This document shows, in pieces, positions 1 to 64,000 of a DNA stretch of 64,000 nucleotides; positions within the stretch are counted from its first letter, which is position 1, and every line of letters starts with the position of its first letter. A program made the position numbers and the translations under genes. This DNA is from Haplodiscus bocki (Eukaryota), in contig OZ296655.1 of the NCBI GenBank assembly GCA_965655095.1, positions 34,844,001 to 34,908,000 of the forward strand. The letters are read 5' to 3'. Under the pieces are notes generated by a model that searched no databases, was not told the origin of the DNA, and was given only the letters and a program-made list of their open reading frames with translations.

Positions 1-511
1 AATAATTCAAATATACGAAGGTCTTATTTATAGAAAAAACCTCAAGACATCACCATTTAGAAAAGTTATAGACAAATTGTTTGCTTTAGGACAAAAAAGT
101 AAAGAGGACGAAAAAAATTTAATGCAAGAGTTAGTAAAATTAATCATGAATAGTGTATACGGAGTTCAAAACGAAAAGATATGAAAGAATCATAATATTG
201 TAAACCGGAAACTTGGATAAAAACAGAATATGATGAAAACTTATTGGATTATTGGAAATTTCCTAAAGGAAATTATATTGTAAAGATGAAAATAGACAAC
301 GGATTAGATGATGATTGTGATATTAAAAAAATTTTGCCTCGTCATATGGGAGCTTTTGTTTTAAGTAGTAGTAGGCGAATTATGAAAAGTTTTATCAGAG
401 AAATAGATGGATTTTGCAATAATAATATTTACTATGCACACAACGATAGAATGTATATTGAGAAGAAACAATAGGATGTTTTTGATGAAGCAAATTTGGT
501 TGGAGAGGAAT
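1..511 (+). pseudogene. Protein-primed B-family DNA polymerase (pPolB) fragment, unit A1
   Basis: Motif B ELVKLIMNSVYG (~127-162), LPRHMGAFVLSSSRRIM and a degenerate motif C (YYAHNDRMYI). Confidence 0.88.
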
Positions 512-915
512 TAGATAAATCGGAAAACAGCTTTGTTGTTTTTGACGATATATTGCAATCAAAACAAGAAAGCAATTTTGATCTGTTTTCAACTCGAGGT
601 AGACATCAAAATATTGATATAAACTACATATCTCAAAGCTGTCTTCACCTCCCTAACAATACTAATCCTAAAAAATCTAATATATTTATTTTTTTTAAAC
701 AAACTCTAAAAGATATCATATTATTATTTCAAGATATAGCTGGATTAGGTATGAATCTAGGGGAATGGAAACAGCGTTCTCGTAAAGCTTGGCTAAATGA
801 TTATGATTATTGACAAATAGACAGATTTGCCAAAATAGGAAAGAGTAGGTATACTATTAGAACTTGTAATGAAACTACTTACATAGAATGCACCCCTGAG
901 ACTAAACCTTTCCAG
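512..915 (+). pseudogene. A32/FtsK-like packaging ATPase, C-terminal half, unit A1
   Basis: Walker B FVVFDD and RGRHQNIDINYISQS. Walker A is absent because the gene is joined to pPolB. Confidence 0.88.
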
Positions 916-929
916 TTTTTATATATAAA

Positions 930-1769
930 TATATAAAATTCAATAAAAAATAAAAAGTGGAATAAAAGATTTACATGGCTTAGATGATCTACAATCAAAA
1001 TTAAATTAAGTTAGATTGGCTGAAAATTCAGGTAAACAAGGTTTTCATTATGATGTAAGAGAACTAGTCGAACCGATTACAAAAAATTAACAGATACAAG
1101 TCAAAAATAACTTGAGGAGACCAGATTAATTGCAAAAGCAATTGAGAATCTGGATGAATCACATAAATACGTTAAAACTTTAGAGTCAATGAATAAAAAA
1201 GGAGTAATTCAATCAACTTTGATTAGATCTATATGAAAACTCTTAGTACCGAAAATTAAAAATCATTTTCGATTATGAGATGGGCCTGATAAAGACAGTT
1301 GGAATGATTATAAAATGAATGGAGAAAAAGTTACATTATACGATGATAAGGTTCTTTTTAAAGACACTGGTGTACTTTTTGCGTTAAAAGGAGAAATTCT
1401 CTCAATGATAATTGATTATGATTTCAATAAAACACATTCACCTGATGCCAATCAATTTATTAATTTTTTTGGTTGAAATGCGTTTTGACATAAATGCAAA
1501 CGATAAAAGTTCTAGATATAAAACTTCATTGAAAAAATTAGTTTAATAAAATAGCTATTTTAGCATCTGGGTAAAAAACCATTTTCCTCCCAAAAAATCC
1601 AAATGAAAGATATGATAGATCAAAAATATTATTGCAGGAGAAACAAGCTGGAAATACTTCAAACATAGTTTTTGAAGAAATTGTTGCTATAGGTGATAAA
1701 TTATTAGAATACAAAGGTATTACTCCAACTCAACACAAAAAATTTATTCAAAAACTTAGTCTTATATAA
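930..1769 (+). pseudogene. Conserved Polinton ORF X (unknown function), unit A1
   Basis: Homologous to 10386-11217 and 47449-48137. Ends LLQEKQAGNTSNIVFEEIVAIGDKLLEYKGITPTQH. Confidence 0.6.
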
Positions 1770-1799
1770 CATAACATAAGTTTTTTTTACTTATAAAAT

Positions 1800-3046
1800 T
1801 GTTTAACATATCACAAAAACATGCTTTTGACAGACCCATTCTCAAATGTGGTTTTATTAGATATACTCCATTTTCGTTATACCTTGTAACATGAGAAAAA
1901 AAGTTTATTGATATACCCGGAGAAGATAGTCATATTTCTTTGAAAGATAGTTATCTTGAATTAAATTTTAATGTAACTCATACATCTGGTGCTCATGCTC
2001 GGTATGCAGATGGTGATCATCTATGATTAGTACGTTTAGATCCTGTTGCATTACTTAATAAATACAGATTGAGAAGTTCAAGTATGAAGGAAGTGAATGA
2101 AATAGACAATGGTCATGTTATTTGTTTAATGCGCAAATTAATATCGAGTAGCACACTTAGTGACGATTTATCAATTGGTTTTCATCGAAGTAACGAAGCT
2201 CGAGAAAAAGATTTGAATAATGATAAAACAACCGAAGGAAACTATCATGTTAGAATTTATTTAAAAGATACATTCCGTTTTGCAGGCACCAAGAGAATTG
2301 CACTTACGGCTTGGAATAAATGTTGGTGTTGCAGAGAAATAATGTTAATCATGTATTGATTCATTGGGCTGGAGCAAAAAATGCAGACAATCTTGCTTTG
2401 GCTGGAAAAGTTATTATACAGGATCTCAGTTGGTATATCCCACATTATACTCCAAATATATCAAATCAGAAATTAATGTTAGGACATATTGTATCGAAAG
2501 CTCCAAATGAAATATCATTTAACAAAAGATCATCTTTTGTGAAGGATGTGACTACTGAAAACAACTGGACAACTGGACCTTTGAGCAGGGCGTTGGACAT
2601 GGTATTGATAAATTCAATCAACAACATCAAATTAATGATTCATTTAATAGACCAAGTGTAGTAAATGGTCAATGCAATGTTGGAACTGAAAATTTCTCGG
2701 ATGCAGGAATAAATTTTAATTATGCTTTTGGTAAATATTCTCAAGCGTATGGTGAAACTGTTTCATTTTTCAGACATTTAGCTAAAATAATATTTTACAA
2801 CCGTTTTTTACGCAAAAAGATATTGTAACTTGTAATAATTGTCCGGATGGTAAGCCTGGTGACAAATTATATCTTTTTGATATACGTCATCATCAAGATT
2901 ATTGTTATGCTCAACCTATCAAAGTAAGGCTTGATTTCAGACCAGCCGTTCCAGCAGCAACAAATTTATTCGGATATGCTCTTTTATTAACGTGTAAATT
3001 AATGTCAATGAGTAGTGATGGACAAAGACAGTTTGATTTGATCTAA
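1800..3046 (+). pseudogene. Double jelly-roll major capsid protein, unit A1
   Basis: ISLKDSYLELNFNV, DLSWYIPHYTP and a C-terminal SSDGQRQFDLI*. About 1.25 kb, located between ORF X and the integrase. Confidence 0.75.
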
Positions 3047-3896
3047 GTGATATTTAAGTTTTTCAAAAGTTGTTTATTTCCTTTCGTAGTTATGTCTGTT
3101 TTTTTTTCAACAACGCTTCGTTATAACGCTCTGGTAATTTGTCAATGCGATAAGTCGGTATTGTATATTAAATAACTTCTGTAATTTCATATAATTTATA
3201 AGACGAGTGAGTCATATCAGATTTCGGAAACCTTACTTTAAATCTGCTGTTCTAACGAGATCGTTCACTTGAAACTTTGGTTTTACTTTCTTTCTTTGGT
3301 CTAATATATTCCGGAAAACGAATCTTTCATTTTTTTTAAACTAGCTTCAATCGGCGTCAACTTAGTCGATGAATGTATTCTATTATTATATTGTTTCGTT
3401 TTTGTAGTTAATACATCAATCCAATTGCTTTCACTCTTTTCAAAAACCGGGTTTTTATGTAGATCTCTTTCAGTACAATTAAAGCGTTCGGAAAAACAAC
3501 TCCATGGTGTGTATTTCTAGAATGATGTTTAATAAAATTTTGACTCAAGAAATTTTGATAAATTTTGTTGTAAAATTCCTTTCGTCTGTCTGTTTCGATT
3601 ATATTTGGTGTTCTTTTTGAAATTAAAGGATTTTTTTCAAAAGAGTCTTTTGTTGTTGTTTGAGCATCTTTATTTTTCAAAGGAACTGTCCATCCAGATT
3701 TTGAAAAATTGTCGATTACATCTAAATAATAACTATAACCACTCTTGTTTTCAGAACGATAGTCTTTTTAATCTAAAATGTCTGAACTCCAAAAGTTATC
3801 AGTGTAATAAACGTCTGTTTTGTTTGTGGGCTAAATCTTTTTGGGTGGTTTGGAGTAAATTTCGTTTATATATATTTTGATTGTTTTCTGAGTCAT
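3043..3896 (-). pseudogene. Retroviral-type (rve) integrase, unit A1
   Basis: KNKDAQTT..KRTPNIIETDRRKEFYN, HHSRNTHHGVVFxERFN, HSSTKLTP and KPKFQVNDLVRTAD. Confidence 0.88.
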
Positions 3897-4327
3897 TTAT
3901 ATCTGAGAATATCCAAGAATTTTTCAAATTCTCTAATCTCAGGAAATAACTCTGCACCGCAAATTGAATGATCCTATCTTTCGACGTTTTAATCATATTC
4001 GTAGAAATTGTCAGGTATTGGATCACCATATCAATATTATCAAGCCAAAATTTAATTCTGTTCTGGAGAGTATCAACTTGATCACCTTCACTTGGGTCTT
4101 GAAGACTGATTTTTATATAAATCTTGTTTAATTTGAGCTATCGTAGTGTCTTTATAACCAAATCTAAAAACAGCATCATCATCATCAGGATTGAGGGTGA
4201 CATAGTCTTTCATATTTGTAACCAACATAATATATGTTTTCAAAAGTCCACACAACGTTAAATCAACTTAGCTTCCAAAAATCATCTCCCAAATTACATT
4301 CTCAAGTATAATACCTTCTTCTTTAGT

Positions 4328-5339
4328 GAAGATGGTCATAATTCTCTGAAAGGTAGTTATCTTGAATTCGATTTTAATGTAACTCATAAAGCTGGTGCTC
4401 ATACTCGGTATGCAGATGGTGATCATACAAGATTAGTAAATTTAGGTCCTGTCGCATTATTTAAAATATACAGATTGACAAGCTCAAGTGGAAAAGATAT
4501 TTTCATGTTAGAATTTATTTAAAGGATACTTTCGGTTTTGCAGAGCTTCAAGATAATTGCACCTACGGCTTGGGATATAAGTTGGCGTTGCAGAGAATTA
4601 ATGATAATCATGTGTTAAATCATCGACCCGGAGCAACTAATGCAGATAACCTTGTTTTGGCTGAAAAAGTTTTTATACAGGATCTCAGTTGGTATATCCC
4701 ACATTATACTCCAAATTAACCCAATCAGAATTTAATGTTAGGACATATTGTATCTAAAGCTCCAAATGAAAGATCATATATCAAAAGATCCTCTTACGTG
4801 AAAGATGTGACTACTGAAAACAACTGGACAACTGGAACTTTGAGCTGGGTGTTGGAGATGGTATTGATATACCTATTTATGTAATAGTAGGATTTATGCA
4901 AAAGGATCCATTCAATCAACAACATTAAAATATTGATTCATTTCGTAGCCCAAGTGTAGTAAATGCTCAATGCAATATTGGAAGTGAAAAGTTCCCGGAT
5001 GCAGGAGTAAACTTTAAATATGCTATTGATAAAAATTCTCAAGCATATGGTGAAATTGTTTCATGTTTCAGATATTTAGCTAAAAATATTATCTTACAAC
5101 CGTATATTACGCAAAACGATACTGTAACTTCTAATAATTATCCAGATGGTTACCCTGGTTATAATTTTTTTTGATATACGTCATCATCAGGATTATACTT
5201 CTGCTCAACCTATCAAAGTAAGGTTTGATTTCAGACCAACCGTTCCAGCAGCAACAAATTTATCCGGATATGCTCTTCTAATAACGAAAAAAAAGTGTCA
5301 GTGAGTCGTGATGGACAAAGGCAATTCGATTTGATCTGA
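4328..5339 (+). pseudogene. Major capsid protein, 5'-truncated duplicate with internal deletion
   Basis: Nearly identical to 11377-12394. Begins abruptly inside ORF Y at ctttagtgaagatggtc. Confidence 0.75.
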
Positions 5340-6188
5340 GTGATATTTAGGTTTTTCAAAAGTTTTTTGTTTTCGTTCGTAGTTAATTCTGTCTTTCTCA
5401 ACAAGGCTTCGTTGTAACGCTCTGCTAAAGTGTCAATGCGAAAAGTCGGTATTGTATGAAAAAGAATTTCTGTAATTTTTGATAATTTATAAGACGAGTG
5501 AGTCATATCAGATTTCGAAAACGCATTCTTTATATCTGCTGTTCTAACGAGATCGTTTACTTGAAATTTTTGGTTTTACTTTCTTTTAGTCTGTCTAGTA
5601 TGTTCTGGAAAACGATTTTTTCATTCTTTTTTAAACTACTTGAATCGGCGTCAACTTAGCCGATGAATGTATTTTAATATTATATTGTTTCGTTTTCGTA
5701 GGTAATACATCAATCCAATTGCTTTTATTCTTTTCAAAAACCGGCTTTTTAAGTCGAACTCTTCTAGTGCAATTAAACTCATCGGAAAAAACAACTCCTT
5801 GGTGTGTTTTTCTAGAATAATGTTTAGGGTTATTTTTATTCAAAAAATTTTGAAAAACATTGTTGTGAAATTGCTTTCCTCTGTCTGTTTCGATTAAATT
5901 TGGTTTTCTTTTCGAACTTATGAGATTTTTTTCAAAAAAGTTTCTTTTTGTTTGAGCTTTTTTATTTTTCAAAGGAACTGTCCATGCAAATTTCGAAAAT
6001 TTGTCGAGAACAACTAAAACATATCTACAACATCTATTGTTTTCAGAACCATAATCTTTTAAATCTAAAATGTCTGTACTCCAAATGTTATCAATGTAAT
6101 AAACGTCTGTTTTGTTTGTGGGCTAAATCTTTTTGGGTGGTTTGGAGTAAGTTTTGCTTCTATAAACTTTGATTGCTTTCTGAGTCAT
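5336..6188 (-). pseudogene. rve integrase, second copy
   Basis: ORF 5631-5972: KRKPNLIETDRGKQFHNNVFQNFLNKNNPKHYSRKT..WIDVLPTKTKQYN. Confidence 0.88.
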
Positions 6189-6816
6189 TTATCTAAGAAG
6201 ATCCAATAATTTTTTAAATTCTCTTATATCGGGAAATATCTCTGCACCGCGAACAAAATGATCCAATCCTTCTTCGTTATAATCATTCTCGTAAAGATTA
6301 TTAGGTTTTGGATACCCACATCAATAATAATAAGCCAAATATTAATTCTGTTCGGGAGAGTATCAATTTGATCACTTTCACCTTGATCTTGAAGACTAAA
6401 ATTTTTGTTAATTAAATCTTGTTTAAATTGAGCTATCGTACTATCCTATAACCATATCTAAAATCAGCATCGTCATCATCAAGATCGAGCGTGGCATAGT
6501 CTTTCATATTTGTAACCATCATAATATATGTTTTCAAAAATCCACACACCGGTAATTCATCTTCACTTGCAAAAATCATCTCCCAGAAAGATTTCTCAAG
6601 TATGTTACCTTCATCTTTAGTGAGTTTTCTTTGTGGAAAATGTGCTGGCCACTAACCATTCACTTCTCGATGTAAATGCCTATACTAGAATAAAGCTGTT
6701 TATTCCATCGTTCTTCAGTTATGAACCTGTCACAAATTTGACAATATATGTCGTTAAAGATTGCCACTTTCGTATTAATATGAATCTATTCAGTTTTTAA
6801 AAAGTTACCTTTCCAT
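6189..6816 (-). pseudogene. ORF Y, zinc-finger protein of unknown function
   Basis: NDIYCQICDRFITEERWNKQLYSSRHLHREVNG. Other copies at 13243-13879 and, truncated, 3897-4330. Confidence 0.5.
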
Positions 6817-6819
6817 AAT

Positions 6820-7100
6820 TCGTGTTAATTCTTCTACTTTATTATTAATCTCTTCTATTTGATGTGTATGAGGTTTTCCATTCGGCTTATTTGTTTTAGA
6901 CGTTCCAAGTAACTTGTCTCTATTTTTTTCATAGAATTTTTTTCATTGATTTGATAATTTAGCTTTTTGTTCATAGTAACCTTTTAAACTTCTTTGAGAA
7001 TTACACTGTTTATGTTCTCTATATCTTCGTAAAAATTATCAAAACTTTTTTCAGTCTTGCAAATAACACAAGATTTAATCTCGTTTTATTTTAATATGTT
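6820..7100 (-). pseudogene. ORF Z, small CxxC zinc-ribbon/basic protein
   Basis: CVICKTEKSFDNFY. Homologues at 13885-14160 and 48460-48790. Confidence 0.5.
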
Positions 7101-7156
7101 TCTGTTGAGTAGATATTTTTTTTCATTAACTTCCTTCGTGATAGAAAAATAGTGTA

Positions 7157-9968
7157 ATGGACAAAACTCAATTAGCTGAAAAACAAAACTAAATTAAAAA
7201 AGAAAAAACAATAAGAATTATTTTTAAAAAAGAATTTTAATTGGAAAACAATGAATCAAATAAAAAAATAAAACAAAAAGAAAGAAAACAAAAAAGAGAG
7301 AACATAATAAATGAAGATATTGATTCATGTAGGTTTTTTTAATTGGCAACCTCCAACCAAGTACATGTTAACAGATTGAATCTACACTAAGTCAAAAACA
7401 AAATTTTACTAGATTATAAAGGTGATTTTGAGTTGAATGGATTAATGGTTATTGGACTTGTTGAACAGAAAACAAATTTTATATTCAGAAATATGGATGA
7501 TTTTGAAAGTTTTATAAATGCAACAGATATTGATTATGATAGCGAAGATGTTACGTTTACTGGGTATGTTTATAACTTCAATACACCTCAGTTCAATGTT
7601 GTTAATCGAAGTGCTTACGCTGAAGGTACTAATTATGGGCAAGAAATTGATGAATATTTTGGACAAAACTGTTATATTCCTACAAGTGTTCACTGTTTTT
7701 TAAAATCTTGTAATTATTTCACACAAAAAGAATATGCAGAAGAACTTTTAACTTTCATTTGAACTGAAAAAAATCGATCAGGTAATGACATCTGCTAGAA
7801 TTCAACCATTCTTTAGAAAACATTACATCACCATCGGTTCTTTAACCGTAAAGAAAAAATTCCTAGAGCTGTTACAGAAAGAAATAAAACATTGTTCATA
7901 CATAATAAAAATTTCTGTTTAACTTGGAAATACAAAATATTATTTTCAATCAAGCAATAAAAGACAAAGTAGAACTAAACTTTAAAGTTGTTGATAATGT
8001 CATACCCGATAAACATGTTCAAAAGTTGATTAAATATGAATACAAACCTAAAAAAGTTCAATCTCCATTAACTAATACAATTTGTATAATTTTGCATGAT
8101 TTAGAGACCTTTAATGAAGTCTGAGTTGTTCCGTATTGTAGTTGTATATATAAACTAAAAAAATTTCAGGTAAATTTTATCGAGATATGTCAGTAAAAAA
8201 TATCAAAAATGTCTGAAAGATTGGGTTGTTTTTGAAGAAACTGATTGTAATAATGAAATGTTAGATCATGTTTTAACATTCAAAAAAGACTCTAAAAGAT
8301 TCAATAACAAGATTGTTGAATATAATCTTTGTTTCATAGCTCACAACGTATCTGGTTCGATAGTTATGTTGTATTAAACAATTTACCCCGTCGGCGAAAT
8401 GTTGTTACTTTAATCAGAAACGGAGCTGGCATTTTCTGACCTAAAACATTTAATGGATTTGTAGATGAAAAGAAAAAAAACCCCACTATGTCCATTTCAG
8501 ATGTGGAAGATATCATATTAATAGTAGTTTGAAAACAACGGTACTAGTTACAAATACAACCAAGTTTAACGAAACAAGAAATGGAACATGATGAATTTTA
8601 TCAAGATAATTGGGAAGAGAAAGAAAACGAGTGGTTACCTCATGTCAAGAACGACGTGTTATCAACTGCTTTCTGTTAGGCTAGATATACAACGGGTATG
8701 GAATTTTTAACTAATTTTGGTATGAAAAACTCTTCAACTTTACCAGGCTTAGCAAATAAAATTTTCATTAGTTTAAGAGATGAGAATGATGAACCAATTT
8801 ACCTTTACGGATCCCTTTATGAGAAATTTTGTTCGAAATTCAGTAAAAGGAGGTAGATGTAATGCTTTTAATCAACCTTATCAATCAAGATTTCAGATGA
8901 AGTGACTAATATTATTTCAAGAGAATTAGACATTAACGGTAACATATGTGAGATTTAAGAAAAGTATTGTGAATTTTTAAACAAGTATAAAAAACTACAT
9001 GCAAAAAAATTTGATTCAAAAGATGATGATTACAGAGATATTAATCAAAAGGAGAAAGAAAAATACATTAACAAAAAGCTTAACATGCTACCAATTCATG
9101 AACAGTTGTCAAAATTAGATTGGAGTAAAACTCAAATGGTTTTTGATGCTACGTGGTTATTTCCTTCTGCTAAATGGGATAAAAGTTCGAAATAGCCTAA
9201 ATTAGAAAGTGGGTTTAATTTTACACCACATATGAATGATGTTTATGTAGAAGCATTCAATAATCAAACTTTTAACCAAGATGGAATCGAGAGTGCAAAT
9301 CTAAAAAAAAAATTATGATCTACCTGATTTGATATTTCAACATCTACCAGTTAAAGAAAAAGTGAAAAAAATAGAAATTTATAGGATGAGAAATGGATAC
9401 ATCCTTGACACTTTAACATCTGTTGATATTCAAGAAAATGTTAAAATTGGAGGAAAAGTAATTCAAATTTACGAAGGTGTTATTTATAGAGAAAACTTCA
9501 ACATACCACCCTTCAGAAAAGTTATAGGAAAGTTGTTTGCTTTAAAACAATAATATAAAGAGGAAAAAATTGATTTTTTGCGAGGGTTATTTAAATTAAT
9601 GAAGAATAGTTTATACGTAGTTCAAATACGAACAGATATTAAAGAATCATACTATTGTAAACCGGAAACTTGGATGAAAACAGAATATGATGAAAATTTA
9701 TTGGATTATTGGAAATTTCCTAATGGAATTATATTGTAAAGATGAAAATAGACAACGGATTAGATGATGATTGTGATATTAAAAATATTTTGCCTCGTCA
9801 CATGGGAGCTTTTGTTTTAAGTAGTAGTAGGCGAAATATGAATAGTTTTATCAGAGAAATACATGGATTTTGCAATAATAATATTCACTATACACACACT
9901 AGTAGTATGTATATTCAAAGACACAGTAGGATGTTTTCGATAAAGTAAATTTGGTTGGAGAAGAATTG
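7157..9968 (+). pseudogene. pPolB, unit A2, C-terminally truncated
   Basis: Exo I LHDLETF, exo II IAHNVSG, EWLPHVKNDVLS, VRNSVKGGRCNAF, motif A FDATWLFPSA, motif B KLMKNSLY and degenerate motif C HYTHTSS. Confidence 0.9.
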
Positions 9969-10368
9969 GAAATTTAAAAAAACAGCATTGTTGTTTTTGA
10001 CGATATGTTGCTATCAAAACAAGGAAGCAATATTGATCTGTTATCCACTCGAGGTAGACATCAAAATATCGATACATACTACAAATCTCAAAGCTATCTT
10101 CACCTCCCTTAAAATACTAATCTTAAAAAATCTAACATATTTATTTTTTTAAAACAAACTCTAAAAGATATCATATTATTTTTTCATGATATAACTGGAT
10201 AAGGTATGAATCTAGAAGAATGGAAACAGCTTTCCCGTATGGCTTGGCTAATTGATTATGGTTATTTACAATTAGACAGATCTGCCAAAATAGGAGAGGG
10301 TAGGTATACTATTAGAACTCGTAATAAAACTATTTTTATAGAATGCACCCCTGAGACAAAACCTTTAT
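9968..10368 (+). pseudogene. Packaging ATPase, C-terminal half, unit A2/A3
   Basis: IVVFDDMLLSKQGSNIDLLSTRGRHQNID. Same fusion point as at ~512. Confidence 0.88.
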
Positions 10369-10385
10369 GAATTTTTTAAATAAAA

Positions 10386-11217
10386 ATGATATATTCATTA
10401 AAAAAATGAATTAAAAGATTCAAATGACTTAGATGACCTACATTCAAAATTAAAACAAGTTAGAGTGGCTGAAAAAATAGGTAAACAACGTTTTCTTTAT
10501 GATGTAAAAGAACTATTCGAGCAGATCACAAAAACATCAACAGATGCAAGTCAAAAATTACTTGAGAACACCAGATTCAACACAGAAGCAATTGATAATC
10601 TGGATGAATCAAATAAAAATGTTACAACTTTAGAGTCAATGATTAAAAAAGGAGTAATTCATTCAATTTTGATTAGATCTATAGCAAAACCGTAAGTACC
10701 AAAAAATAAGAGTCAATTTCGATTGTTAGATGAGCCTGATAGTGATAATTGGAATGATAGGAAAAAGAATGGAGAAAAAAATACATTATACTTTATACCA
10801 TGATAAGATACTTTTTAGAGACACTGGTGTTGTTTTTACGTTGAAAAGAGATTTTCTCTCATTGATAACTGATTATGATTTTAATAAAACACACCCACCT
10901 GATGCGAATCAAATTATTAACTTTCTGGATGACATGAATTTTGATAAACATGCAAAAGATGAAAATTCTAGAGATAAAAACGTCATAAAATACTTTTTGA
11001 AAGAAAGCTATACTAGCATCTGGGTAAAAACTGTTTTTCTTCTAGAGAATCCAAATGAATTATAAGATAGATTAAATTTATTATTGCAGGAGAAACAGGC
11101 TGGAAATAGTTCAAACATATTTAATGCAGAAATTGTTGCTATAAGTGATAAATTATTTGAATACAAATGTATTACTCCAACTCAACAAAAAATATTCAAA
11201 AACTTAATCTTATATAA
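10386..11217 (+). pseudogene. ORF X, second copy
   Basis: Colinear with 930-1769; includes ORFs 10465 and 10730. Confidence 0.6.
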
Positions 11218-11246
11218 CATAACATATGTTTTTTTTACTTATAAAA

Positions 11247-12394
11247 ATGATTAACAAATCACAAAAACATGCTATTGACAGACCCATTCTAAAAGGTGAT
11301 TAAATTAGATAGACTTCACCTTTGTTTAATCTTGTAAATGGAGATAATGTTCAAATTTTCATTGATATACCCATAGAAGATGGTCATATTTCTCTGAAAG
11401 GTAGTTATCTTGAATTCGATTTTAATGTAACTCATAAAGCTGGTGCTCATACTCGGTATGCAGATGGTGATCATACAAGATTAGTAAATTTAGGTCCTGT
11501 CGCATTATTTAATATATACAGATTGACAAGCTCAAGTGGAAAAGATATTATTATGTTAGAATTTATTTAAAAGATACTTTCGGTTTTGCAGAGCTTCAAG
11601 ATAATTGCACCTACGGCTTGGGATATAAGTTGGCGTTGCAGAGAAATAATGATAATCATGTGTTAAATCATCGACCCGGAGCAACTAATGCAGATAATCT
11701 TGTTTTGGCTGAAAGAGTTTTTATACAGGATCTCAGTTGGTATATCCCACATTATACTCCAAATTAACCCAATCAGAATTTAATGTTAGGACATATTGTA
11801 TCTAAAGCTCCAAATGAAAGATCATATATCAAAAGATCTTCTTATGTGAAAGATGTGACTACTGAAAACAACTGGACAACTGGAACTTTGAGCTGGGTGT
11901 TGGAGATGGTATTGATATACCTATTCATGTAATCGTAGGATTTATGCAAAGGGATCCATTCAATCGAGAACATCAAAATAATGATTCATTTCGTAGACCA
12001 AGTGTAGTAAATGCTGCTCAATGCAATAATGGAACTGAAAACTTCCCGGATGCAGGAGTAAACTTTAAATAAGCTATTGATAAAAATTCTCAAGCATATG
12101 GTGAAATTGTTTCATGTTTCAGATATTTAGCTAAAATAATATTTTACAACCGTATAATACGCAAAAAGATACTGTAACTTCTAATAATTATCCAGATGGT
12201 TACCTTGGTTATAATTTAGTTTTTTTGATATACGTCATCATCAAGATTATAGTTCTGCTCAACCTATCAAAGTAAGGTTCGATTTCAGACCAGCCGTTCC
12301 AGCAGCAACAAATTTATTCGGACATGCTCTTTTATTAACGAATAAATTTGTGTCAATGAGTAGTGATGGACAAAGACAATTTGATTTGATCTGA
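11247..12394 (+). pseudogene. Major capsid protein, third copy with internal deletion
   Basis: IFIDIPIEDGHISLKGSYLEFDFNVTHKAGAHTRYADGDHTRLVNLGPVALFNIYRLTSSSGK. Confidence 0.78.
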
Positions 12395-13242
12395 GTGATA
12401 TTTAATTTTTTCAAAGGTTCTTTATTTTTTTCCGTAGTTAATTCCTTCTTTTTCATAAAGGCTTCGTCATAACCTTCCGGTAAATTCTCAATGCGGTAAG
12501 TCGGTATTGTATCATAAATAGTTTCTGTAATTTCATATAATTCATAAAACGGGTGAGTTTTATCAGATTTCGAAAACTTTTCTTGAAATCTGCTGTTCTA
12601 ACGAGAACCTTTACTTCAAACATTGGTTTTATTTTCTTTCGTTTGTCTAATATTTTCTGGAAAACGAATCTTTCATTCTTCTTCAAACTAGCTTGAATCG
12701 GCGTCAACTTAGAAGATGAATGTATTCTATTGTTATATTGTTTCGTTATTGTAGGTAATTCGTCAATCCAATTGCTTTCACTCTTTTCAAAACTGGCTTT
12801 TCAAATAGATCTCTTTTAGTACAAATAAAGCGTTCGGAAAAACAACTCCTTGGTGTGTATTTCTAGAATGATGTTTAATATTTTTTTGATTCAAGAAAGT
12901 TTGATAAATATTGTTGTAAAGTTCCTTTCGTCTGTCTGTTTCGATTAAATTTGGTTTTCTTCTTCAACTTAAAAGATTCTTTTCAAGAGAGTCTTTTGTT
13001 GTTGTTTGAGCATCTTTATTTTTCAAAGGAACTGTCCATCCAATTTTTGAAAAATTGTCGAATACATCTAAACAACAACTATAACCTGTATTGTTTTCAG
13101 AACGATAATCTCTTAAACCTAAAATGTCTGAACTCCAAATGTTATCAATGTAATAAACGTCTGTTTTGTTTGTTGACTAATTCTTTTTGGGTGGTTTGAA
13201 AAAAATTTCGTTTAAATATATTTTGACTGTTTTCTGTGTCAA
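12391..13242 (-). pseudogene. rve integrase, third copy
   Basis: Colinear with 3043-3896 (KPNLIETDRRKE, ERF, LTPIQASLKKNE). Confidence 0.88.
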
Positions 13243-14218
13243 TTATGTCTGAGAAGATCCAAGAATTTTTCAAATTCTCTAATCTCAGGAAATGTCTCTG
13301 CACCGCGAACAGAATGATCCTATCCTTCGTCGTTGTAATCATATTCGTAAAGATTATCAGGTACTGGATCCCCATATCATTAATTTTAGGCCAAAAATTA
13401 ATTCTGTTCTGGAGAGTATCAATTTGATCACCTTCACCTTGATCTTGAAGACTGAAATTTTTGTTTAAAAAACTTGTGTAAATTGAGCTATCGCAGTACC
13501 TATATAACCATATCTAAAATCAGCATCATCATCATCAGGATCGAGTATGACATAGTCTTTTATCTTTGTAACCATCATAATATATGTTTTCAAATATCAA
13601 CACACCGGTAAATCATCTGCACTTCCAAATATCATCTCCCAAAAAGCTTTCTCAAGTTTAATACTTTCATCTTTAGTTAGTTTTCTTTGTGGAAAATAGG
13701 CGGGCCAAAAACCAAAAACCATTCACTTCTCGATGTATTTGCCTACTAGAACAAAGCTGTTTGTTCCATCGTTCTTCAGTTTTGAACCTGTCACAAATTT
13801 GACAATATATGTCGTTAAAGATTGCCACTTTCGTATTAATATGAATCTTTTCAATTTTTAAAATGTAACGTTTCCACAATTCGTGGTAATTCTGTGACTT
13901 TATTATTAATATCTTCTATTTTTTGTGTATGAGGTTTTCTGTTCGGCTGATTTTTTTTTAGACGTTGCAAATACCACATCTCCATTTTTTCATAGTATGT
14001 TTTTCGTTGATTTGATAAATTATCTTTACTTTCATAGTAAAGTTTTGAACTTCTGTCAAAATTACACTGTTTACATTCTCTTCATTTGTTGTAAAAATTA
14101 TCAAAATACTTTTCAGTATTGCAAATAACACAAGATTTACTCTCCATTTAATTTTTATGTTATTATTGATAAGATATTTTTATTTCGAAAAATTTCTTCT
14201 CGTTAAATGAACAGTGTA

Positions 14219-17200
14219 ATGGACAAAACTCGATTAGCTGAAAAACAAAATAAAGTTCCAAAAGGAAAAGCAATATGAATTAATTAAAAAACAGCTTCAA
14301 TTAGAAAACAAAGGAAATCAATTAAAAAAATAAAACGAAATGAAAGAAAACGAAAAAGTGAATACATAACAGATGAAGATATTGATTTTGGTAGGTTTTT
14401 TTGAATCACCACCCTCCAACAAAGTACATGTTTACAGATTTAATCTACGTGAAATTAGAAACAAAATTTGGCTAGATTATAAAGGTGATTTTGAGTTGAA
14501 TGGATTAATGATTATTGGACTTGTTGAACAGAAAACAAATTTTGAATTCAGAAATATGGATGATTTTGAAAGTTTTATAAATGCAACAGATATTGATTAT
14601 GATAGCGAAGATGTTACGTTTACTGGGTATGTTTATAACTTCAATACACCTCAGTTCAATGTTGTTAATCGAAGTGCTTACGCTGAAGGTACTAATTATG
14701 GGCAAGCTTTTGATGAATATTTTGGACAAAACTGTTATATTCCTACAAGCGTTCAGTGTTTTATAAAATCTAGTAATTATTTCACACAAAAAGATTATGC
14801 AGAAGAACTTTTGACTTTCATTTGAACTGAAAAGTATCGATCAGGAGTAATGGCATCTGGTAGGATTCAACCATTCTGTAGAAACTATTATATCAACATC
14901 GTTTTTTTTAAAGGTAAGGAAATAACTCCTAGAACTATTACAGAAGGAAATAAAACATTGGTCATGCATAATAATCAATTCTGTTTAATTTGGAAATCAC
15001 AAAATATTTCTTTCAATCAAGCAATAAAGGACGAATTAAAACAAAACTTTAAAATTGTTGATGATGTCATATCCGATAAACATGTTAAAATCCGATAAAC
15101 ATGTTAAAAAATTTATTAAAAGTGAATAGAAACCTTAAAAAGTTCAATCTCCATTAACTAATAAAATTTTGCATGAGTTAGAGACTTTTAAGAAAATCCG
15201 AGTTGTTCCATAGTGTAGTTGTATATAAAAACTAAAAAAAGTTCAGGTAAATCTTATCGAGATATATCACTGAAAAATATCAAAATTATCTGAATGATTG
15301 TGTTGTTTTTAAAGGAACTGATTGTATCAATGAAATGTTAGATCATGTTTCATCATTCAAAAAAGGATCTAAAAAAAACAATAACAAGATTGTAGACTAT
15401 AATTTTTTTTCCATAGCTCACAACGGATCTGGTTTTGATAGTTATACTGTATTAGACAATTTACCCCAATAGCGATGTGTCGTTTATTTATTCAGAAACG
15501 GAGCCGGCCTTGTTTCACTTAAAATATCTAATGGATATGTAGATGACAAGAAAAAAACACCCCACTATGTCCATTTCACATGCGGAAGAGTTCTTATTAG
15601 TAGTAGTTTGAAAACAACAGGTACTAGTTACAAATTACAACCAAGTTAATTGAAACAAGAAATCGAACATGATGATATTTATGAAGATAACTGGGAAGAG
15701 AAAGAAAACGAGTGGTTACCTTATGTTAAGAACGACGTGCTATCAATTGTTTTCTGTTATGCTACATATACAACGGGTATGGAATAATTAACTAAGTTTG
15801 GTATGAAAAACTCGTTAACATTACCAAGTTTAGCAAATAAAACTTTTATTAGTTTAAAAGACGAGAATGATTAACCAATTTATACTTTTACCGATCCCTT
15901 TATGAGAAATTTTGTTCGAAATTCAGTAAAAGGAGGTAGATGTAATGCTTTTAATCAACCTTATCAATCTAGATTCCAGATGAAGTGACTAATATTATTT
16001 CAAGAGAATTAGACATTAACGGTAACATATGTGAGATTTAAGATAAGTATTGTGAATTTTTAAACAAGTATAAAAAACTACATGCAAAAAAAGTTGATTC
16101 AAAAGATGATGATTACAGAGATACTAATCAAGAGGAGAAAGAAAAATACATTAACAAAAAGCTTAAAATGGTACCAATTCATGAACAGATGTCCAAGTTA
16201 TATTTGAGTAAAACTCAAGTGGATTTTGATGTTACGTCGTTATAGCCTTCTGCTATGCGGGGTAAAACTTCAGTATATCCTAAAGTAGAAAGTTGGTTTA
16301 ACTTTAAACCACATATGAATGATGTTTATGTAGAAGCATTCAATAATCAAACTCTTAAGCAAGATGGAAACGAGAGTGCAATTTTGAAAATAAAATTTTA
16401 CAATCCACTTGATTTCATTTTTCAACATCTACCAGTTATAGTAAAAGTGAGAAAAAAGAAGGTAATACGATGAGAAATGGATATATCATTGACACTTTAA
16501 CATCAGTTGATATTAAAGAAGTTGTTAACATTGGAGTAAAAGTAATTCCAATTTACGAAGGTCTTATTTATAAAAAAAACCTCAAGAAATCACCATTTAG
16601 AAAAGTTATAGACAAATTGTTTGCTTTAGGACAAGAAAGTATAGAGGACAAAAACGATTTAATGCGAGAGTTAGTAAAATTAATCATGAATAGTGTATAC
16701 GGAGTTCAAAAACGAAAAGATATTAATGAATCATAATATTGTAAACCGGAAACTTGGATGAAAGCAGAATATAATGAAAATTTATTGGTTTATTGGAAAT
16801 TTCCTAATGGAATTATATTGTAAAGATGAAAATAGACAACGGATTAGATGATGATTGTGATATTAAAAATATTTTGCCTCGTCGCATGGGAGCTTTTGTT
16901 TTAAGTAGTAGTAGGCGAAATATGAATAGTTTTATCAGAGAAATACATGGATTTTGCAATAATAATATTCACTATACACACACTAGTAGTATGTATATTC
17001 AAAGACACAGTAGGATGTTTTCGATAAAGTAAATACGAACAGATATTAAAGAATCATACTATTGTAAACCGGAAACTTGGATGAAAACAGAATATGATGA
17101 AAATTTATTGGATTATTGGAAATTACCTAATGGAATTTTTATTGTAAAGAGAAAATAGACGACGGATTAGATGTTGATTGTGATATTAAAAATACTCTGC

Positions 17201-17769
17201 CTGTTCATCTGGGATCTTTTGTTTTGAATAAGAGTGAGCGAATTATGAATAGTTTTGTCAGAGAAATTAATGGATTTTACAACAATAATTATTACTATAC
17301 AGACACTGATAGTAAAAAATTTTAGGATGTTTTTGATAAATCAAACTTGGTTGGAGAAGAATTATGCCAAGGTAAAAACAATTACAAATCAAGAGATATC
17401 TTTTGATCTCTTTACTTAGCTCCTAAAAAAACAGATGTATTAACGACTAATGCATATGGTGTTTTTAAAGAACACAAAACGTTAAAGTGCTTAAAAGATA
17501 GTAACCGGTTATTAGACACTTCTCAATATTTTAAAATGACAGAAGGTAAAAAAATATCTTCGTTCTTGCTTAAAACTTGGAAACAGTCGTTTGATAGCGG
17601 AATAACTATACCTACAAAGATGAGATTTTGTATTGAATGTAATGATTAAAAAAGGTGCAATAAATTTAGTATTCAAATCAAAGAAAATAAACATTTTGAA
17701 GCTAATTTAAACGAATTAAAAAGACACCCCCCTAACGAATATGGTTATATGCTTCCTTATTTTAAATAA
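14219..17769 (+). pseudogene. pPolB, unit A3, reaching the C-terminus, with an internal ~320 bp duplication
   Basis: IAHNGSGFDSY, DFDVTSL*PSAM, KLIMNSVYG, intact motif C YYTDTDS (~17290-17313) and YLAPKK. Confidence 0.92.
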
Positions 17770-17865
17770 TAGAATTATTTATTTAAAAGAATCTATCCAA
17801 ATAGTAGTTCAATTTTTTTAGGTTTTTTTGAAAAGAATTTTTTAAAAAGAAATCCTCCCTAGTAA

Positions 17866-18350
17866 ATGAATGGTATTATGAACGAGAACCAGTTAACCGT
17901 TGTTAAAAATTATGAAATAAGTAAACCAATCATTCACAGAACAGATTCTATAGTTGATAAATGTTATAGAGATTGTCATAATAAACATTTTCATACAAGT
18001 AATTATAGATGTATATGTTATATTAAATTTACAAGTATTGCTAATAATGGTGTACTTATTTCAACAGTTTCTGATAGAAACATGGGTTTGTATGAATCAA
18101 ATAAAAAATTGAAAATTGCTGGACAAAGAGGTTTTATTTGTTTTCAAATAAACAAACTAACAATAAGAATATATTCACATCAACGATTGATAAACATAAG
18201 TTGTTTTGTGAAATTTCAAATACCCATGTGTCATCTTGTTTGAGTAATCCCACAAAATCTAGAATATATAGAAAAAAACTTTTGCAAAAATATGGAAAAT
18301 CCTTTTCATTTTGTATGTCAGAAAAGGATCAATCATTTAAACTAACAATT
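17866..18350 (+). pseudogene. ORF W, conserved gene downstream of pPolB
   Basis: MNENQLTVVKNYEISKPIIHRTDSIVDKCYRDCHNKHFH is homologous to ORF 52771 (MNENELYVVKEYKFDNPLITEVDSIIDKGFRDC). Confidence 0.65.
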
Positions 18351-18739
18351 GCATGTAAATTTATAAATTCTCAATTGAACTGTTTTATAATTTATCATTA
18401 TCAAAGAATTTCACGTTCATCAATTTTTAATTATAAAATGTCAACATAGTTGGTATTGCGGTCTCATTTAGATGTAACAGTGAACGCGCGATTTTTTTGT
18501 TGATTCTATAAGTCTGTAAATGTGGAATTTCAAAAACCACGCTTTCATGCGTCTGTGTTTAGTTCGAGTATGATTTTTGTGTGGTGGAAAATAATGGGTA
18601 AGTTAGTGTAGATCGGTTTTATGAGTCAAAAAAAGGTGAGGCTCGTAAGAGCCGAACAGTAATAAAAGCGAGATGCGAGGTGTGCCGAGCCGGTTATTGA
18701 GCGCAGCAACTGTGCCACCGGGTAAATTACGGTTTTATG

Positions 18740-19370
18740 ACTGAGTCGAACGAAATGACAATCAGTCGTAAGTCCGGAGTTTACTATATTGTTGATGCTT
18801 CTGACGTAGTCAACGCCCTCGTGATGCCACTTTTTCTGCATGTTTTGGAGAAAGAGCTTCACTTCCCAATGTTGTATGAGCGGAATGACAAGATGTTTTG
18901 TTTGATACGCCACGTCTGCTTTGCAAGGTCTTTCATTTGCTTGCATGATGCCATCACTGATCAGGAAAGGTAAAATGCCAATCAATTGGCCCAAGTTACG
19001 AACGCCTATTGTCTTTCTCAAACTGAAAAATCTGCTGCCAAAATTTTCTTGCTGCATTAGGGACCAAATGCTGTGTCGATCTTCTTTCAACAGGTCAACC
19101 AGAGAAAAATCCATGGAATTGGGAAGCTTTTCCAAGCATCGTTCTATCATGAACTTGAGTCAGATGATCTGTAAAAGCCGTTCCCAAACAACTTACTTTG
19201 AAAGCAAAGTTGAAAAAAATCAACGAGGCAAAAATTCAATTGCCGATATTTGTCGATCAGATTATTACCGTTAAGCAAAATGGATTCTTCCACTTTCAAC
19301 CGAAAAGGGTCAACCAGTAACTAAATTTATCTCTGGTATGGCTGGTACCAAGAATTTTCAGATTAATTAG
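18740..19370 (-). mobile_element. BEL/Pao LTR retrotransposon pol fragment (connection to integrase HHCC region)
   Basis: LPFLISDGIMQANERPCKADVAYQTKHLVIP..H..HHEGVDYVR matches the LxPFxDxxGxxRxxGRL..KHPIIL..HxG pattern. Confidence 0.75.
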
Positions 19371-20582
19371 GTTTTTCACATCATTTATATGACTCCATAA
19401 TCAGTGATTTTATCGCTTGTTATTATTCTAATAACAATTATTTTTCTGTTATTATTGTATTTTTTATCTCAGAAAATTTGTTTGTGAGGATTGACTAAGG
19501 TAATTCAAGTCTTCAGCAAGCAAAACGATTCTTCGATTTCCTAGAACAGTCAAGAGCTACGAGATACCACTTTCAGTTGAACGGTAGAAATTACATAGTT
19601 AGGCATATACTTTGCAGAAGAACCCCACCGCCTCCGAAGTTGAATCTCCCCTTGATTAATTTTGGAGTTGTGTCTTTTTGTGGATCTCGGCATGTCCCCC
19701 GTCTCGTGGACAGTGGTACCACGGTTTAATCGAGTTGGAAGTTGCATTCCTGAAGATTCTACAGTGACTCCATAACTTGATCCACTAAACTTGAATCCAG
19801 TACCTCAGCCACTCTATTGTCTACAGAGACAGGCTGTTTCTTCTCATTGTTCTTCTTTTCCACGTGAGACAGTCGTCGAACCAGTCCTCATAGAGATTCC
19901 AATGGAGTCACAACCGCGAAAAAATTGTTTCAATCTCGTTGCCGTCAGAGCTGCGATCAGCTCAAGTAACTACGGTATGACGCCTCTTTACTGAAACTCG
20001 AACTTTGCCCAAAGCAAGTTAACAAGTTTGTAGTCTGGGACAGTGCTCTCAAAGTATGCTAATGCACAGAAGGCCTTTTTCAAATCAAACTCTTTGCAAA
20101 AAGAAGTAGTTCCTTTTTACTGTCGTCGCTCAATCTTTATAACCTGTCCACCGCGAAACAATTGTTATGTTACAGCTCTGAGGTCCAGGTATTCAAATTG
20201 CCTCGTACTCTTGCCTCAATGGGTTCGTCTTCTTTTTGTCCTTGCTCTTGCCCATTTGGTTTCTTTTTCAATTTGGCCCTGATTGAGAATTCTGCAACCA
20301 ATTGATCGCAAAAGCAGCAACCTATCGAATAGTAACTTGGAGGAAAACCATTTTGGACAACAACAACAACGAGGAAAGACCTCCTTTCAAGTTAAACTGT
20401 TGTTGAGATCACGCAGTTGATGAATCTTGTTTCATCATTCTAACTCAGTACATTTTTCTTCTCATCGTGATAGTATTAAGCATTACATTTTTGACCATTT
20501 GTGACGCAAAGAACAAATTTGTTTCAGGCGTCTTAGCACTTTTCTCTGCTTGCCTCGGTAACGTGCTTCTAGGACCCCAGAA

Positions 20583-21282
20583 TTGAACAGACGACTAAAC
20601 ACAGAACCTCAATCTTTCCTTGACATAGTCGGCTTTTGTAGTTGAGGCCAAACACAACTGAGAAACAGAAGTATTTGAAACCGAAAAAAACTTTTCCGCC
20701 CAAAAGTTGATGAACTTTTCAACTTTTACAATCACTAGCAGAATCACTACGACTCCTTGTTGATGGAATGCGCAGTGAAACTTTTCGATGTGGAACTTTT
20801 TCAAGGATTCGATTGGGACAGTATTGCGAAAGCTGAAGCCATGAAGCAAAGAGTGTTGAATGTGGTCGATGGTTTGTACGAAGAAGAAAGCCAAAGCAAA
20901 GATTTCCTGAACTTGGTTATTTCGGGTCGGCATCGAAAATTGCATTTGTTAGTTTCAAAGCATAACTTGAATCAAAAAAGCAGGTAATCGAAAAACAATG
21001 ATTTGAATGTAAAACAAATGAAATTTCAGCAATGCGTTCGACGTGGAACAGATAGGAACGTTGGGTCTACAACTAGGCGAGAGGAAAAGAAAATTTGAAG
21101 CTTACAAAAAAGCAACAGTTCGCCCGTTTGGTGATTTGATGATTGACCTAGACAGTTGGTACCCCAAAGCCTCGAGATTTTCCACAAAACGTTCAGGTGA
21201 TGAAGCCACTCTGTTTCTTCTTTCCGCATATCATTTACAGATTCCACTTGAAAATGAACAAAATGAACTAAAACACAATTGA
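20583..21282 (+). pseudogene. A32-type packaging ATPase, element B
   Basis: Degenerate Walker A IVGFCS*GQTQL, Walker B NVVDGL, ISGRHRKLHLLVSKHNL and AYKKATVRPFGDLMIDLD. Confidence 0.85.
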
Positions 21283-22419
21283 TTTTTTCCAACCTTTCAG
21301 TCCAACATTAAAAAAACACTTCAAAATGTCTAGCACGAATGAAAATATGGAAGCTTTCAGCACATGCATTTTCATCGTTATTCAAGGAAAAGTATTACTA
21401 GATAAAGTTCTCGAAAAAACGGGCACAACTTAGCAGGCAAAAACTGGTGGAACAAATTTGCTCCGAGAAGATCCGCTCATGTAAAAAAAGACAAAGTTTA
21501 GCCTGTGGCCATGATATGAATCTTTTGGATGTACTCTTACTATCAGTTCTAAGTCCTTTGAAATTTTGTCATGAAATCAAAAAATAGTCTGGAAGAACTA
21601 GTCTTCCTTACCAGGGATGACTATTTCTCGCTCACTTGCAAACGCGAAAAAGGACCTCGTGTTCCTCTGACACAATCAAAAACTTCGCCCACCCAACACA
21701 TTTTGGATGAAGCGAACTGCGATGAGCTAAACAACGGCAACGTTGATACAAAAGCCGCTGAAGTAACAGAAATTGTTTTACTGTCGAAGTTCCAACACGA
21801 AACCTTGTCGACAAGACCAAACAAAGTTAGACCAATCAATAGAGGAAGATTTGATGAGAGTCTGTCAGGGTTCTTTCAAGCAGGAATAGTTGCGGCAAAA
21901 TTGAGCGATCGCGTCAACCTTTAGGAAAAGTTACCGAGAGTGAGAGATAATCTTTGAGAGCAAAGACACTCAAACTATACGACTTAATCAGCAAGACACT
22001 GAAGTAAAGGCAACAAGTTTCTTATTATTACCTTAGACAACCACAGCAGCACCACAGCCACTGAAGTACAGAACTAGGTAGGAGACGCTCTGTCGGCCAA
22101 ATTACTTGGTTGTGATTATACACGCCAAGCTGTTTGGATTATCAGAGTCTGAACCGGGCTCAGCAAGGGAAAGGGATGGTGATCAGCGGATCAGCCATTT
22201 TGACACAACAACAAAAGAAGCTGAAACAAAAAGACTAAAACCCGACACATCAGATAATTGGCTGAATCTTTACTAAAACTTCATCAAAAGGATAGACCTC
22301 TTATTGAGGATCATGCAATAAGAAACTTGGAATGGGAACAATGTCGAGGACTCCTGTTTGTTGTCACACTTGTGGATAGCTTCATTTCAACTGCAGCGGT
22401 TTGATCACGAAAAAGGATG

Positions 22420-23235
22420 ATCACGAAACATTTCTCCGAAATCGCCGACGTGCATAAGAAAATTCGCAATAGCTACATTAACGTCAAGGAAAACGCCGAT
22501 GCCATATTGAGCAGAGCCGACTGGATCAAGAGTTAAAATTGCACTCAAGCTGAAGTAGATCAATATCTAAACTGTACTGGAACTTGCATTAAAATTAGGC
22601 ACAGTCCGAAGAAGTTTCATAGATTGAAATTTGTAAGCTATCAATTGGACGTCACTGGGTTAGTCGGCCTGGCTGATATGCAGCAGCTAGCCAGCCACAA
22701 AGTGGTATGAGATATTTTTCTTTAGCTGTTGACCAATTGAGTTGTTACTTTTGGGTGCACCCGATGAGAACCAGAATCATAAGGCCTGGAAAATCGCTTT
22801 TCATGCTATCATCGCACGTAACATGCGCAAAAAGAAGCTGATTGGCATTTGCGGCCAAACGATTCAACCGGGAGATATTTGGTCGCAATTTTGCAGGCAC
22901 TTTCACGAATTGTTCCAATAAGAACGTCATCGCGATATACTTGACCTTTAGTGAAACAAAGTCTGCTCTTGTTGGATGAACTATTAGGTTTTTGAAAAAC
23001 TTCGTTTTTATACTTTTGCACGAAATGGACCGGTTGGCTGATTTTCTAGCTATCATTAACACGCGAGTCAATCTGATGACACAGCTGGCTTCGGAGATAG
23101 TTGACCAATCAAATGTTCTCTATGTATATTTGCTGTGCCGAACAAACTATAAGCAGAAACCAAAATTCAAGTTGGTTGACTGCCTTTGAATCAGACGCAA
23201 AATTGAATCTCTCGCAAATGACGATTATTTGATCG
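22420..23235 (+). pseudogene. rve integrase, element B
   Basis: KKFHRLKF..GLADMQQLA..LAVDQLSCYFWVHPM, GRNFAGTF..IYLTFSETKSALVG*TIRFLK and INTRVNLMT..KPKFKLVD. Confidence 0.8.
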
Positions 23236-23239
23236 GTGC

Positions 23240-24020
23240 ACCCACAAGAAAAAGCCAATTTTCTGCCCCGCAGGCCTAACTTGATCTGTGGAGAAATGCC
23301 AAAATTGATGAGACTGATAAGAAAAATTAAGAAGATACCAGAGCAACATTTTGAGTCAGCAGCAGCAAAGAGGCTTCGAATAAGACTCGGTTGCTATTCT
23401 TCAGTAGATGCAATTATGGCGACATTATCCAAAACAAAATTTCACAAAAAGCATTCAGACTTGTTTTCATGGGGCATTGACAGCGTCACTCAGCAGCTTG
23501 GTACAAAGTTTCATGGTCCTGCAAAGTAAAGTGTCGCGATTACAACCCCCTCCCTTTAACGATCACCGAAACAATTTAGGAAAGGACTCCATAATTGGTT
23601 GCCGCAAAAACGTCACCGACTCCAAGCCACCAGACAAGAATCAGACAGAGAAAGAGGAGGTGTTTGACGAAATCATTACTGATCCAACCGAAAGTTTTGT
23701 TACGATCAATAGTCAAGGAAGCTTTCCTGTGGATTTGACCGGAGGATGTCCCACTATGTTCCTTTACTGTAACTTGGTTCAAAACGATCTGTTGGGAGAC
23801 AGACAAACAGCGCTTTTGAGAGCTGTGCCTTTGCAAGCGAATGACCATTTATCGCAGCTACAAAACACTTTGATCCACTAGAGCTTCACAATTCTTCAAT
23901 GGAAGCGAGTAGTAAAGTCCAGCTTCCAGTCCATCTCTCTGCGTCTTTGCAACAAGACGCGTCAATTAGTACTATTCATGAGTCGGGAAAGAACCAACTT
24001 AACACTTTTTCACAAAACAA
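23240..24020 (+). pseudogene. Minor capsid (penton) protein, element B
   Basis: FPVDLTGGCPTMFLYCNLVQNDLLGDRQTALLRAVP and KSSFQSISLRLCN match the Polinton penton C-terminal pattern. Confidence 0.8.
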
Positions 24021-24236
24021 TTGCATACAAGAAACTGACTACTACTACCATCGCCACATGTACTATCACCACAGAAACACTTTGATGCTATTCTTCAAAA
24101 AGAGAGCAGTCTCTTTTCAATCCATTTCATCGTCGTCATCTTCAGCATCATCATCATTCTTCACGAGTCGCACTTTAAACACTACCATCATCAACAACAA
24201 CAACACATTCACACATTCAACCAACACTGAAGGCCA

Positions 24237-24620
24237 ATGAAAATCAAATATGACACTCAGATTGATTCGTTGGCAGCCACATTTATAGGACCAGCGCGTC
24301 AAATTGCAACGAGAGCTTTGGGTCTGTTTGCTGTGAGAATGGGCGGACTGGCAATTCTATTAGTTCCAAAATGTGTCGCACCGGCGGCCAGGGAAGTGGG
24401 AAAGCAACTTCTGAACTCTACCATTCCAGAACTAGGCAATGTCTTAGCGGGACTTGAGCGAACAAATATAAACTCCTGGAAAAGGTGGTAAAAAGTGTAG
24501 CTGAGAAAGTGCCATAAAAGGTTCTAACTAAACGCCAGCAGCCGCAGAAAAACTGCTCAAGAGACCCTCAGGGGCGCGGGCGGCGGCCGCAAAGCAACTT
24601 TCCACAAACCACCACCAAAC
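24237..24620 (+). pseudogene. Putative virion core-like protein
   Basis: FIGPARQ..LGLFAVRMG..VAPAAREVGKQLLNSTIPELGNVLAG; a small gene between penton and major capsid. Confidence 0.55.
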
Positions 24621-24710
24621 AAAATAGTTTCAAAAAATCGACTGCAGATAGAAATCGGGCCGATATGTTGTCTGCCGTTCAATTCCAAAACTAGCTGAAA
24701 GCTTCAGTAT

Positions 24711-26013
24711 TTGATTGAAAACTACCAAACAACCAACCCACCAACCAATCTGGGTCAGCATAAATTTGCAAGCAGTTCGATGGGAATTGCCAATTCCGTG
24801 ACGCGTAATCATTCGCTTTTTGTTGAAAAACCGAGTGTTTCGAACAATTGCGAGGGATCCCACGTTCAAGAAGTATCTTTTCACGTGGCCAGCCGTGGAC
24901 TGCAACTAAAACTCTTCACGACGGTCAAGAACAAAAAATTGATTTATTTTAATGGCATCCTACTCAGTAATGAAGCTGCAATTTTTTTTGTCCGACTGAA
25001 AAACAAAAGTCTCACCTGGTGAGTATGAAATAGTGTTTAGTAACAATAATCTTCACACACTGTTCTCGCAAGTCGAGCTGTACCTGAAAAGCAAACTGAA
25101 GTCACACAGCATTAACTGTTAATTGCACTCTGTTTCCATTGAGACTGAACTGGCAGCCACCACCGAAAGCAAAGTTACCTAGTTCGAATGCCAAGGTTAA
25201 AACTACCGCAAAAACGAGACGATAAAAAAATTTTGTTCAAAGTTGACCGGCAAAATCGTACAGGCAAGGGAATGTAAGAAGGTATTATTTGGAGCCTTGC
25301 ACGTTGACTTTTTCGACTGTGAAAAATTTTAGCCCCCAGGTGTAAACTTACATTTTAGGCTTTATCGTTTTTTCAAGTGTACGGCACTCTTTTTTAAAGG
25401 CATACACGGAAAAACCAAGGGGCACGATGGAAGTTAATTAGCTTTGAATGGAAAGGCGTCACTTTTTGTTTGAAACGTTGTCGTCGTTGATAGCGTCAAA
25501 CTTATCTTTGGACAGGGAGTATTCAGAAGTCCGGCCATTCATTCCTACGTTGAGAATCTAAGCAAAAAGTTTCTTCGTATCACGCTGGTCAGAATTGTTT
25601 CATCAGGGAAAACATTCTTGGCACAGCGAACGACAAGATCAATATGGAAAGGATTGTAATTCAAAGAGGCAATGGAATCCCACTTGCTGGTACACCGTAG
25701 ATACAACAAAGAGTACTACTGTTAGGGACAAAACCACTTCACCGCTTGTGTTCACAAAAAATGACTCTAGCATTGCATTGAAAGACTTAGAGACTACTCA
25801 CTTTTTTCTTGTCTTCTCTTTAAATTCCATTGAAGGAGCGAGCAATTGCTTGACGCTTTTTCTCGAACTTACAGGTTCAAGCCGACAATTGAACTTTACT
25901 TCTCAAAAGCTCTCAACGATGCGGTTGAGCTCTTTCTGATTGGGGAAAGCTACAACCAAGTGTGTATCGATTCTTCTCGCAATTTATCAAAAAACGCATT
26001 TTTTTACGAATAA
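24711..26013 (+). pseudogene. Major capsid protein, element B
   Basis: VFSNNNLHTLFSQVELYL, LFGALHVDFFDCEKF*PPGVNLHFRLYR and FSKALNDAVELFLIGE..CIDSSRN. Confidence 0.85.
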
Positions 26014-26019
26014 TTTGAG

Positions 26020-26300
26020 CATTGGCAAGTTGAATAATTTGAGCATTGCCAAGTTGGCGACACAAATTTCAACATTAGTCAGATGAGTCTGACGAGTATG
26101 GGCGGCAAACAACTTCCAGAATTGGACAAATATCAACAAAGACAAGCAATTTTACAAAGTTGTCGCTACTACTGGCTCCACCTCCCCCTTTTCATTGCCT
26201 CAAGTGCTTTGCATTCAATTCACATATTCAACTCCAATCAATGAGCGTGGTCAACGTTGGCTGTTGCTTTGCGTTGTGGTACAAATAACTTCGATGATGC
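26020..26300 (+). pseudogene. Adenain-like cysteine protease, N-terminal fragment, element B
   Basis: AANNF and STPINERGQRWLLL (a degenerate N..GxHW motif). Truncated against pPolB. Confidence 0.5.
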
Positions 26301-29280
26301 GTCGATTCCTAAAGTTTTCCATATTTTTGCCAAAGCATGGTTTGAATATCAAGTTGGAGAAGTTTTTTTCGAAGTCCGAAGCCGCTTCTTTTCTCATTTG
26401 GTTGATTTTTAAAATGTTATTTCCTAGCTAATTGCTCCGCCTGAACTGCAGCACTTTATGAAGGGTTTTGACTTTTTACCCTTGTTGAGCACAGAACTTT
26501 GAACTTTGAAAGTGGCCAACAAAGTCCGATTTGTTCAATAAAGTTTCCAGTAGTTGTGCAGAAAGAGTTGTTTTTATCCCAAACGACAATGCATAGGAAA
26601 ACAGCCAATCCTGATTGATTACGAATTTCTAAGGCGCGACTGGCAGATCATTGTGAGCTGAAAGCAGAAAAGAATGATAAAATATCTCTACTTCAACTAT
26701 AAAACCAAGGTGGTCAGAAAGGTCTGCAGATAGAATGTCGTTGAGAGTGAAATAAGTCTTCCAAATGTTTTCATCCAATGGAAGCGGTTGCTCCACGGCT
26801 CCAGCATGCAAGGGCATCTCAACAAGGTACGCCCCAAAGACTAACTGTTCATTAGCTTTGAAACTCTGCATATACTTGTTGTTGGTTTTGACAATCCAAA
26901 GTCCACTCATCCCATTGATGCCACTGTGACTTGCATTTTCGCAACAGAAGAGCACATTGATCTCCGGAAACAACTCTACTTCGACTTTTGTTACGATCAA
27001 CATCGCCTTCCAGTTTAGATTGGGAGCGGAAAAAATAAACAGGATCAGGCTCGTAAACTAATAGACATACGTTTCGAAAGTACTCAAAATTATCAACCAG
27101 GAGGTAGACGTCAAGAAAAAAGTGAATGTCATGAAAACGTCTGGAAGTTGTGCAAGAGAAAGATTGTAATTTTTCCAAGCTTTTTGATAGTATTCTTCAT
27201 CGACATCTTTTTTACCCAAAATACTGTTTTTTTCAATGATTGCCAAAAGGAGGAAAAGAGGCTTGAAACTTCGCTAGATTTTCCCAATAGCAGTAAGGGA
27301 ATGCTGTCTTACCTCTCAGTTTTGACAAGTTTTTGTCTGATGAAAGGCTGAGTTTGTATCGAGAACGCTTCAAATTGCTCATCTTTAGTGCTTTATCTAA
27401 CATATCAAGTCCTCGGGACATGAACTGGGAACTGTCCAAAAATCGAATTTTACTGAAGGTAGGCCTTTTGACGCCTTATATGGTTGTATATTCCGAAGTG
27501 TGAGTTTTTACACTGTTTGAAAAGAAAATTTCCTCGGTACGCCCTATTGCTCAAAATAATTCATTTGATCGGAGTTTAAGCTCCTTGAGAACGTGATGTG
27601 CATCGTACCTAGCCAGGTTGAGAATGAAAGCTGGCAAATACATGACAGTATTTACTTTTAGATTGCATTTTGAGTGTGCGAGTCCATATATCTAGCCTGT
27701 CGCGTGGTTATGATGAATGACTGCATCATATTGAAATTTGCTTCTGCATAAATAACATCGTTCTCCACTCGAACTTACGAGCTGATCTCGTTCTTTTGTG
27801 CACAAAACTTTTCTTAGGTCACTGTGTTTTTGATTTGCTCCTTCACAAACAGTCAACCAAACTCTGAGACAATCAAGCTATCTGTATAGACTGTTTTCAC
27901 CACGGTAGAGAAACTCTTTGACAAATCTATTTGATCTGGAGTCAACAAATACTGCACCGAAGCTGGCTTGAAACTGCTTTTTGAAAACGGTGGTTGAACA
28001 ACCTAAGCTGTTGCGCTCGGGAAAAAGCGGGGCTTCTAAATCAGCGTTAACAGCTAAAATACAACTTTGAGTTCTTTGCCAGATGCAAAACTTCATTTTG
28101 GTTCCTGGAAAAGGCATATCAATCCGTAAGGCATATTACCGCCACACACTCTAGAGTAACCCTCAAGTTTTTTCCAACACGGATTGCATGCAGGTTGAAA
28201 AAAAAATTATTTTACTTCTCTTCAAGACCTTCATATTTGATCTACACAATGCATGCTTGAAAATCTGGAATTTGATGATGAGACAAAAGTTGGAACGTTC
28301 TTCCTTTGTTAGGAGCAAAAGATTGATTTTTTCCGCACTGCAAGTTTTTGCCTCCTCCATTGGCACGTAGTAGGAACTCCATTTTCGCGGTATTGGAACA
28401 CTGTACTCGAGAGAATTTTTTCTTGTTCAAATTCAGGAATGCCCTCGATTTTCATGGGCAACTTTTTCGGATCGAATATCAACTCAATCAGCTTGCTCGA
28501 ATAGTTTTTACGAGGCTCGCGGTTCTATTCTATTGGAAACAGGGCAGCGGCAACAGAATAGAAAAAACAAATATCGTGAAAAGAGTTCTTGATGTCGAAT
28601 AGATTTTTTCTGATTTTCTCCATCTTCGGATCTGTTGGAATATAAGACCAGCCAGTGAAGGCCTTGCTTCTGGAAGCTTTCGAGAACACCCTTATCAGCT
28701 TCTCCACCATCCAACCAGTATCATCTGTACAGAATAAATTTACCTGTCGAAATACTTGCCCGATAGTTTCATCCATTCATCATCCTGGAAAAGTCCCACA
28801 AGACGCAAAAGGCTCAAGTTGAAGATCGGAGAGACACTTTGTTCATCAAGATGTTGTGCAAACTGCACTTGAACACATAGCCCCACAGTTGATTAATTCT
28901 GGCACTGAGCTTTTTTTGACCGAAAATGTTTTCAGATGATCCCTATAAACCAGGAGAAAAGCAAAAAAATCAAAATGGTCTACTTCGAGATCTAAACGTA
29001 AAATCTGGAGACGCGAATTGATTGCCGCTTCTTTTTGATACAAAGTTTTGGATCAGTGAAAGTTACACTTCGCCATTCTTTGCATGACTTCCAAAGTGAG
29101 ATTTCTTCGAATGGGTTTTTAAGCAAAAACAAGAGCCCAAAGTCAGCGAGCACGCTCCGCATTGATAGCATTGATACTCATTGGAAAACTTATGAACTGT
29201 GCGCAGATATCTCACGCAATTTTCCACGCAAGCCAAAAACTTGATGACAATGTCCACGTTCAAATTTCGCATAGGATGGT
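26290..29280 (-). pseudogene. pPolB, element B, truncated after motif B
   Basis: N-terminal Cys/His finger, HDICFFYS, HHNHATG..AHSKCN, NLARYDAH, RFLDSSQFM, KTAFPY, QPLP and FEKNFSNLIFKPCFGKNMENFRNR. Confidence 0.88.
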
Positions 29281-32200
29281 CCCGTTGCGTGCACCAGTCG
29301 TCTACGCATATTAAGATATCGTTTCGTTTCTAATTTTTCTTTGTACAGATTACAGGATAGCGTTTTTTCATGAGAAACTGTCCGCTATCGTACGTAAAGA
29401 TTTTAAAGGTTGTCGATAAATTGCAAGAACGACAACCGTTGGGAAGGAAGAAAATACAAAAAGACATTACCTTGACCAGAGACTGAAAAATGCGCATCAG
29501 AACCCAAAATTACGAAAAAAGTTCTCATGAATTTTCCATCCCAACGCGGATACATTACAGAATCGGTGAAAATAATTCGATTCATCAATTGCCATAGGTA
29601 AAAGATTTTACTGTGCTTGGCTCAGTTAATTTGGGAAAAATTCAATGGAATAGATCCTTTGGGATTTACGATCCTGATAATCAGATTCGACTTAATCTAA
29701 ACTTTCTGATTCCTTGTAAAGACCTTTTCGTCAAAATGTTGACGGCACCTACCATAAAAGTCGCTCATTTATTGGCATAGAACCCATAATCATATCCTGA
29801 GCAGACACGTTCCGTCAAAATGTAGGTGATTAAGAGACAGCATATCGAAGATGATTTATAAAAGAGTTCTGTTCATTCATCTTAATTGCTCGGTCAAATC
29901 TAGTTCCTTTCTCTACTTCGTTTTCGTTGACATCACTGAATGTCAAACACAGAAAAATTCTCATCAAATGTCCTCCGCAAAACAAGAGAGCTGATGGTCA
30001 AAACAGTGTAAGATAAAATCAAATTGATCCTTCAAAAGAGCAGACTCGACAAGTTTGGAGAGATGTGGGATTCTGGTTCCATTGAGATAACTTTGCGCAT
30101 GGACATCCTCCAACAAGTTATCCATTTGAATTGGACAAAAATCTTCTTTCGTCTTTTGGGGTATGGACATGCGTCCAACAACGTGACTGTTCCACAACAA
30201 ATAATACGAGACAACGGTCTTCTGAAAGATGCGAATCATTACAGTGGTTTTTAAAATTGAGCATGAGTTGTATTTGATGTTTCGGATCAAATTTTCAATT
30301 TCAAAGTGTTCTTTATTAAGTAAAAATTGAAAATTATAACCTGTCAAACAACTTGAATATTGTATTTTTGTAGATGAAAAAGTTGCGATACTAGCAACTG
30401 TCTAGATATTCAATTCCCATGAACACAGCAGAAAAACTGTGTATGTAACTCTGAGAACTTATAGGAAGAATAATGGAAATGGAATATTCAATCGAGATGA
30501 TGATGGCGTCATTATCCTCCACTGCGGAAAGATGAAGCTGTTGTTAGAGTATTCCAAGTTTCTCGACCGCATAGCAAATAGTCCGGCGAGCTCATCCAAA
30601 GACACGACATCGGAGCGAGCACACAGGATAGAAGAAGTTGATGATAATGATGATGATTCCCCGCACACAAACTATCAAGACACTAAACGCGTGCGTAAAA
30701 AACGCGCTAGATACATTAGCAAATAAGCTGGAAATCGTTCAGTGGTTTCTGACAATGTCAAAAAAACTGAAGAAGAAATTCAACAATCAGAACCAGATGT
30801 TGTATCTCTGATAGGCGAGAACGATTAACCAAGAAGAAGTTCAGTTCAGTTGTCTTTCTTCATCACGTTTCATGATGTTTATGGTTTGAAAAAATTTTGA
30901 ATTATTTTTTCCAAAGTCAATTTTTAGTTCAGTATATCAAAGAAAGAGCTCCTTGCACGTTTACAACAGCTGGTTGCTTAAATTTTTTTTGTAAAATTGA
31001 TTAATTATAAATTGGATTGCGGGAAACTAACGGAATAAAAGTAGTATAATATGACCTCGGTTAGTTCCGATCCCATGAAATTCAAAAGATTAAATTTTCA
31101 CTTTAGTTTCGGTAATGAAAATGGAAAAATGAAACTCGATATATGTGAAAATGAAAGAAGTAGAAAATGTGAAGAATCCAAAACCCCTTTCAAGTTTGTT
31201 CCAGAAATGCGCCAATGCCAGCGCACTTGAACAGATGTTCCAGAATTCACCTTTAACATGAAATCTCAATGGAATAATCCACGAAGCTACAGTTACCATT
31301 GGTATGAGAGTAAACTAACTGATTATATATACAGCACATCTGTGTAACTGCACTGTTTAATAGTTAAACTGTAATGAATATAGCGTAATATTGTAGTTGA
31401 ACTGCAATCGCAAAGCCTATCTTTCTGGCTCGCGTAATGTAGCAGATTATAGTAATTTAATGTTCACATTACAAATTACGTAAAGTTTAAATGGAAGTGG
31501 AGTGAGATATTGAATTTTGATCGTTAAGTTGTTTCACTGATTTGTAATGTGAAAATTAAATTGCTACAATACTGTAGGGAGGATGAAACTGTGCGGTAAT
31601 GCCCTCTAACTCTTACTACTCACACTAATATCGGAACAAGTATAATTAAGCAAAATCTCACTCAATAGTTTCGAGCATAAAGCTGACCTCCTTTTGGTAA
31701 CTTTATCTTCAATAATAAGACTAAGACTCTTTTACTTGTCATCGCAGCACCAAGCGTCAACTGGTAGATCTAAATACGTCTCCTATAGTCTGAGATACAC
31801 CATCCTATCATTCACTTGACAATATCATAGACGTCACATTGAGTCTCTCGTCAATATTCCTAAGACAATACGTGAATTTTTGGACGTCTCACATGTCTGT
31901 GGTACCACTTTTTTGATGGGATAAATTTTCATGGGGAACGGATGCAGACTTACCTGCACCGTGGATGCAAAGAAAACATCTGGCACATTTTGCCCTTCAT
32001 CCTGTTTTTTTTTTCAAATACGACTCCGTTATAAATCGTTACAAAACATACTTCTCAAAGTCTTGAAATATTTGTAGTTTTTGCATTCAAATTAGCTTAC
32101 GTGTAAGCAATTATGAAAAAATGGTGTGTTTCACATTATCTTATGGTTTCTTAAACAGAAAATACTTTCTCCAAAAAAGGATAGCTCCAAACTTTCTGGA

Positions 32201-33149
32201 AGACCAGTTCTGGAAGAAAACGCTTCTAATCATGTGGTTTACCATAAAACCCAAAAACTGGCCCCGTTACGGACGAGGACACTAATATTCAAAATCTTCC
32301 AAACATTTCATTTTAAAAAACTCTTTCCGGCCAGAAAAACGCCGCAAACACAAAAACTTTCCTTTCCAGAACAATTGAATTGGCCATTTCTCGGTAATCC
32401 ATGTTTTTCCGGATAAGTTCCTAAATTTTTGGGTATTGAATTTTTTGGGCAAAAACCAAATTAGCGTTGTCTCTCGTCTCCGCTAATTCCGGAAGGCAGA
32501 AAAAACTCCAGTGCAAAGTAAACGTTTTGTCCGTTCTCATTACAATCTACTGACATTGACTTTCCTCAAGAAAGAGACGTTTTCGTATTTTTGAAATGTT
32601 TAATGAGAATGAGCATTACGTTTTCGACCACAAAGTTTTGTGAAACAAAATGGTTACTAGTCCATCTGTTTAATCAAATATTCCTGTCTTCTCTTGGCCA
32701 TTTCAGGCATTTGCATTTATAACTTGAATCCAAATACCAAATGTTTTTGGACAAACTTCCCTTTGTTGACAAAAACGAAAAAAACTATAGTTTGCTTCTG
32801 ATCAAATTGTGACAGATTGAACAACTTTTAAGAAGCACTACTTTATTAACTCTCACTGCTTATTGGAAGAGATGTAGTGGACTAAACAGTTGCTCTATGT
32901 CGCTCAAAAGGGAGGATTCACGTATGTTACCTGGGGGCACAGATAATTTCCGCGAGTTAGTTGGAGAAAATGCAGGCAATTGTTACATAACGAGAAAGTT
33001 ACATTCATCTGCGTTTAATTTACCTGAGAAACAATTTACCTGCGGAACCCTCGCAAAAACTCCACGCTGGGAAATTTTCGAGTGGATGTTTCCAGCGTAA
33101 AGTAGATCAAAATCTAACTAACCACTGTCATCACATTCTTGACCTGTGT

Positions 33150-34420
33150 TTTGTCCGGAGTAGGTATTAGAAAATGCGTCAGTAGACATTGATGTCATGC
33201 CAAGTGGGATATTTTGAGAACTTTTGTCTCACCTTTTTCGTACAGTTCTGACTATTTGAATAGAAAACCATTGTTTTTCTTCTTTGCGTCTCAATCCTAA
33301 TAGTCCCCAAATGCCAAAAAAGCTATTAAGACTGACAAGTGTCGACATTCAAACTCAAATTTCTGATTACAGGCTCAATTTCAATCATCTAAGTCTCAAT
33401 GGTCAGTTTTTAATTTAAAAGTCGATTCAATTCAAAAAACTTGATTTTATTTCTTGCTTCGGAATCCTGGTTGCTCAAAAATGCGTAAAAGTGAGGTAAA
33501 GGTTATTTTTCATTGCTAATAAAGCACTTGTTTCTCCAAAGCAACCATCTTGATTTCTTGAGTCGAGGTCGCAATCGACAGGTTTCTAATTAGCGAGCAC
33601 TATTTGATAGGTAGGTAAATGTTTTTAACTCCTTGCTTCTGGAATATTTATAAAAAAAACCAAAAATGCAAAAAAAAGCCATTAATTGTGACAAGTCTCG
33701 ATTTTCCAAAATATTTTGCTCAAAAACTCCGGGCTTGATTTATTTCATCTAGGTCTCAAGGTACGGTTTCCTGGTTTTAAAAGGTGAATTAGTTGAAAAT
33801 CCTTTGTTTTTATTGTTTGCATCGGCATCCTTGTAATTTCAAAAAGCGCTATTTAAATTGAAACTTATCGAAATTCAATCTCATTTTACCGTTCAACTAC
33901 AGGCACGGTTTCTACCACCAGGCTTTCAATCAAAAGCTTCTTACCTGTGAAGTAGTACTCGCTTGATAAAGTATCGATTCTGTTCCTTTCGCTGAAAACT
34001 TGAAAGACCAGAAATGTCAGAAGGCTCTATTTGTCTTGACATGTCTCGAAGTTAAAGCTCAACTTTCTTCAACTATTCCTGATTCTTTCTTCCCGTCAAG
34101 GTGTCAATTCTGTTTCTTTTTACGCGAAACGGACTTTTCAAAGTGGAAAGTTCTGATGTGTGCTTCCTATAATCAAATCTCATGCGTGGGATGTCAAAAA
34201 AATTTTACAAAAAGTGACTCATTTTGATATTCATTTCTCTTTTTTGGAAACTACAGCTGCGATTTAAGGTCTCAATTGAAAATTGACTGTTTTACACTTG
34301 TAGCCGACCCTTTGTTTGAATATTTTCTTGTTTTGCTCCCTAGATTGGAATCTTGGTAGGCTGAAGATGAGAAAACTTGCAATTAATATTGTAATTTTTC
34401 CGATTTATGTTCTTTGAAGC
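33150..34420. repeat. Degenerate tandem repeat, ~175 bp period
   Basis: The motif aaatg.caaaaa.gctatt..tgacaagt.tcga..ttcaa..ctacagg..gtctcaa recurs near 33310, 33480, 33663, 33841, 34010 and 34190. Confidence 0.55.
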
Positions 34421-34815
34421 TACCTGTTTGAACTTTTCCATCAAAATTTCAATCAATAACTTCGTTTTTTTTCAAAAACGGAATCCTCGTAAGAATGGTT
34501 TGTTGTTCAATGAGTCATTTCTGCATCCCTTTGGCCTTTGGTGGAAGGAGTTGCTGTTTTGTTTTCATTTGACACCCAATCGTTCACACAACTAGGATAC
34601 AACATATTTTGTTTCACGAATGTAGACTATTGCCGACGGCAATGTTGGAGCATATCTGCAAAGCCTGTGGACTAGTAGTCCCGAGTAAACGAGCATTCCC
34701 ATCAAAGCAATAGAGCCAATCCCAAGGGAAAGACATAAAAAGGAGAAATGAATGAACTAAAATTTCAATAATCTTGAACTGATGCTATTAAACGGTCACC
34801 AAAAATTATCAATCC

Positions 34816-35315
34816 TGTACTGACGAAAACAACCAGTTGCATCATTCTCCCAAGTAAAATTGCTAAGAAAATAAAAGTCAATTCAGTTCAATTGCTTCTC
34901 GTCAAATGGCTACCTTGAAAAACACGAGGAAACTAGCGGCTGTCAACAAAAAAAGGCAAGAAGAACATCCTGGCGACAATTTGTCGCGAGGCACAAATAT
35001 TCCTAGAGTCAATGAGGTCTATATCACGTAGGTCTCAAATGAAAATGAAGGAAGAGTATCAAGAGGCTGTCACAGGAGTTTGGCAGAACAAAGAACCGAA
35101 TACTAGGAGCAATGCTAAACCTGAATGAACTTTTTTGAACTCACAAGTCTGGGTACAATCCGGAACCGCTCCAGGAAATTCTCAGATTTCTGACAGGGGA
35201 AAAAAAGCAAGAACTTAACAATGACCTCTCATCCTGAATTCTCATCCTGAAGTGGGTTTTTCTGTCAAAAATTCCCCTGGCTCAGTGAATTCAGACGCAG
35301 ACACGGAACTCGACA
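34816..35315 (+). mobile_element. Decayed LTR-like repeat with an MATLKN.RKLAAV ORF
   Basis: ATG at 34906 gives MATLKNTRKLAAVNKKRQEE..YIT*VSNENEGRV, homologous to ORF 53696. AATAAA lies upstream. Confidence 0.6.
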
Positions 35316-35892
35316 GATACTACTCAAACTGAAAGCTTCAGACTCCTTCCTGAGACAGTTCCTGAACATTAATTTTATAGGCTAGCTTTCAGATTGCTCC
35401 TTTTCAGATGATGAGATGTGTTTTGCTTCATGAATGCATTTCTTTATTGACGTTGGTGTGTACGCCCTGAGAAAAGCTCGGCATTTATGCAAGGGGATCA
35501 AAAGTCTAAAAAAACAGTAGAGACAGTGAGAAGAAATTCAAAAAGGCTGCCAATTTTATAAATACAAATTGAGGTAACGTGCGGAGCAAATTGAAGAAAC
35601 AAACCCCTGAACACTCAGTACAACTCATTTCTACCAATCATTGAAGCAATTACCGGCTGGTTGAAATCATGTTTGAAGACAGAAGAAACTGAGTATCAGG
35701 GAGGGGCACATTTTAAGTGACATAAAAAATCTAAAATATTTACTAATTTACTATGATATTTATTGAAAACTACCGTTTTAGACGAGAATAAAACCTTAAA
35801 ATAGGTGCTATTTTGTGTCAAATCCTGCCTTAAATACTTTGCCGAAAGCAGAACGTTTTCTCATTAAAGAATAATGCAGCTTTCAAAACGGT

Positions 35893-36705
35893 ATTATCAT
35901 CATCATCCTAGCTTTTCGCCAGCTGATTTAAATCAATGTACTCGCATCAGACAGCCGCACATATTGTTCTGCATATCTGTCGCCATCCTTCACGATCTCT
36001 TGCTTGCTTTGTCTTGAGAAATGAATCGTCCATGGTGCTGCGGAGTTTAGTATTTCTTGACTCACGAGGACTGCGCCGACTCCATCTGATTATATCTTCA
36101 TTTATGGTTGTTATAGTAGTTGTTCTGGGTCGTCCTTTGATTGTATTTCCTTGACTTGAGCTGAAATAATGTATCATTGCTTTGTGTGCAGGCACGTTTC
36201 CATCCATTCGACGAACGTGTCCGAGTAATTCCCATGGTCGTGTTCGTATTTCTGATCCAATGGTATTGCTATTGCACTTTTCATAGGCACATTTGTTTGA
36301 AATTCGCCATGGGCACTTGATGTTAAGATTACCTCGTAGCTCTTGTCTATGGAATCCATTCAATTTTTCTTCTTCTGTCTGGCTCAATCCCCAAGTTTCT
36401 GCTATATACAATAAGAATGACTTGACGAATGAATTGTAAACAAGAATTCTTCTTCCCCGTGTAATATTAGCACTTCTTTTCCAAATTTTTTGTAGTCTGG
36501 AAAAAGCTGAGGTAGCCAGGATTTTTCTATTGATGATATCTTCTTCATCGCTTAAAAGCGACCCAAGTTTCTGATTTTTTCGCCATTTTTCGTTTATTTT
36601 TACTGCATCTCTCTTAAGGATGGTGATTTCGGTTTTCTCTGGATTTGGGAGGAGATTGTATTTTTTTTCAATATGGATGTTGAGTTTTTTGTATTATTGC
36701 TCTAA
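35893..36705 (-). mobile_element. 5'-truncated RTE-like non-LTR retrotransposon
   Basis: KYNLLPNPEKTEI..KLGSLL..AFSRLQKIW..VYNSFVKSFLLYIAETWGL..LLGHVRRM..GRPRTT, followed by a short 3' UTR and a (GAT)n tail at 35893-35906. Confidence 0.88.
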
Positions 36706-37719
36706 AAATCTCGACATGGGAAAATCTGACATGGGAAAAATTTGAAATTTCGTAGTTTATATTTATATTATTTTACTGTCTTCAATTTTGAGAATAATTG
36801 TTTGATAAATTTTTCGCAATTGATTTCTTCGGCCGATATTTTCCAAAAATACGTCAGAACTTCGGACAAAAGGTGTTTTGATTTTAAAATAACAGAAGGG
36901 TTACTATTAGGTGTTTTAAGTGGTCCTGGGTACTCTTGCTTCCTGAATCACAAATTGAGATTATTTGCAAAACAAACTTAAAATAGGAACCGCAGCGATA
37001 CTGCGATATTTTTTTATGTAGTGGCTCAAGAGAGAAAATGACCGAAACTTCACTAGAAAAAACAGATATTTCCACAAAAACAAAATTCAAAATCAAATTT
37101 ACTAATAATTAATTTCAGCTGTTTAAAAAAGTAAAAACGTCTAAAAACCAAAACAACCAAAGTTTCAGTCAAACTTTCATTCGAATGTTTTTGCAGCTTT
37201 AAAAAAATGGAAGGTAGTTTTCGAAGAAATCTGCAAGAATGTGTAAAATTTTTCGCCGGTTTTTTTGCACAAAAAGCTTGACAAAAAGTGGGTGTTGTCT
37301 GAGAAAGTGAGAGAAACATCAAGCCAAGAACGCCCAAGTCAGCTCAAAATATTCACAGGGTGCCTTTTTTTATTTTGAAAACTTCAGAATTCTTCGAAAA
37401 AAGTTAAGAGACCTCGATTTGATTTTGTGAAAAAAATTCCAAAAGTTGAGTTAAGATTCTTAAAGGTACTTCGCTCTTTCATATGCTCTCTGCGAAACAG
37501 TTGCAAAAAATGTTTGACACTGACAGTTTGAAAAAAAGATTTACAAAACAAAACTTATCACAAATAAGATTAAGACCATTTTCTGAAACCTTTTTGAGGA
37601 AGTACTACTGTAAGCGTTATATCAAGAAAACTGTTGGAATTTGCAATCCAGGCGAATAATGGATTCAAAGGGGGAATTAGGAAATGCATTGTTGTTTGCT
37701 TTTTCAACTCAATATTCCT

Positions 37720-38011
37720 TATGCTGCCACATTGCGTTTGACTAGGCAGTTTTTGCTTACCTTTTGCCAGTCGGTGCTTTACTGAAAAGTGAAGAGTTCA
37801 ACTATCACGGTAACTTTTTTAAGACATCACTCACAAATCGAAACGATCAATTTTGCTTTCTTCGGCTCCTTCCACAGAGAGTCGCCTGCGGAAAGTACCA
37901 AATTCTCGTGATAACTTCCTTGCAATTAGTGGACGTTTTTTGGAAGGCGAAAGCGGAAAGTTCTTGTCACAACATTTTATCTCTTCTCCCCAAAAATGCT
38001 GACAAAATATT
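37720..38011 (+). repeat. ~290 bp interspersed repeat, copy 1; target site of element C
   Basis: Near-identical to 54820-55110. The similarity stops at aaaatatt(a), where AGTAGT begins. Confidence 0.85.
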
Positions 38012-38092
38012 AGTAGTGTGCAAAAAACAATTGACGCCAAAAGACGCGGACGCACCAAAAAACTAAGTGAAAAACCATGAAAAATTAAACTA

Positions 38093-38236
38093 TATCGAAG
38101 GGGGTACACAGGTATGAAAATTTGATTTTGTAAAAATATTCTTTCATTTATCTATCAATGGGGGTACACAGGAATGAAAATTTAATTTTTAAAAAATTTT
38201 TTTTGAATAGTCTTATCAATGGGAGTACACAGGAAA
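38093..38236 (+). repeat. Left TIR region: three 60-61 bp units (tatcaatgggggtacacagg)
   Basis: Units start at 38093, 38153 and 38214. Reverse complement found at 53333-53412. Confidence 0.85.
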
Positions 38237-38804
38237 AAAATTAAAACATTCATCCACACGCAAAACCATTTCAACGAGCAGGCGGTTATCGAATTGGTTT
38301 TTTACAATTTCATTCATATGGAAAAAGCAGGTGGATATTAAAATATTCATCCACGTAATATTCAAATGATTAGAAAAATATTATGTTGCTAGGCAAAAAA
38401 TCAACGCAGAAACAACTCATGAATTTTTTTACAAGAAAACCACCAAAAAATTTTTTTCATATTTTTCACTTTCACATCAGACGTACACAACAGTTTTCAC
38501 ATTGGACTATCACAGCACACAACCCACAATCAACCATATTCGAAGATACGAGAAGAATATCACACACGATGATTATCAACTATCCACGAAACCCATACAA
38601 CGAAAACGACTCAAGATCATGAAGATGGTGGTATCATGGAAACGATTTAACAACAGGATAGAATGAGATTGTGAGGAACAGAGTTTATTCGAAGACATCG
38701 TGTGTTATGTTTTATATTTGATCGTGATTGTGATATCACATATGTCAGTTTTAGAATTTAATCTGAGTTAATATGTTTTTTTTTTGGGGGGGGGGGTTTA
38801 TATA

Positions 38805-39190
38805 TAATAGCTTATTATTACAAGTTTTAGGATCCATTTAAGCAAGATTCTTACATGTTTTATGATTCGTTTAAGCAAAGCTTTCACATTATAGCTTATT
38901 CTTACATGTTTTATGATCCGTTTATGCAAAATTTTTACATTATAGTATATGCTTACATGGTTTAGGATTGGTTTTAGGATTCGTTTAAGCAAGATTTGAA
39001 CATTATATCATATCTTTACATGTTTTAGGAACAATTTTACTGAATGTCAACCATTATAGCCTATGTTTACTTTTTTAAGGAACCGTTTAACTGATCCTTA
39101 TACATTAAATCATATCTTCACTATCTTCACATGTTTTAGGAACCGTTTAACTGATCCTTATACATTATAGCCTATCTTCAAATGTTTGAG
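38805..39190. repeat. ~51 bp tandem repeat
   Basis: Units like gattcgtttaagcaaagctttcacattatagcttattcttacatgttttat, about 7-8 imperfect copies. Confidence 0.85.
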
Positions 39191-39419
39191 GATAGGACAT
39201 ACCATCTTACCATGGTGAAAGTTAACATTCGGCGGTTCAATACCAATCGATAGATCTTACCATAATTAGTATACCCTGAAAGTTAGAGCTTCGTACCTAT
39301 CAAAGTTTTCGAGAAAAACAATTTTGAAAGAGAGCAAAGGGTTAAAGCCAATTAGAAGCCACTTAAGCGTAAACTTTTTTTCGTTTTCCCACAGTATATA
39401 CAGATCAAGAAAGCAACGA

Positions 39420-39955
39420 ATTTTTGAGATACAGAAAAGTATATTATATCGTTGAAGAGGTCTTGAAAATGCTATTCAATGGCATTTTTTTCGAAAACAA
39501 TAACTGAAACCTCACCACTGAAAAAACCGAGAAACCTTAAAACTAACCTCAAACATGGTATACGTCAATGAAAAATTTTTATTAATGACGACATATTATA
39601 TATCGTAGAAAAAGTCTTGAAAAATGCTTTTCAACGAAAACAATTCCAAAAACAAAAACTGAAACCATACCATTGAAAAAACCCAAAAACCCAAAAACCC
39701 TGAAACTATACCCTCAAACTTGGTATGTCAATGAAAATTTTTAAGTAATAGTGAAAGGTTATATGCATTACAAAGGTCTTGAAAAAGGTTATTCAAGGGT
39801 AATGTTTTGAAAAACGTTAAATGAAACTCTTACCATCTAGAACTTGAAACATGGTATGTCAATGAAAACTTTTTTGATGATTATGGCGTACTACATATCG
39901 TTGAAAAGTTCTTGAAAAAGGCTATTCAATGATAAAGGTTTTGAAAATAGCGACT
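39420..39955. repeat. ~135-160 bp tandem repeat, 4 copies
   Basis: atatcgttgaaaaggtcttgaaaa..gctattcaa at ~39446, 39600, 39761 and 39895, with aaacatggtatgtcaatgaaaa between units. Confidence 0.8.
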
Positions 39956-39989
39956 GAACTTATACTTGTTTGTTCAAAAATAAGAATAA

Positions 39990-40565
39990 ATATACGTGTA
40001 ATTGTAGTTGATCTTTCATAAAGAGTTATTTGTATTCGCCCCGTATATAAGGTAAAGTGAGATTCACATCTTTTTTTAATATTTTTACAAGCTCTGGAAT
40101 TTTTTATAACTTTTTAGAAAGAATCCTTTTTTCCATCTGCTTAGGTTGATTATTATAATGTTCATATGTCATAAGATTTAGATTTGATATAAAAGTTATA
40201 TTCAATTCTAATATATGAGAGAATCTCAATCCTTGTCTTCTAAAATACTCGATTTTCCTTATTAAATTTTTTACTAGCCCTCAACGTAAACCGTTATTAT
40301 ACATTTTCTTACATTTAACAAAAATAGTAGTATCAACAGACTGTAATTTCCACTGACATACAATTTGGTAGAATTCAAAGTTTTAATTTTAATTATCAAC
40401 ATGTTTTTCTAATATTTTTTCTATATCAATGATTTGTGGATTTTTACCGCAATATTTGTTAATTATAGACTCGGATAAACACATATGTGATTTAGTATTT
40501 AAATGTTTCTTTTTATGTTTCAATTTAATTGTTTTATCACAAGAGTTACAATAATACTCACCCAT
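39990..40565 (-). pseudogene. Zinc-finger protein, ORF W-like paralogue
   Basis: MGEYYCNSCDKTIKLKHKKKHLNTKSH..FRRQGLRFSHILELNITFIS. Confidence 0.55.
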
Positions 40566-40649
40566 TGATATGAAATAATATGTATTCATATAATTATAGG
40601 AATAACAATATAAGAGAATGTGAACAAAAAATTGAAAGTTTTACAAAAA

Positions 40650-41192
40650 TCAAACACGATAACTTTCAAATTTCCTATTCAAAGAATGTCTCCAATTATG
40701 ACTAATTTTTTTGATCGAAATTTTGTTTTTGTTAATCACAGCGTTTAATTTCCATTCAACAGCATGCATATTATGTTTAATATAGAAATAATATGACATA
40801 TCTATTTTATTAGCTATTGTTATAATATTCAGTCCTTCAATATGGTTGGAATTACATCCTTTATTTTCAAAATCAGCAATTACGTTTTCTAAACAGTTCG
40901 GCCAAGAAATCATTGTTTTAGTATCAAACAGGTTAGACTTGACATATGTACTATATTGATTATCATTAAAGGCTAATTTAAAGTGACATTTGACAAAGTA
41001 ATAATCATATTCTTTATTGTGTTGAATAATGTATGCATAAAATACTTCGTCAATGTTGTTTAAGTCAGGATTGTCAATAGTTAATTCTATATGTTTACAT
41101 TTATTGAACTGTTTATGTGTATTTGAATTAAAATACTTATGTTTGCTCTTAGGTTTGATAAATTTATCACACACGTCACAATAGTAATCCAT
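40650..41192 (-). CDS. 180 aa N-terminal zinc-finger protein, ORF W-like paralogue
   Basis: Uninterrupted ORF starting MDYYCDVCDKFIKPKSKHKYFNSNTH. Confidence 0.6.
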   Translation of the reverse strand: MDYYCDVCDKFIKPKSKHKYFNSNTHKQFNKCKHIELTIDNPDLNNIDEVFYAYIIQHNKEYDYYFVKCHFKLAFNDNQYSTYVKSNLFDTKTMISWPNCLENVIADFENKGCNSNHIEGLNIITIANKIDMSYYFYIKHNMHAVEWKLNAVINKNKISIKKISHNWRHSLNRKFESYRV

Positions 41193-41359
41193 TTAACTAG
41201 ATATTTTGTCATAAAAAAACATTAAAACGAATATACTTCAAGATTCTGTTAACTTTGTTGATAACACAAAGAAACCAAATAAATAATTTAAAATAAGTTT
41301 ACTTTTGTTTGTTATTTTTTTATGTTTGTTTTGATTTTTTGTTTTATTTAAATATCTAA

Positions 41360-41821
41360 ATGAATAACACTTTTTCTCTACAACAAATATCCAGAACTGG
41401 CAATCTTGACAGTAATTTGATATCTCGACAATACAAACGAAAATTAATGGCTGATTTTATGCGGATGAAATATGAAAATCCAAAACTGAAGCAATCTGAA
41501 ATAGCAAATCAATTAGGTTACTCTTCTTCTACTTTACAAAGATACAGAAATGATTAAAGTATGCTTTCACCGTACAGAATTAACCCAAATAAAACCAATA
41601 AACAAACAAAAAAGCCCTCAAATACTAATTTTGACAGCAATTCACATCGCGAACATGATGTTAAAAGACCTCAAATGACCTCAAATGACTTTAAAACAAC
41701 TCAAACAAACATAAAATCAAATAGAAAAAACAAAAATATTCTAAAACCTGGATCTGTGTTTGAGAATATTGAAATTAATGATCAACTTTTAGATGAAATT
41801 TTGGATATTAACGAAATATAA
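41360..41821 (+). pseudogene. Putative helix-turn-helix DNA-binding protein
   Basis: PKLKQSEIANQLGYSSSTLQRY has an HTH pattern. One in-frame stop at 41555-41557. Confidence 0.6.
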
Positions 41822-42586
41822 ATGGATTTTAGCAATGCAAATAATCTCTACTGAAGGAACAGTAAGAAACGATACAATGGTTGATAAAAAAATTTTAACA
41901 ATCAATCTTTATCAACACAAGCCACAAAGGGTGCAACAATCAGTTAGCGTGATGCCTGCTATTAAAAAAGCCCTATCACTACTGGGCGACATCATTGAAT
42001 TCTCCACCGAAAATGATGCTTTAAAAACAAAACAGGCTCTGTTGATGAGAAATGGTTACAAGAATCTAAAGCGAAACTATTAAAACAGTTCGATGATGAG
42101 AAAAGAGCAAATTTAATTATGTCCAGATTGAAAAAACAAATGGAAAAACATTAAATAAATGGCCTATATATCTCATAATAAATTATGGTAAAGTGAATTC
42201 GATAATATCATTTTTAGAAGAGATAAATTACAAGATTTAAATATTAACCAAAAAGAACTCGAAGTACACGATACTTATAAAAAAATAAAAAATTAACAAA
42301 AAATGTTGAAGCTATTATTGACATAGGTGTTATAAACAAAGTTTTTTTAAATGGAAAATTATTAAAAACAAACGGTCAGTTATCAATATTAGAAAAAGTT
42401 TACAACGAAATTAAATCACAATACAACGAAGAATCAGTAGAACAAATTTTAATTCGAAGAGCTGTGAAAACACTATCCAAATTTCGTACGATAAGGGTTT
42501 AATTGATAATTATACCAATGTTGATATAGTTTCAGAAGGTTTTTTGTTTACCACAAGACGTAGACCTGATTTATCAGAGCAAGTAA

Positions 42587-43005
42587 ATGATGACATTCAA
42601 TGATTTTGTTCATAAACACAATTTAAAAAATAAAGCAACATCAAATGTAAAATTTTATCAAATCCGTTGTTGTTTTGGTTTGAACAATGTTGGTATATAT
42701 CTATGAGACGGACCTTTTCCATTTGGTATAGGAATAGTCAATTTACATCCTTCAAAACGAACACATTGGGTTTGTTATATAAACGAAAAATATTTCGATA
42801 GTTACGTTTGTGCTCCTCTTAAAAAACTATCTAAAATTATTATAAAACGAAATGGATATTGTTTATACTCTGAATATCAAACTCAAAAAATGATAGTTTT
42901 TGTGCAATTTATTGTTTATATACAAATTAGTTAACAAAAGTGATAGGTATTGATTTTAAATCTGCTGTTTTGAATTTGTTTTATCAAAGAATTTCTAGAA
43001 TATAA
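42587..43005 (+). pseudogene. Adenain-like maturation cysteine protease
   Basis: GIVNLHPSKRTHWVCYINEKYFDSY..QTQK..DSFCAIYCLY shows His, Asp, Gln and Cys in catalytic order. Confidence 0.85.
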
Positions 43006-43197
43006 ATGACATTAAGAAAAATAACAATTTATAATACTGTTAGATATTTTTCAATAAGTGAAAAGATTAAAAGAAAGAGATACTAAACAAAAAACATTAA
43101 ACAGTGGTTCACTTCCTTGTGAACAAAACAAAAATATATCACAAAACAATAAAAGTTTCCTGAAAAAAGTGGCAGCACAAGGATTTGGAGTAATTAA

Positions 43198-44275
43198 ATG
43201 AAGAATGAATTGTTACTTTCAATTTAAAAAAGTACTGATACGTTGATTGAACAAACAAAAACAAAACCACAAGAGACTCTTGACTTAAAAATGAATAAGC
43301 AAATGCAAACTTTTTCGTTTACTCCTCCAATTAATTTGGTTGAAGAAGGTAATTGGTTACTAACAGTGACTTCTTTGAAGCAACAAACTCTGTTTATATT
43401 ATAACTAAAGAAAACAACTCTTTTTCATTAACTACACCTTGTCAACAATGGAACTCTGAATCGGCCGAAAAGAAACTATTGACGAACTAAATAAATTATT
43501 AGACCTTAGATCTGAAATTGATATTGATTTAAATGTTGAACAAGTTAGAAAAAAAGGGATAATTTTAATAAAAGACAACTCTTTATCCAGACTTGGTTCT
43601 TTTAAAATTGAAGTACTTGAAGACTCAAAAAATGCAAAATACAATGACCTTGAAGGTATTGTATATAGATTCCAACTAACATATGATTAAAATATAGATA
43701 TATTAGACCTGAAACATATTCCAACAACGACTGTAGGATATACTCCACCACCTGGTACGTAAGAAATGATTGATATTAGTTTTATGTTGAAGTCTTTTCT
43801 TCCTAAAGAGGTAAAAGTAAATTTCACAATTCATGATGTTAAACTAAAATGAAATTTAACCACCAATAGAACAATAAAGTTAACGAAAAAGTCTTTTCTT
43901 ATACAATACTTGGTTCTATCGAAAGTCATTCAGGAGAATTCAGTGAAATTCCAGGTTTTGTTCAATTAATACTAGGTAATCATAAAAATGATAAACCTCC
44001 TAACATTAAGTATTGATAAAGTTCAACTGAAATGTGATTGTGTTAATGGATCTTTTGTTAATGGTACCGAGAACCTATTTTATACTCTTTTGCTTGGTCT
44101 TCGCCACCCGGGCTTAAAAAATACAATGAAACTAGAATCAAACTTTTTGAAAAGGTAAAAAAATCTACTCTACCTCATGTCGGTTTTTATCTAGAAGACA
44201 TTGATTATAAAGCAGTTGATTTTAACGGTGAAGCAATAAGTTTTACTTGCCAACTGATCAAATTTTTACAAATAG
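43198..44275 (+). pseudogene. Minor capsid (penton) protein 1
   Basis: FSFTPPINLVEEGNWL; IDKVQLKCDCVNGSFVNG..PILYSF..FYLED..VDFNGEAISFTCQLIK. Confidence 0.78.
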
Positions 44276-45398
44276 ATGAACTTAAATATGATTAGACCTA
44301 AAAACAAAACAGAAAATTTATTAATTTCAATAATTAAAATTGGTGAAAAGATCATAGAACATACTCATAGAAAACCAAAAGAAGCATTGGAATTCAAACT
44401 TACAAAATCCAGAGAAACATTCCATTTCAACCCACCAGTTGAGGTTGAAGAAAAATGGATGATTGGTTTAATAGATCTAGAAGCTTACAATACTATTTTT
44501 AAAATAACGGAAGAAAATAATAAATTTGGACTTTAAACAGTACGTCTTGAAGATGAGTTTTCATACACTCAATTGAAAATCAAGGTCGCAAAAAAACTTG
44601 GTCTTTCAGATATCTCACTCGAGGATCTTTTACACGAAATACGAGGACCAAATAGTAAAAAAATTTATAGAAAACCATAAACAGAAAAAAGTCATACTGT
44701 TGGTTATTATTAATTATTAAAGGATTATGTTCATTCATCATTTCAAGATTCTGAAATTTATCATGGAATTGTACTTGGTTTAGATGAAAATGATATTCAA
44801 TTAAGTTTAAAACAATATAATTCAAAATTTACCACATACAAATATTCTCCCGGCGCATCCTTTTTTAAAGATCTATCTGAACTTCTGTCAAGAGTTTTTC
44901 TTAAAAACAAGATTGAAGTCATAGGAGGATTACAAACAAATCGTGAAAATTATAAATCTAATTCAATTATCATCGATAGTGATAACGTTTCCTTGATAAC
45001 TAGATTGAGACTAAACCCATGGTTCAATGTTTTGAGGTTTGATAAAAAGTCGTTTTTTAATACAATCTTAGGTTTTACTCCATATTGGGATTATAAAGGT
45101 AATAAGTACTTCAGTGAGAAAAATAGAAATTTGAGTAAAATAAAAAAAATCATTTAAAATGTGATGTTACTGATGGTTCAGTAGTGAATGGAAGACAAGA
45201 TCCAATATTGTACAGTTTTGTTTTAGATAAACCCAGCAGTTATAAATTGTTTTCCACAACAGAAACATTACACTACAAAAAAAATAAATAAGTTTGTTTT
45301 GAATACTATATCGTTTTTTTTTAGAAGATGATAATAACGAAGAAGTTGATTTTAATAGAGAAACGTTGACATTTACATTACAAATGACTCAAATTTGA
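44276..45398 (+). pseudogene. Minor capsid (penton) protein 2
   Basis: FHFNPPVEVEEKWMIGLIDLEAYNTIFKITEENNKF; HLKCDVTDGSVVNGRQDPILYSFVLDKP..LEDDNNEEVDFNRETLTFTLQ. Confidence 0.78.
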
Positions 45399-45499
45399 TC
45401 TATTAAAAGAGCTTTCAAAAATTTAAAACTAATAGTTTTTGTGTTGGTCAAAAACACTACAGTGGTACAAAGAACATTTTTGGTGAGATAACTTTTGAT

Positions 45500-45825
45500 A
45501 AAAAGACTGGTAAAGGTATTAATTTATTAAATGGACAATGTTCAGTTTGTAATAGAAAAAAATCAATGATTGTTAGTGATAATACTATTCAAGCTGATGG
45601 ATTAGGTAGTTTATTCGAAAATCTGTGAAGAACATCTACCAAAGCTGGTTAAAGATTAGCTACCAATGTATTAAAAAATCCACGTAGAGTTTTGGAAACT
45701 ACATCAAACATTGTAACAGCGGCCGCAACTAAAAGCCCAAAAGCAGTTTTATCATCATCATCTGAAGTAATCAATTTTTACCACACAGGAAAAGGGCATT
45801 ATCGAGGCAAATTTGTATTAATTAT
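45500..45825 (+). pseudogene. Small protein with CxxC and amphipathic region, possibly virion core
   Basis: GQCSVCNRKKSMIVSDNTIQADGLGSLFENL..LATNVLKNP. Confidence 0.4.
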
Positions 45826-45834
45826 ACTATATAA

Positions 45835-46360
45835 ATGGAGCGAAAAACGGAAAGATTATACCCAAGCGCACCATTATTATAATTTTTTAATTCAAAACAA
45901 AGACTACAAAAGAAAATAAATGATGTTAACAGATTTAATAACTCAATTACCAACATTAAAGAAATGATCACATACTTCAAAGACAAAAACCATAAATGAA
46001 AAAAGAAATACAAAAACTATAAAACTCTAAACACAGTTTTAGAAGCAGTAGACTCAATCGTTATCATCGGAGCAACTTCTTTAACTCTATCGATTACTGG
46101 TGTAGGTTCGACTTTTTTACCAATTTCAGCTGGTATTGCTTGTACTCTATCATTAGGTAACAAAAAATTACATAAGTTAATCATAAACAAATACAACAAT
46201 TACAAAAAACATTCTGGAAAAGATCAACAAACTATTAATTTTTTGACAAATTATACAGAAAAACTTTACAAGATAATGTAATTGATAAAAAAAACTCGAA
46301 AGTTTGTGTAATCTTTTTACTAATTATATTGATGAAAACAAAAATGAATCTTTTTTATGA
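45835..46360 (+). pseudogene. Predicted membrane protein with N-terminal YPSAP motif
   Basis: MERKTERLYPSAPLL, a basic helix, then hydrophobic VIIGATSLTLSITGVGSTFLPISAGIACTLSLG. Confidence 0.55.
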
Positions 46361-46449
46361 AAATGAATATAAAGGTAAAATTAATTTTTTTTAGTAACAG
46401 TAAATAAAATTTTCAACTTTGAGCTTAAAAAAAATTGCATATGTTTTGA

Positions 46450-46690
46450 TCTATAACTGTTCTGTTCTGTTAACCATCTGTTTTTTTTTAATAGTAACTT
46501 TTCTGTTCACTTGTTTTGTTATAAGTAGTTATTAACTGTTCTGTTCTGTTCTGTTATAAATAGTTGATAACTGTTCTGTTCAGTTGTTCTGTTCATTTGT
46601 TCTGTTCTGTTATAACTACTTATTAACTGTTTTGTTCAGTTGTTCTATTCTGTTTACTTGTTTTGTTCAGTTGTTCTGTTTGTTCTGGAG
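46450..46690. repeat. Low-complexity (ctgtt)n-rich repeat
   Basis: Repeated aactgttctgttctgtt and cagttgttct. Confidence 0.8.
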
Positions 46691-46708
46691 ATAAAACTTA
46701 CATAATAA

Positions 46709-47440
46709 ATGAATCGAATTTGTAACAGTTGTGACATAGAAATAGACGAAATTAACTACTTGAAAGGTTGAACTGTTTGCAAAAGTTGTTACAACAAAAG
46801 TAGAAGAAAAAACCAACAACCAAACATCTGTAAGATCAACAATAACAATGGCAACAACCCTCATGTTTCAACGTATGAAAATCACGCCTATGTTGTTTTT
46901 GGCCCAAGAAACGTTGGTAAAACCTTTTAAATGCTCAAAATGCTAAAAAAAAACAAATAATAAAAGACCTATTCAAATAATAACCTGATCTCCAAAATCA
47001 ATAACCAAATTATGAAACAAGTAATGAAATTATGCCAATAAAAAAATACAAAGGATCAATTGTAATTTTTGACGACATGTTTGGAGCTCGAAACAGTTCT
47101 CAAAAAGATAAATTCTACACGGGAAGTAGACATGAAGTTTTAAGTGTGCTTTACGTTAGCCAGAGCTATTTTGGTTTACCGAGACAAAGCCTTAGAAATA
47201 ACAGTAATAGATTAAAACTGTATTATAAAAATTAAGAGATGTTCAAAGTATGTACTATGATATCGGAGCTTATGGTATGAAATATGAGAAGATAAAGAAA
47301 TGTGTCATAAGGCTTGGAGTGGAAGGTGTAACTATCTTTGTTTTGATATGACTAAAAATAAAAATGAAGGCAATCATCGTATTTTGAAAGAAAGCAAAAC
47401 CACATATATTGAATGCAGTCCCAAAACTGGACCTTTTTAT
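46709..47440 (+). pseudogene. A32-type packaging ATPase with N-terminal C4 zinc ribbon, element C
   Basis: CNSC..CKSC, Walker A GPRNVGKT, Walker B IVIFDD and GSRH..YVSQSY..LRNNSN. Confidence 0.9.
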
Positions 47441-47448
47441 TAAAATAA

Positions 47449-48137
47449 ATGTTGTATCCAATTGAAAGCAAAGAAGAGTTAGAAAAATTAAACGAGTTAG
47501 TCCCGTTACAAAATCAAGTACAAGAAGATAGATTACAAGATAAGCTTGGTGAGCAGAACTTTCATGAAGACGTGAAAAAAGTATTTGAACCTGTCATTAA
47601 TTCTATTATTGATGTCTCTGAAGAGGTAACGAAAACAATAACAGAAACTTCAAAAATAACAACAAAGCACTAGAAAACTTAAACAACAAAATTCTAGAAA
47701 TAGTGAATGATAGAGGTAAAATAGCATTCTATTTGATGTCTCCTTTATCTAAAATCACTAATCCAGAAAATATTACTCAATTCGAATTAGTAAAAGATTC
47801 TAGCTCAAATAGAGTCAATGATTTGTTAATACACAATACATTTCCAAATATTTTACACGACACTTTGTTAACTTTTCGTGATACAAGTAAAGTATTCGAA
47901 TTAAAAGGAGATCTTTTGAAAATTATAACTAGTAAAAACTATAATGTTGATCTCGCTAGTTTATCGGATAAGAAATTAATGGATAATTTCGCAAAAAGAA
48001 TGAATTTTAATATAAAAGCACAAGGTAACAGATCAACTCGAGATAGAACTCTTATAAATTTACTTAAATCACCAGTTTAACAGTTTCTGCTTCAGTTGTT
48101 TCAAAAACAATAAATTTAGCATCTGATCCTGACGAAT
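47449..48137 (+). pseudogene. ORF X homologue, C-terminally truncated
   Basis: LQDKLGEQNFHEDVKKVFEPV and FRDTSKVFELKGDLL align with ORF X of element A. Confidence 0.65.
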
Positions 48138-48139
48138 AA

Positions 48140-48459
48140 TTCTATTCCGCGATCACTTTCGATTAAATTTGGTTTTCTTTTTGAACTTACCAAAATATTA
48201 TCGAAAAAGTCCATTTTTGTCTGACCATTTTTTATTTTTGAGAAGAATTGTCCAACCAAATTTACTGAATTTGTCGATTACTACCAAAAACCTATCTGTA
48301 TCCTCTGATATTTTCAGGACCGTAATCTTTTATGTCTAATATATCTAAACTCCAAATTTCATCAGAATAATAAACATCTGTCTTGTTTGTGGGATAATTC
48401 TTTTTAGGTGGTTTGCTATAAGTTTCGTTTGAAAACATTTTAATTGTTTTCTGAGCCAT
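48140..48459 (-). pseudogene. rve integrase, N-terminal half
   Basis: YSKPPKKNYPTNKTDVYYSDEIWSLDILDIKDYGPEN..VVIDKFSKFGWT..RKPNLIESDRG. Confidence 0.88.
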
Positions 48460-48846
48460 TTATGAATTAGTAGTTTTTATTATTTCAATAGCTTCTGTTA
48501 ATTTTTCTTACTTTTTATTGAGTTCTTCTCTTTGTTGTTTATATATTTTTCTTTCATATTTTTTATTTGGCTGGTTTAATTTCGACTTTGCAAGTAATGG
48601 ATCTCTATTTTTTTCATAATGTAACTTCCGTTGATTTGATAATTTATGTTTATTCTCATAGTGACGTTGTAAACTTCTTTTAAAATTACACTAATTACAT
48701 TCTCTATATTTGTCGTAAAAATTATCAATACTTTTTTCAGTATTGCAAATAACACAAAGTTTACTTTCTGTTTAAATATTATGTTTTCATTTTGTTTTCA
48801 TTCATTTTACTTCAATAAATTAATACTATATAAATAGAGACGCAAA

Positions 48847-51800
48847 ATGGAAAAGAGCCGCACATGTGATGTGTGTAATGTTGATGTTCACAGAGCATCT
48901 ATGCAAAAACATCTAAGAAGTAAAATAACTTTTAGAAAATGAAAAACAAAATCAAATGATTATACCAGAATGGTTATTTAAAGAAGAGCAAACACCTATT
49001 TAAAAAAAAGTTAAAAAATTATATAACCCTAAAACACTAAAACAGATAGCCAGAGAGAATACTAAAAGGAATGATAAAGAATTACAAAAAGAATTAGCTA
49101 TGAAGGTGATTAATCCATAATATTTCTTTAATAAAAAATTAAAAGATGGTTTCAAAAAAAATTAGAAAGTCACATTATTAATCATGCGAATTCCATCTTT
49201 ACCATTACACAAAAGTATACAGATTTCGGAATTGGAACAAACTATATTAGAAAATTTTTAAAAGAGAAGTCTACTATTTACGCTAGATTATTAAATCAAT
49301 ATAAATTTAAAAATATAAAATTTTCAGCTAGCTTTTATACGAATAATGAAGAAGATCAATGACGTGATGAAACTGAATTGTTTATTAGTTTGAATGTTAA
49401 TCATAATTTAACAGAATCCGATTTTGATAAAATTGACGTTAAATCTCAATTAGAACATCACTTTCGAATTCAAGAAACAAAGGAATCAGGCTGGATTATT
49501 GATAAAACTAATTCAATGAAAATAAGATTTTATAAACCTGATGAATTGAATGGTTCGTGTTATGTTAAAAATCTATTGAGATCAAACGCTATCTTAAATA
49601 TACAAAATAGTGATAAATATTGTTTTTTATGGTCAGTATTAGCTTATTTACATCCTTGTGAAAACAGTCATCCATCAAGAGTAAGAAATTGTATACAAAA
49701 TTTTAATGAAATAAAGAATGAGGGCTTTGATTTTACAAATGGATTCGGATGTAGTGTGTTGCAAAGATTTGAGAAATTAAACAATTTATCTATAAACATT
49801 TTTGAATTAAAATTTTATCAAGATAAAAAGAAATGGAAACTTAATTTATTTCCTACTGAGATTAGTAAAAGTGAATCAGAAAGAGTTGTAGACCTACTAA
49901 TCTGTGGAAATCATTATGCTCCCAATAAAAAATTAATTGTATTTTAAGGAGATCATCACAAAAATGTTGTATCTAGACGATATTAAATTTCATATACAAG
50001 TGAAAATATGTTAATGATATAGAAACCAAAATGTGAAAATAATGATATAACTACTCTCAGAACTTCATCTGAATCTCATCGTCATTGGAAGGATCATTTT
50101 CATAAAAATCTTTTATATTTTAGAATATATGCAGATTTCAAAGCTGATAATGAAAAAGATAATTCTAGTGTAGGTAATAAAACAACTAAAATTTATAAAC
50201 AAATACCAGTTCTTAATGGTTATCGTATAGAATCTGAAGTGGAAGATGTTTTACAGAGTGGTTATTATAAATCTCATTTAGGTTATAATAATGTAGATTG
50301 GTTTGTTAATGAGGCTGCAAGCTTAGAACATAAGATGAATTTTAAACTTTAAAGGTACTCAAAAAAGATATCATATTGACAGAAGAAGATGAAGAAGATT
50401 TTAAAAATAATAATATTTTTCGATTTTGTGAAAAAAAATTGAATCTGATAAAGTTTAGGTCCTTGTCATTTGACTGGTGAATACAAAAGTCCAGCTCATA
50501 GTAATTGTAGTATAAATGCTACTCAAGATCAGAGTAATATTATATCCTTTATATTTCACAATTTTAGTAATTATGATTGTCAACAGTTTTTTAAAAAGTT
50601 AGTTGAAAAAAAAGAATGATAAAGTAAAATTTAAAACTATATTTAAAACAGATGAAGAACATATTTCAATCAAGTAAGGTTGTATTAGGTTTATAGATAG
50701 TTATAGATTCTGATCAAGTAGTTTAAATAAATTGGTTAAAACTTTAGTTGATAATATTCATAAAACATTGAAAGATTTCAATGAAAAAATTGTTGATAAT
50801 GATGAAATATTAAACCTTGTTAATGAAATAAAGTTATTGATTGAAGAAGTTAGGTAAATTATTGATTCATTTAAAGATTTAAAGAAAGTTTGTCAAAAAG
50901 AAATTAGAAAAAAAGAAGCTTTACTTAATTATATGAGTGAAAACGCTCTTAAAATATTAAAAACAGAAATTCCTGACAATAAGTGGAAGTATTTAACTAA
51001 GAAATTAGCATATCTATATGAATATTGTAATAGTCTTGATGAATATCAAAAACCTGTTGACAATTTAAAAAAAAAGATTTCTCAAGTAAATTGAAGAATA
51101 AATGTCCTGATAATGAAGAGATAGAACGAACAAAACAAATTATCAAAAGATTCATTATTAAAAAAGGAAAAGAACTAACACAACTATAATTAAAAAGTGA
51201 TGTTTTAGTACTTGCATTGGTTTTTGAGAAGTTTATAAAAGTATCAGTGAACGAATTTGGTATTAATCTTCTATATTGTGTTAGTTTACCAGGTTATTCT
51301 TGGCAATGTGGATTGAAAAAGACAGGAATAAACTTACAAACACTCCAAGATAAAGATTAAATTTTAACATTAGAAAATAAAAATAGAGGAGGTATAAGCA
51401 GTGTTTTGGGAGATGGTTATTTAAAATCAGATGAAAATAAAATGGTGATTTATATGGATGCTACTAATTTATATGGACATTCTATGATCCAACCGTTACC
51501 TTATGATGAAATTGGGATGTGGCATGCTCATCCAGATCTTTATATGAAGAAATCGGAAGAATTTTTAGTTACTCCATATGATAGTGATATAGGATATTTC
51601 ATTGAAGTTGATTTAAAATATTCTGATATTATGAAAGCAAAAACAAAAGACTTTCCATTTTGTCCCGATAACAAAATTATTCACAAAGATAAATAAAATG
51701 AATAAATGAAAAAGATAAAACCTGAGATTTATACAAAAGCTAAGAAATTAACATGTGATTAGACTGATAAGAAAAAATAATTGGTTCAATATAGAATTTT

Positions 51801-52695
51801 AAAAGTTTATGTTAAACATGGAGTGATAGTGGACAAAATTCATGAAATAATTTCATGTAAACAAAGTAAGTGGTTGGATAATTATATAAATTTTAATACC
51901 CAGCAGAGAAATAGGGCTAGAAAAGGTTTTGAGAAAGACTTCTATAAATTACCTAATAACGCATTTTATGGAAAAGCAATGGAAAATGTACGAAATCGTT
52001 TGAGATTAGAATTTATTAAAAAACATGAATATAAGGAATTTATAAAACAACAGTCAAAAATAAAATTCAACGGAATTCTTGAACCATTTATGAAATTGTG
52101 ATAGTTATCTTTTTAAGAAAAATGAAGTTCTTATGAGTAAGCCAATTTTTTTAGGATTTGCTGTGTTACAATTAAGTAAATTACATATGTATGGAACATA
52201 TTATGATAAATTACAACCTTATTTTAGACAGGAAAATATGACACGGATGAATTCATATTAAGTGTAAAATTAAACGGTATTATCACAGACTTAAATAATT
52301 TGGAAGATAATTTTGATTGCACTAATTTAGATAAAAATCATGGAATAATAAGTATTAAAAACAAAAAAGTAATCGGTTTTTTCAAAATAGAAACTGCTGA
52401 AAAAAATTGGATTGATGAATTTGTTTGTCTAGAAAGTAGAATGTATTCGCTTAAATGTGAAGATGATAATAGAAAAAAATTGAAGGGTGTTTCTAAATCT
52501 CAATCAAAACATATTAAATTTGAAGAATATAAAAATTGTTTAGATGGTAAAAAATATCAAGAAAAATGTGAAACTTATATTTTAAGATCTGTTAATCATG
52601 AAATGTATCTTCAACAATTAAAAAGATTAACATCATCTATTTTCGATGACAAACGATGTTTTATAAATGAAACTGAAAGTATACCATGGAATTGA
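48847..52695 (+). pseudogene. pPolB, element C (zinc finger, putative terminal-protein/vOTU region, EndoVII-like insert, exonuclease, polymerase)
   Basis: DKYCFLWS..NHY, CHLTGEYKSPAHSNC, FHNFSNYD, RFIDSYRF, KSDVL, RGGISSV, YMDATNLYGHSMIQPLP, KDFYKLPNNAFYGKAMENVRNR, GFFKIE and DDKR. Confidence 0.93.
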
Positions 52696-52770
52696 AGTTA
52701 TTTTAATCGTCTCAAATTATCATAGTTTTATTGAAAAAGATTTTTCTTTCAAAAAATTTGTTACGAATTA

Positions 52771-53250
52771 TTGAATGAAAACGAATTATATGTTGTGAAA
52801 GAATACAAGTTTGATAACCCACTCATTACTGAAGTAGATTCTATAATAGATAAAGGTTTTAGAGACTGTCTTAAAAGTTATTTTCATAAGTTTAAGTATT
52901 ATTGTATCTGTGATAATAAACTTACAAATATCACTGATAATGAATTGTTTAATTTGACAATTAGTGTTAAAAGCATGAATTTGTATGAATTAAAGAGAAA
53001 ATTAAAAAATGCTAGACAAAATGAATTTATATTTAACCAAATAAACAAACTAACAATAAAAATCTGTTCGCTTTTACAATAAATATATATAAATAAGTTA
53101 TTATTTGAAATTGCCAATGCCGATGTGTCATAGACAAACTTTTAGAAAAATTTCCCAAAATCTAGAATTTTTATATAACTTTTGCAATGATAATAGAAAT
53201 AATCCTTTTCATTTTGCATGTTGGAATTACTTTTTAGACAATCAGAACAT
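52771..53250 (+). pseudogene. ORF W
   Basis: Homologous to 17866-18350, including the PMCH and NPF.F.C motifs. Confidence 0.65.
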
Positions 53251-53332
53251 CAAATTAGACAAATGAGTAAACACAATTTTATAATTTAACCTAATTTTAT
53301 AGTTTCACATAAATTTTTAGTTTTTATTATAA

Positions 53333-53412
53333 TTTCCTGAGTACTACCATTTATAAAACCATTCAAATTATTTTTTACAAAAAAAATTTCATCTTGTGTA
53401 CCCCCATTGATA
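53333..53412 (-). repeat. Right TIR remnant of element C
   Basis: Reverse complement tatcaatgggggtacacaagatgaaattt..tttgaatggttttataaatggtagtactcaggaaa matches 38153-38236. Confidence 0.85.
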
Positions 53413-53426
53413 AAAAAAGGAAAAAT

Positions 53427-53468
53427 AACCGGGAAACTCATGGAGCGATCTCCATGAGTTTCCCGGTT
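53427..53468. repeat. Perfect 19 bp hairpin with 4 nt loop
   Basis: aaccgggaaactcatggag-cgat-ctccatgagtttcccggtt. Confidence 0.95.
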
Positions 53469-53479
53469 TTCTGCAAGTA

Positions 53480-54125
53480 TGTTTCTCGCCAAGGAAAGGT
53501 ATAAATTGAAGAAACAAAAGTACAATTATTTTTATAGAAATTGCAACCTTTGAGTATTGGATCTCTCTTTAAAAAATCACTTTTGACTGTTTGAACCGTT
53601 GAAATTCTTTCCCTCAGATTTAGAGGAGACTTTTTCTTAATACAGAACAAAATAAATTCAGTCTTCACCACTGACAAAATTTTTCCTCAAGAAGTATGGC
53701 AACACTAAGAAACAAGAGAAAATTAGCAGCAGTTTCGAGAGAAACGCCCGAAGGCAGTAGAAGCAGTAGAACACAGAACGTAATTGACCCTGAACTAACT
53801 CAAGATTACATCTCCCAGGTCTCCGAGGAGATCGAGGGGAGAGTAACCAAGAAACTCTCTAAAGAATTAAACAAAACAGAGTCACGTATCTTGGGTGCCT
53901 TGTCGAAACTTGACGAGTTTCTTCTGAACCCACAAGTTCGGACTTGTTCCGTAGCTGTTCAAGGAACGTCCAGAAACGCTAATTCAGAAAACCGGGAAAC
54001 TCATGGGGATCGATCCTCAGACGATCCCTATCCCGAAGTGGGGTATTTTCCTCATCACTCTGGCCAACTCAATAGCCCAGAGGCAGAAACCAACTCGCAC
54101 ATGGTGATCGAAAAATACCCTCACA
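53480..54125 (+). mobile_element. Probable solo LTR (TG...CA) containing the start of a gag-like ORF
   Basis: Begins tgtttctcg and ends cctcaca. TATAAA near 53500, AATAAA near 53650 and ORF MATLRNKRKLAAVSRETPE at 53696. No clean target-site duplication (TSD). Confidence 0.55.
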
Positions 54126-54819
54126 ACTATAGTCACTGCTTCAAAAATAGGATTCAAAACATGCATTCCAATCAAAACGACTGACTTCAAGACCGAGCAG
54201 ATAATGTGCAGACTTGGACGAATATTGGCTAAAATTCAACTTTTTCCGCTGAGCAAAGTGCAGTATCCCTTAAACAGGGCTCATGTGCGCCTAATCCTGT
54301 CCTTCAATTTCAGTCACGCCAATTTAATACCCGAAAGACGTGATACGGGCAAAAATTGATTCAGATAAAACATACTATTTAAGTAACGTGTGTATAAAAC
54401 TGCAGCGTACTTTTATTATGGAGAACTGTTCGGATTGGAAGTTGAACTCAAATTAAAAACAAATCGGATGCAAACTTTTAACGTTTCAAACTATTGTTTG
54501 TCGTAATATAAGTTCAATAAAAATAGTGGAAGCGACAACAAAACGTCATATTGTAGTTTAAAATAGTGCTTCCAAAACGGCAGCAAACGGCCTTTATCGC
54601 TCATGGACAAGTAGTACTGGACCGAAGTTCAAATTCTCATAGTTTGAGTTCTTCAGATTTTGATCCAAATAGTCCAAAAAAGACTTACGAGTTTTCAAAT
54701 GGTAACCCAATCGTTGGAATGCATCCTATCTGTGGTCTTTTGAATCTTGGAGGTCAGTAGGTTTGCTGCAAACTGTTTCCTTAAGTTTACCGAATACATG
54801 TTCCGCATAATTTTCTCAT

Positions 54820-55110
54820 ATGGTGCTACATTGCGTTTGACTAGGCAGTTTTTGCTTACCTTTTGCCAGTCGGTGCTTTACTGAAAAGTGAAGAGTTCAA
54901 CTATCACGGTAACTTTTTTAAGACATCACTCACAAATCGAAACGATCAATTTTGCTTTCTTCGGCTCCTCCCACAGAGAGTCGCCTGCGGAAAGTACCAA
55001 ATGCTCGTGATAACTCCCTTGCAATTAGTGGACGTTTTTTGGAAGGCGAAAGCGGAGAGTTCTTGTTACAACATTTCATCTCTTCTCCCCAAAAAAGCCA
55101 ATAAAATATT
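54820..55110 (+). repeat. ~290 bp interspersed repeat, copy 2 (no Polinton insertion)
   Basis: ORFs 37764 and 54863 translate almost identically over ~80 codons. Confidence 0.85.
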
Positions 55111-56308
55111 ACTCCCCTCCCCCCCCACCAATTTTGTGATTATGTGTCACTCGAATAACGGCAACTTTTCCCGATATGCTTTTTGGGTGTAAAAATTAAC
55201 TGCTGATCTCGATTCAACGCAAACTTTGACACAAAAGTGTCGCGGGCATTTTTGGGAAAAAAAGAAATCGAATTTGGATTTTTTACTTGGTTCTAATTTT
55301 CACTCTCGCTGAGAGCAGTGCGTGACTAACGCTTCGTTTGTTGTTTGAATTAAAGCAACGGCTGCGGTGCGTCAGTTGTTTTATGAAAAAACAGAGCGAG
55401 TCTCTAGAGCTTTTATCTTCCTATTTTCGTTTCCTTGCTGGCTTGGCGAACAAAAATTGAGTAAGCTCAAAAGCAAGGATTTTATGAGCGATAAAAGGGA
55501 AACAGAAAAAAAGAAATTATTCAGCTTACACAGGAAACTAAAATGAGTTCAACCAAACTGAACTGCAAGTGGAAATCTGTGGGACTGAGTCACAGATAAC
55601 TGCTGGAGGGGAGATGGGAAATTGTGAAAAAGCATCAGTCTGACGTTATAAAACGTAAAAAGCAGTTACTTCACCATACAATTTCATCAATTGAAAACAG
55701 CATAATTCAACATCCCCTGTATAAAGCAATACATGTCCCCTTGTAAACATTATCTTCAAAATTAGCTCCAGCATTGAAACTTTCGAAAAAATAGTTGTTG
55801 CAAATATTCAACGGCTTTACAAATTGTTGAAAAATGGATGAATTTGAAATTTTTCTTTTCACTAAAAGATCACTTTCTTTTGAAAAATTCTTTGTAGTAA
55901 TCAAAAGATTGCAGAAAAAAATCACAATGTTGTTCAAAATTTTAAAAAACACATTAGCCAAAACTTTTCAGAATAATTCTGAAAAAGTGTTGAGCAAAAT
56001 CCGTTGTTAAAAACAATGACTATTTTCGAAGCTTTCGGCTCTGGCAAACAGTATGATATTTGCTTTTTCTAGCCCTGTTTTCTCAATTTACGTTTTTTAA
56101 GAGGTCCTGTGTTTTTACTTTTGAATCCAGATCCTATCTAATTTCTATTTCTATCGCTCAATCTACACTCAGTAACTAGTCATTTGACAACGACTGGTTG
56201 AAGATCTTCGTTTTTTTCCAAAGTTTCCGAACCGTGAATAAATCACGTTTGAAATTTTATCTAAGACTCAGGTAAATGCTCGTTTCGAGCGGTAACCTGG
56301 TACTGTTC

Positions 56309-59300
56309 TCGTACTCCTTTTTTCTCCAACCGAGACTACTGTTCGGCGGATTTCACGGTAGGGATTCATACAAAAAGCATTAGGACCGATCTGATAGATG
56401 TACTTATTCTGGACTGGAAAACGTTTTGACTAACGGATATACTGTTGATGGAGTCGCGTGATCTGCGAGTTTTTCTGGAACTATCGTTTCTTAAATCTGG
56501 CTTGCAATAGAATTGAGTGAGAAATTTTAAGTTAGAACAAGAAATGGAAGTCTTTTAGAAAGTTTGCAAAAAGGGACGGTTTCTGCGTGTTTAATCCGTA
56601 TCTAGAATTTTAAAATGAATTCTAAATTACCACGACAACAGACGAGGTGAGATTTGGCCTCCTCTGTAATGCTGATTCAATCTCTTTTGAGGAACCTCGT
56701 GAGAGTTGTGCAGTTTAAGATTCATTCTTGCTTCACAACCGAAGTTAGCCGATAGAATCCGTAAACGCCAATACCGGGGCTGGCGTTGGTGGACATTGTT
56801 TAGACTCCACTGGCAACAGTATGGAATAGGTGAGCAAAGAAGAGATTTTGTTTAAAGTCAGAAAAAAATGGACTTTGAAAAAATTTGTTTGTAAAATTGG
56901 AGTTGGACTTGGAATTTTCCGTCCAGGAAGAAGAAAGAAAAGAGGTATTTTCGACTCAGAAAAAATTTGTCCGCAGAAAAGAGAGAGGAGAAATTGGAAT
57001 TAGAAAAGGTTTGTCCAAGGGAGTAAAAATGAGAAAGGTAGTTGGACTTAGAATAACTCGGCCAAGTAAAGGTGAGAAGAAGAGGAAAGCAAGTCGGGAA
57101 AGGACTAACGAATCTCGTCCGTTGAGCGGGAAAGTTATGATCGAGTTGAGTTCGCAGATCGACTCCAAAAAAACAGCATGCTGCCATTTCATGCAACCAA
57201 CAAGAAATCGGCTTGTACCAAGCATGTTAGCAGATGAAGCCAATGGAAAAAGGTTGGTGTTAAAAGTTTTTTAAAATTATTTTTGTTCAACTCCAGTCGT
57301 CCATTTATTCCACCAGCTTTTTTACTTCCTTTTCATTTTTTGTTGCCCTTCACTTTCAGTACTACAAAAGGTTAGCTTTACCTAAAAAACGTTTAATTTG
57401 TTTAACGTTTAGGCGTTATGTGTAACGCGATACTAGTGACCTATTGGATGGCCCAATGTTGAAAATAAAATATTCGAATTGGGACCCACTCTCAGTCTAC
57501 CATCGCCCTCAAACGTCAATAAAAAGGTGATGCCGTACTGCTCGCGAAAGACAGCTAATTCTCCAATTTGTCGACTGAAGTTTCTTGAAAAAGGTTTGTT
57601 TTCAATCCCCAGTTTTCCCTGAAGTATCTATTATTCTCACCAAAAACAGAATTGCTAAAAGACTCAAGTCGTTAAAGCCAAATTTTTGGCTTTTTCAGAG
57701 TTTTTGATAAGTTCTCCATACGCTTTTGCAGTTTTTTGAACAACTGATTCTTTGGCAAACTTTCAGGAAGTTTTGCTCGCTCTTTCAAAATTTGACAAAA
57801 AATCTTTGTTGGCATCATTTTAGAAATTAAAGTGAAGTTTGTATTGAGATGGCAATTTTGGTTAATTTGGACACTTTCGATGTTTTCGCAGATTTTTACC
57901 AAAGTTTTTGAAAAGCGTGTTTTTGAAAACTATCGTCTTTTTCAGTAGCATCGTTTTCGGCATTTTCTTTCGTTCAATTAGATGCTTTTTTTATTACAAC
58001 AACAAATCTAAGACTCGATGTCGAGGAGGTCTGAATTTTTCGACAAGATTCAAACCTATTCGTTGTGGGTATTGTTTTTGCCGTGTGACAAAAATTCAAC
58101 AATGATTGTTGGTTCAGTTATCAAAGTTTTTTTAAAAAATGCCTGAAAAAATTTGGGTTGTTATGTTTTATGTTTTATGAAACAGTTACAAATATGTACG
58201 GTTTGTAATGTTTCAGCCGTTGTTTGAGGAAATTGGTTAAAGAGAAAAATTATACAGGAAATTACAAGTTGTCTGCACCAAATGTTTTTTGTTCTTCACG
58301 CCAAGACAATCAGAAAACACCATGCACCATGAACAATTGCCAAGCTTTTCGCAAGATTTTCGAAACATTTCAAAAAATCCAATATCTTGCCATAAATGCA
58401 AGATAATTCGAAAATTCTCAAGATCCTCATAAGAAGACCACGATTCTAATAATCGGTACGTTACTTCACTGCAATTTTTCGAAAGCTTGATTGTTGGGAC
58501 ATTTAGGTGAGCAGCGCGAAGCCTAATTGCAGAAAAAGACTTTTCGAAATGATTCCGCTTTTCACCGTCGGTGATATCCCTCTGGGTTTCAACTTACTAA
58601 ATTGATTTTTCTCGGCAGCTATTACTCGCATCTATCCGATTTTTGTGTAAACTTTATGGTGGATTCACGGTCTATTGTACTTTAAATTTTCACCCGCCAG
58701 AACTTTTTTATTGCGAGTTAATAGCGAACAGAATTTCAAATTCCAGATTTTATTGAGAACGAAGGCTACAGTTTTGAGTCCCGCCTTTTACATTAAGATC
58801 GGAAAAGTTAAATTTTTTGTGTTAATCTATAGAAAACCATTCAGTTAAACGCTGTCCTCTGATGATTTTGGCTGACTTCCTTCTGTCAGTTCTATTCAAA
58901 AAGAGCGGCAAATTTTGATTATTTTCGAAACAGATTTGACATTCCCCCTTGCCCACTGTGTTTTTTAAAATCTAGCTCATTTTCTACGAAGGCTTCTGTA
59001 AGATCTGCTTGCTTTTTGCTGAACTGCATTGTTGAGGTAGTAAGTCACCACGGCTGAACTTTTTCAGTGACCCAAAATTTTTCTCGTCGAAGAAAATTTA
59101 ACGGAAGCATTTGAAAACCCAAGACTTTTCAGAGGGCAAGTGTTCCTCTGTCGCACTTGTCTGGCCTAATGTCTGATATATGACAACCCAGTGCTAGTTA
59201 GGCGATATAAAATACAGCTCAAGTTGCGTTTGGTTTGTAACCGAAAGTTTTCTGACTTCTCCCCAAGACTCCGGCCGAAAGTTTTTTGGCAAGAACATAG

Positions 59301-59570
59301 TTTTCAAATAAAATTCTGCGTCATCTGAACTTTAGCCCACTCACTGTGCTTCAATTTGATGCATTTTATGTGAGTGGAGAAACAGTTTAAAGAATGTGGA
59401 CAATAATTGGTTTTGATGCACATTTCAACTCAGCGATATTTTACGGATTTTTTTGCCGAAAATTGTCAAAAAACAGGTTTCGTAAAACTTGTTGACTCTC
59501 GCAAAGACTTTTTGTCCTGTTGAAAAAACATTAAATTCAAACTGGGTTTCGTGAGCCTCATTGGATTGAT
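56309..59570 (+). repeat. Left arm of large inverted repeat
   Basis: Outer positions pair as p with 120309-p (56309/64000, 56885/63424, 57902/62407). Confidence 0.95.
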
Positions 59571-60749
59571 CAGATAAGCAGTCGAGGGGGTTTTAGGGTA
59601 CGCATTAGCGTAGACAAGTTGTCTGGTCAAATTGCTCCTTAGATTTGTAGCAATTTTTTTCAAGAAATTTATGCCCTTTGCGACAAATTGACTGCGACTC
59701 CCATCATCTGGAAATGGAACTCGAATGTGTGTCTCCTAAAAACCCGCATTATCTCCTCATTGTTATGTGACCTCCGGGTTTCGCGAAAAAAAATTTAGTT
59801 GCCTTTTCTGAGAAAAGTTATTGAGAAGTTAGGGCTTTTCGAAAAAATTTTTGTTTCCAGTTTAGTATTTGATCAGTTAACGCCCTGGTTGTCAACTTTC
59901 GGAAATTTGCTGCTCTGAGGCGGTTTTTTCCAAACAGTGGCTGGCTTTTGTTTACTTTTGACCTAGCAATAACTCTTTTTTGAGCTAACTTTTGTGTAAA
60001 CTTTGTATAGTTACCTTGAGCCTCCGCTGTTATTTCCTTTCGTTTCTCTCTGCCTAATCTCTCCGTTTTTTGCTACATGCTCTACGACATTTCATAAACG
60101 TGTGATCAGTGATGTAATGCAGAGGTTGAGTAATTTCGCGAGCTTTCCGGTAAGCACCTTAGCGCCTAAGTTTTTCATTTTTTTTCCAATTGGTAAGTTG
60201 AAGTTTTCTCATTTTCTGATAAACATAATAAAAATTTAATAACTTTTAAAAATATTTAATTTTATATAAGTAAATATGCTGAACCTCATCAAAAAGTCGA
60301 CTATGAAAAACACAGTTGAAGCTGTCATGGATACTTCCGGTGTCCTTTGAGTGCTTTTTCTCCAAATTTTCAAAAACTGGTTATGTTAAAATTCATCAAT
60401 TTTTCTAGTAGCGATTTCAATCTATTAACAAAAAAACACCGGCAATTAACTTGCTAATTTGAGTATTGGAACAACTTGATTCGTGATTTTTCCTCCTCAT
60501 TTTTTCCTCCAGTGGCTTACAATTTCAATGAAAAACTCTTTTATCAGGTCCTCTTCCGCAATTATTATCACCCTTCAGAAAACAATACAAAAATTCAGCC
60601 TCATCAGATATCTTTGATCACATTGATTTATTTTTGTCGAGCTTCTCGGTTCCTTAGTCGGTGCATAAGCAAAATTACTTCAAAGCCCAAGTCTTAATGT
60701 ACTTGGATTTTCAGCACGCTGAAAACAATTTCAACAAGCGACATAACAG

Positions 60750-63700
60750 GTTCAATCCAATGGACGTCACGACACCCAGTTTAAATTTATGGATCATACA
60801 AAAGGAAAAAAGTCTTTGCAGGAGTCAACAAGACTTACGAAACCTGTTTTTCGACAACTTTCGGCAAAAAAATCCATGAAAGATCGCTCAGAGTTGAAAT
60901 GTGCATCAAAATCAATTTTTGTCCACATTCTTTAAACTGTTTCTCAACTCACATAAAATGCATCAAATTGAAGCACAGTGAGTGGGCTAAAGTTCATATG
61001 ACGCAGAAATTTATTTGAAAACTCTGTTCTTTCCAAAAAACTTTCGGCCGGAGTCTTGTGGAGAAGTCAGAAAACTTTCGGTTACAAACCAAATGCAACT
61101 TGAGCTGTGTTTTATATGACCTAACTAGCATTGGGTTGCCGTATATTGGACACTAGGCCAGAGAAGTGCGACAGAGGAACATTTGCCCTCTGAAAATCTT
61201 GGGTTTTCAAATGCTTCCGTTAAATTTTCTTCGACGAAAAAAAGTTTGGGTCACTGAAAAAGTTCAGCCGTGGTGAATTACTACCTTACCATTGCAGTTC
61301 AGCAAAAAGCAAGCAGATCATACAGTAGCCTTCGTAGAAAATGAGCTAGAATATAAAAAACAGTGGGCAAGGGAGAATGTCAAATCTGTTTCGAAAATAA
61401 TCAAAATTTGCCGCTCTTTTTGAATAGAACTGACAGAAGAAAGTCAGCGAAAAACATCAGAGGACAGCGTTTAACTAAATGGTTTTCTATAGATTACCAC
61501 AAAAACATTAGCATTTCCGATCTTAATGTAAAAATCGGGACTCAAATCTGTAGCCTTCGTTCTCAAAAATATCTGGACCCTGAAAATCTGTTCACTAATA
61601 ACGGCAATAAAATAGATTTGGCGGCTGAAAGTTTGAAGTCTGATAGATCGTAAACACGTAATAAGGTTGATACAAAAATTGGATAAATGCGACTAATGAG
61701 TTCCGAGACAAATCGGTTTAATAAGATGAAACTCAGAGGGATATCACGCACGGTGAAAAGCGGAATCAGTTTGACAAGTCTTTGTGCAGGTAGGCTTCGT
61801 GCTGCTCGCCCAGATGTCGTAACAGTCGGGCTTTGAAAAGTTGCAGTGAAGTAACGTACCCATTATTGGAATCGTGGTCTTCTTGCGAGCATCTTAAGAT
61901 TTTTCGAATTATCTTGCATTTACGGCAAGATATTGGATTTTTTGAATTGTTTCGAAAATCTTGCGAAAAGCTTGGCAATTGTTCATGGTGCTTTCTGATT
62001 GTCTTGGCAAGTGGAACAAAATAATCTGGGGGCAGACAACTTATATTTTACTGTATAACCTTTTCCTTTCACCAGTTTCCTTATACAACGGCTGAAACAT
62101 TCCAAACCGTACATATTTGTAACTGTTTCATAAAACATAAAACATAAGAACCCAAATTTTTTCAGGCATAGTTAAAAAAAAACTTTGATGACTGAACCAA
62201 CAATCATTGTTGAATTTTTGTCACACGGCAAAAACATTACCCACAACGAATAGGTTTGAATCTTGTCGAAAAATTAAGACCTCCTCGACATCGAGTCTTA
62301 GATTTGTTGTTGTAATAAAAAAAACTTCTAATTGAACGAAAGAAAATGCAGAAAACGATGCTACTGAAAAAGACGATAGTTTTCAAAAACACGCTTTTCA
62401 AAAACTTTGGTAAAAATCTGCGAAAACGTCGAAAGTGTCCAAATTAACCAAAATTGCCATCTCAATACAAACTTCATTTTAATTTCTGAAATGATGCCAA
62501 CAAAGATTTTTTGTCAAATTTTGAAAGAGCGAGCAAAACTTCCTGAAAGTTTGCCAAAGAATCAGTTGTTCAAAAAACTGCAAAAGCGTATGGAGAACTT
62601 ATCAAAAACTCTGAAAAAGCCAAAAATTTGGCTTTAACGACTTGAGTCTTTTAGCAATTCTGTTTTTGGTGAGAATAATAGATACTTCAGGGAAAACTGG
62701 GGATTGAAAACAAACCTTTTTCAAGAAACTTCAGTCGACAAATTGGAGAATTAGCTGTCTTTCGCGAGCAGTACGGCATCACCTTTTTATTGACGTTTGA
62801 GGGCGATGGTAGACTGAGAGTGGGTCCCAATTCGAATATTTTATTTTCAACATTGGGCCATCCAATAGGTCACTAGTATCGCGTTACACATAACGCCTAA
62901 ACGTTAAACAAATTAAACGTTTTTTAGGTAAAGCTAACCTTTTGTAGTACTGAAAGTGAAGGGCAACAAAAAATGAAAAGGAAGTAAAAAAGCTGGTGGA
63001 ATAAATGGACGACTGGAGTTGAACAAAAATAATTTTAAAAAACTTTTAACACCAACCTTTTTCCATTGGCTTCATCTGCTAACATGCTTGGTACAAGCCG
63101 ATTTCTTGTTGGTTGCATGAAATGGCAGCATGCTGTTTTTTTGGAGTCGATCTGCGAACTCAACTCGATCATAACTTTCCCGCTCAACGGACGAGATTCG
63201 TTAGTCATTTCCCGACTTGCTTTCCTCTTCTTCTCACCTTTACTTGGCCGAGTTATTCTAAGTCCAACTACCTTTCTCATTTTTACTCCCTTGGACAAAC
63301 CTTTTCTAATTCCAATTTCTCCTCTCTCTTTTCTTCGGACAAATTTTTTCTGAGTCGAAAATACCTCTTTTCTTTCTTCTTCCTGGACGGAAAATTCCAA
63401 GTCCAACTCCAATTTTACAAACAAATTTTTTCAAAGTCCATTTTTTTCTGACTTTAAACAAAATCTCTTCTTTGCTCACCTATTCCATACTGTTGCCAGT
63501 GGAGTCTAAACAATGTCCACCAACGTCAGCCTCGGTATTGGCGTTTACGGATTCTATCGGCTAACTTCGGTTGTGAAGCAAGAATGAATCTTAAACTGCA
63601 CAACTCTCACGAGGTTCCTCAAAAGAGATTGAATCAGCATTACAGAAGAGGCCAAATCTCACCTCGTCTGTTGTCGTGGTAATTTAGAATTCATTTTAAA

Positions 63701-64000
63701 ATTCTAGATACGGATTAAACACGCAGAAACCGTCCCTTTTTGCAAACATTCTAAAAGACTTCCATTTCTTGTTCTAACTTAAAATTTCTCACTCAATTCT
63801 ATTGCAAGCCAGATTTAAGAAACGATAGTTCCAGAAAAACTCGCAGATCACGCGACTCCATCAACAGTATATCCGTTAGTCAAAACGTTTTCCAGTCCAG
63901 AATAAGTACATCTATCAGATCGGTCCTAATGCTTTTTGTATGAATCCCTACCGTGAAATCCGCCGAACAGTAGTCTCGGTTGGAGAAAAAAGGAGTACGA
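60750..64000 (-). repeat. Right arm of large inverted repeat, continuing beyond the window
   Basis: Mirror ORFs of 129, 112, 95 and 76 aa are nearly identical to those of the left arm. Confidence 0.95.

Follow-up and report, generated by a model that had tools for sequence, protein, structure and literature searches.

A decayed Polinton in Haplodiscus bocki with a 7-kb core probably triplicated in place by chromosomal tandem duplication

The window analysed here, a stretch of 64,000 nucleotides from contig OZ296655.1 (positions 34,844,001 to 34,908,000), opens inside a degenerate Polinton whose left end lies 14.7 kb beyond the window's left edge. Position 0 is contig position 34844000, and negative values lie to the left of the window.

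Left TSD: -14731 to -14726, outside the window
Degenerate Polinton: -14725 to 18793, plus strand, 33,519 bp, of which 1..18793 lies in the window
Outer left TIR: -14725 to -14302, outside the window
Second terminus at the left end, without a partner: -14301, outside the window
Protease-like gene, mapped from an Atlas feature match: -10899 to -10555, outside the window
Penton candidates: -10248 to -9196 and -8349 to -8086, outside the window
ATPase 5' part with a degenerate Walker A region: about -6670, outside the window
Unit 1: -6529 to 513, plus strand, 7043 bp, the last 513 bp (pPolB) in the window as 1..513
Junction J1, pPolB to ATPase: 511..513, plus strand, 3-bp microhomology TTA, in frame, within open stretch 475-810
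Unit 2, first part: 514..4327, plus strand, ATPase 3' part, an ORF, capsid gene 1799-3043 and an integrase remnant
Unit 2, young 2385-bp copy of -5125 to -2740: 4328..6712, plus strand, 10 differences
Unit 2, pPolB part: 6713..9968, plus strand, carrying conversion tracts
Junction J2: 9966..9968, plus strand, breakpoint identical to J1
Unit 3: 9969..17364, plus strand, 7396 bp, containing a 323-bp direct repeat and a conversion tract in common with unit 1
pPolB C-terminal part, present once, to about 17766, then the last ORF (17866-18303): 17365..18366, plus strand
Right TIR: 18367..18793, minus strand, differing from the outer left TIR at 48 of 422 columns
Right TSD, GATGCT: 18794..18799, plus strand, the same 6 bp preceding the left end

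The element is thus bracketed by a 424-bp TIR pair and flanked at both ends by a perfect 6-bp TSD. The same repeat brackets other copies of the family at a spacing of 13-21 kb, and among the five relatives with both ends read the TSD is perfect in three, 5/6 in one and 3/6 in another. An unrelated small transposon was considered as the source of the 424-bp inverted repeat and ruled out by this bracketing and by the fit of the TSD. The termini read AATAATATAGT... and AATAATAT then AGT; tested against the vertebrate Maverick end-motif classes, (AGT)2//(ACT)2 or (AG)3//(CT)3, they fit neither, and because they read AATAATATAGT... we do not place the element in those classes. The left terminus is doubled, which is odd. 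Towards the right end, the region 17365..18366 is homologous to 52767-53221.

With TIRs, a 6-bp TSD, an integrase, a protein-primed PolB and a DJR major capsid, the element carries Polinton markers, and it is degraded by many stops and frameshifts. The integrase is recognized by an rve match above the cut-off (E=1.2e-11) at 5634-6122 on the minus strand. The window's own pPolB pieces have no Pfam match; an open stretch of a relative matches PF03175 below the Pfam cut-off (E=4.6e-5), and that stretch maps onto all units at 45-68% identity. A capsid homologue, P0002, matches PF21738 above the cut-off and maps to four copies (54-82% identity). For the putative A32-like ATPase, three stretches match Pox_A32 at E=0.002-0.023, all below the cut-off; a 325-aa relative gave no match, and its Walker A motif aligns to the element's left arm. 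The protease-like gene also lacks a Pfam match, and its Atlas feature match (0.94), to a cluster in which 14% of the members carry Peptidase_C5, is a lead only. The penton candidates, so labelled from gene position, found no support from Pfam, Atlas (0.75) or PDB sequence. Pfam searches of short broken frames were mostly blank, with 2 of 18 informative and, in a second batch, 1 of 10, a weak A32 match.

Within this element lies an internal triplication (-6529 to 17364) with units of 7043, 9455 and 7396 bp. Unit 1 runs from the ATPase 3' part through an ORF, the DJR capsid gene and a minus-strand integrase to pPolB up to the junction. The capsid gene at 1799-3043 is the sole copy retaining 2085-2232, while 4328..6712 holds a 5'-truncated capsid gene together with the integrase stretch at 5634-6122. 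The initial annotation had described a TIR-less head-to-tail array with a period of about 7.06 kb. The period proved not to be uniform, with 9455 bp between the junctions. Nor is the array TIR-less: it sits within one TIR- and TSD-bounded element and looks TIR-less because the window edge cuts that element. Counting units by extending leftwards, as had been proposed, gave three units and two junctions in total, with no further repeat in the 60 kb left of the window. As that annotation had stated, TIRs, a protease-like gene, penton candidates, Walker A and the pPolB C-terminus are all missing from the repeated unit itself; the genes it lacks sit in the element's single left arm and 3' end. Unit 1 carries on from the ATPase 5' part of the element, and unit 3 runs into the element's own pPolB 3' end. 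The array is colinear with its parent element, which encloses it. That two subfamilies were joined at 17031 into a chimera is unsupported for pPolB, the 3' pPolB piece grouping with the units at 99/99.

The motif ttggttggaga(g/a)gaatt does recur at 496, 9951 and 17347 as first noticed, continuing as pPolB at 17347 and entering the ATPase just upstream of Walker B at the other two positions, where the join is a TTA common to both genes and in frame for both. The J1 open stretch matches Pox_A32 at E=0.0022, below the Pfam cut-off. No function is expected of this join, because being in frame has a prior chance of 1 in 3 and the join lies behind frameshifts common to all units. Among the matches listed in two BLAST searches, 2 of 41 and 2 of 40 span the junction, and these are J1 and J2; a 20-mer and a 33-mer across it, searched genome-wide with up to two mismatches, gave two matches each. 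Finding the junction at unlinked loci had been proposed as the test of a mobile or circular unit, and the genome searched yielded only the two junctions of this locus.

The copies have visibly diverged, as had been remarked, by 13-14% pairwise and by about 12-16% outside young tracts. Pooled differences between units are even across codon positions 1, 2 and 3 (0.130, 0.135 and 0.139; p=0.49), whereas differences between units and other family copies, at 0.18-0.23, 0.16-0.20 and 0.24-0.30, show an excess at the third position (p=3e-14 in the one pair tested). In the tree the units group as a single clade (support 100/100), and they share two firm one-base losses in pPolB relative to 7-9 outgroup copies each, one of them falling where the units are 82-85% alike; for a third candidate lesion the state of unit 1 is ambiguous. 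Because unit divergence is neutral and the pPolB lesions are common to all three units, the duplication would be later than inactivation, and its setting was most likely chromosomal. These lesions could, though, have spread by old conversion. Changes common to all three units still show a third-position excess (21/702, 15/730 and 34/590; p=0.0007), so the element had been dead for only a short time when the first duplication took place.

Superimposed on this divergence are younger events. Unit 2 carries conversion tracts at 7409-7643, 8571-8835, 8810-9083 and 9653-9950, and a tract in unit 3 (10711-12317) common with unit 1 differs at 54 of 1594 positions. The 2.4-kb templated copy at 4328 is recent (0.4% diverged) and has one microhomology end, its left edge being junction K (2 bp) and its right edge a homologous return; among 40 matches listed, one spans K, namely K itself. 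A 323-bp direct repeat (16708-17030 and 17031-17363) joins at 17035 with 4 bp, so that microhomology of 2-4 bp, including the 3 bp of J, occurs at all three junction types. Pair-shared changes along 17 windows of an ancestry scan alternate between units 1 and 2 and units 2 and 3; two windows had too few outgroups and one was skipped. This alternation points to repeated conversion; of the suggested expansion by unequal crossing-over, local expansion stands, whereas a single clean crossover is not seen. A 7.05-kb duplication followed by a 9.45-kb one would have made 514-4327 and unit 3 young sisters, and was rejected because the two are 12-15% apart and lack any young tract in common; compared with every other copy, 514..4327 likewise holds none.

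We consider it likely, at a probability of roughly 80%, that a decayed Polinton had its 7-kb core triplicated in place by chromosomal tandem duplication, with later conversion and templated copies. This agrees with the initial annotation's option of one tandem duplication, later expanded, which is supported by the enclosure, the unique junction, the neutral divergence and the shared lesions. A Polinton of about 16.7 kb would have integrated by its own route, leaving TIRs and a 6-bp TSD, and begun to decay; a chromosomal break would then have been end-joined at 3 bp of microhomology, linking pPolB to the ATPase 7.04 kb upstream in a tandem duplication with J. Out-of-register recombination between the two copies, an unequal exchange, may have added the third unit with the same J, after which the units would have mutated neutrally and swapped short tracts by gene conversion. 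The two templated copies, each with one microhomology end, would have arrived in this setting, the 2.4-kb copy at 4328 recently and the 323-bp copy at 17035. We infer this order of events, and the repair pathway, by analogy, may have been SDSA failure with microhomology end-joining.

Such duplication looks frequent in this genome. Kilobase-scale tandem duplications occur in three of seven family loci fetched from TIR or ATPase matches (one of the seven, C3, was chosen after two TIR matches had been seen) and kilobase-scale tandem arrays in both of two random 100-kb host samples; five further family loci, chosen for repeated matches, give no rate. One family duplication takes in 1.27 kb of flank beyond the TIR. 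A chromosomal process suffices, since the same type of duplication is found in host DNA and across a TIR boundary. Other family copies have their own arrays with different breakpoints, and of their junction sides the 7 of 14 that could be mapped all lie elsewhere than J.

It is scarcely credible that a TIR-less 7.04-kb circle, with pPolB joined to ATPase and either amplified by rolling circle or mobile, entered the chromosome as a concatemer. An identical junction does recur twice, and structure alone does not separate a circle from local duplication, because re-entry into the parent by recombination would give the same topology. Yet the array keeps its parent's order and lies inside it rather than being inserted apart without the parent's ends, there are two junctions only, the genome searches show J nowhere else, the 7 mappable of 14 junction sides in other family arrays fall elsewhere, and a 7.04-kb unit has no terminus to act as a protein-primed origin. 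The defective circular subgenome of the initial annotation also fits poorly with the neutral divergence and the shared pPolB lesions; ordinary chromosomal tandem duplication being frequent here, we do not regard the unit as a mobile defective circle. An assembly artefact, of the whole array or of the young tracts alone (0.4-3%, through consensus mixing of units or haplotypes), is very improbable. The four tracts of 235-298 bp are short and the 2.4-kb copy differs in an allele-like 0.4%; none of the 32 short-read contig pieces listed (of about 29,600) spans J or K, although the sides of their listed joints, of at most 30 letters, make them unable to test junction spanning. Against this, the units are 12-16% apart with a neutral codon pattern, 144 kb contain zero N gaps, and short-read contigs agree, at 0 differences, with stretches specific to unit 2, to unit 3 and to the right end. 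Read depth speaks on both sides: inside the 2.4-kb copy, two pieces of run X1 reach 47-49, compared with 20-31 in the remaining six, and run X3 gives 10-11 against 5-9, while the one piece listed there for run X4 has a depth of 26, no higher than the 10-30 of single-copy pieces. The runs come from two samples of a single study, and the assembly itself may have been built from them.

The first duplication, or both, might instead have arisen in an already defective Polinton copied in trans by an active relative, the oversized molecule integrating with its TIRs before neutral decay and conversion; we hold this to be unlikely. The divergence of the TIR pair (11.4 +/- 1.5%) is no more than the 13-14% of the units, which counts against post-insertion duplication because such duplicates should be younger than the TIR pair. 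This clock is noisy, the left TIR being nearer another locus (9.5%) than its partner. The shared stem, mostly under purifying selection, and the odd doubled left terminus would also suit copying in trans, whereas no second insertion with J was found in genome searches, the same kind of duplication occurs in host DNA and across a TIR boundary, and decay after insertion is the simplest reading of the pPolB lesions common to the units. Similarly doubtful is the specific version in which a broken-polymerase Polinton had its 7-kb core amplified on a linear molecule and integrated as a defective-interfering-type genome of about 23-31 kb.

Three known systems come closest. Maverick/Polinton elements, according to PMC8097293, have eight core ORFs, TIRs and a 6-bp TSD, and most copies are mutationally degraded; ours resembles them in its TIRs, perfect TSD, pPolB, rve integrase, DJR capsid and decay, with candidates for an A32-like ATPase and a protease-like gene, and differs in that it is twice as long, at 33.5 kb, through the internal triplication of 7 kb and, relative to the (AGT)2 or (AG)3 motif of vertebrate Mavericks, in its AATAATAT then AGT ends and doubled left terminus. 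The main text of 10.1101/158386, in which Polinton or Maverick occurs 0 times, treats internal-to-internal TE tandems, their expansion by unequal exchange and a rolling-circle concatemer model. The array likewise repeats an internal-to-internal junction expandable by unequal exchange; in the LTR elements of that text, however, internal junctions are attributed to deletions spanning whole elements that lie head to tail in tandem, whereas here one element and one TSD enclose the array and no inner TIR junction lies between units. In C. elegans helq-1 mutants, according to PMC8654963, failed SDSA and polymerase-theta end-joining produce tandem duplications of about 100 bp to 10 kb with microhomology and templated insertions. 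The size range and the 2-4-bp microhomology at all three junctions are alike, although our array arose naturally, is old and belongs to an unrelated genome. The literature covered, mostly non-subscription papers without supplements, yielded nothing on internal arrays in Polintons.

As a Polinton finding, a fossil with an internal triplication carries little weight. If amplification on the linear molecule before integration were true, the locus would testify to defective-interfering genomes among integrating Polintons, and the family's internal arrays would record template switching in Polinton replication, not host repair. The value of the locus is as a datable recorder, where the sequence of duplication, conversion and templated insertion can be worked out from TIRs, TSD, codon positions and many relatives.

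With 60 kb added to the left of the window (negative coordinates) and 20 kb to the right, the resulting 144 kb, which contain no N, were compared with themselves. The leftward extension proposed in the initial annotation places the array, as three units, within one element:

-14725 to 18793: enclosing element, 33,519 bp
Left arm, single copy: protease-like gene, penton candidates, and the 5' part of the ATPase with a degenerate Walker A region
-6529 to 513: unit 1, 7043 bp
514-9968: unit 2, 9455 bp
9969-17364: unit 3, 7396 bp

The ATPase, protease and penton assignments are suggestive only, and the penton candidates are so named from their gene position. The element is bounded by a 424-bp terminal inverted repeat (TIR; 48 of 422 columns differ between the pair), GATGCT adjoins both ends as a target-site duplication, and the left partner is the best non-self match of the right TIR among 41 listed. 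The array had seemed to lack TIRs because the window begins inside unit 1; it in fact lies between this pair. The element would measure about 16.7 kb if units 2 and 3 were removed; other loci bracketed by the same terminal repeat have spacings of 13–21 kb, and perfect 6-bp duplications flank three of the five relatives whose ends were both read. By the features defining Maverick/Polinton elements in the passages of PMC8097293, this is a degraded Maverick/Polinton, with TIR, target-site duplication, integrase, pPolB and DJR capsid. The left terminus is doubled (-14725 to -14137): immediately inside the TIR that pairs with the right one comes another family terminus, partnerless and 95% identical over 162 bp to the TIR of G000:C5:74.33M. 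This arrangement may reflect a nested insertion then deletion, or template switching at the end.

The window contains three copies of the motif TTGGTTGGAGA (496, 9951, 17347). As initially described, pPolB reads on past the motif at 17347, and the copies at 496 and 9951 share a junction into the ATPase a few codons upstream of Walker B; the native ATPase side lies outside the window, at -6532 to -6530. The join is a TTA common to both genes and, since it is a Leu codon in each, is in frame. We give it no function, because an in-frame join has a 1-in-3 prior by chance and this one lies behind shared frameshifts. A distance of 9455 bp separates the two junctions, at odds with the concatemer of a ~7.06-kb unit first envisaged. 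Among 41 matches listed for a 401-bp query across the junction (40 of 2410 candidates scored), two span it, both within the window, as do two of 40 listed for a 200-bp query across the second junction; genome-wide pattern searches with a 20-mer (exact) and a 33-mer (two mismatches allowed) yield two matches each. The search thus speaks against a mobile junction, within the reach of patterns that could miss a copy diverged by 20% and of BLAST searches scoring the best candidates only.

Four sequencing runs (two samples of one study, possibly the source of the assembly) were available as short contigs. Listed pieces are identical (0 differences) to the unit-specific stretches 798-1058, 2557-2960, 3418-3696 and 6758-7065, and likewise to 10864-11188, 12381-12607, 13914-14207, 15416-15706 and 17968-18567; none of the 32 listed, all short, crosses a junction. 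Depth in run X1 is 47–49 for two pieces inside a 2.4-kb copy in unit 2, versus 20–31 for the other six; run X3 agrees (10–11 versus 5–9), and run X4 does not (26 versus 10–30).

The units are a patchwork. The 2.4-kb copy, 4328-6712, has only 10 differences from -5125 to -2740 across 2385 sites, and its insertion accounts for most of the additional length of unit 2; the new junction at its left edge has 2-bp microhomology, and the one spanning match among 40 listed is that junction itself. The stretch 10711-12317 differs from unit 1 at 54 of 1594 sites, four tracts of 235–298 bp show 1.3–2.3% differences and one of 183 bp 2.7%, and one of these tracts, 16737-17034, terminates at a 323-bp direct repeat with 4-bp microhomology. 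A 148-bp loss is common to three capsid copies and absent from the copy at 1799-3043. Moving along the unit, pair-shared changes switch from one pair of adjacent units to the other, and no single crossover point emerges. A second duplication of 9.45 kb, our initial model, was ruled out: 514-4327 differs from unit 3 by 12–15% throughout.

In an 865-column pPolB alignment the three units form one clade (100/100) against nine other copies. With codon frames set by the natural open stretches of relatives and young tracts left out, pooled differences among units are even across codon positions 1, 2 and 3 (561/4309, 581/4319, 599/4311; p=0.49), versus 0.18–0.23, 0.16–0.20 and 0.24–0.30 between units and seven other loci; the units therefore diverged as dead DNA. 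Length changes private to one unit number 11, 13 and 7 over 6796 bases. A further five are common to all three units, among them three one-base losses in pPolB, of which one is ambiguous in unit 1 and two were upheld against 7–9 outgroups each (-1300 and -567 in unit 1, 8159 and 8887 in unit 2, 15236 and 15970 in unit 3). Recent conversion does not explain the first of these, as the units are just 82–85% alike there. Substitutions common to all three nevertheless retain a third-position excess (21/702, 15/730, 34/590; p=0.0007), and divergence gives the TIR pair (11.4 +/- 1.5%) no greater age than the units (13–14%). Both count against an element dead before duplication and place the first duplication soon after inactivation; they also suit an alternative of low probability to duplication in the chromosome, in which the duplication took place on a defective molecule that was being copied in trans.

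Three of seven family loci retrieved through TIR and ATPase matches have kilobase-scale tandem duplications (4 x 3.34 kb, 2 x 3.6 kb and 2 x 4.75 kb). The last, at a locus chosen after two TIR matches had been seen, includes 1.27 kb beyond the TIR and is therefore chromosomal in origin. Five loci chosen for repeated matches have array periods of 3.0–11.8 kb, one being a triplication at about 90% identity; across seven arrays, 7 of 14 junction sides could be mapped, none at the pPolB–ATPase junction. Both random 100-kb host samples, neither with a match to the element, and both flanks contain kb-scale tandem repeats, making a Polinton-specific mechanism unnecessary, although two samples give no rate.

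Several of these loci have further features. The element at G000:C11:21742880-21768357 has a perfect target-site duplication, a TIR of just about 130 bp and an internal 4 x 3.34-kb array (95–97% identity); G000:C6:48511357-48535198 likewise has an internal triplication (about 8.5 kb, about 90%), with a different breakpoint. A rearranged copy at G000:C1:3725001-3755000 has two same-orientation termini, and the parts of its pPolB are separated by about 16 kb of other sequence with long open stretches of its own. The host sample G000:C4:60034083-60097707 is mostly diverged tandem arrays (periods 1.4–1.75 kb), and young host-DNA duplications lie at -39648 to -31806 (4.7-kb offset, 98.4%) and 71523-77394 (3.7-kb and 2.2-kb offsets, 99.4%). 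Within the window, a second degenerate Polinton-family element (about 38090-53430) lacks kb-scale internal duplication; its left arm is about 70% identical to that of the first, and its end repeats are unlike (60-bp repeats at 38093-38242, inverted at 53320-53427). Large nested inverted repeats, foldback-like, run from 53442 to 64000 and on to about 67890 (53442-57092 with 67890-64216, 56117-59569 with 64215-60752; 93–94%). An ORF in this region (53675-54181) is similar to one at the C11 locus. A 300-bp dispersed repeat (37711-38012 and 54809-55111, 95% identical) has a third, inverted copy near 66.2–66.5 kb.

The most likely course, to which we give a probability of roughly 0.8, is that the element integrated and decayed early, that a tandem duplication with microhomology at its ends then arose in the chromosome, that out-of-register recombination yielded the third unit, and that gene conversion and templated insertions followed. 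The repair pathway is suggested by analogy with PMC8654963, whose relevant passages describe duplications, from about 100 bp to 10 kb in size, that show microhomology and templated insertions; those of 10.1101/158386 describe both expansion via unequal exchange and a rolling-circle alternative. Passages of PMC11131425 and 10.1101/2021.06.02.446622 hold nothing on internal arrays, and searches of a partial literature library listed no paper on such arrays in Polintons. The array is real, an ordinary triplication in place within a fossil element.

Follow-up and report, generated by a model that had tools for sequence, protein, structure and literature searches.

Two deeply split polymerases occupy one gene slot in a high-copy Polinton family, with a free-standing intein gene beside a changed motif C site

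Exchange of the polymerase gene (pPolB) among Polintons has already been published for nematodes and adintoviruses. In the parts of Jeong et al. (2023, PMC10748475) used here, nematode Polintons show replacement between pPolB1, which clusters with widespread invertebrate Polinton pPolBs, and pPolB2, which falls in a clade with Trichomonas, oomycete and mollusc pPolB2 and often bears an HNH or VSR insert; those parts leave open why pPolB gets exchanged, and ongoing exchange could not be tracked there. The portions used of two preprints describe AB and BA pairings of hexon and PolB in Alpha and Beta adintoviruses (bioRxiv 10.1101/2024.03.25.586562) and replicase mosaicism in polisuviruses, where homing endonucleases are proposed to mobilise replicases (bioRxiv 10.64898/2026.10.13.758929); the word intein is absent from these portions. 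Free-standing endonucleases of phage T4 (SegF, SegG and MobE) carry out intronless homing and marker exclusion, according to the sections used of Edgell et al. (2010, PMC2988022), and polinton-like viruses are reported to carry free-standing GIY-YIG/HNH genes, in the part used of PMC12220804. Krupovic et al. (2024) suggested that the nuclease inserts of polinton pPolBs derive from intein invasions. A literature search of incomplete coverage turned up neither a Polinton pPolB with an intein nor the relocation of a complete intein to a gene of its own, and the portions used of PMC12220804, PMC3671162, PMC11161782, PMC10448857 and 10.1101/2025.01.02.630785 describe neither.

The locus compared here lies in a window of 64,000 nucleotides (positions 34,844,001-34,908,000 of the contig) within the 1.5 Gb assembly of Haplodiscus bocki. 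An earlier note on this window had proposed that two of its elements, A and C, share one Polinton chassis with different pPolB types, the replication module having been replaced cassette-style inside one virus lineage. The features of the window are as follows, in window coordinates.

Element A
9978..10367, plus strand: 3' part of the packaging ATPase, found by tblastn with the unbroken open reading frame (ORF) of locus L074; a tandem-duplication junction cuts into its 5' part
10408..11191, plus strand: gene X, a divergent allele also found in L097
11247..12388, plus strand: double-jelly-roll major capsid gene, frameshifted (PF21738, E 4e-12 in L070)
12397..13242, minus strand: rve integrase, broken (PF00665 in L070)
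13936..14194, minus strand: gene Z (small Cys-rich protein), divergent from pPolB
14207..17769, plus strand: A-type pPolB, broken (PF03175, E 6.6e-11)
17866..18324, plus strand: gene W
Element B
26284..28761, minus strand: remnant of a remote C-class pPolB, 25-34% identical to the C-type
Element C
38012..38249, plus strand: left end (AGTAGT) and start of the terminal inverted repeat (TIR)
41360..46357, plus strand: upstream genes (an HTH protein, two genes of 137-144 aa, two paralogous genes of ~360 aa, a 137 aa gene and gene U)
46709..47437, plus strand: packaging ATPase with an N-terminal Cys motif, broken
47449..48136, plus strand: gene X, cut at the deletion that took out the capsid gene
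48138..48459, minus strand: 5' third of the integrase
48480..48800, minus strand: gene Z
48780..48846, plus strand: Z-pPolB intergene with a decayed palindrome and TATAAAT, where similarity to A-types stops
48847..52695, plus strand: C-type pPolB, broken
52727..52775, plus strand: second palindrome/TAAAT copy, in front of W
52783..53233, plus strand: gene W
53333..53426, plus strand: inner part of the right TIR

Element A, at ~9.9-18.3 kb, is the last of several tandem partial copies that are 84-88% alike. Its pPolB has an internal duplication near 17031-17364 and YTDTDS at motif C, with no intein gene behind it; the start, placed at 14219 in the earlier note, was corrected to 14207. Element C extends from its AGTAGT end at 38012, which corresponds to the TIR of the complete L074 element, to the inner right repeat at 53426, and a deletion of ~2.2 kb at 48137 has removed its capsid gene and ~60% of its integrase. 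Its pPolB carries an EndoVII-like insert around 50380-50540, contains no intein and has lost a short segment right before motif C (~52230); we considered this loss as a scar of cutting and discounted it as one case among many indels. In both elements the order of the chassis genes is the one that the earlier note described, with alignable genes around the same slot, apart from those that element C has lost.

These elements are Polintons. Polintons and Mavericks are recognized by TIRs, AG-repeat ends, target duplications of 5-8 bp and a length of 13-25 kb. Here pPolB (PF03175) and an rve integrase (PF00665) occur together, and a double-jelly-roll capsid (PF21738) and a Pox_A32 ATPase are present in both the family of A and C and a second family, D, although C itself is without a capsid. 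Both ends could be resolved in two of the six elements examined (17,840 and 18,384 bp), and these have TIRs of ~490 bp, AGTAGT ends and 6 bp target duplications; the TIRs of the element around L074 are 99% identical, and a target duplication is present there. The Pfam assignments come mostly from better-preserved copies, such as the Pox_A32/AAA match in the L074 ATPase and a weak His-Me finger match of gene Z in L127 (E 0.024); among the short ORFs of the window, Pfam named one polymerase piece and nothing else. In a search for an adenain-like protease, one D-family ORF matched Peptidase_C5 at E 0.006, under the cut-off, and candidate protease and minor capsid genes of the A/C family had no Pfam match. 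Scans of IMG/VR with the A-type polymerase and with the capsid protein returned no matches.

All of the polymerase motifs named in the earlier note are present: AHNGSGFD (15416), KGGRC (15929), DFDVTSL (16222), KLIMNSVYG (16677), YTDTDS (17296) and LAPK (17416) in A, and FHNFSNYD (50554), RGGIS (51385), DATNLYG (51457), NNAFYGKAMENVRNR (51955) and DDKR (52645) in C, together with a nuclease-like CHLTG at 50464. No alignment was found between the A and C pPolBs (best E 0.46), and unbroken database proteins compared across the types gave at best E 0.32 (P0004/P0348) and 1.8e-4 over 72 aa (P0077/P0430). Profile-profile comparison relates the two types at 19% identity with a probability of 95%. 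The chassis genes are much closer: integrase, Z and W are 75%, 79% and 71% identical as DNA, and the ATPase (37-42%) and X (33%) align as proteins, neither being alignable as DNA. In a tree of 21 natural proteins, the A-side rows of which were chosen as A-type relatives, A-types and C-types are separate, the former placed with proteins from Macrostomum and from metagenomes. The EndoVII-like insert reported for C also held, as a weak match to Endonuclease_7 in C-type copies (E 5.6e-5 and 1.5e-4, just short of Pfam's cut-off); none of the A-type proteins scanned matched this domain, and Pfam found no nuclease insert in the A-type. Element B, likened to C in the earlier note, is of the C class, at only 25-34% identity. 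The predicted A-type structure (pLDDT 86.5) matched only remote pPolBs in BFVD, ~10-19% identical, and the C-type structure was predicted at pLDDT 40; look-alikes of the C-type in the Atlas are eukaryotic, mostly arthropod clusters with Endonuclease_7 and DNA_pol_B_2 (score 0.97). Named relatives of the A-type are Macrostomum and Lottia proteins. We do not equate the A-type with pPolB2, because the tables of PMC10748475, in the part used, list no pPolB2 for Platyhelminthes, home of the Macrostomum relative.

Each of the two Z-pPolB junctions is multi-copy, with dozens of copies at 74-86% among the matches listed. We fetched the best 19-20 other copies per junction (40 in total), a sample biased by being picked on similarity. 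At 20 of 20 loci per junction only the expected polymerase type was present, and the genes covered by each locus stood in a single order: U, ATPase, X, capsid, integrase (minus), Z (minus), pPolB, W. Both types therefore occupy one gene slot in a high-copy Polinton family. The breakpoints that the earlier note proposed to map are sharp: between A-type and C-type copies, identity falls from 0.54-0.87 before the TATAAAT ahead of the pPolB start codon to 0.29-0.56 beyond it, and returns at the W promoter. A palindrome-TAAAT motif precedes pPolB and W alike; a relaxed version of the pattern matched 134 times, against 56 in shuffled sequence, in 42 stretches. We rejected it as a general inter-gene linker, since it was found before pPolB and W only. 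Because A-type and C-type genes cannot be aligned, crossovers between them are confined to the common flanks, and clean edges need no cassette machinery.

The chassis does not follow the polymerase. Most A-type copies have an ATPase and X nearer to those of window element C than to those of window element A, and cross-type pairs reach 97% identity in X and 94% in the capsid gene. First DNA trees (39-41 rows) contained 9 changes of polymerase type for the integrase, 8 for the capsid, 8 for X and 5 for W. In trees of 71 copies, the capsid had 18 changes against 20.4 in shuffled labels (65 of 500 shuffles were as low), X 15 against 19.3, the integrase 14 against 20.3 and W 8 against 15.7, and the starred branches require no fewer than 12 changes of type for the capsid and 5 for W; in the capsid tree such a change registers every crossover between the capsid and polymerase genes and does not single out polymerase-only exchange. 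Polymerase type is linked most tightly to the adjoining W and no longer to the capsid, the pattern of a recombining population. The chassis genes are also mosaic relative to each other. For X and capsid, element A shares a long branch with a single other copy, L097, remote from the X of C, and a reading of A and C as sister elements is not supported. The pair in the window is a weak example of a larger system.

Family D has a different chassis, with another gene order and an integrase 51-62% identical to that of the A/C family, and each gene divides by family with full support. An A-subtype, P0077 (59%), was on the D chassis at 20 of 20 fetched loci, and intein-bearing C-types occur on it as well; a standing dimorphism in two families is, as far as these sequences go, well supported. 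Between families, the distance is 0.38 for the integrase and 0.34 for the A-type, but 0.20 for the C-type (the D-family C-types compared are all intein-bearing), and the within-family spread of both polymerases is similar (0.14-0.18). As the A-type distance is about that of the integrase and the C-type distance much lower, the C-type likely crossed between the families later. The A-type would then be the resident and the EndoVII-bearing C-type the one that spread later through both families, a direction that we consider somewhat probable.

A database C-type protein, P0382, contains Hint and LAGLIDADG domains (PF14890, PF14528, PF05204) inserted at motif C between YMD and TDS, with Thr at +1. 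The genome holds at least 118 matches to this intein (117 of 445 candidates scored). We classed 80 loci: in 34 (33 places, L101 and L143 being the same) the intein lies within a C-type polymerase at this motif C position, 45 are free-standing behind an A-type polymerase, 1 is truncated, and none is inside an A-type polymerase. Neither window element nor any of the 40 junction-picked copies has an intein. The stretch from the pPolB stop codon to the palindrome in front of W, which in other copies holds optional cargo genes, is where the free-standing gene is found. It is an ORF of ~360 aa that starts ~100 nt past the A-type stop codon, with its own palindrome promoter, its own ATG and a few C-type flanking codons, at 45 places. 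The free gene is young (end branches mostly <0.03); free genes do not form one clade (AU p 0.029), and one in-polymerase copy is nested among them. For shared variants pN/pS is 0.28 and for singletons 0.55; of the two LAGLIDADG motifs, one is intact in 38/45 free genes and the other in 42/45. The pattern is one of purifying selection, on a gene whose product is not spliced out of any host protein. Diversity showed no valley around it (ratios 0.40-0.88 along the gene), and contigs of four runs contained only short pieces of the polymerase-intein stretch, none spanning it.

The A-type polymerases in front of the free gene differ at the site that the intein occupies in C-types. All 45 linked A-types have Cys at +1 (DCD replacing DTD), and none of 21 unlinked, junction-picked A-types does (19 Thr, 1 Asn, 1 unreadable). 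Cys at +1 is still compatible with protein splicing, by established intein chemistry; the change from DTD to DCD therefore points to DNA recognition. By exact pattern there are 114 DCDS and 490 DTDS sites in A-types. Among the first 30 of each in genome order, the free gene follows 9 DCDS polymerases (6 of these 9 loci repeat earlier ones) and no DTDS polymerase, and is absent from 21 of the 30 DCDS copies; Fisher's p of 0.002 overstates the case, since linked copies may descend from one capture. Another cargo gene follows either allele (24/51 DTDS, 31/69 DCDS; cargo classes are from a second clustering, the first having chained into downstream sequence).

Linkage to DCDS is highest between -10 and +11 nt around the site, and there is a second peak at -842. 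A LAGLIDADG recognition site is about the size of this patch. DCDS is found on two A-subtypes, with switch points less than 60 nt from the site: L113 and L122 change subtype less than 60 nt upstream of the site and remain of the donor type to the end of the gene, L194 has a patch of only ~60 nt either side, and five copies have the reverse patch. The A-type gene is a patchwork throughout, however, with several windows at least as discordant as that of motif C. Compared with the intein flanks, the DCDS patch agrees at 8.5+8.9 of 12 positions and DTDS alleles agree at 6.3+7.2; with the DCDS patch nearer to the flanks, immunity would rest on two central bases. The same codons change elsewhere, as DCDS or DTDA in 6/20 D-family A-types, and in a third C-type cluster 7/7 intein-bearing members have the YMD-TDSF junction and 6/6 intein-free members DCDS or DTDA. 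YMDTDSF is kept by 26 of 110 readable intein-free C-type proteins, a remote intein-free allele, P0608, has kept DTDS, and 890 exact YMDTDSF sites remain against 417 of YMDCDSF. Motif B varies among C-types too (YG to FG in 47/118). Little can be drawn from the lack of the free gene beside C-types, where cargo of the A-type slot in general went unseen (none of five markers in 54 C-type loci).

We consider it quite probable that homologous recombination in the shared flanking genes, and not one historical swap, reshuffles A-types and C-types within the family, with a possible homing conflict on top. To a homing-endonuclease conflict at motif C overlying it, we give an even chance. By this route, the LAGLIDADG intein of a C-type would have been copied, with a few C-type flank codons, behind a duplicate of the W promoter, and would have landed next to an A-type polymerase whose site is DCD rather than DTD. 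The predicted action of the free endonuclease is to cleave polymerase genes that lack protection when elements replicate together; the break would be repaired from the donor, which would pass on the immune patch and at times the endonuclease gene as well (intronless homing). The free gene cannot have started the dimorphism, as the dimorphism is older. A wider reading, in which the invading C-type brought the intein, the resident A-type uses it as a gene drive against rivals of either type, and flank repair can swap the whole polymerase, having driven convergent change to DCDS, DTDA and DTDG in the catalytic motif and maintaining both ancient polymerases as a polymorphism of the two families, is tentative. 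The arrangement of a free-standing intein beside a changed site is seen directly; together with its predicted function it holds most of the interest.

Alternatively, the free gene may be a passenger and DCDS a neutral marker, after one capture in a young DCDS lineage followed by ordinary recombination. We regard this as doubtful. In its favour, motif C and the free gene are only 580 nt apart, 21/30 DCDS copies lack the gene, mosaicism is gene-wide and the free-standing inteins are young, but a passenger would not be expected to show purifying selection with no host protein to splice. Nor does it fit the scatter of the gene on the A-type tree (15 changes within DCDS), where it is never behind DTDS, unlike neighbouring cargo, or the recurrence of DCDS and DTDA at the same codons in D-family A-types and in C-types.

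That ectopic recombination or gene conversion among chromosomal copies produced the mosaics once the elements had inserted, and not during viral replication, is improbable. The hundreds of exact sites per allele are ample substrate for such events, element A has undergone tandem duplication after insertion, and no extrachromosomal form was seen. Against this, L113 and L122 share one recombinant junction yet differ elsewhere, selection is evident on shared variants and much less on singletons, the free gene stands with its own promoter and start at 45 places, and the L074 element combines near-identical TIRs with a target duplication. A single ancient cassette-style replacement followed by separate A and C lineages is very improbable: one chassis, deeply split polymerases, gene-sized boundaries with sharp edges at the start codon and the W promoter, and the tracking of type by W agree with the cassette of the earlier note, but the forced changes on the capsid and W trees and the presence of both types in a second family do not agree with one event.

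For reassortment with a possible homing conflict, the new part lies outside the window. The mixing of both alleles implies that related elements replicated together, and hundreds of copies, with both alleles in two families, make Polinton recombination measurable. The enzyme encoded by the intein is named, its site is predicted, and alleles that would be sensitive or immune occur naturally, so that a link between homing and mosaicism could be assayed.

As in the nematode swap, to the extent covered by the part of PMC10748475 used here, two remote pPolBs (16% identical there, ~19% here) are interspersed on chassis trees, and the polymerase that seems to be incoming bears a nuclease insert, HNH or VSR in nematodes and EndoVII-like here. 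The present case differs from it: a single genome holds many copies of each type, spread over two families, it is the EndoVII-bearing type that probably invaded, and the system also includes an intein and a free-standing endonuclease. Replicase and capsid modules also reassort in adintoviruses and polisuviruses, although the portions used of those preprints compare across lineages, and the endonuclease role in polisuviruses is a hypothesis for PolA/AEP genes. The likeness to T4, as given in the sections used of PMC2988022, is in an endonuclease gene hundreds of bases from its predicted site in a neighbouring essential gene, and in local conversion at the site that sometimes extends to the endonuclease gene; T4 has GIY-YIG/HNH genes in phages, whereas here a whole intein (Hint and LAGLIDADG), with predicted activity and stub exteins from a rival polymerase, is found in endogenous Polintons. 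Relatives of the intein, at 40-45%, are inserted at this site in other pPolBs and in RNA-primed PolBs of viral metagenomes. Motif C inteins of family B polymerases, presumably those labelled 'pol-c', share with it the insertion point between YxD and T, Ser1, a TEDH block and a terminal His/Lys/Ser-Asn. Unlike them, the present intein has a protein-primed Polinton polymerase as its host, and over half of the copies sampled are not inside a polymerase.

The LAGLIDADG intein that lies at motif C inside C-type protein-primed DNA polymerases (pPolBs) also occurs as a free-standing gene with stub exteins behind A-type pPolBs, and was found in this form at the following loci of the same genome:

L102:1468-2560, free-standing intein gene with stub exteins
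L127:7468-8553, the same
43 other loci, the same

The 3' end of this gene varies between copies, reading TDSY-stop, TNSFVLL-stop, TDSFVL-stop or TDSLN... Because the gene end differs among copies, these sequences suggest that the 3' junction has been rearranged several times. Members of the same intein family also occupy motif C in the pPolBs of other assemblies (P0463, P0466, P0467 and P0469; 43-45%), and pPolB inteins are therefore not limited to this genome.

In the D family, a second family of Polintons, a small gene lies directly upstream of A-type polymerases (L292:5418-5948 and L297:5418-5948). This gene is similar, at 35-36%, to the N-terminal region of the C-type polymerase and is possibly the remnant of an exchange.

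Variant alleles were also seen. C-type pPolBs at L069, L070, L076 and L080 form a subtype missing approximately 60 mid-gene codons, corresponding to window positions 50750-50940. At L070:798-1526, the ATPase slot is occupied, in inverted orientation, by a third, deeply different ATPase allele with approximately 40% identity to the others. In the database proteins, FG in place of YG in motif B and DTDG in motif C occur at roughly equal frequency (P0348 versus P0430).

The right half of element A forms tandem repeats of 84-88% identity at window positions 1-18400, with an additional copy directly upstream of the window. A long inverted repeat at 56309-64000, with arms of at least 3.2 kb that are 94-99% alike, continues past the window end. 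Element C is accompanied by a direct repeat, with one copy at its left end and the other 1.4 kb beyond its right end:

37711-38012 and 54809-55111, 300 bp direct repeat, 95%

Across L181-L240, the slot between pPolB and gene W is filled by optional cargo genes of six or more kinds, which encode 76-201 amino acids; several are Cys-rich. Ahead of pPolB, W and the intein gene lies a palindromic AT-rich motif with TAAAT(G) downstream of the palindrome, found in the window at:

48780-48846 and 52727-52775, palindromic AT-rich motif and downstream TAAAT(G)

We note a putative likeness between this motif and the sequence words of early and late promoters in large cytoplasmic DNA viruses.
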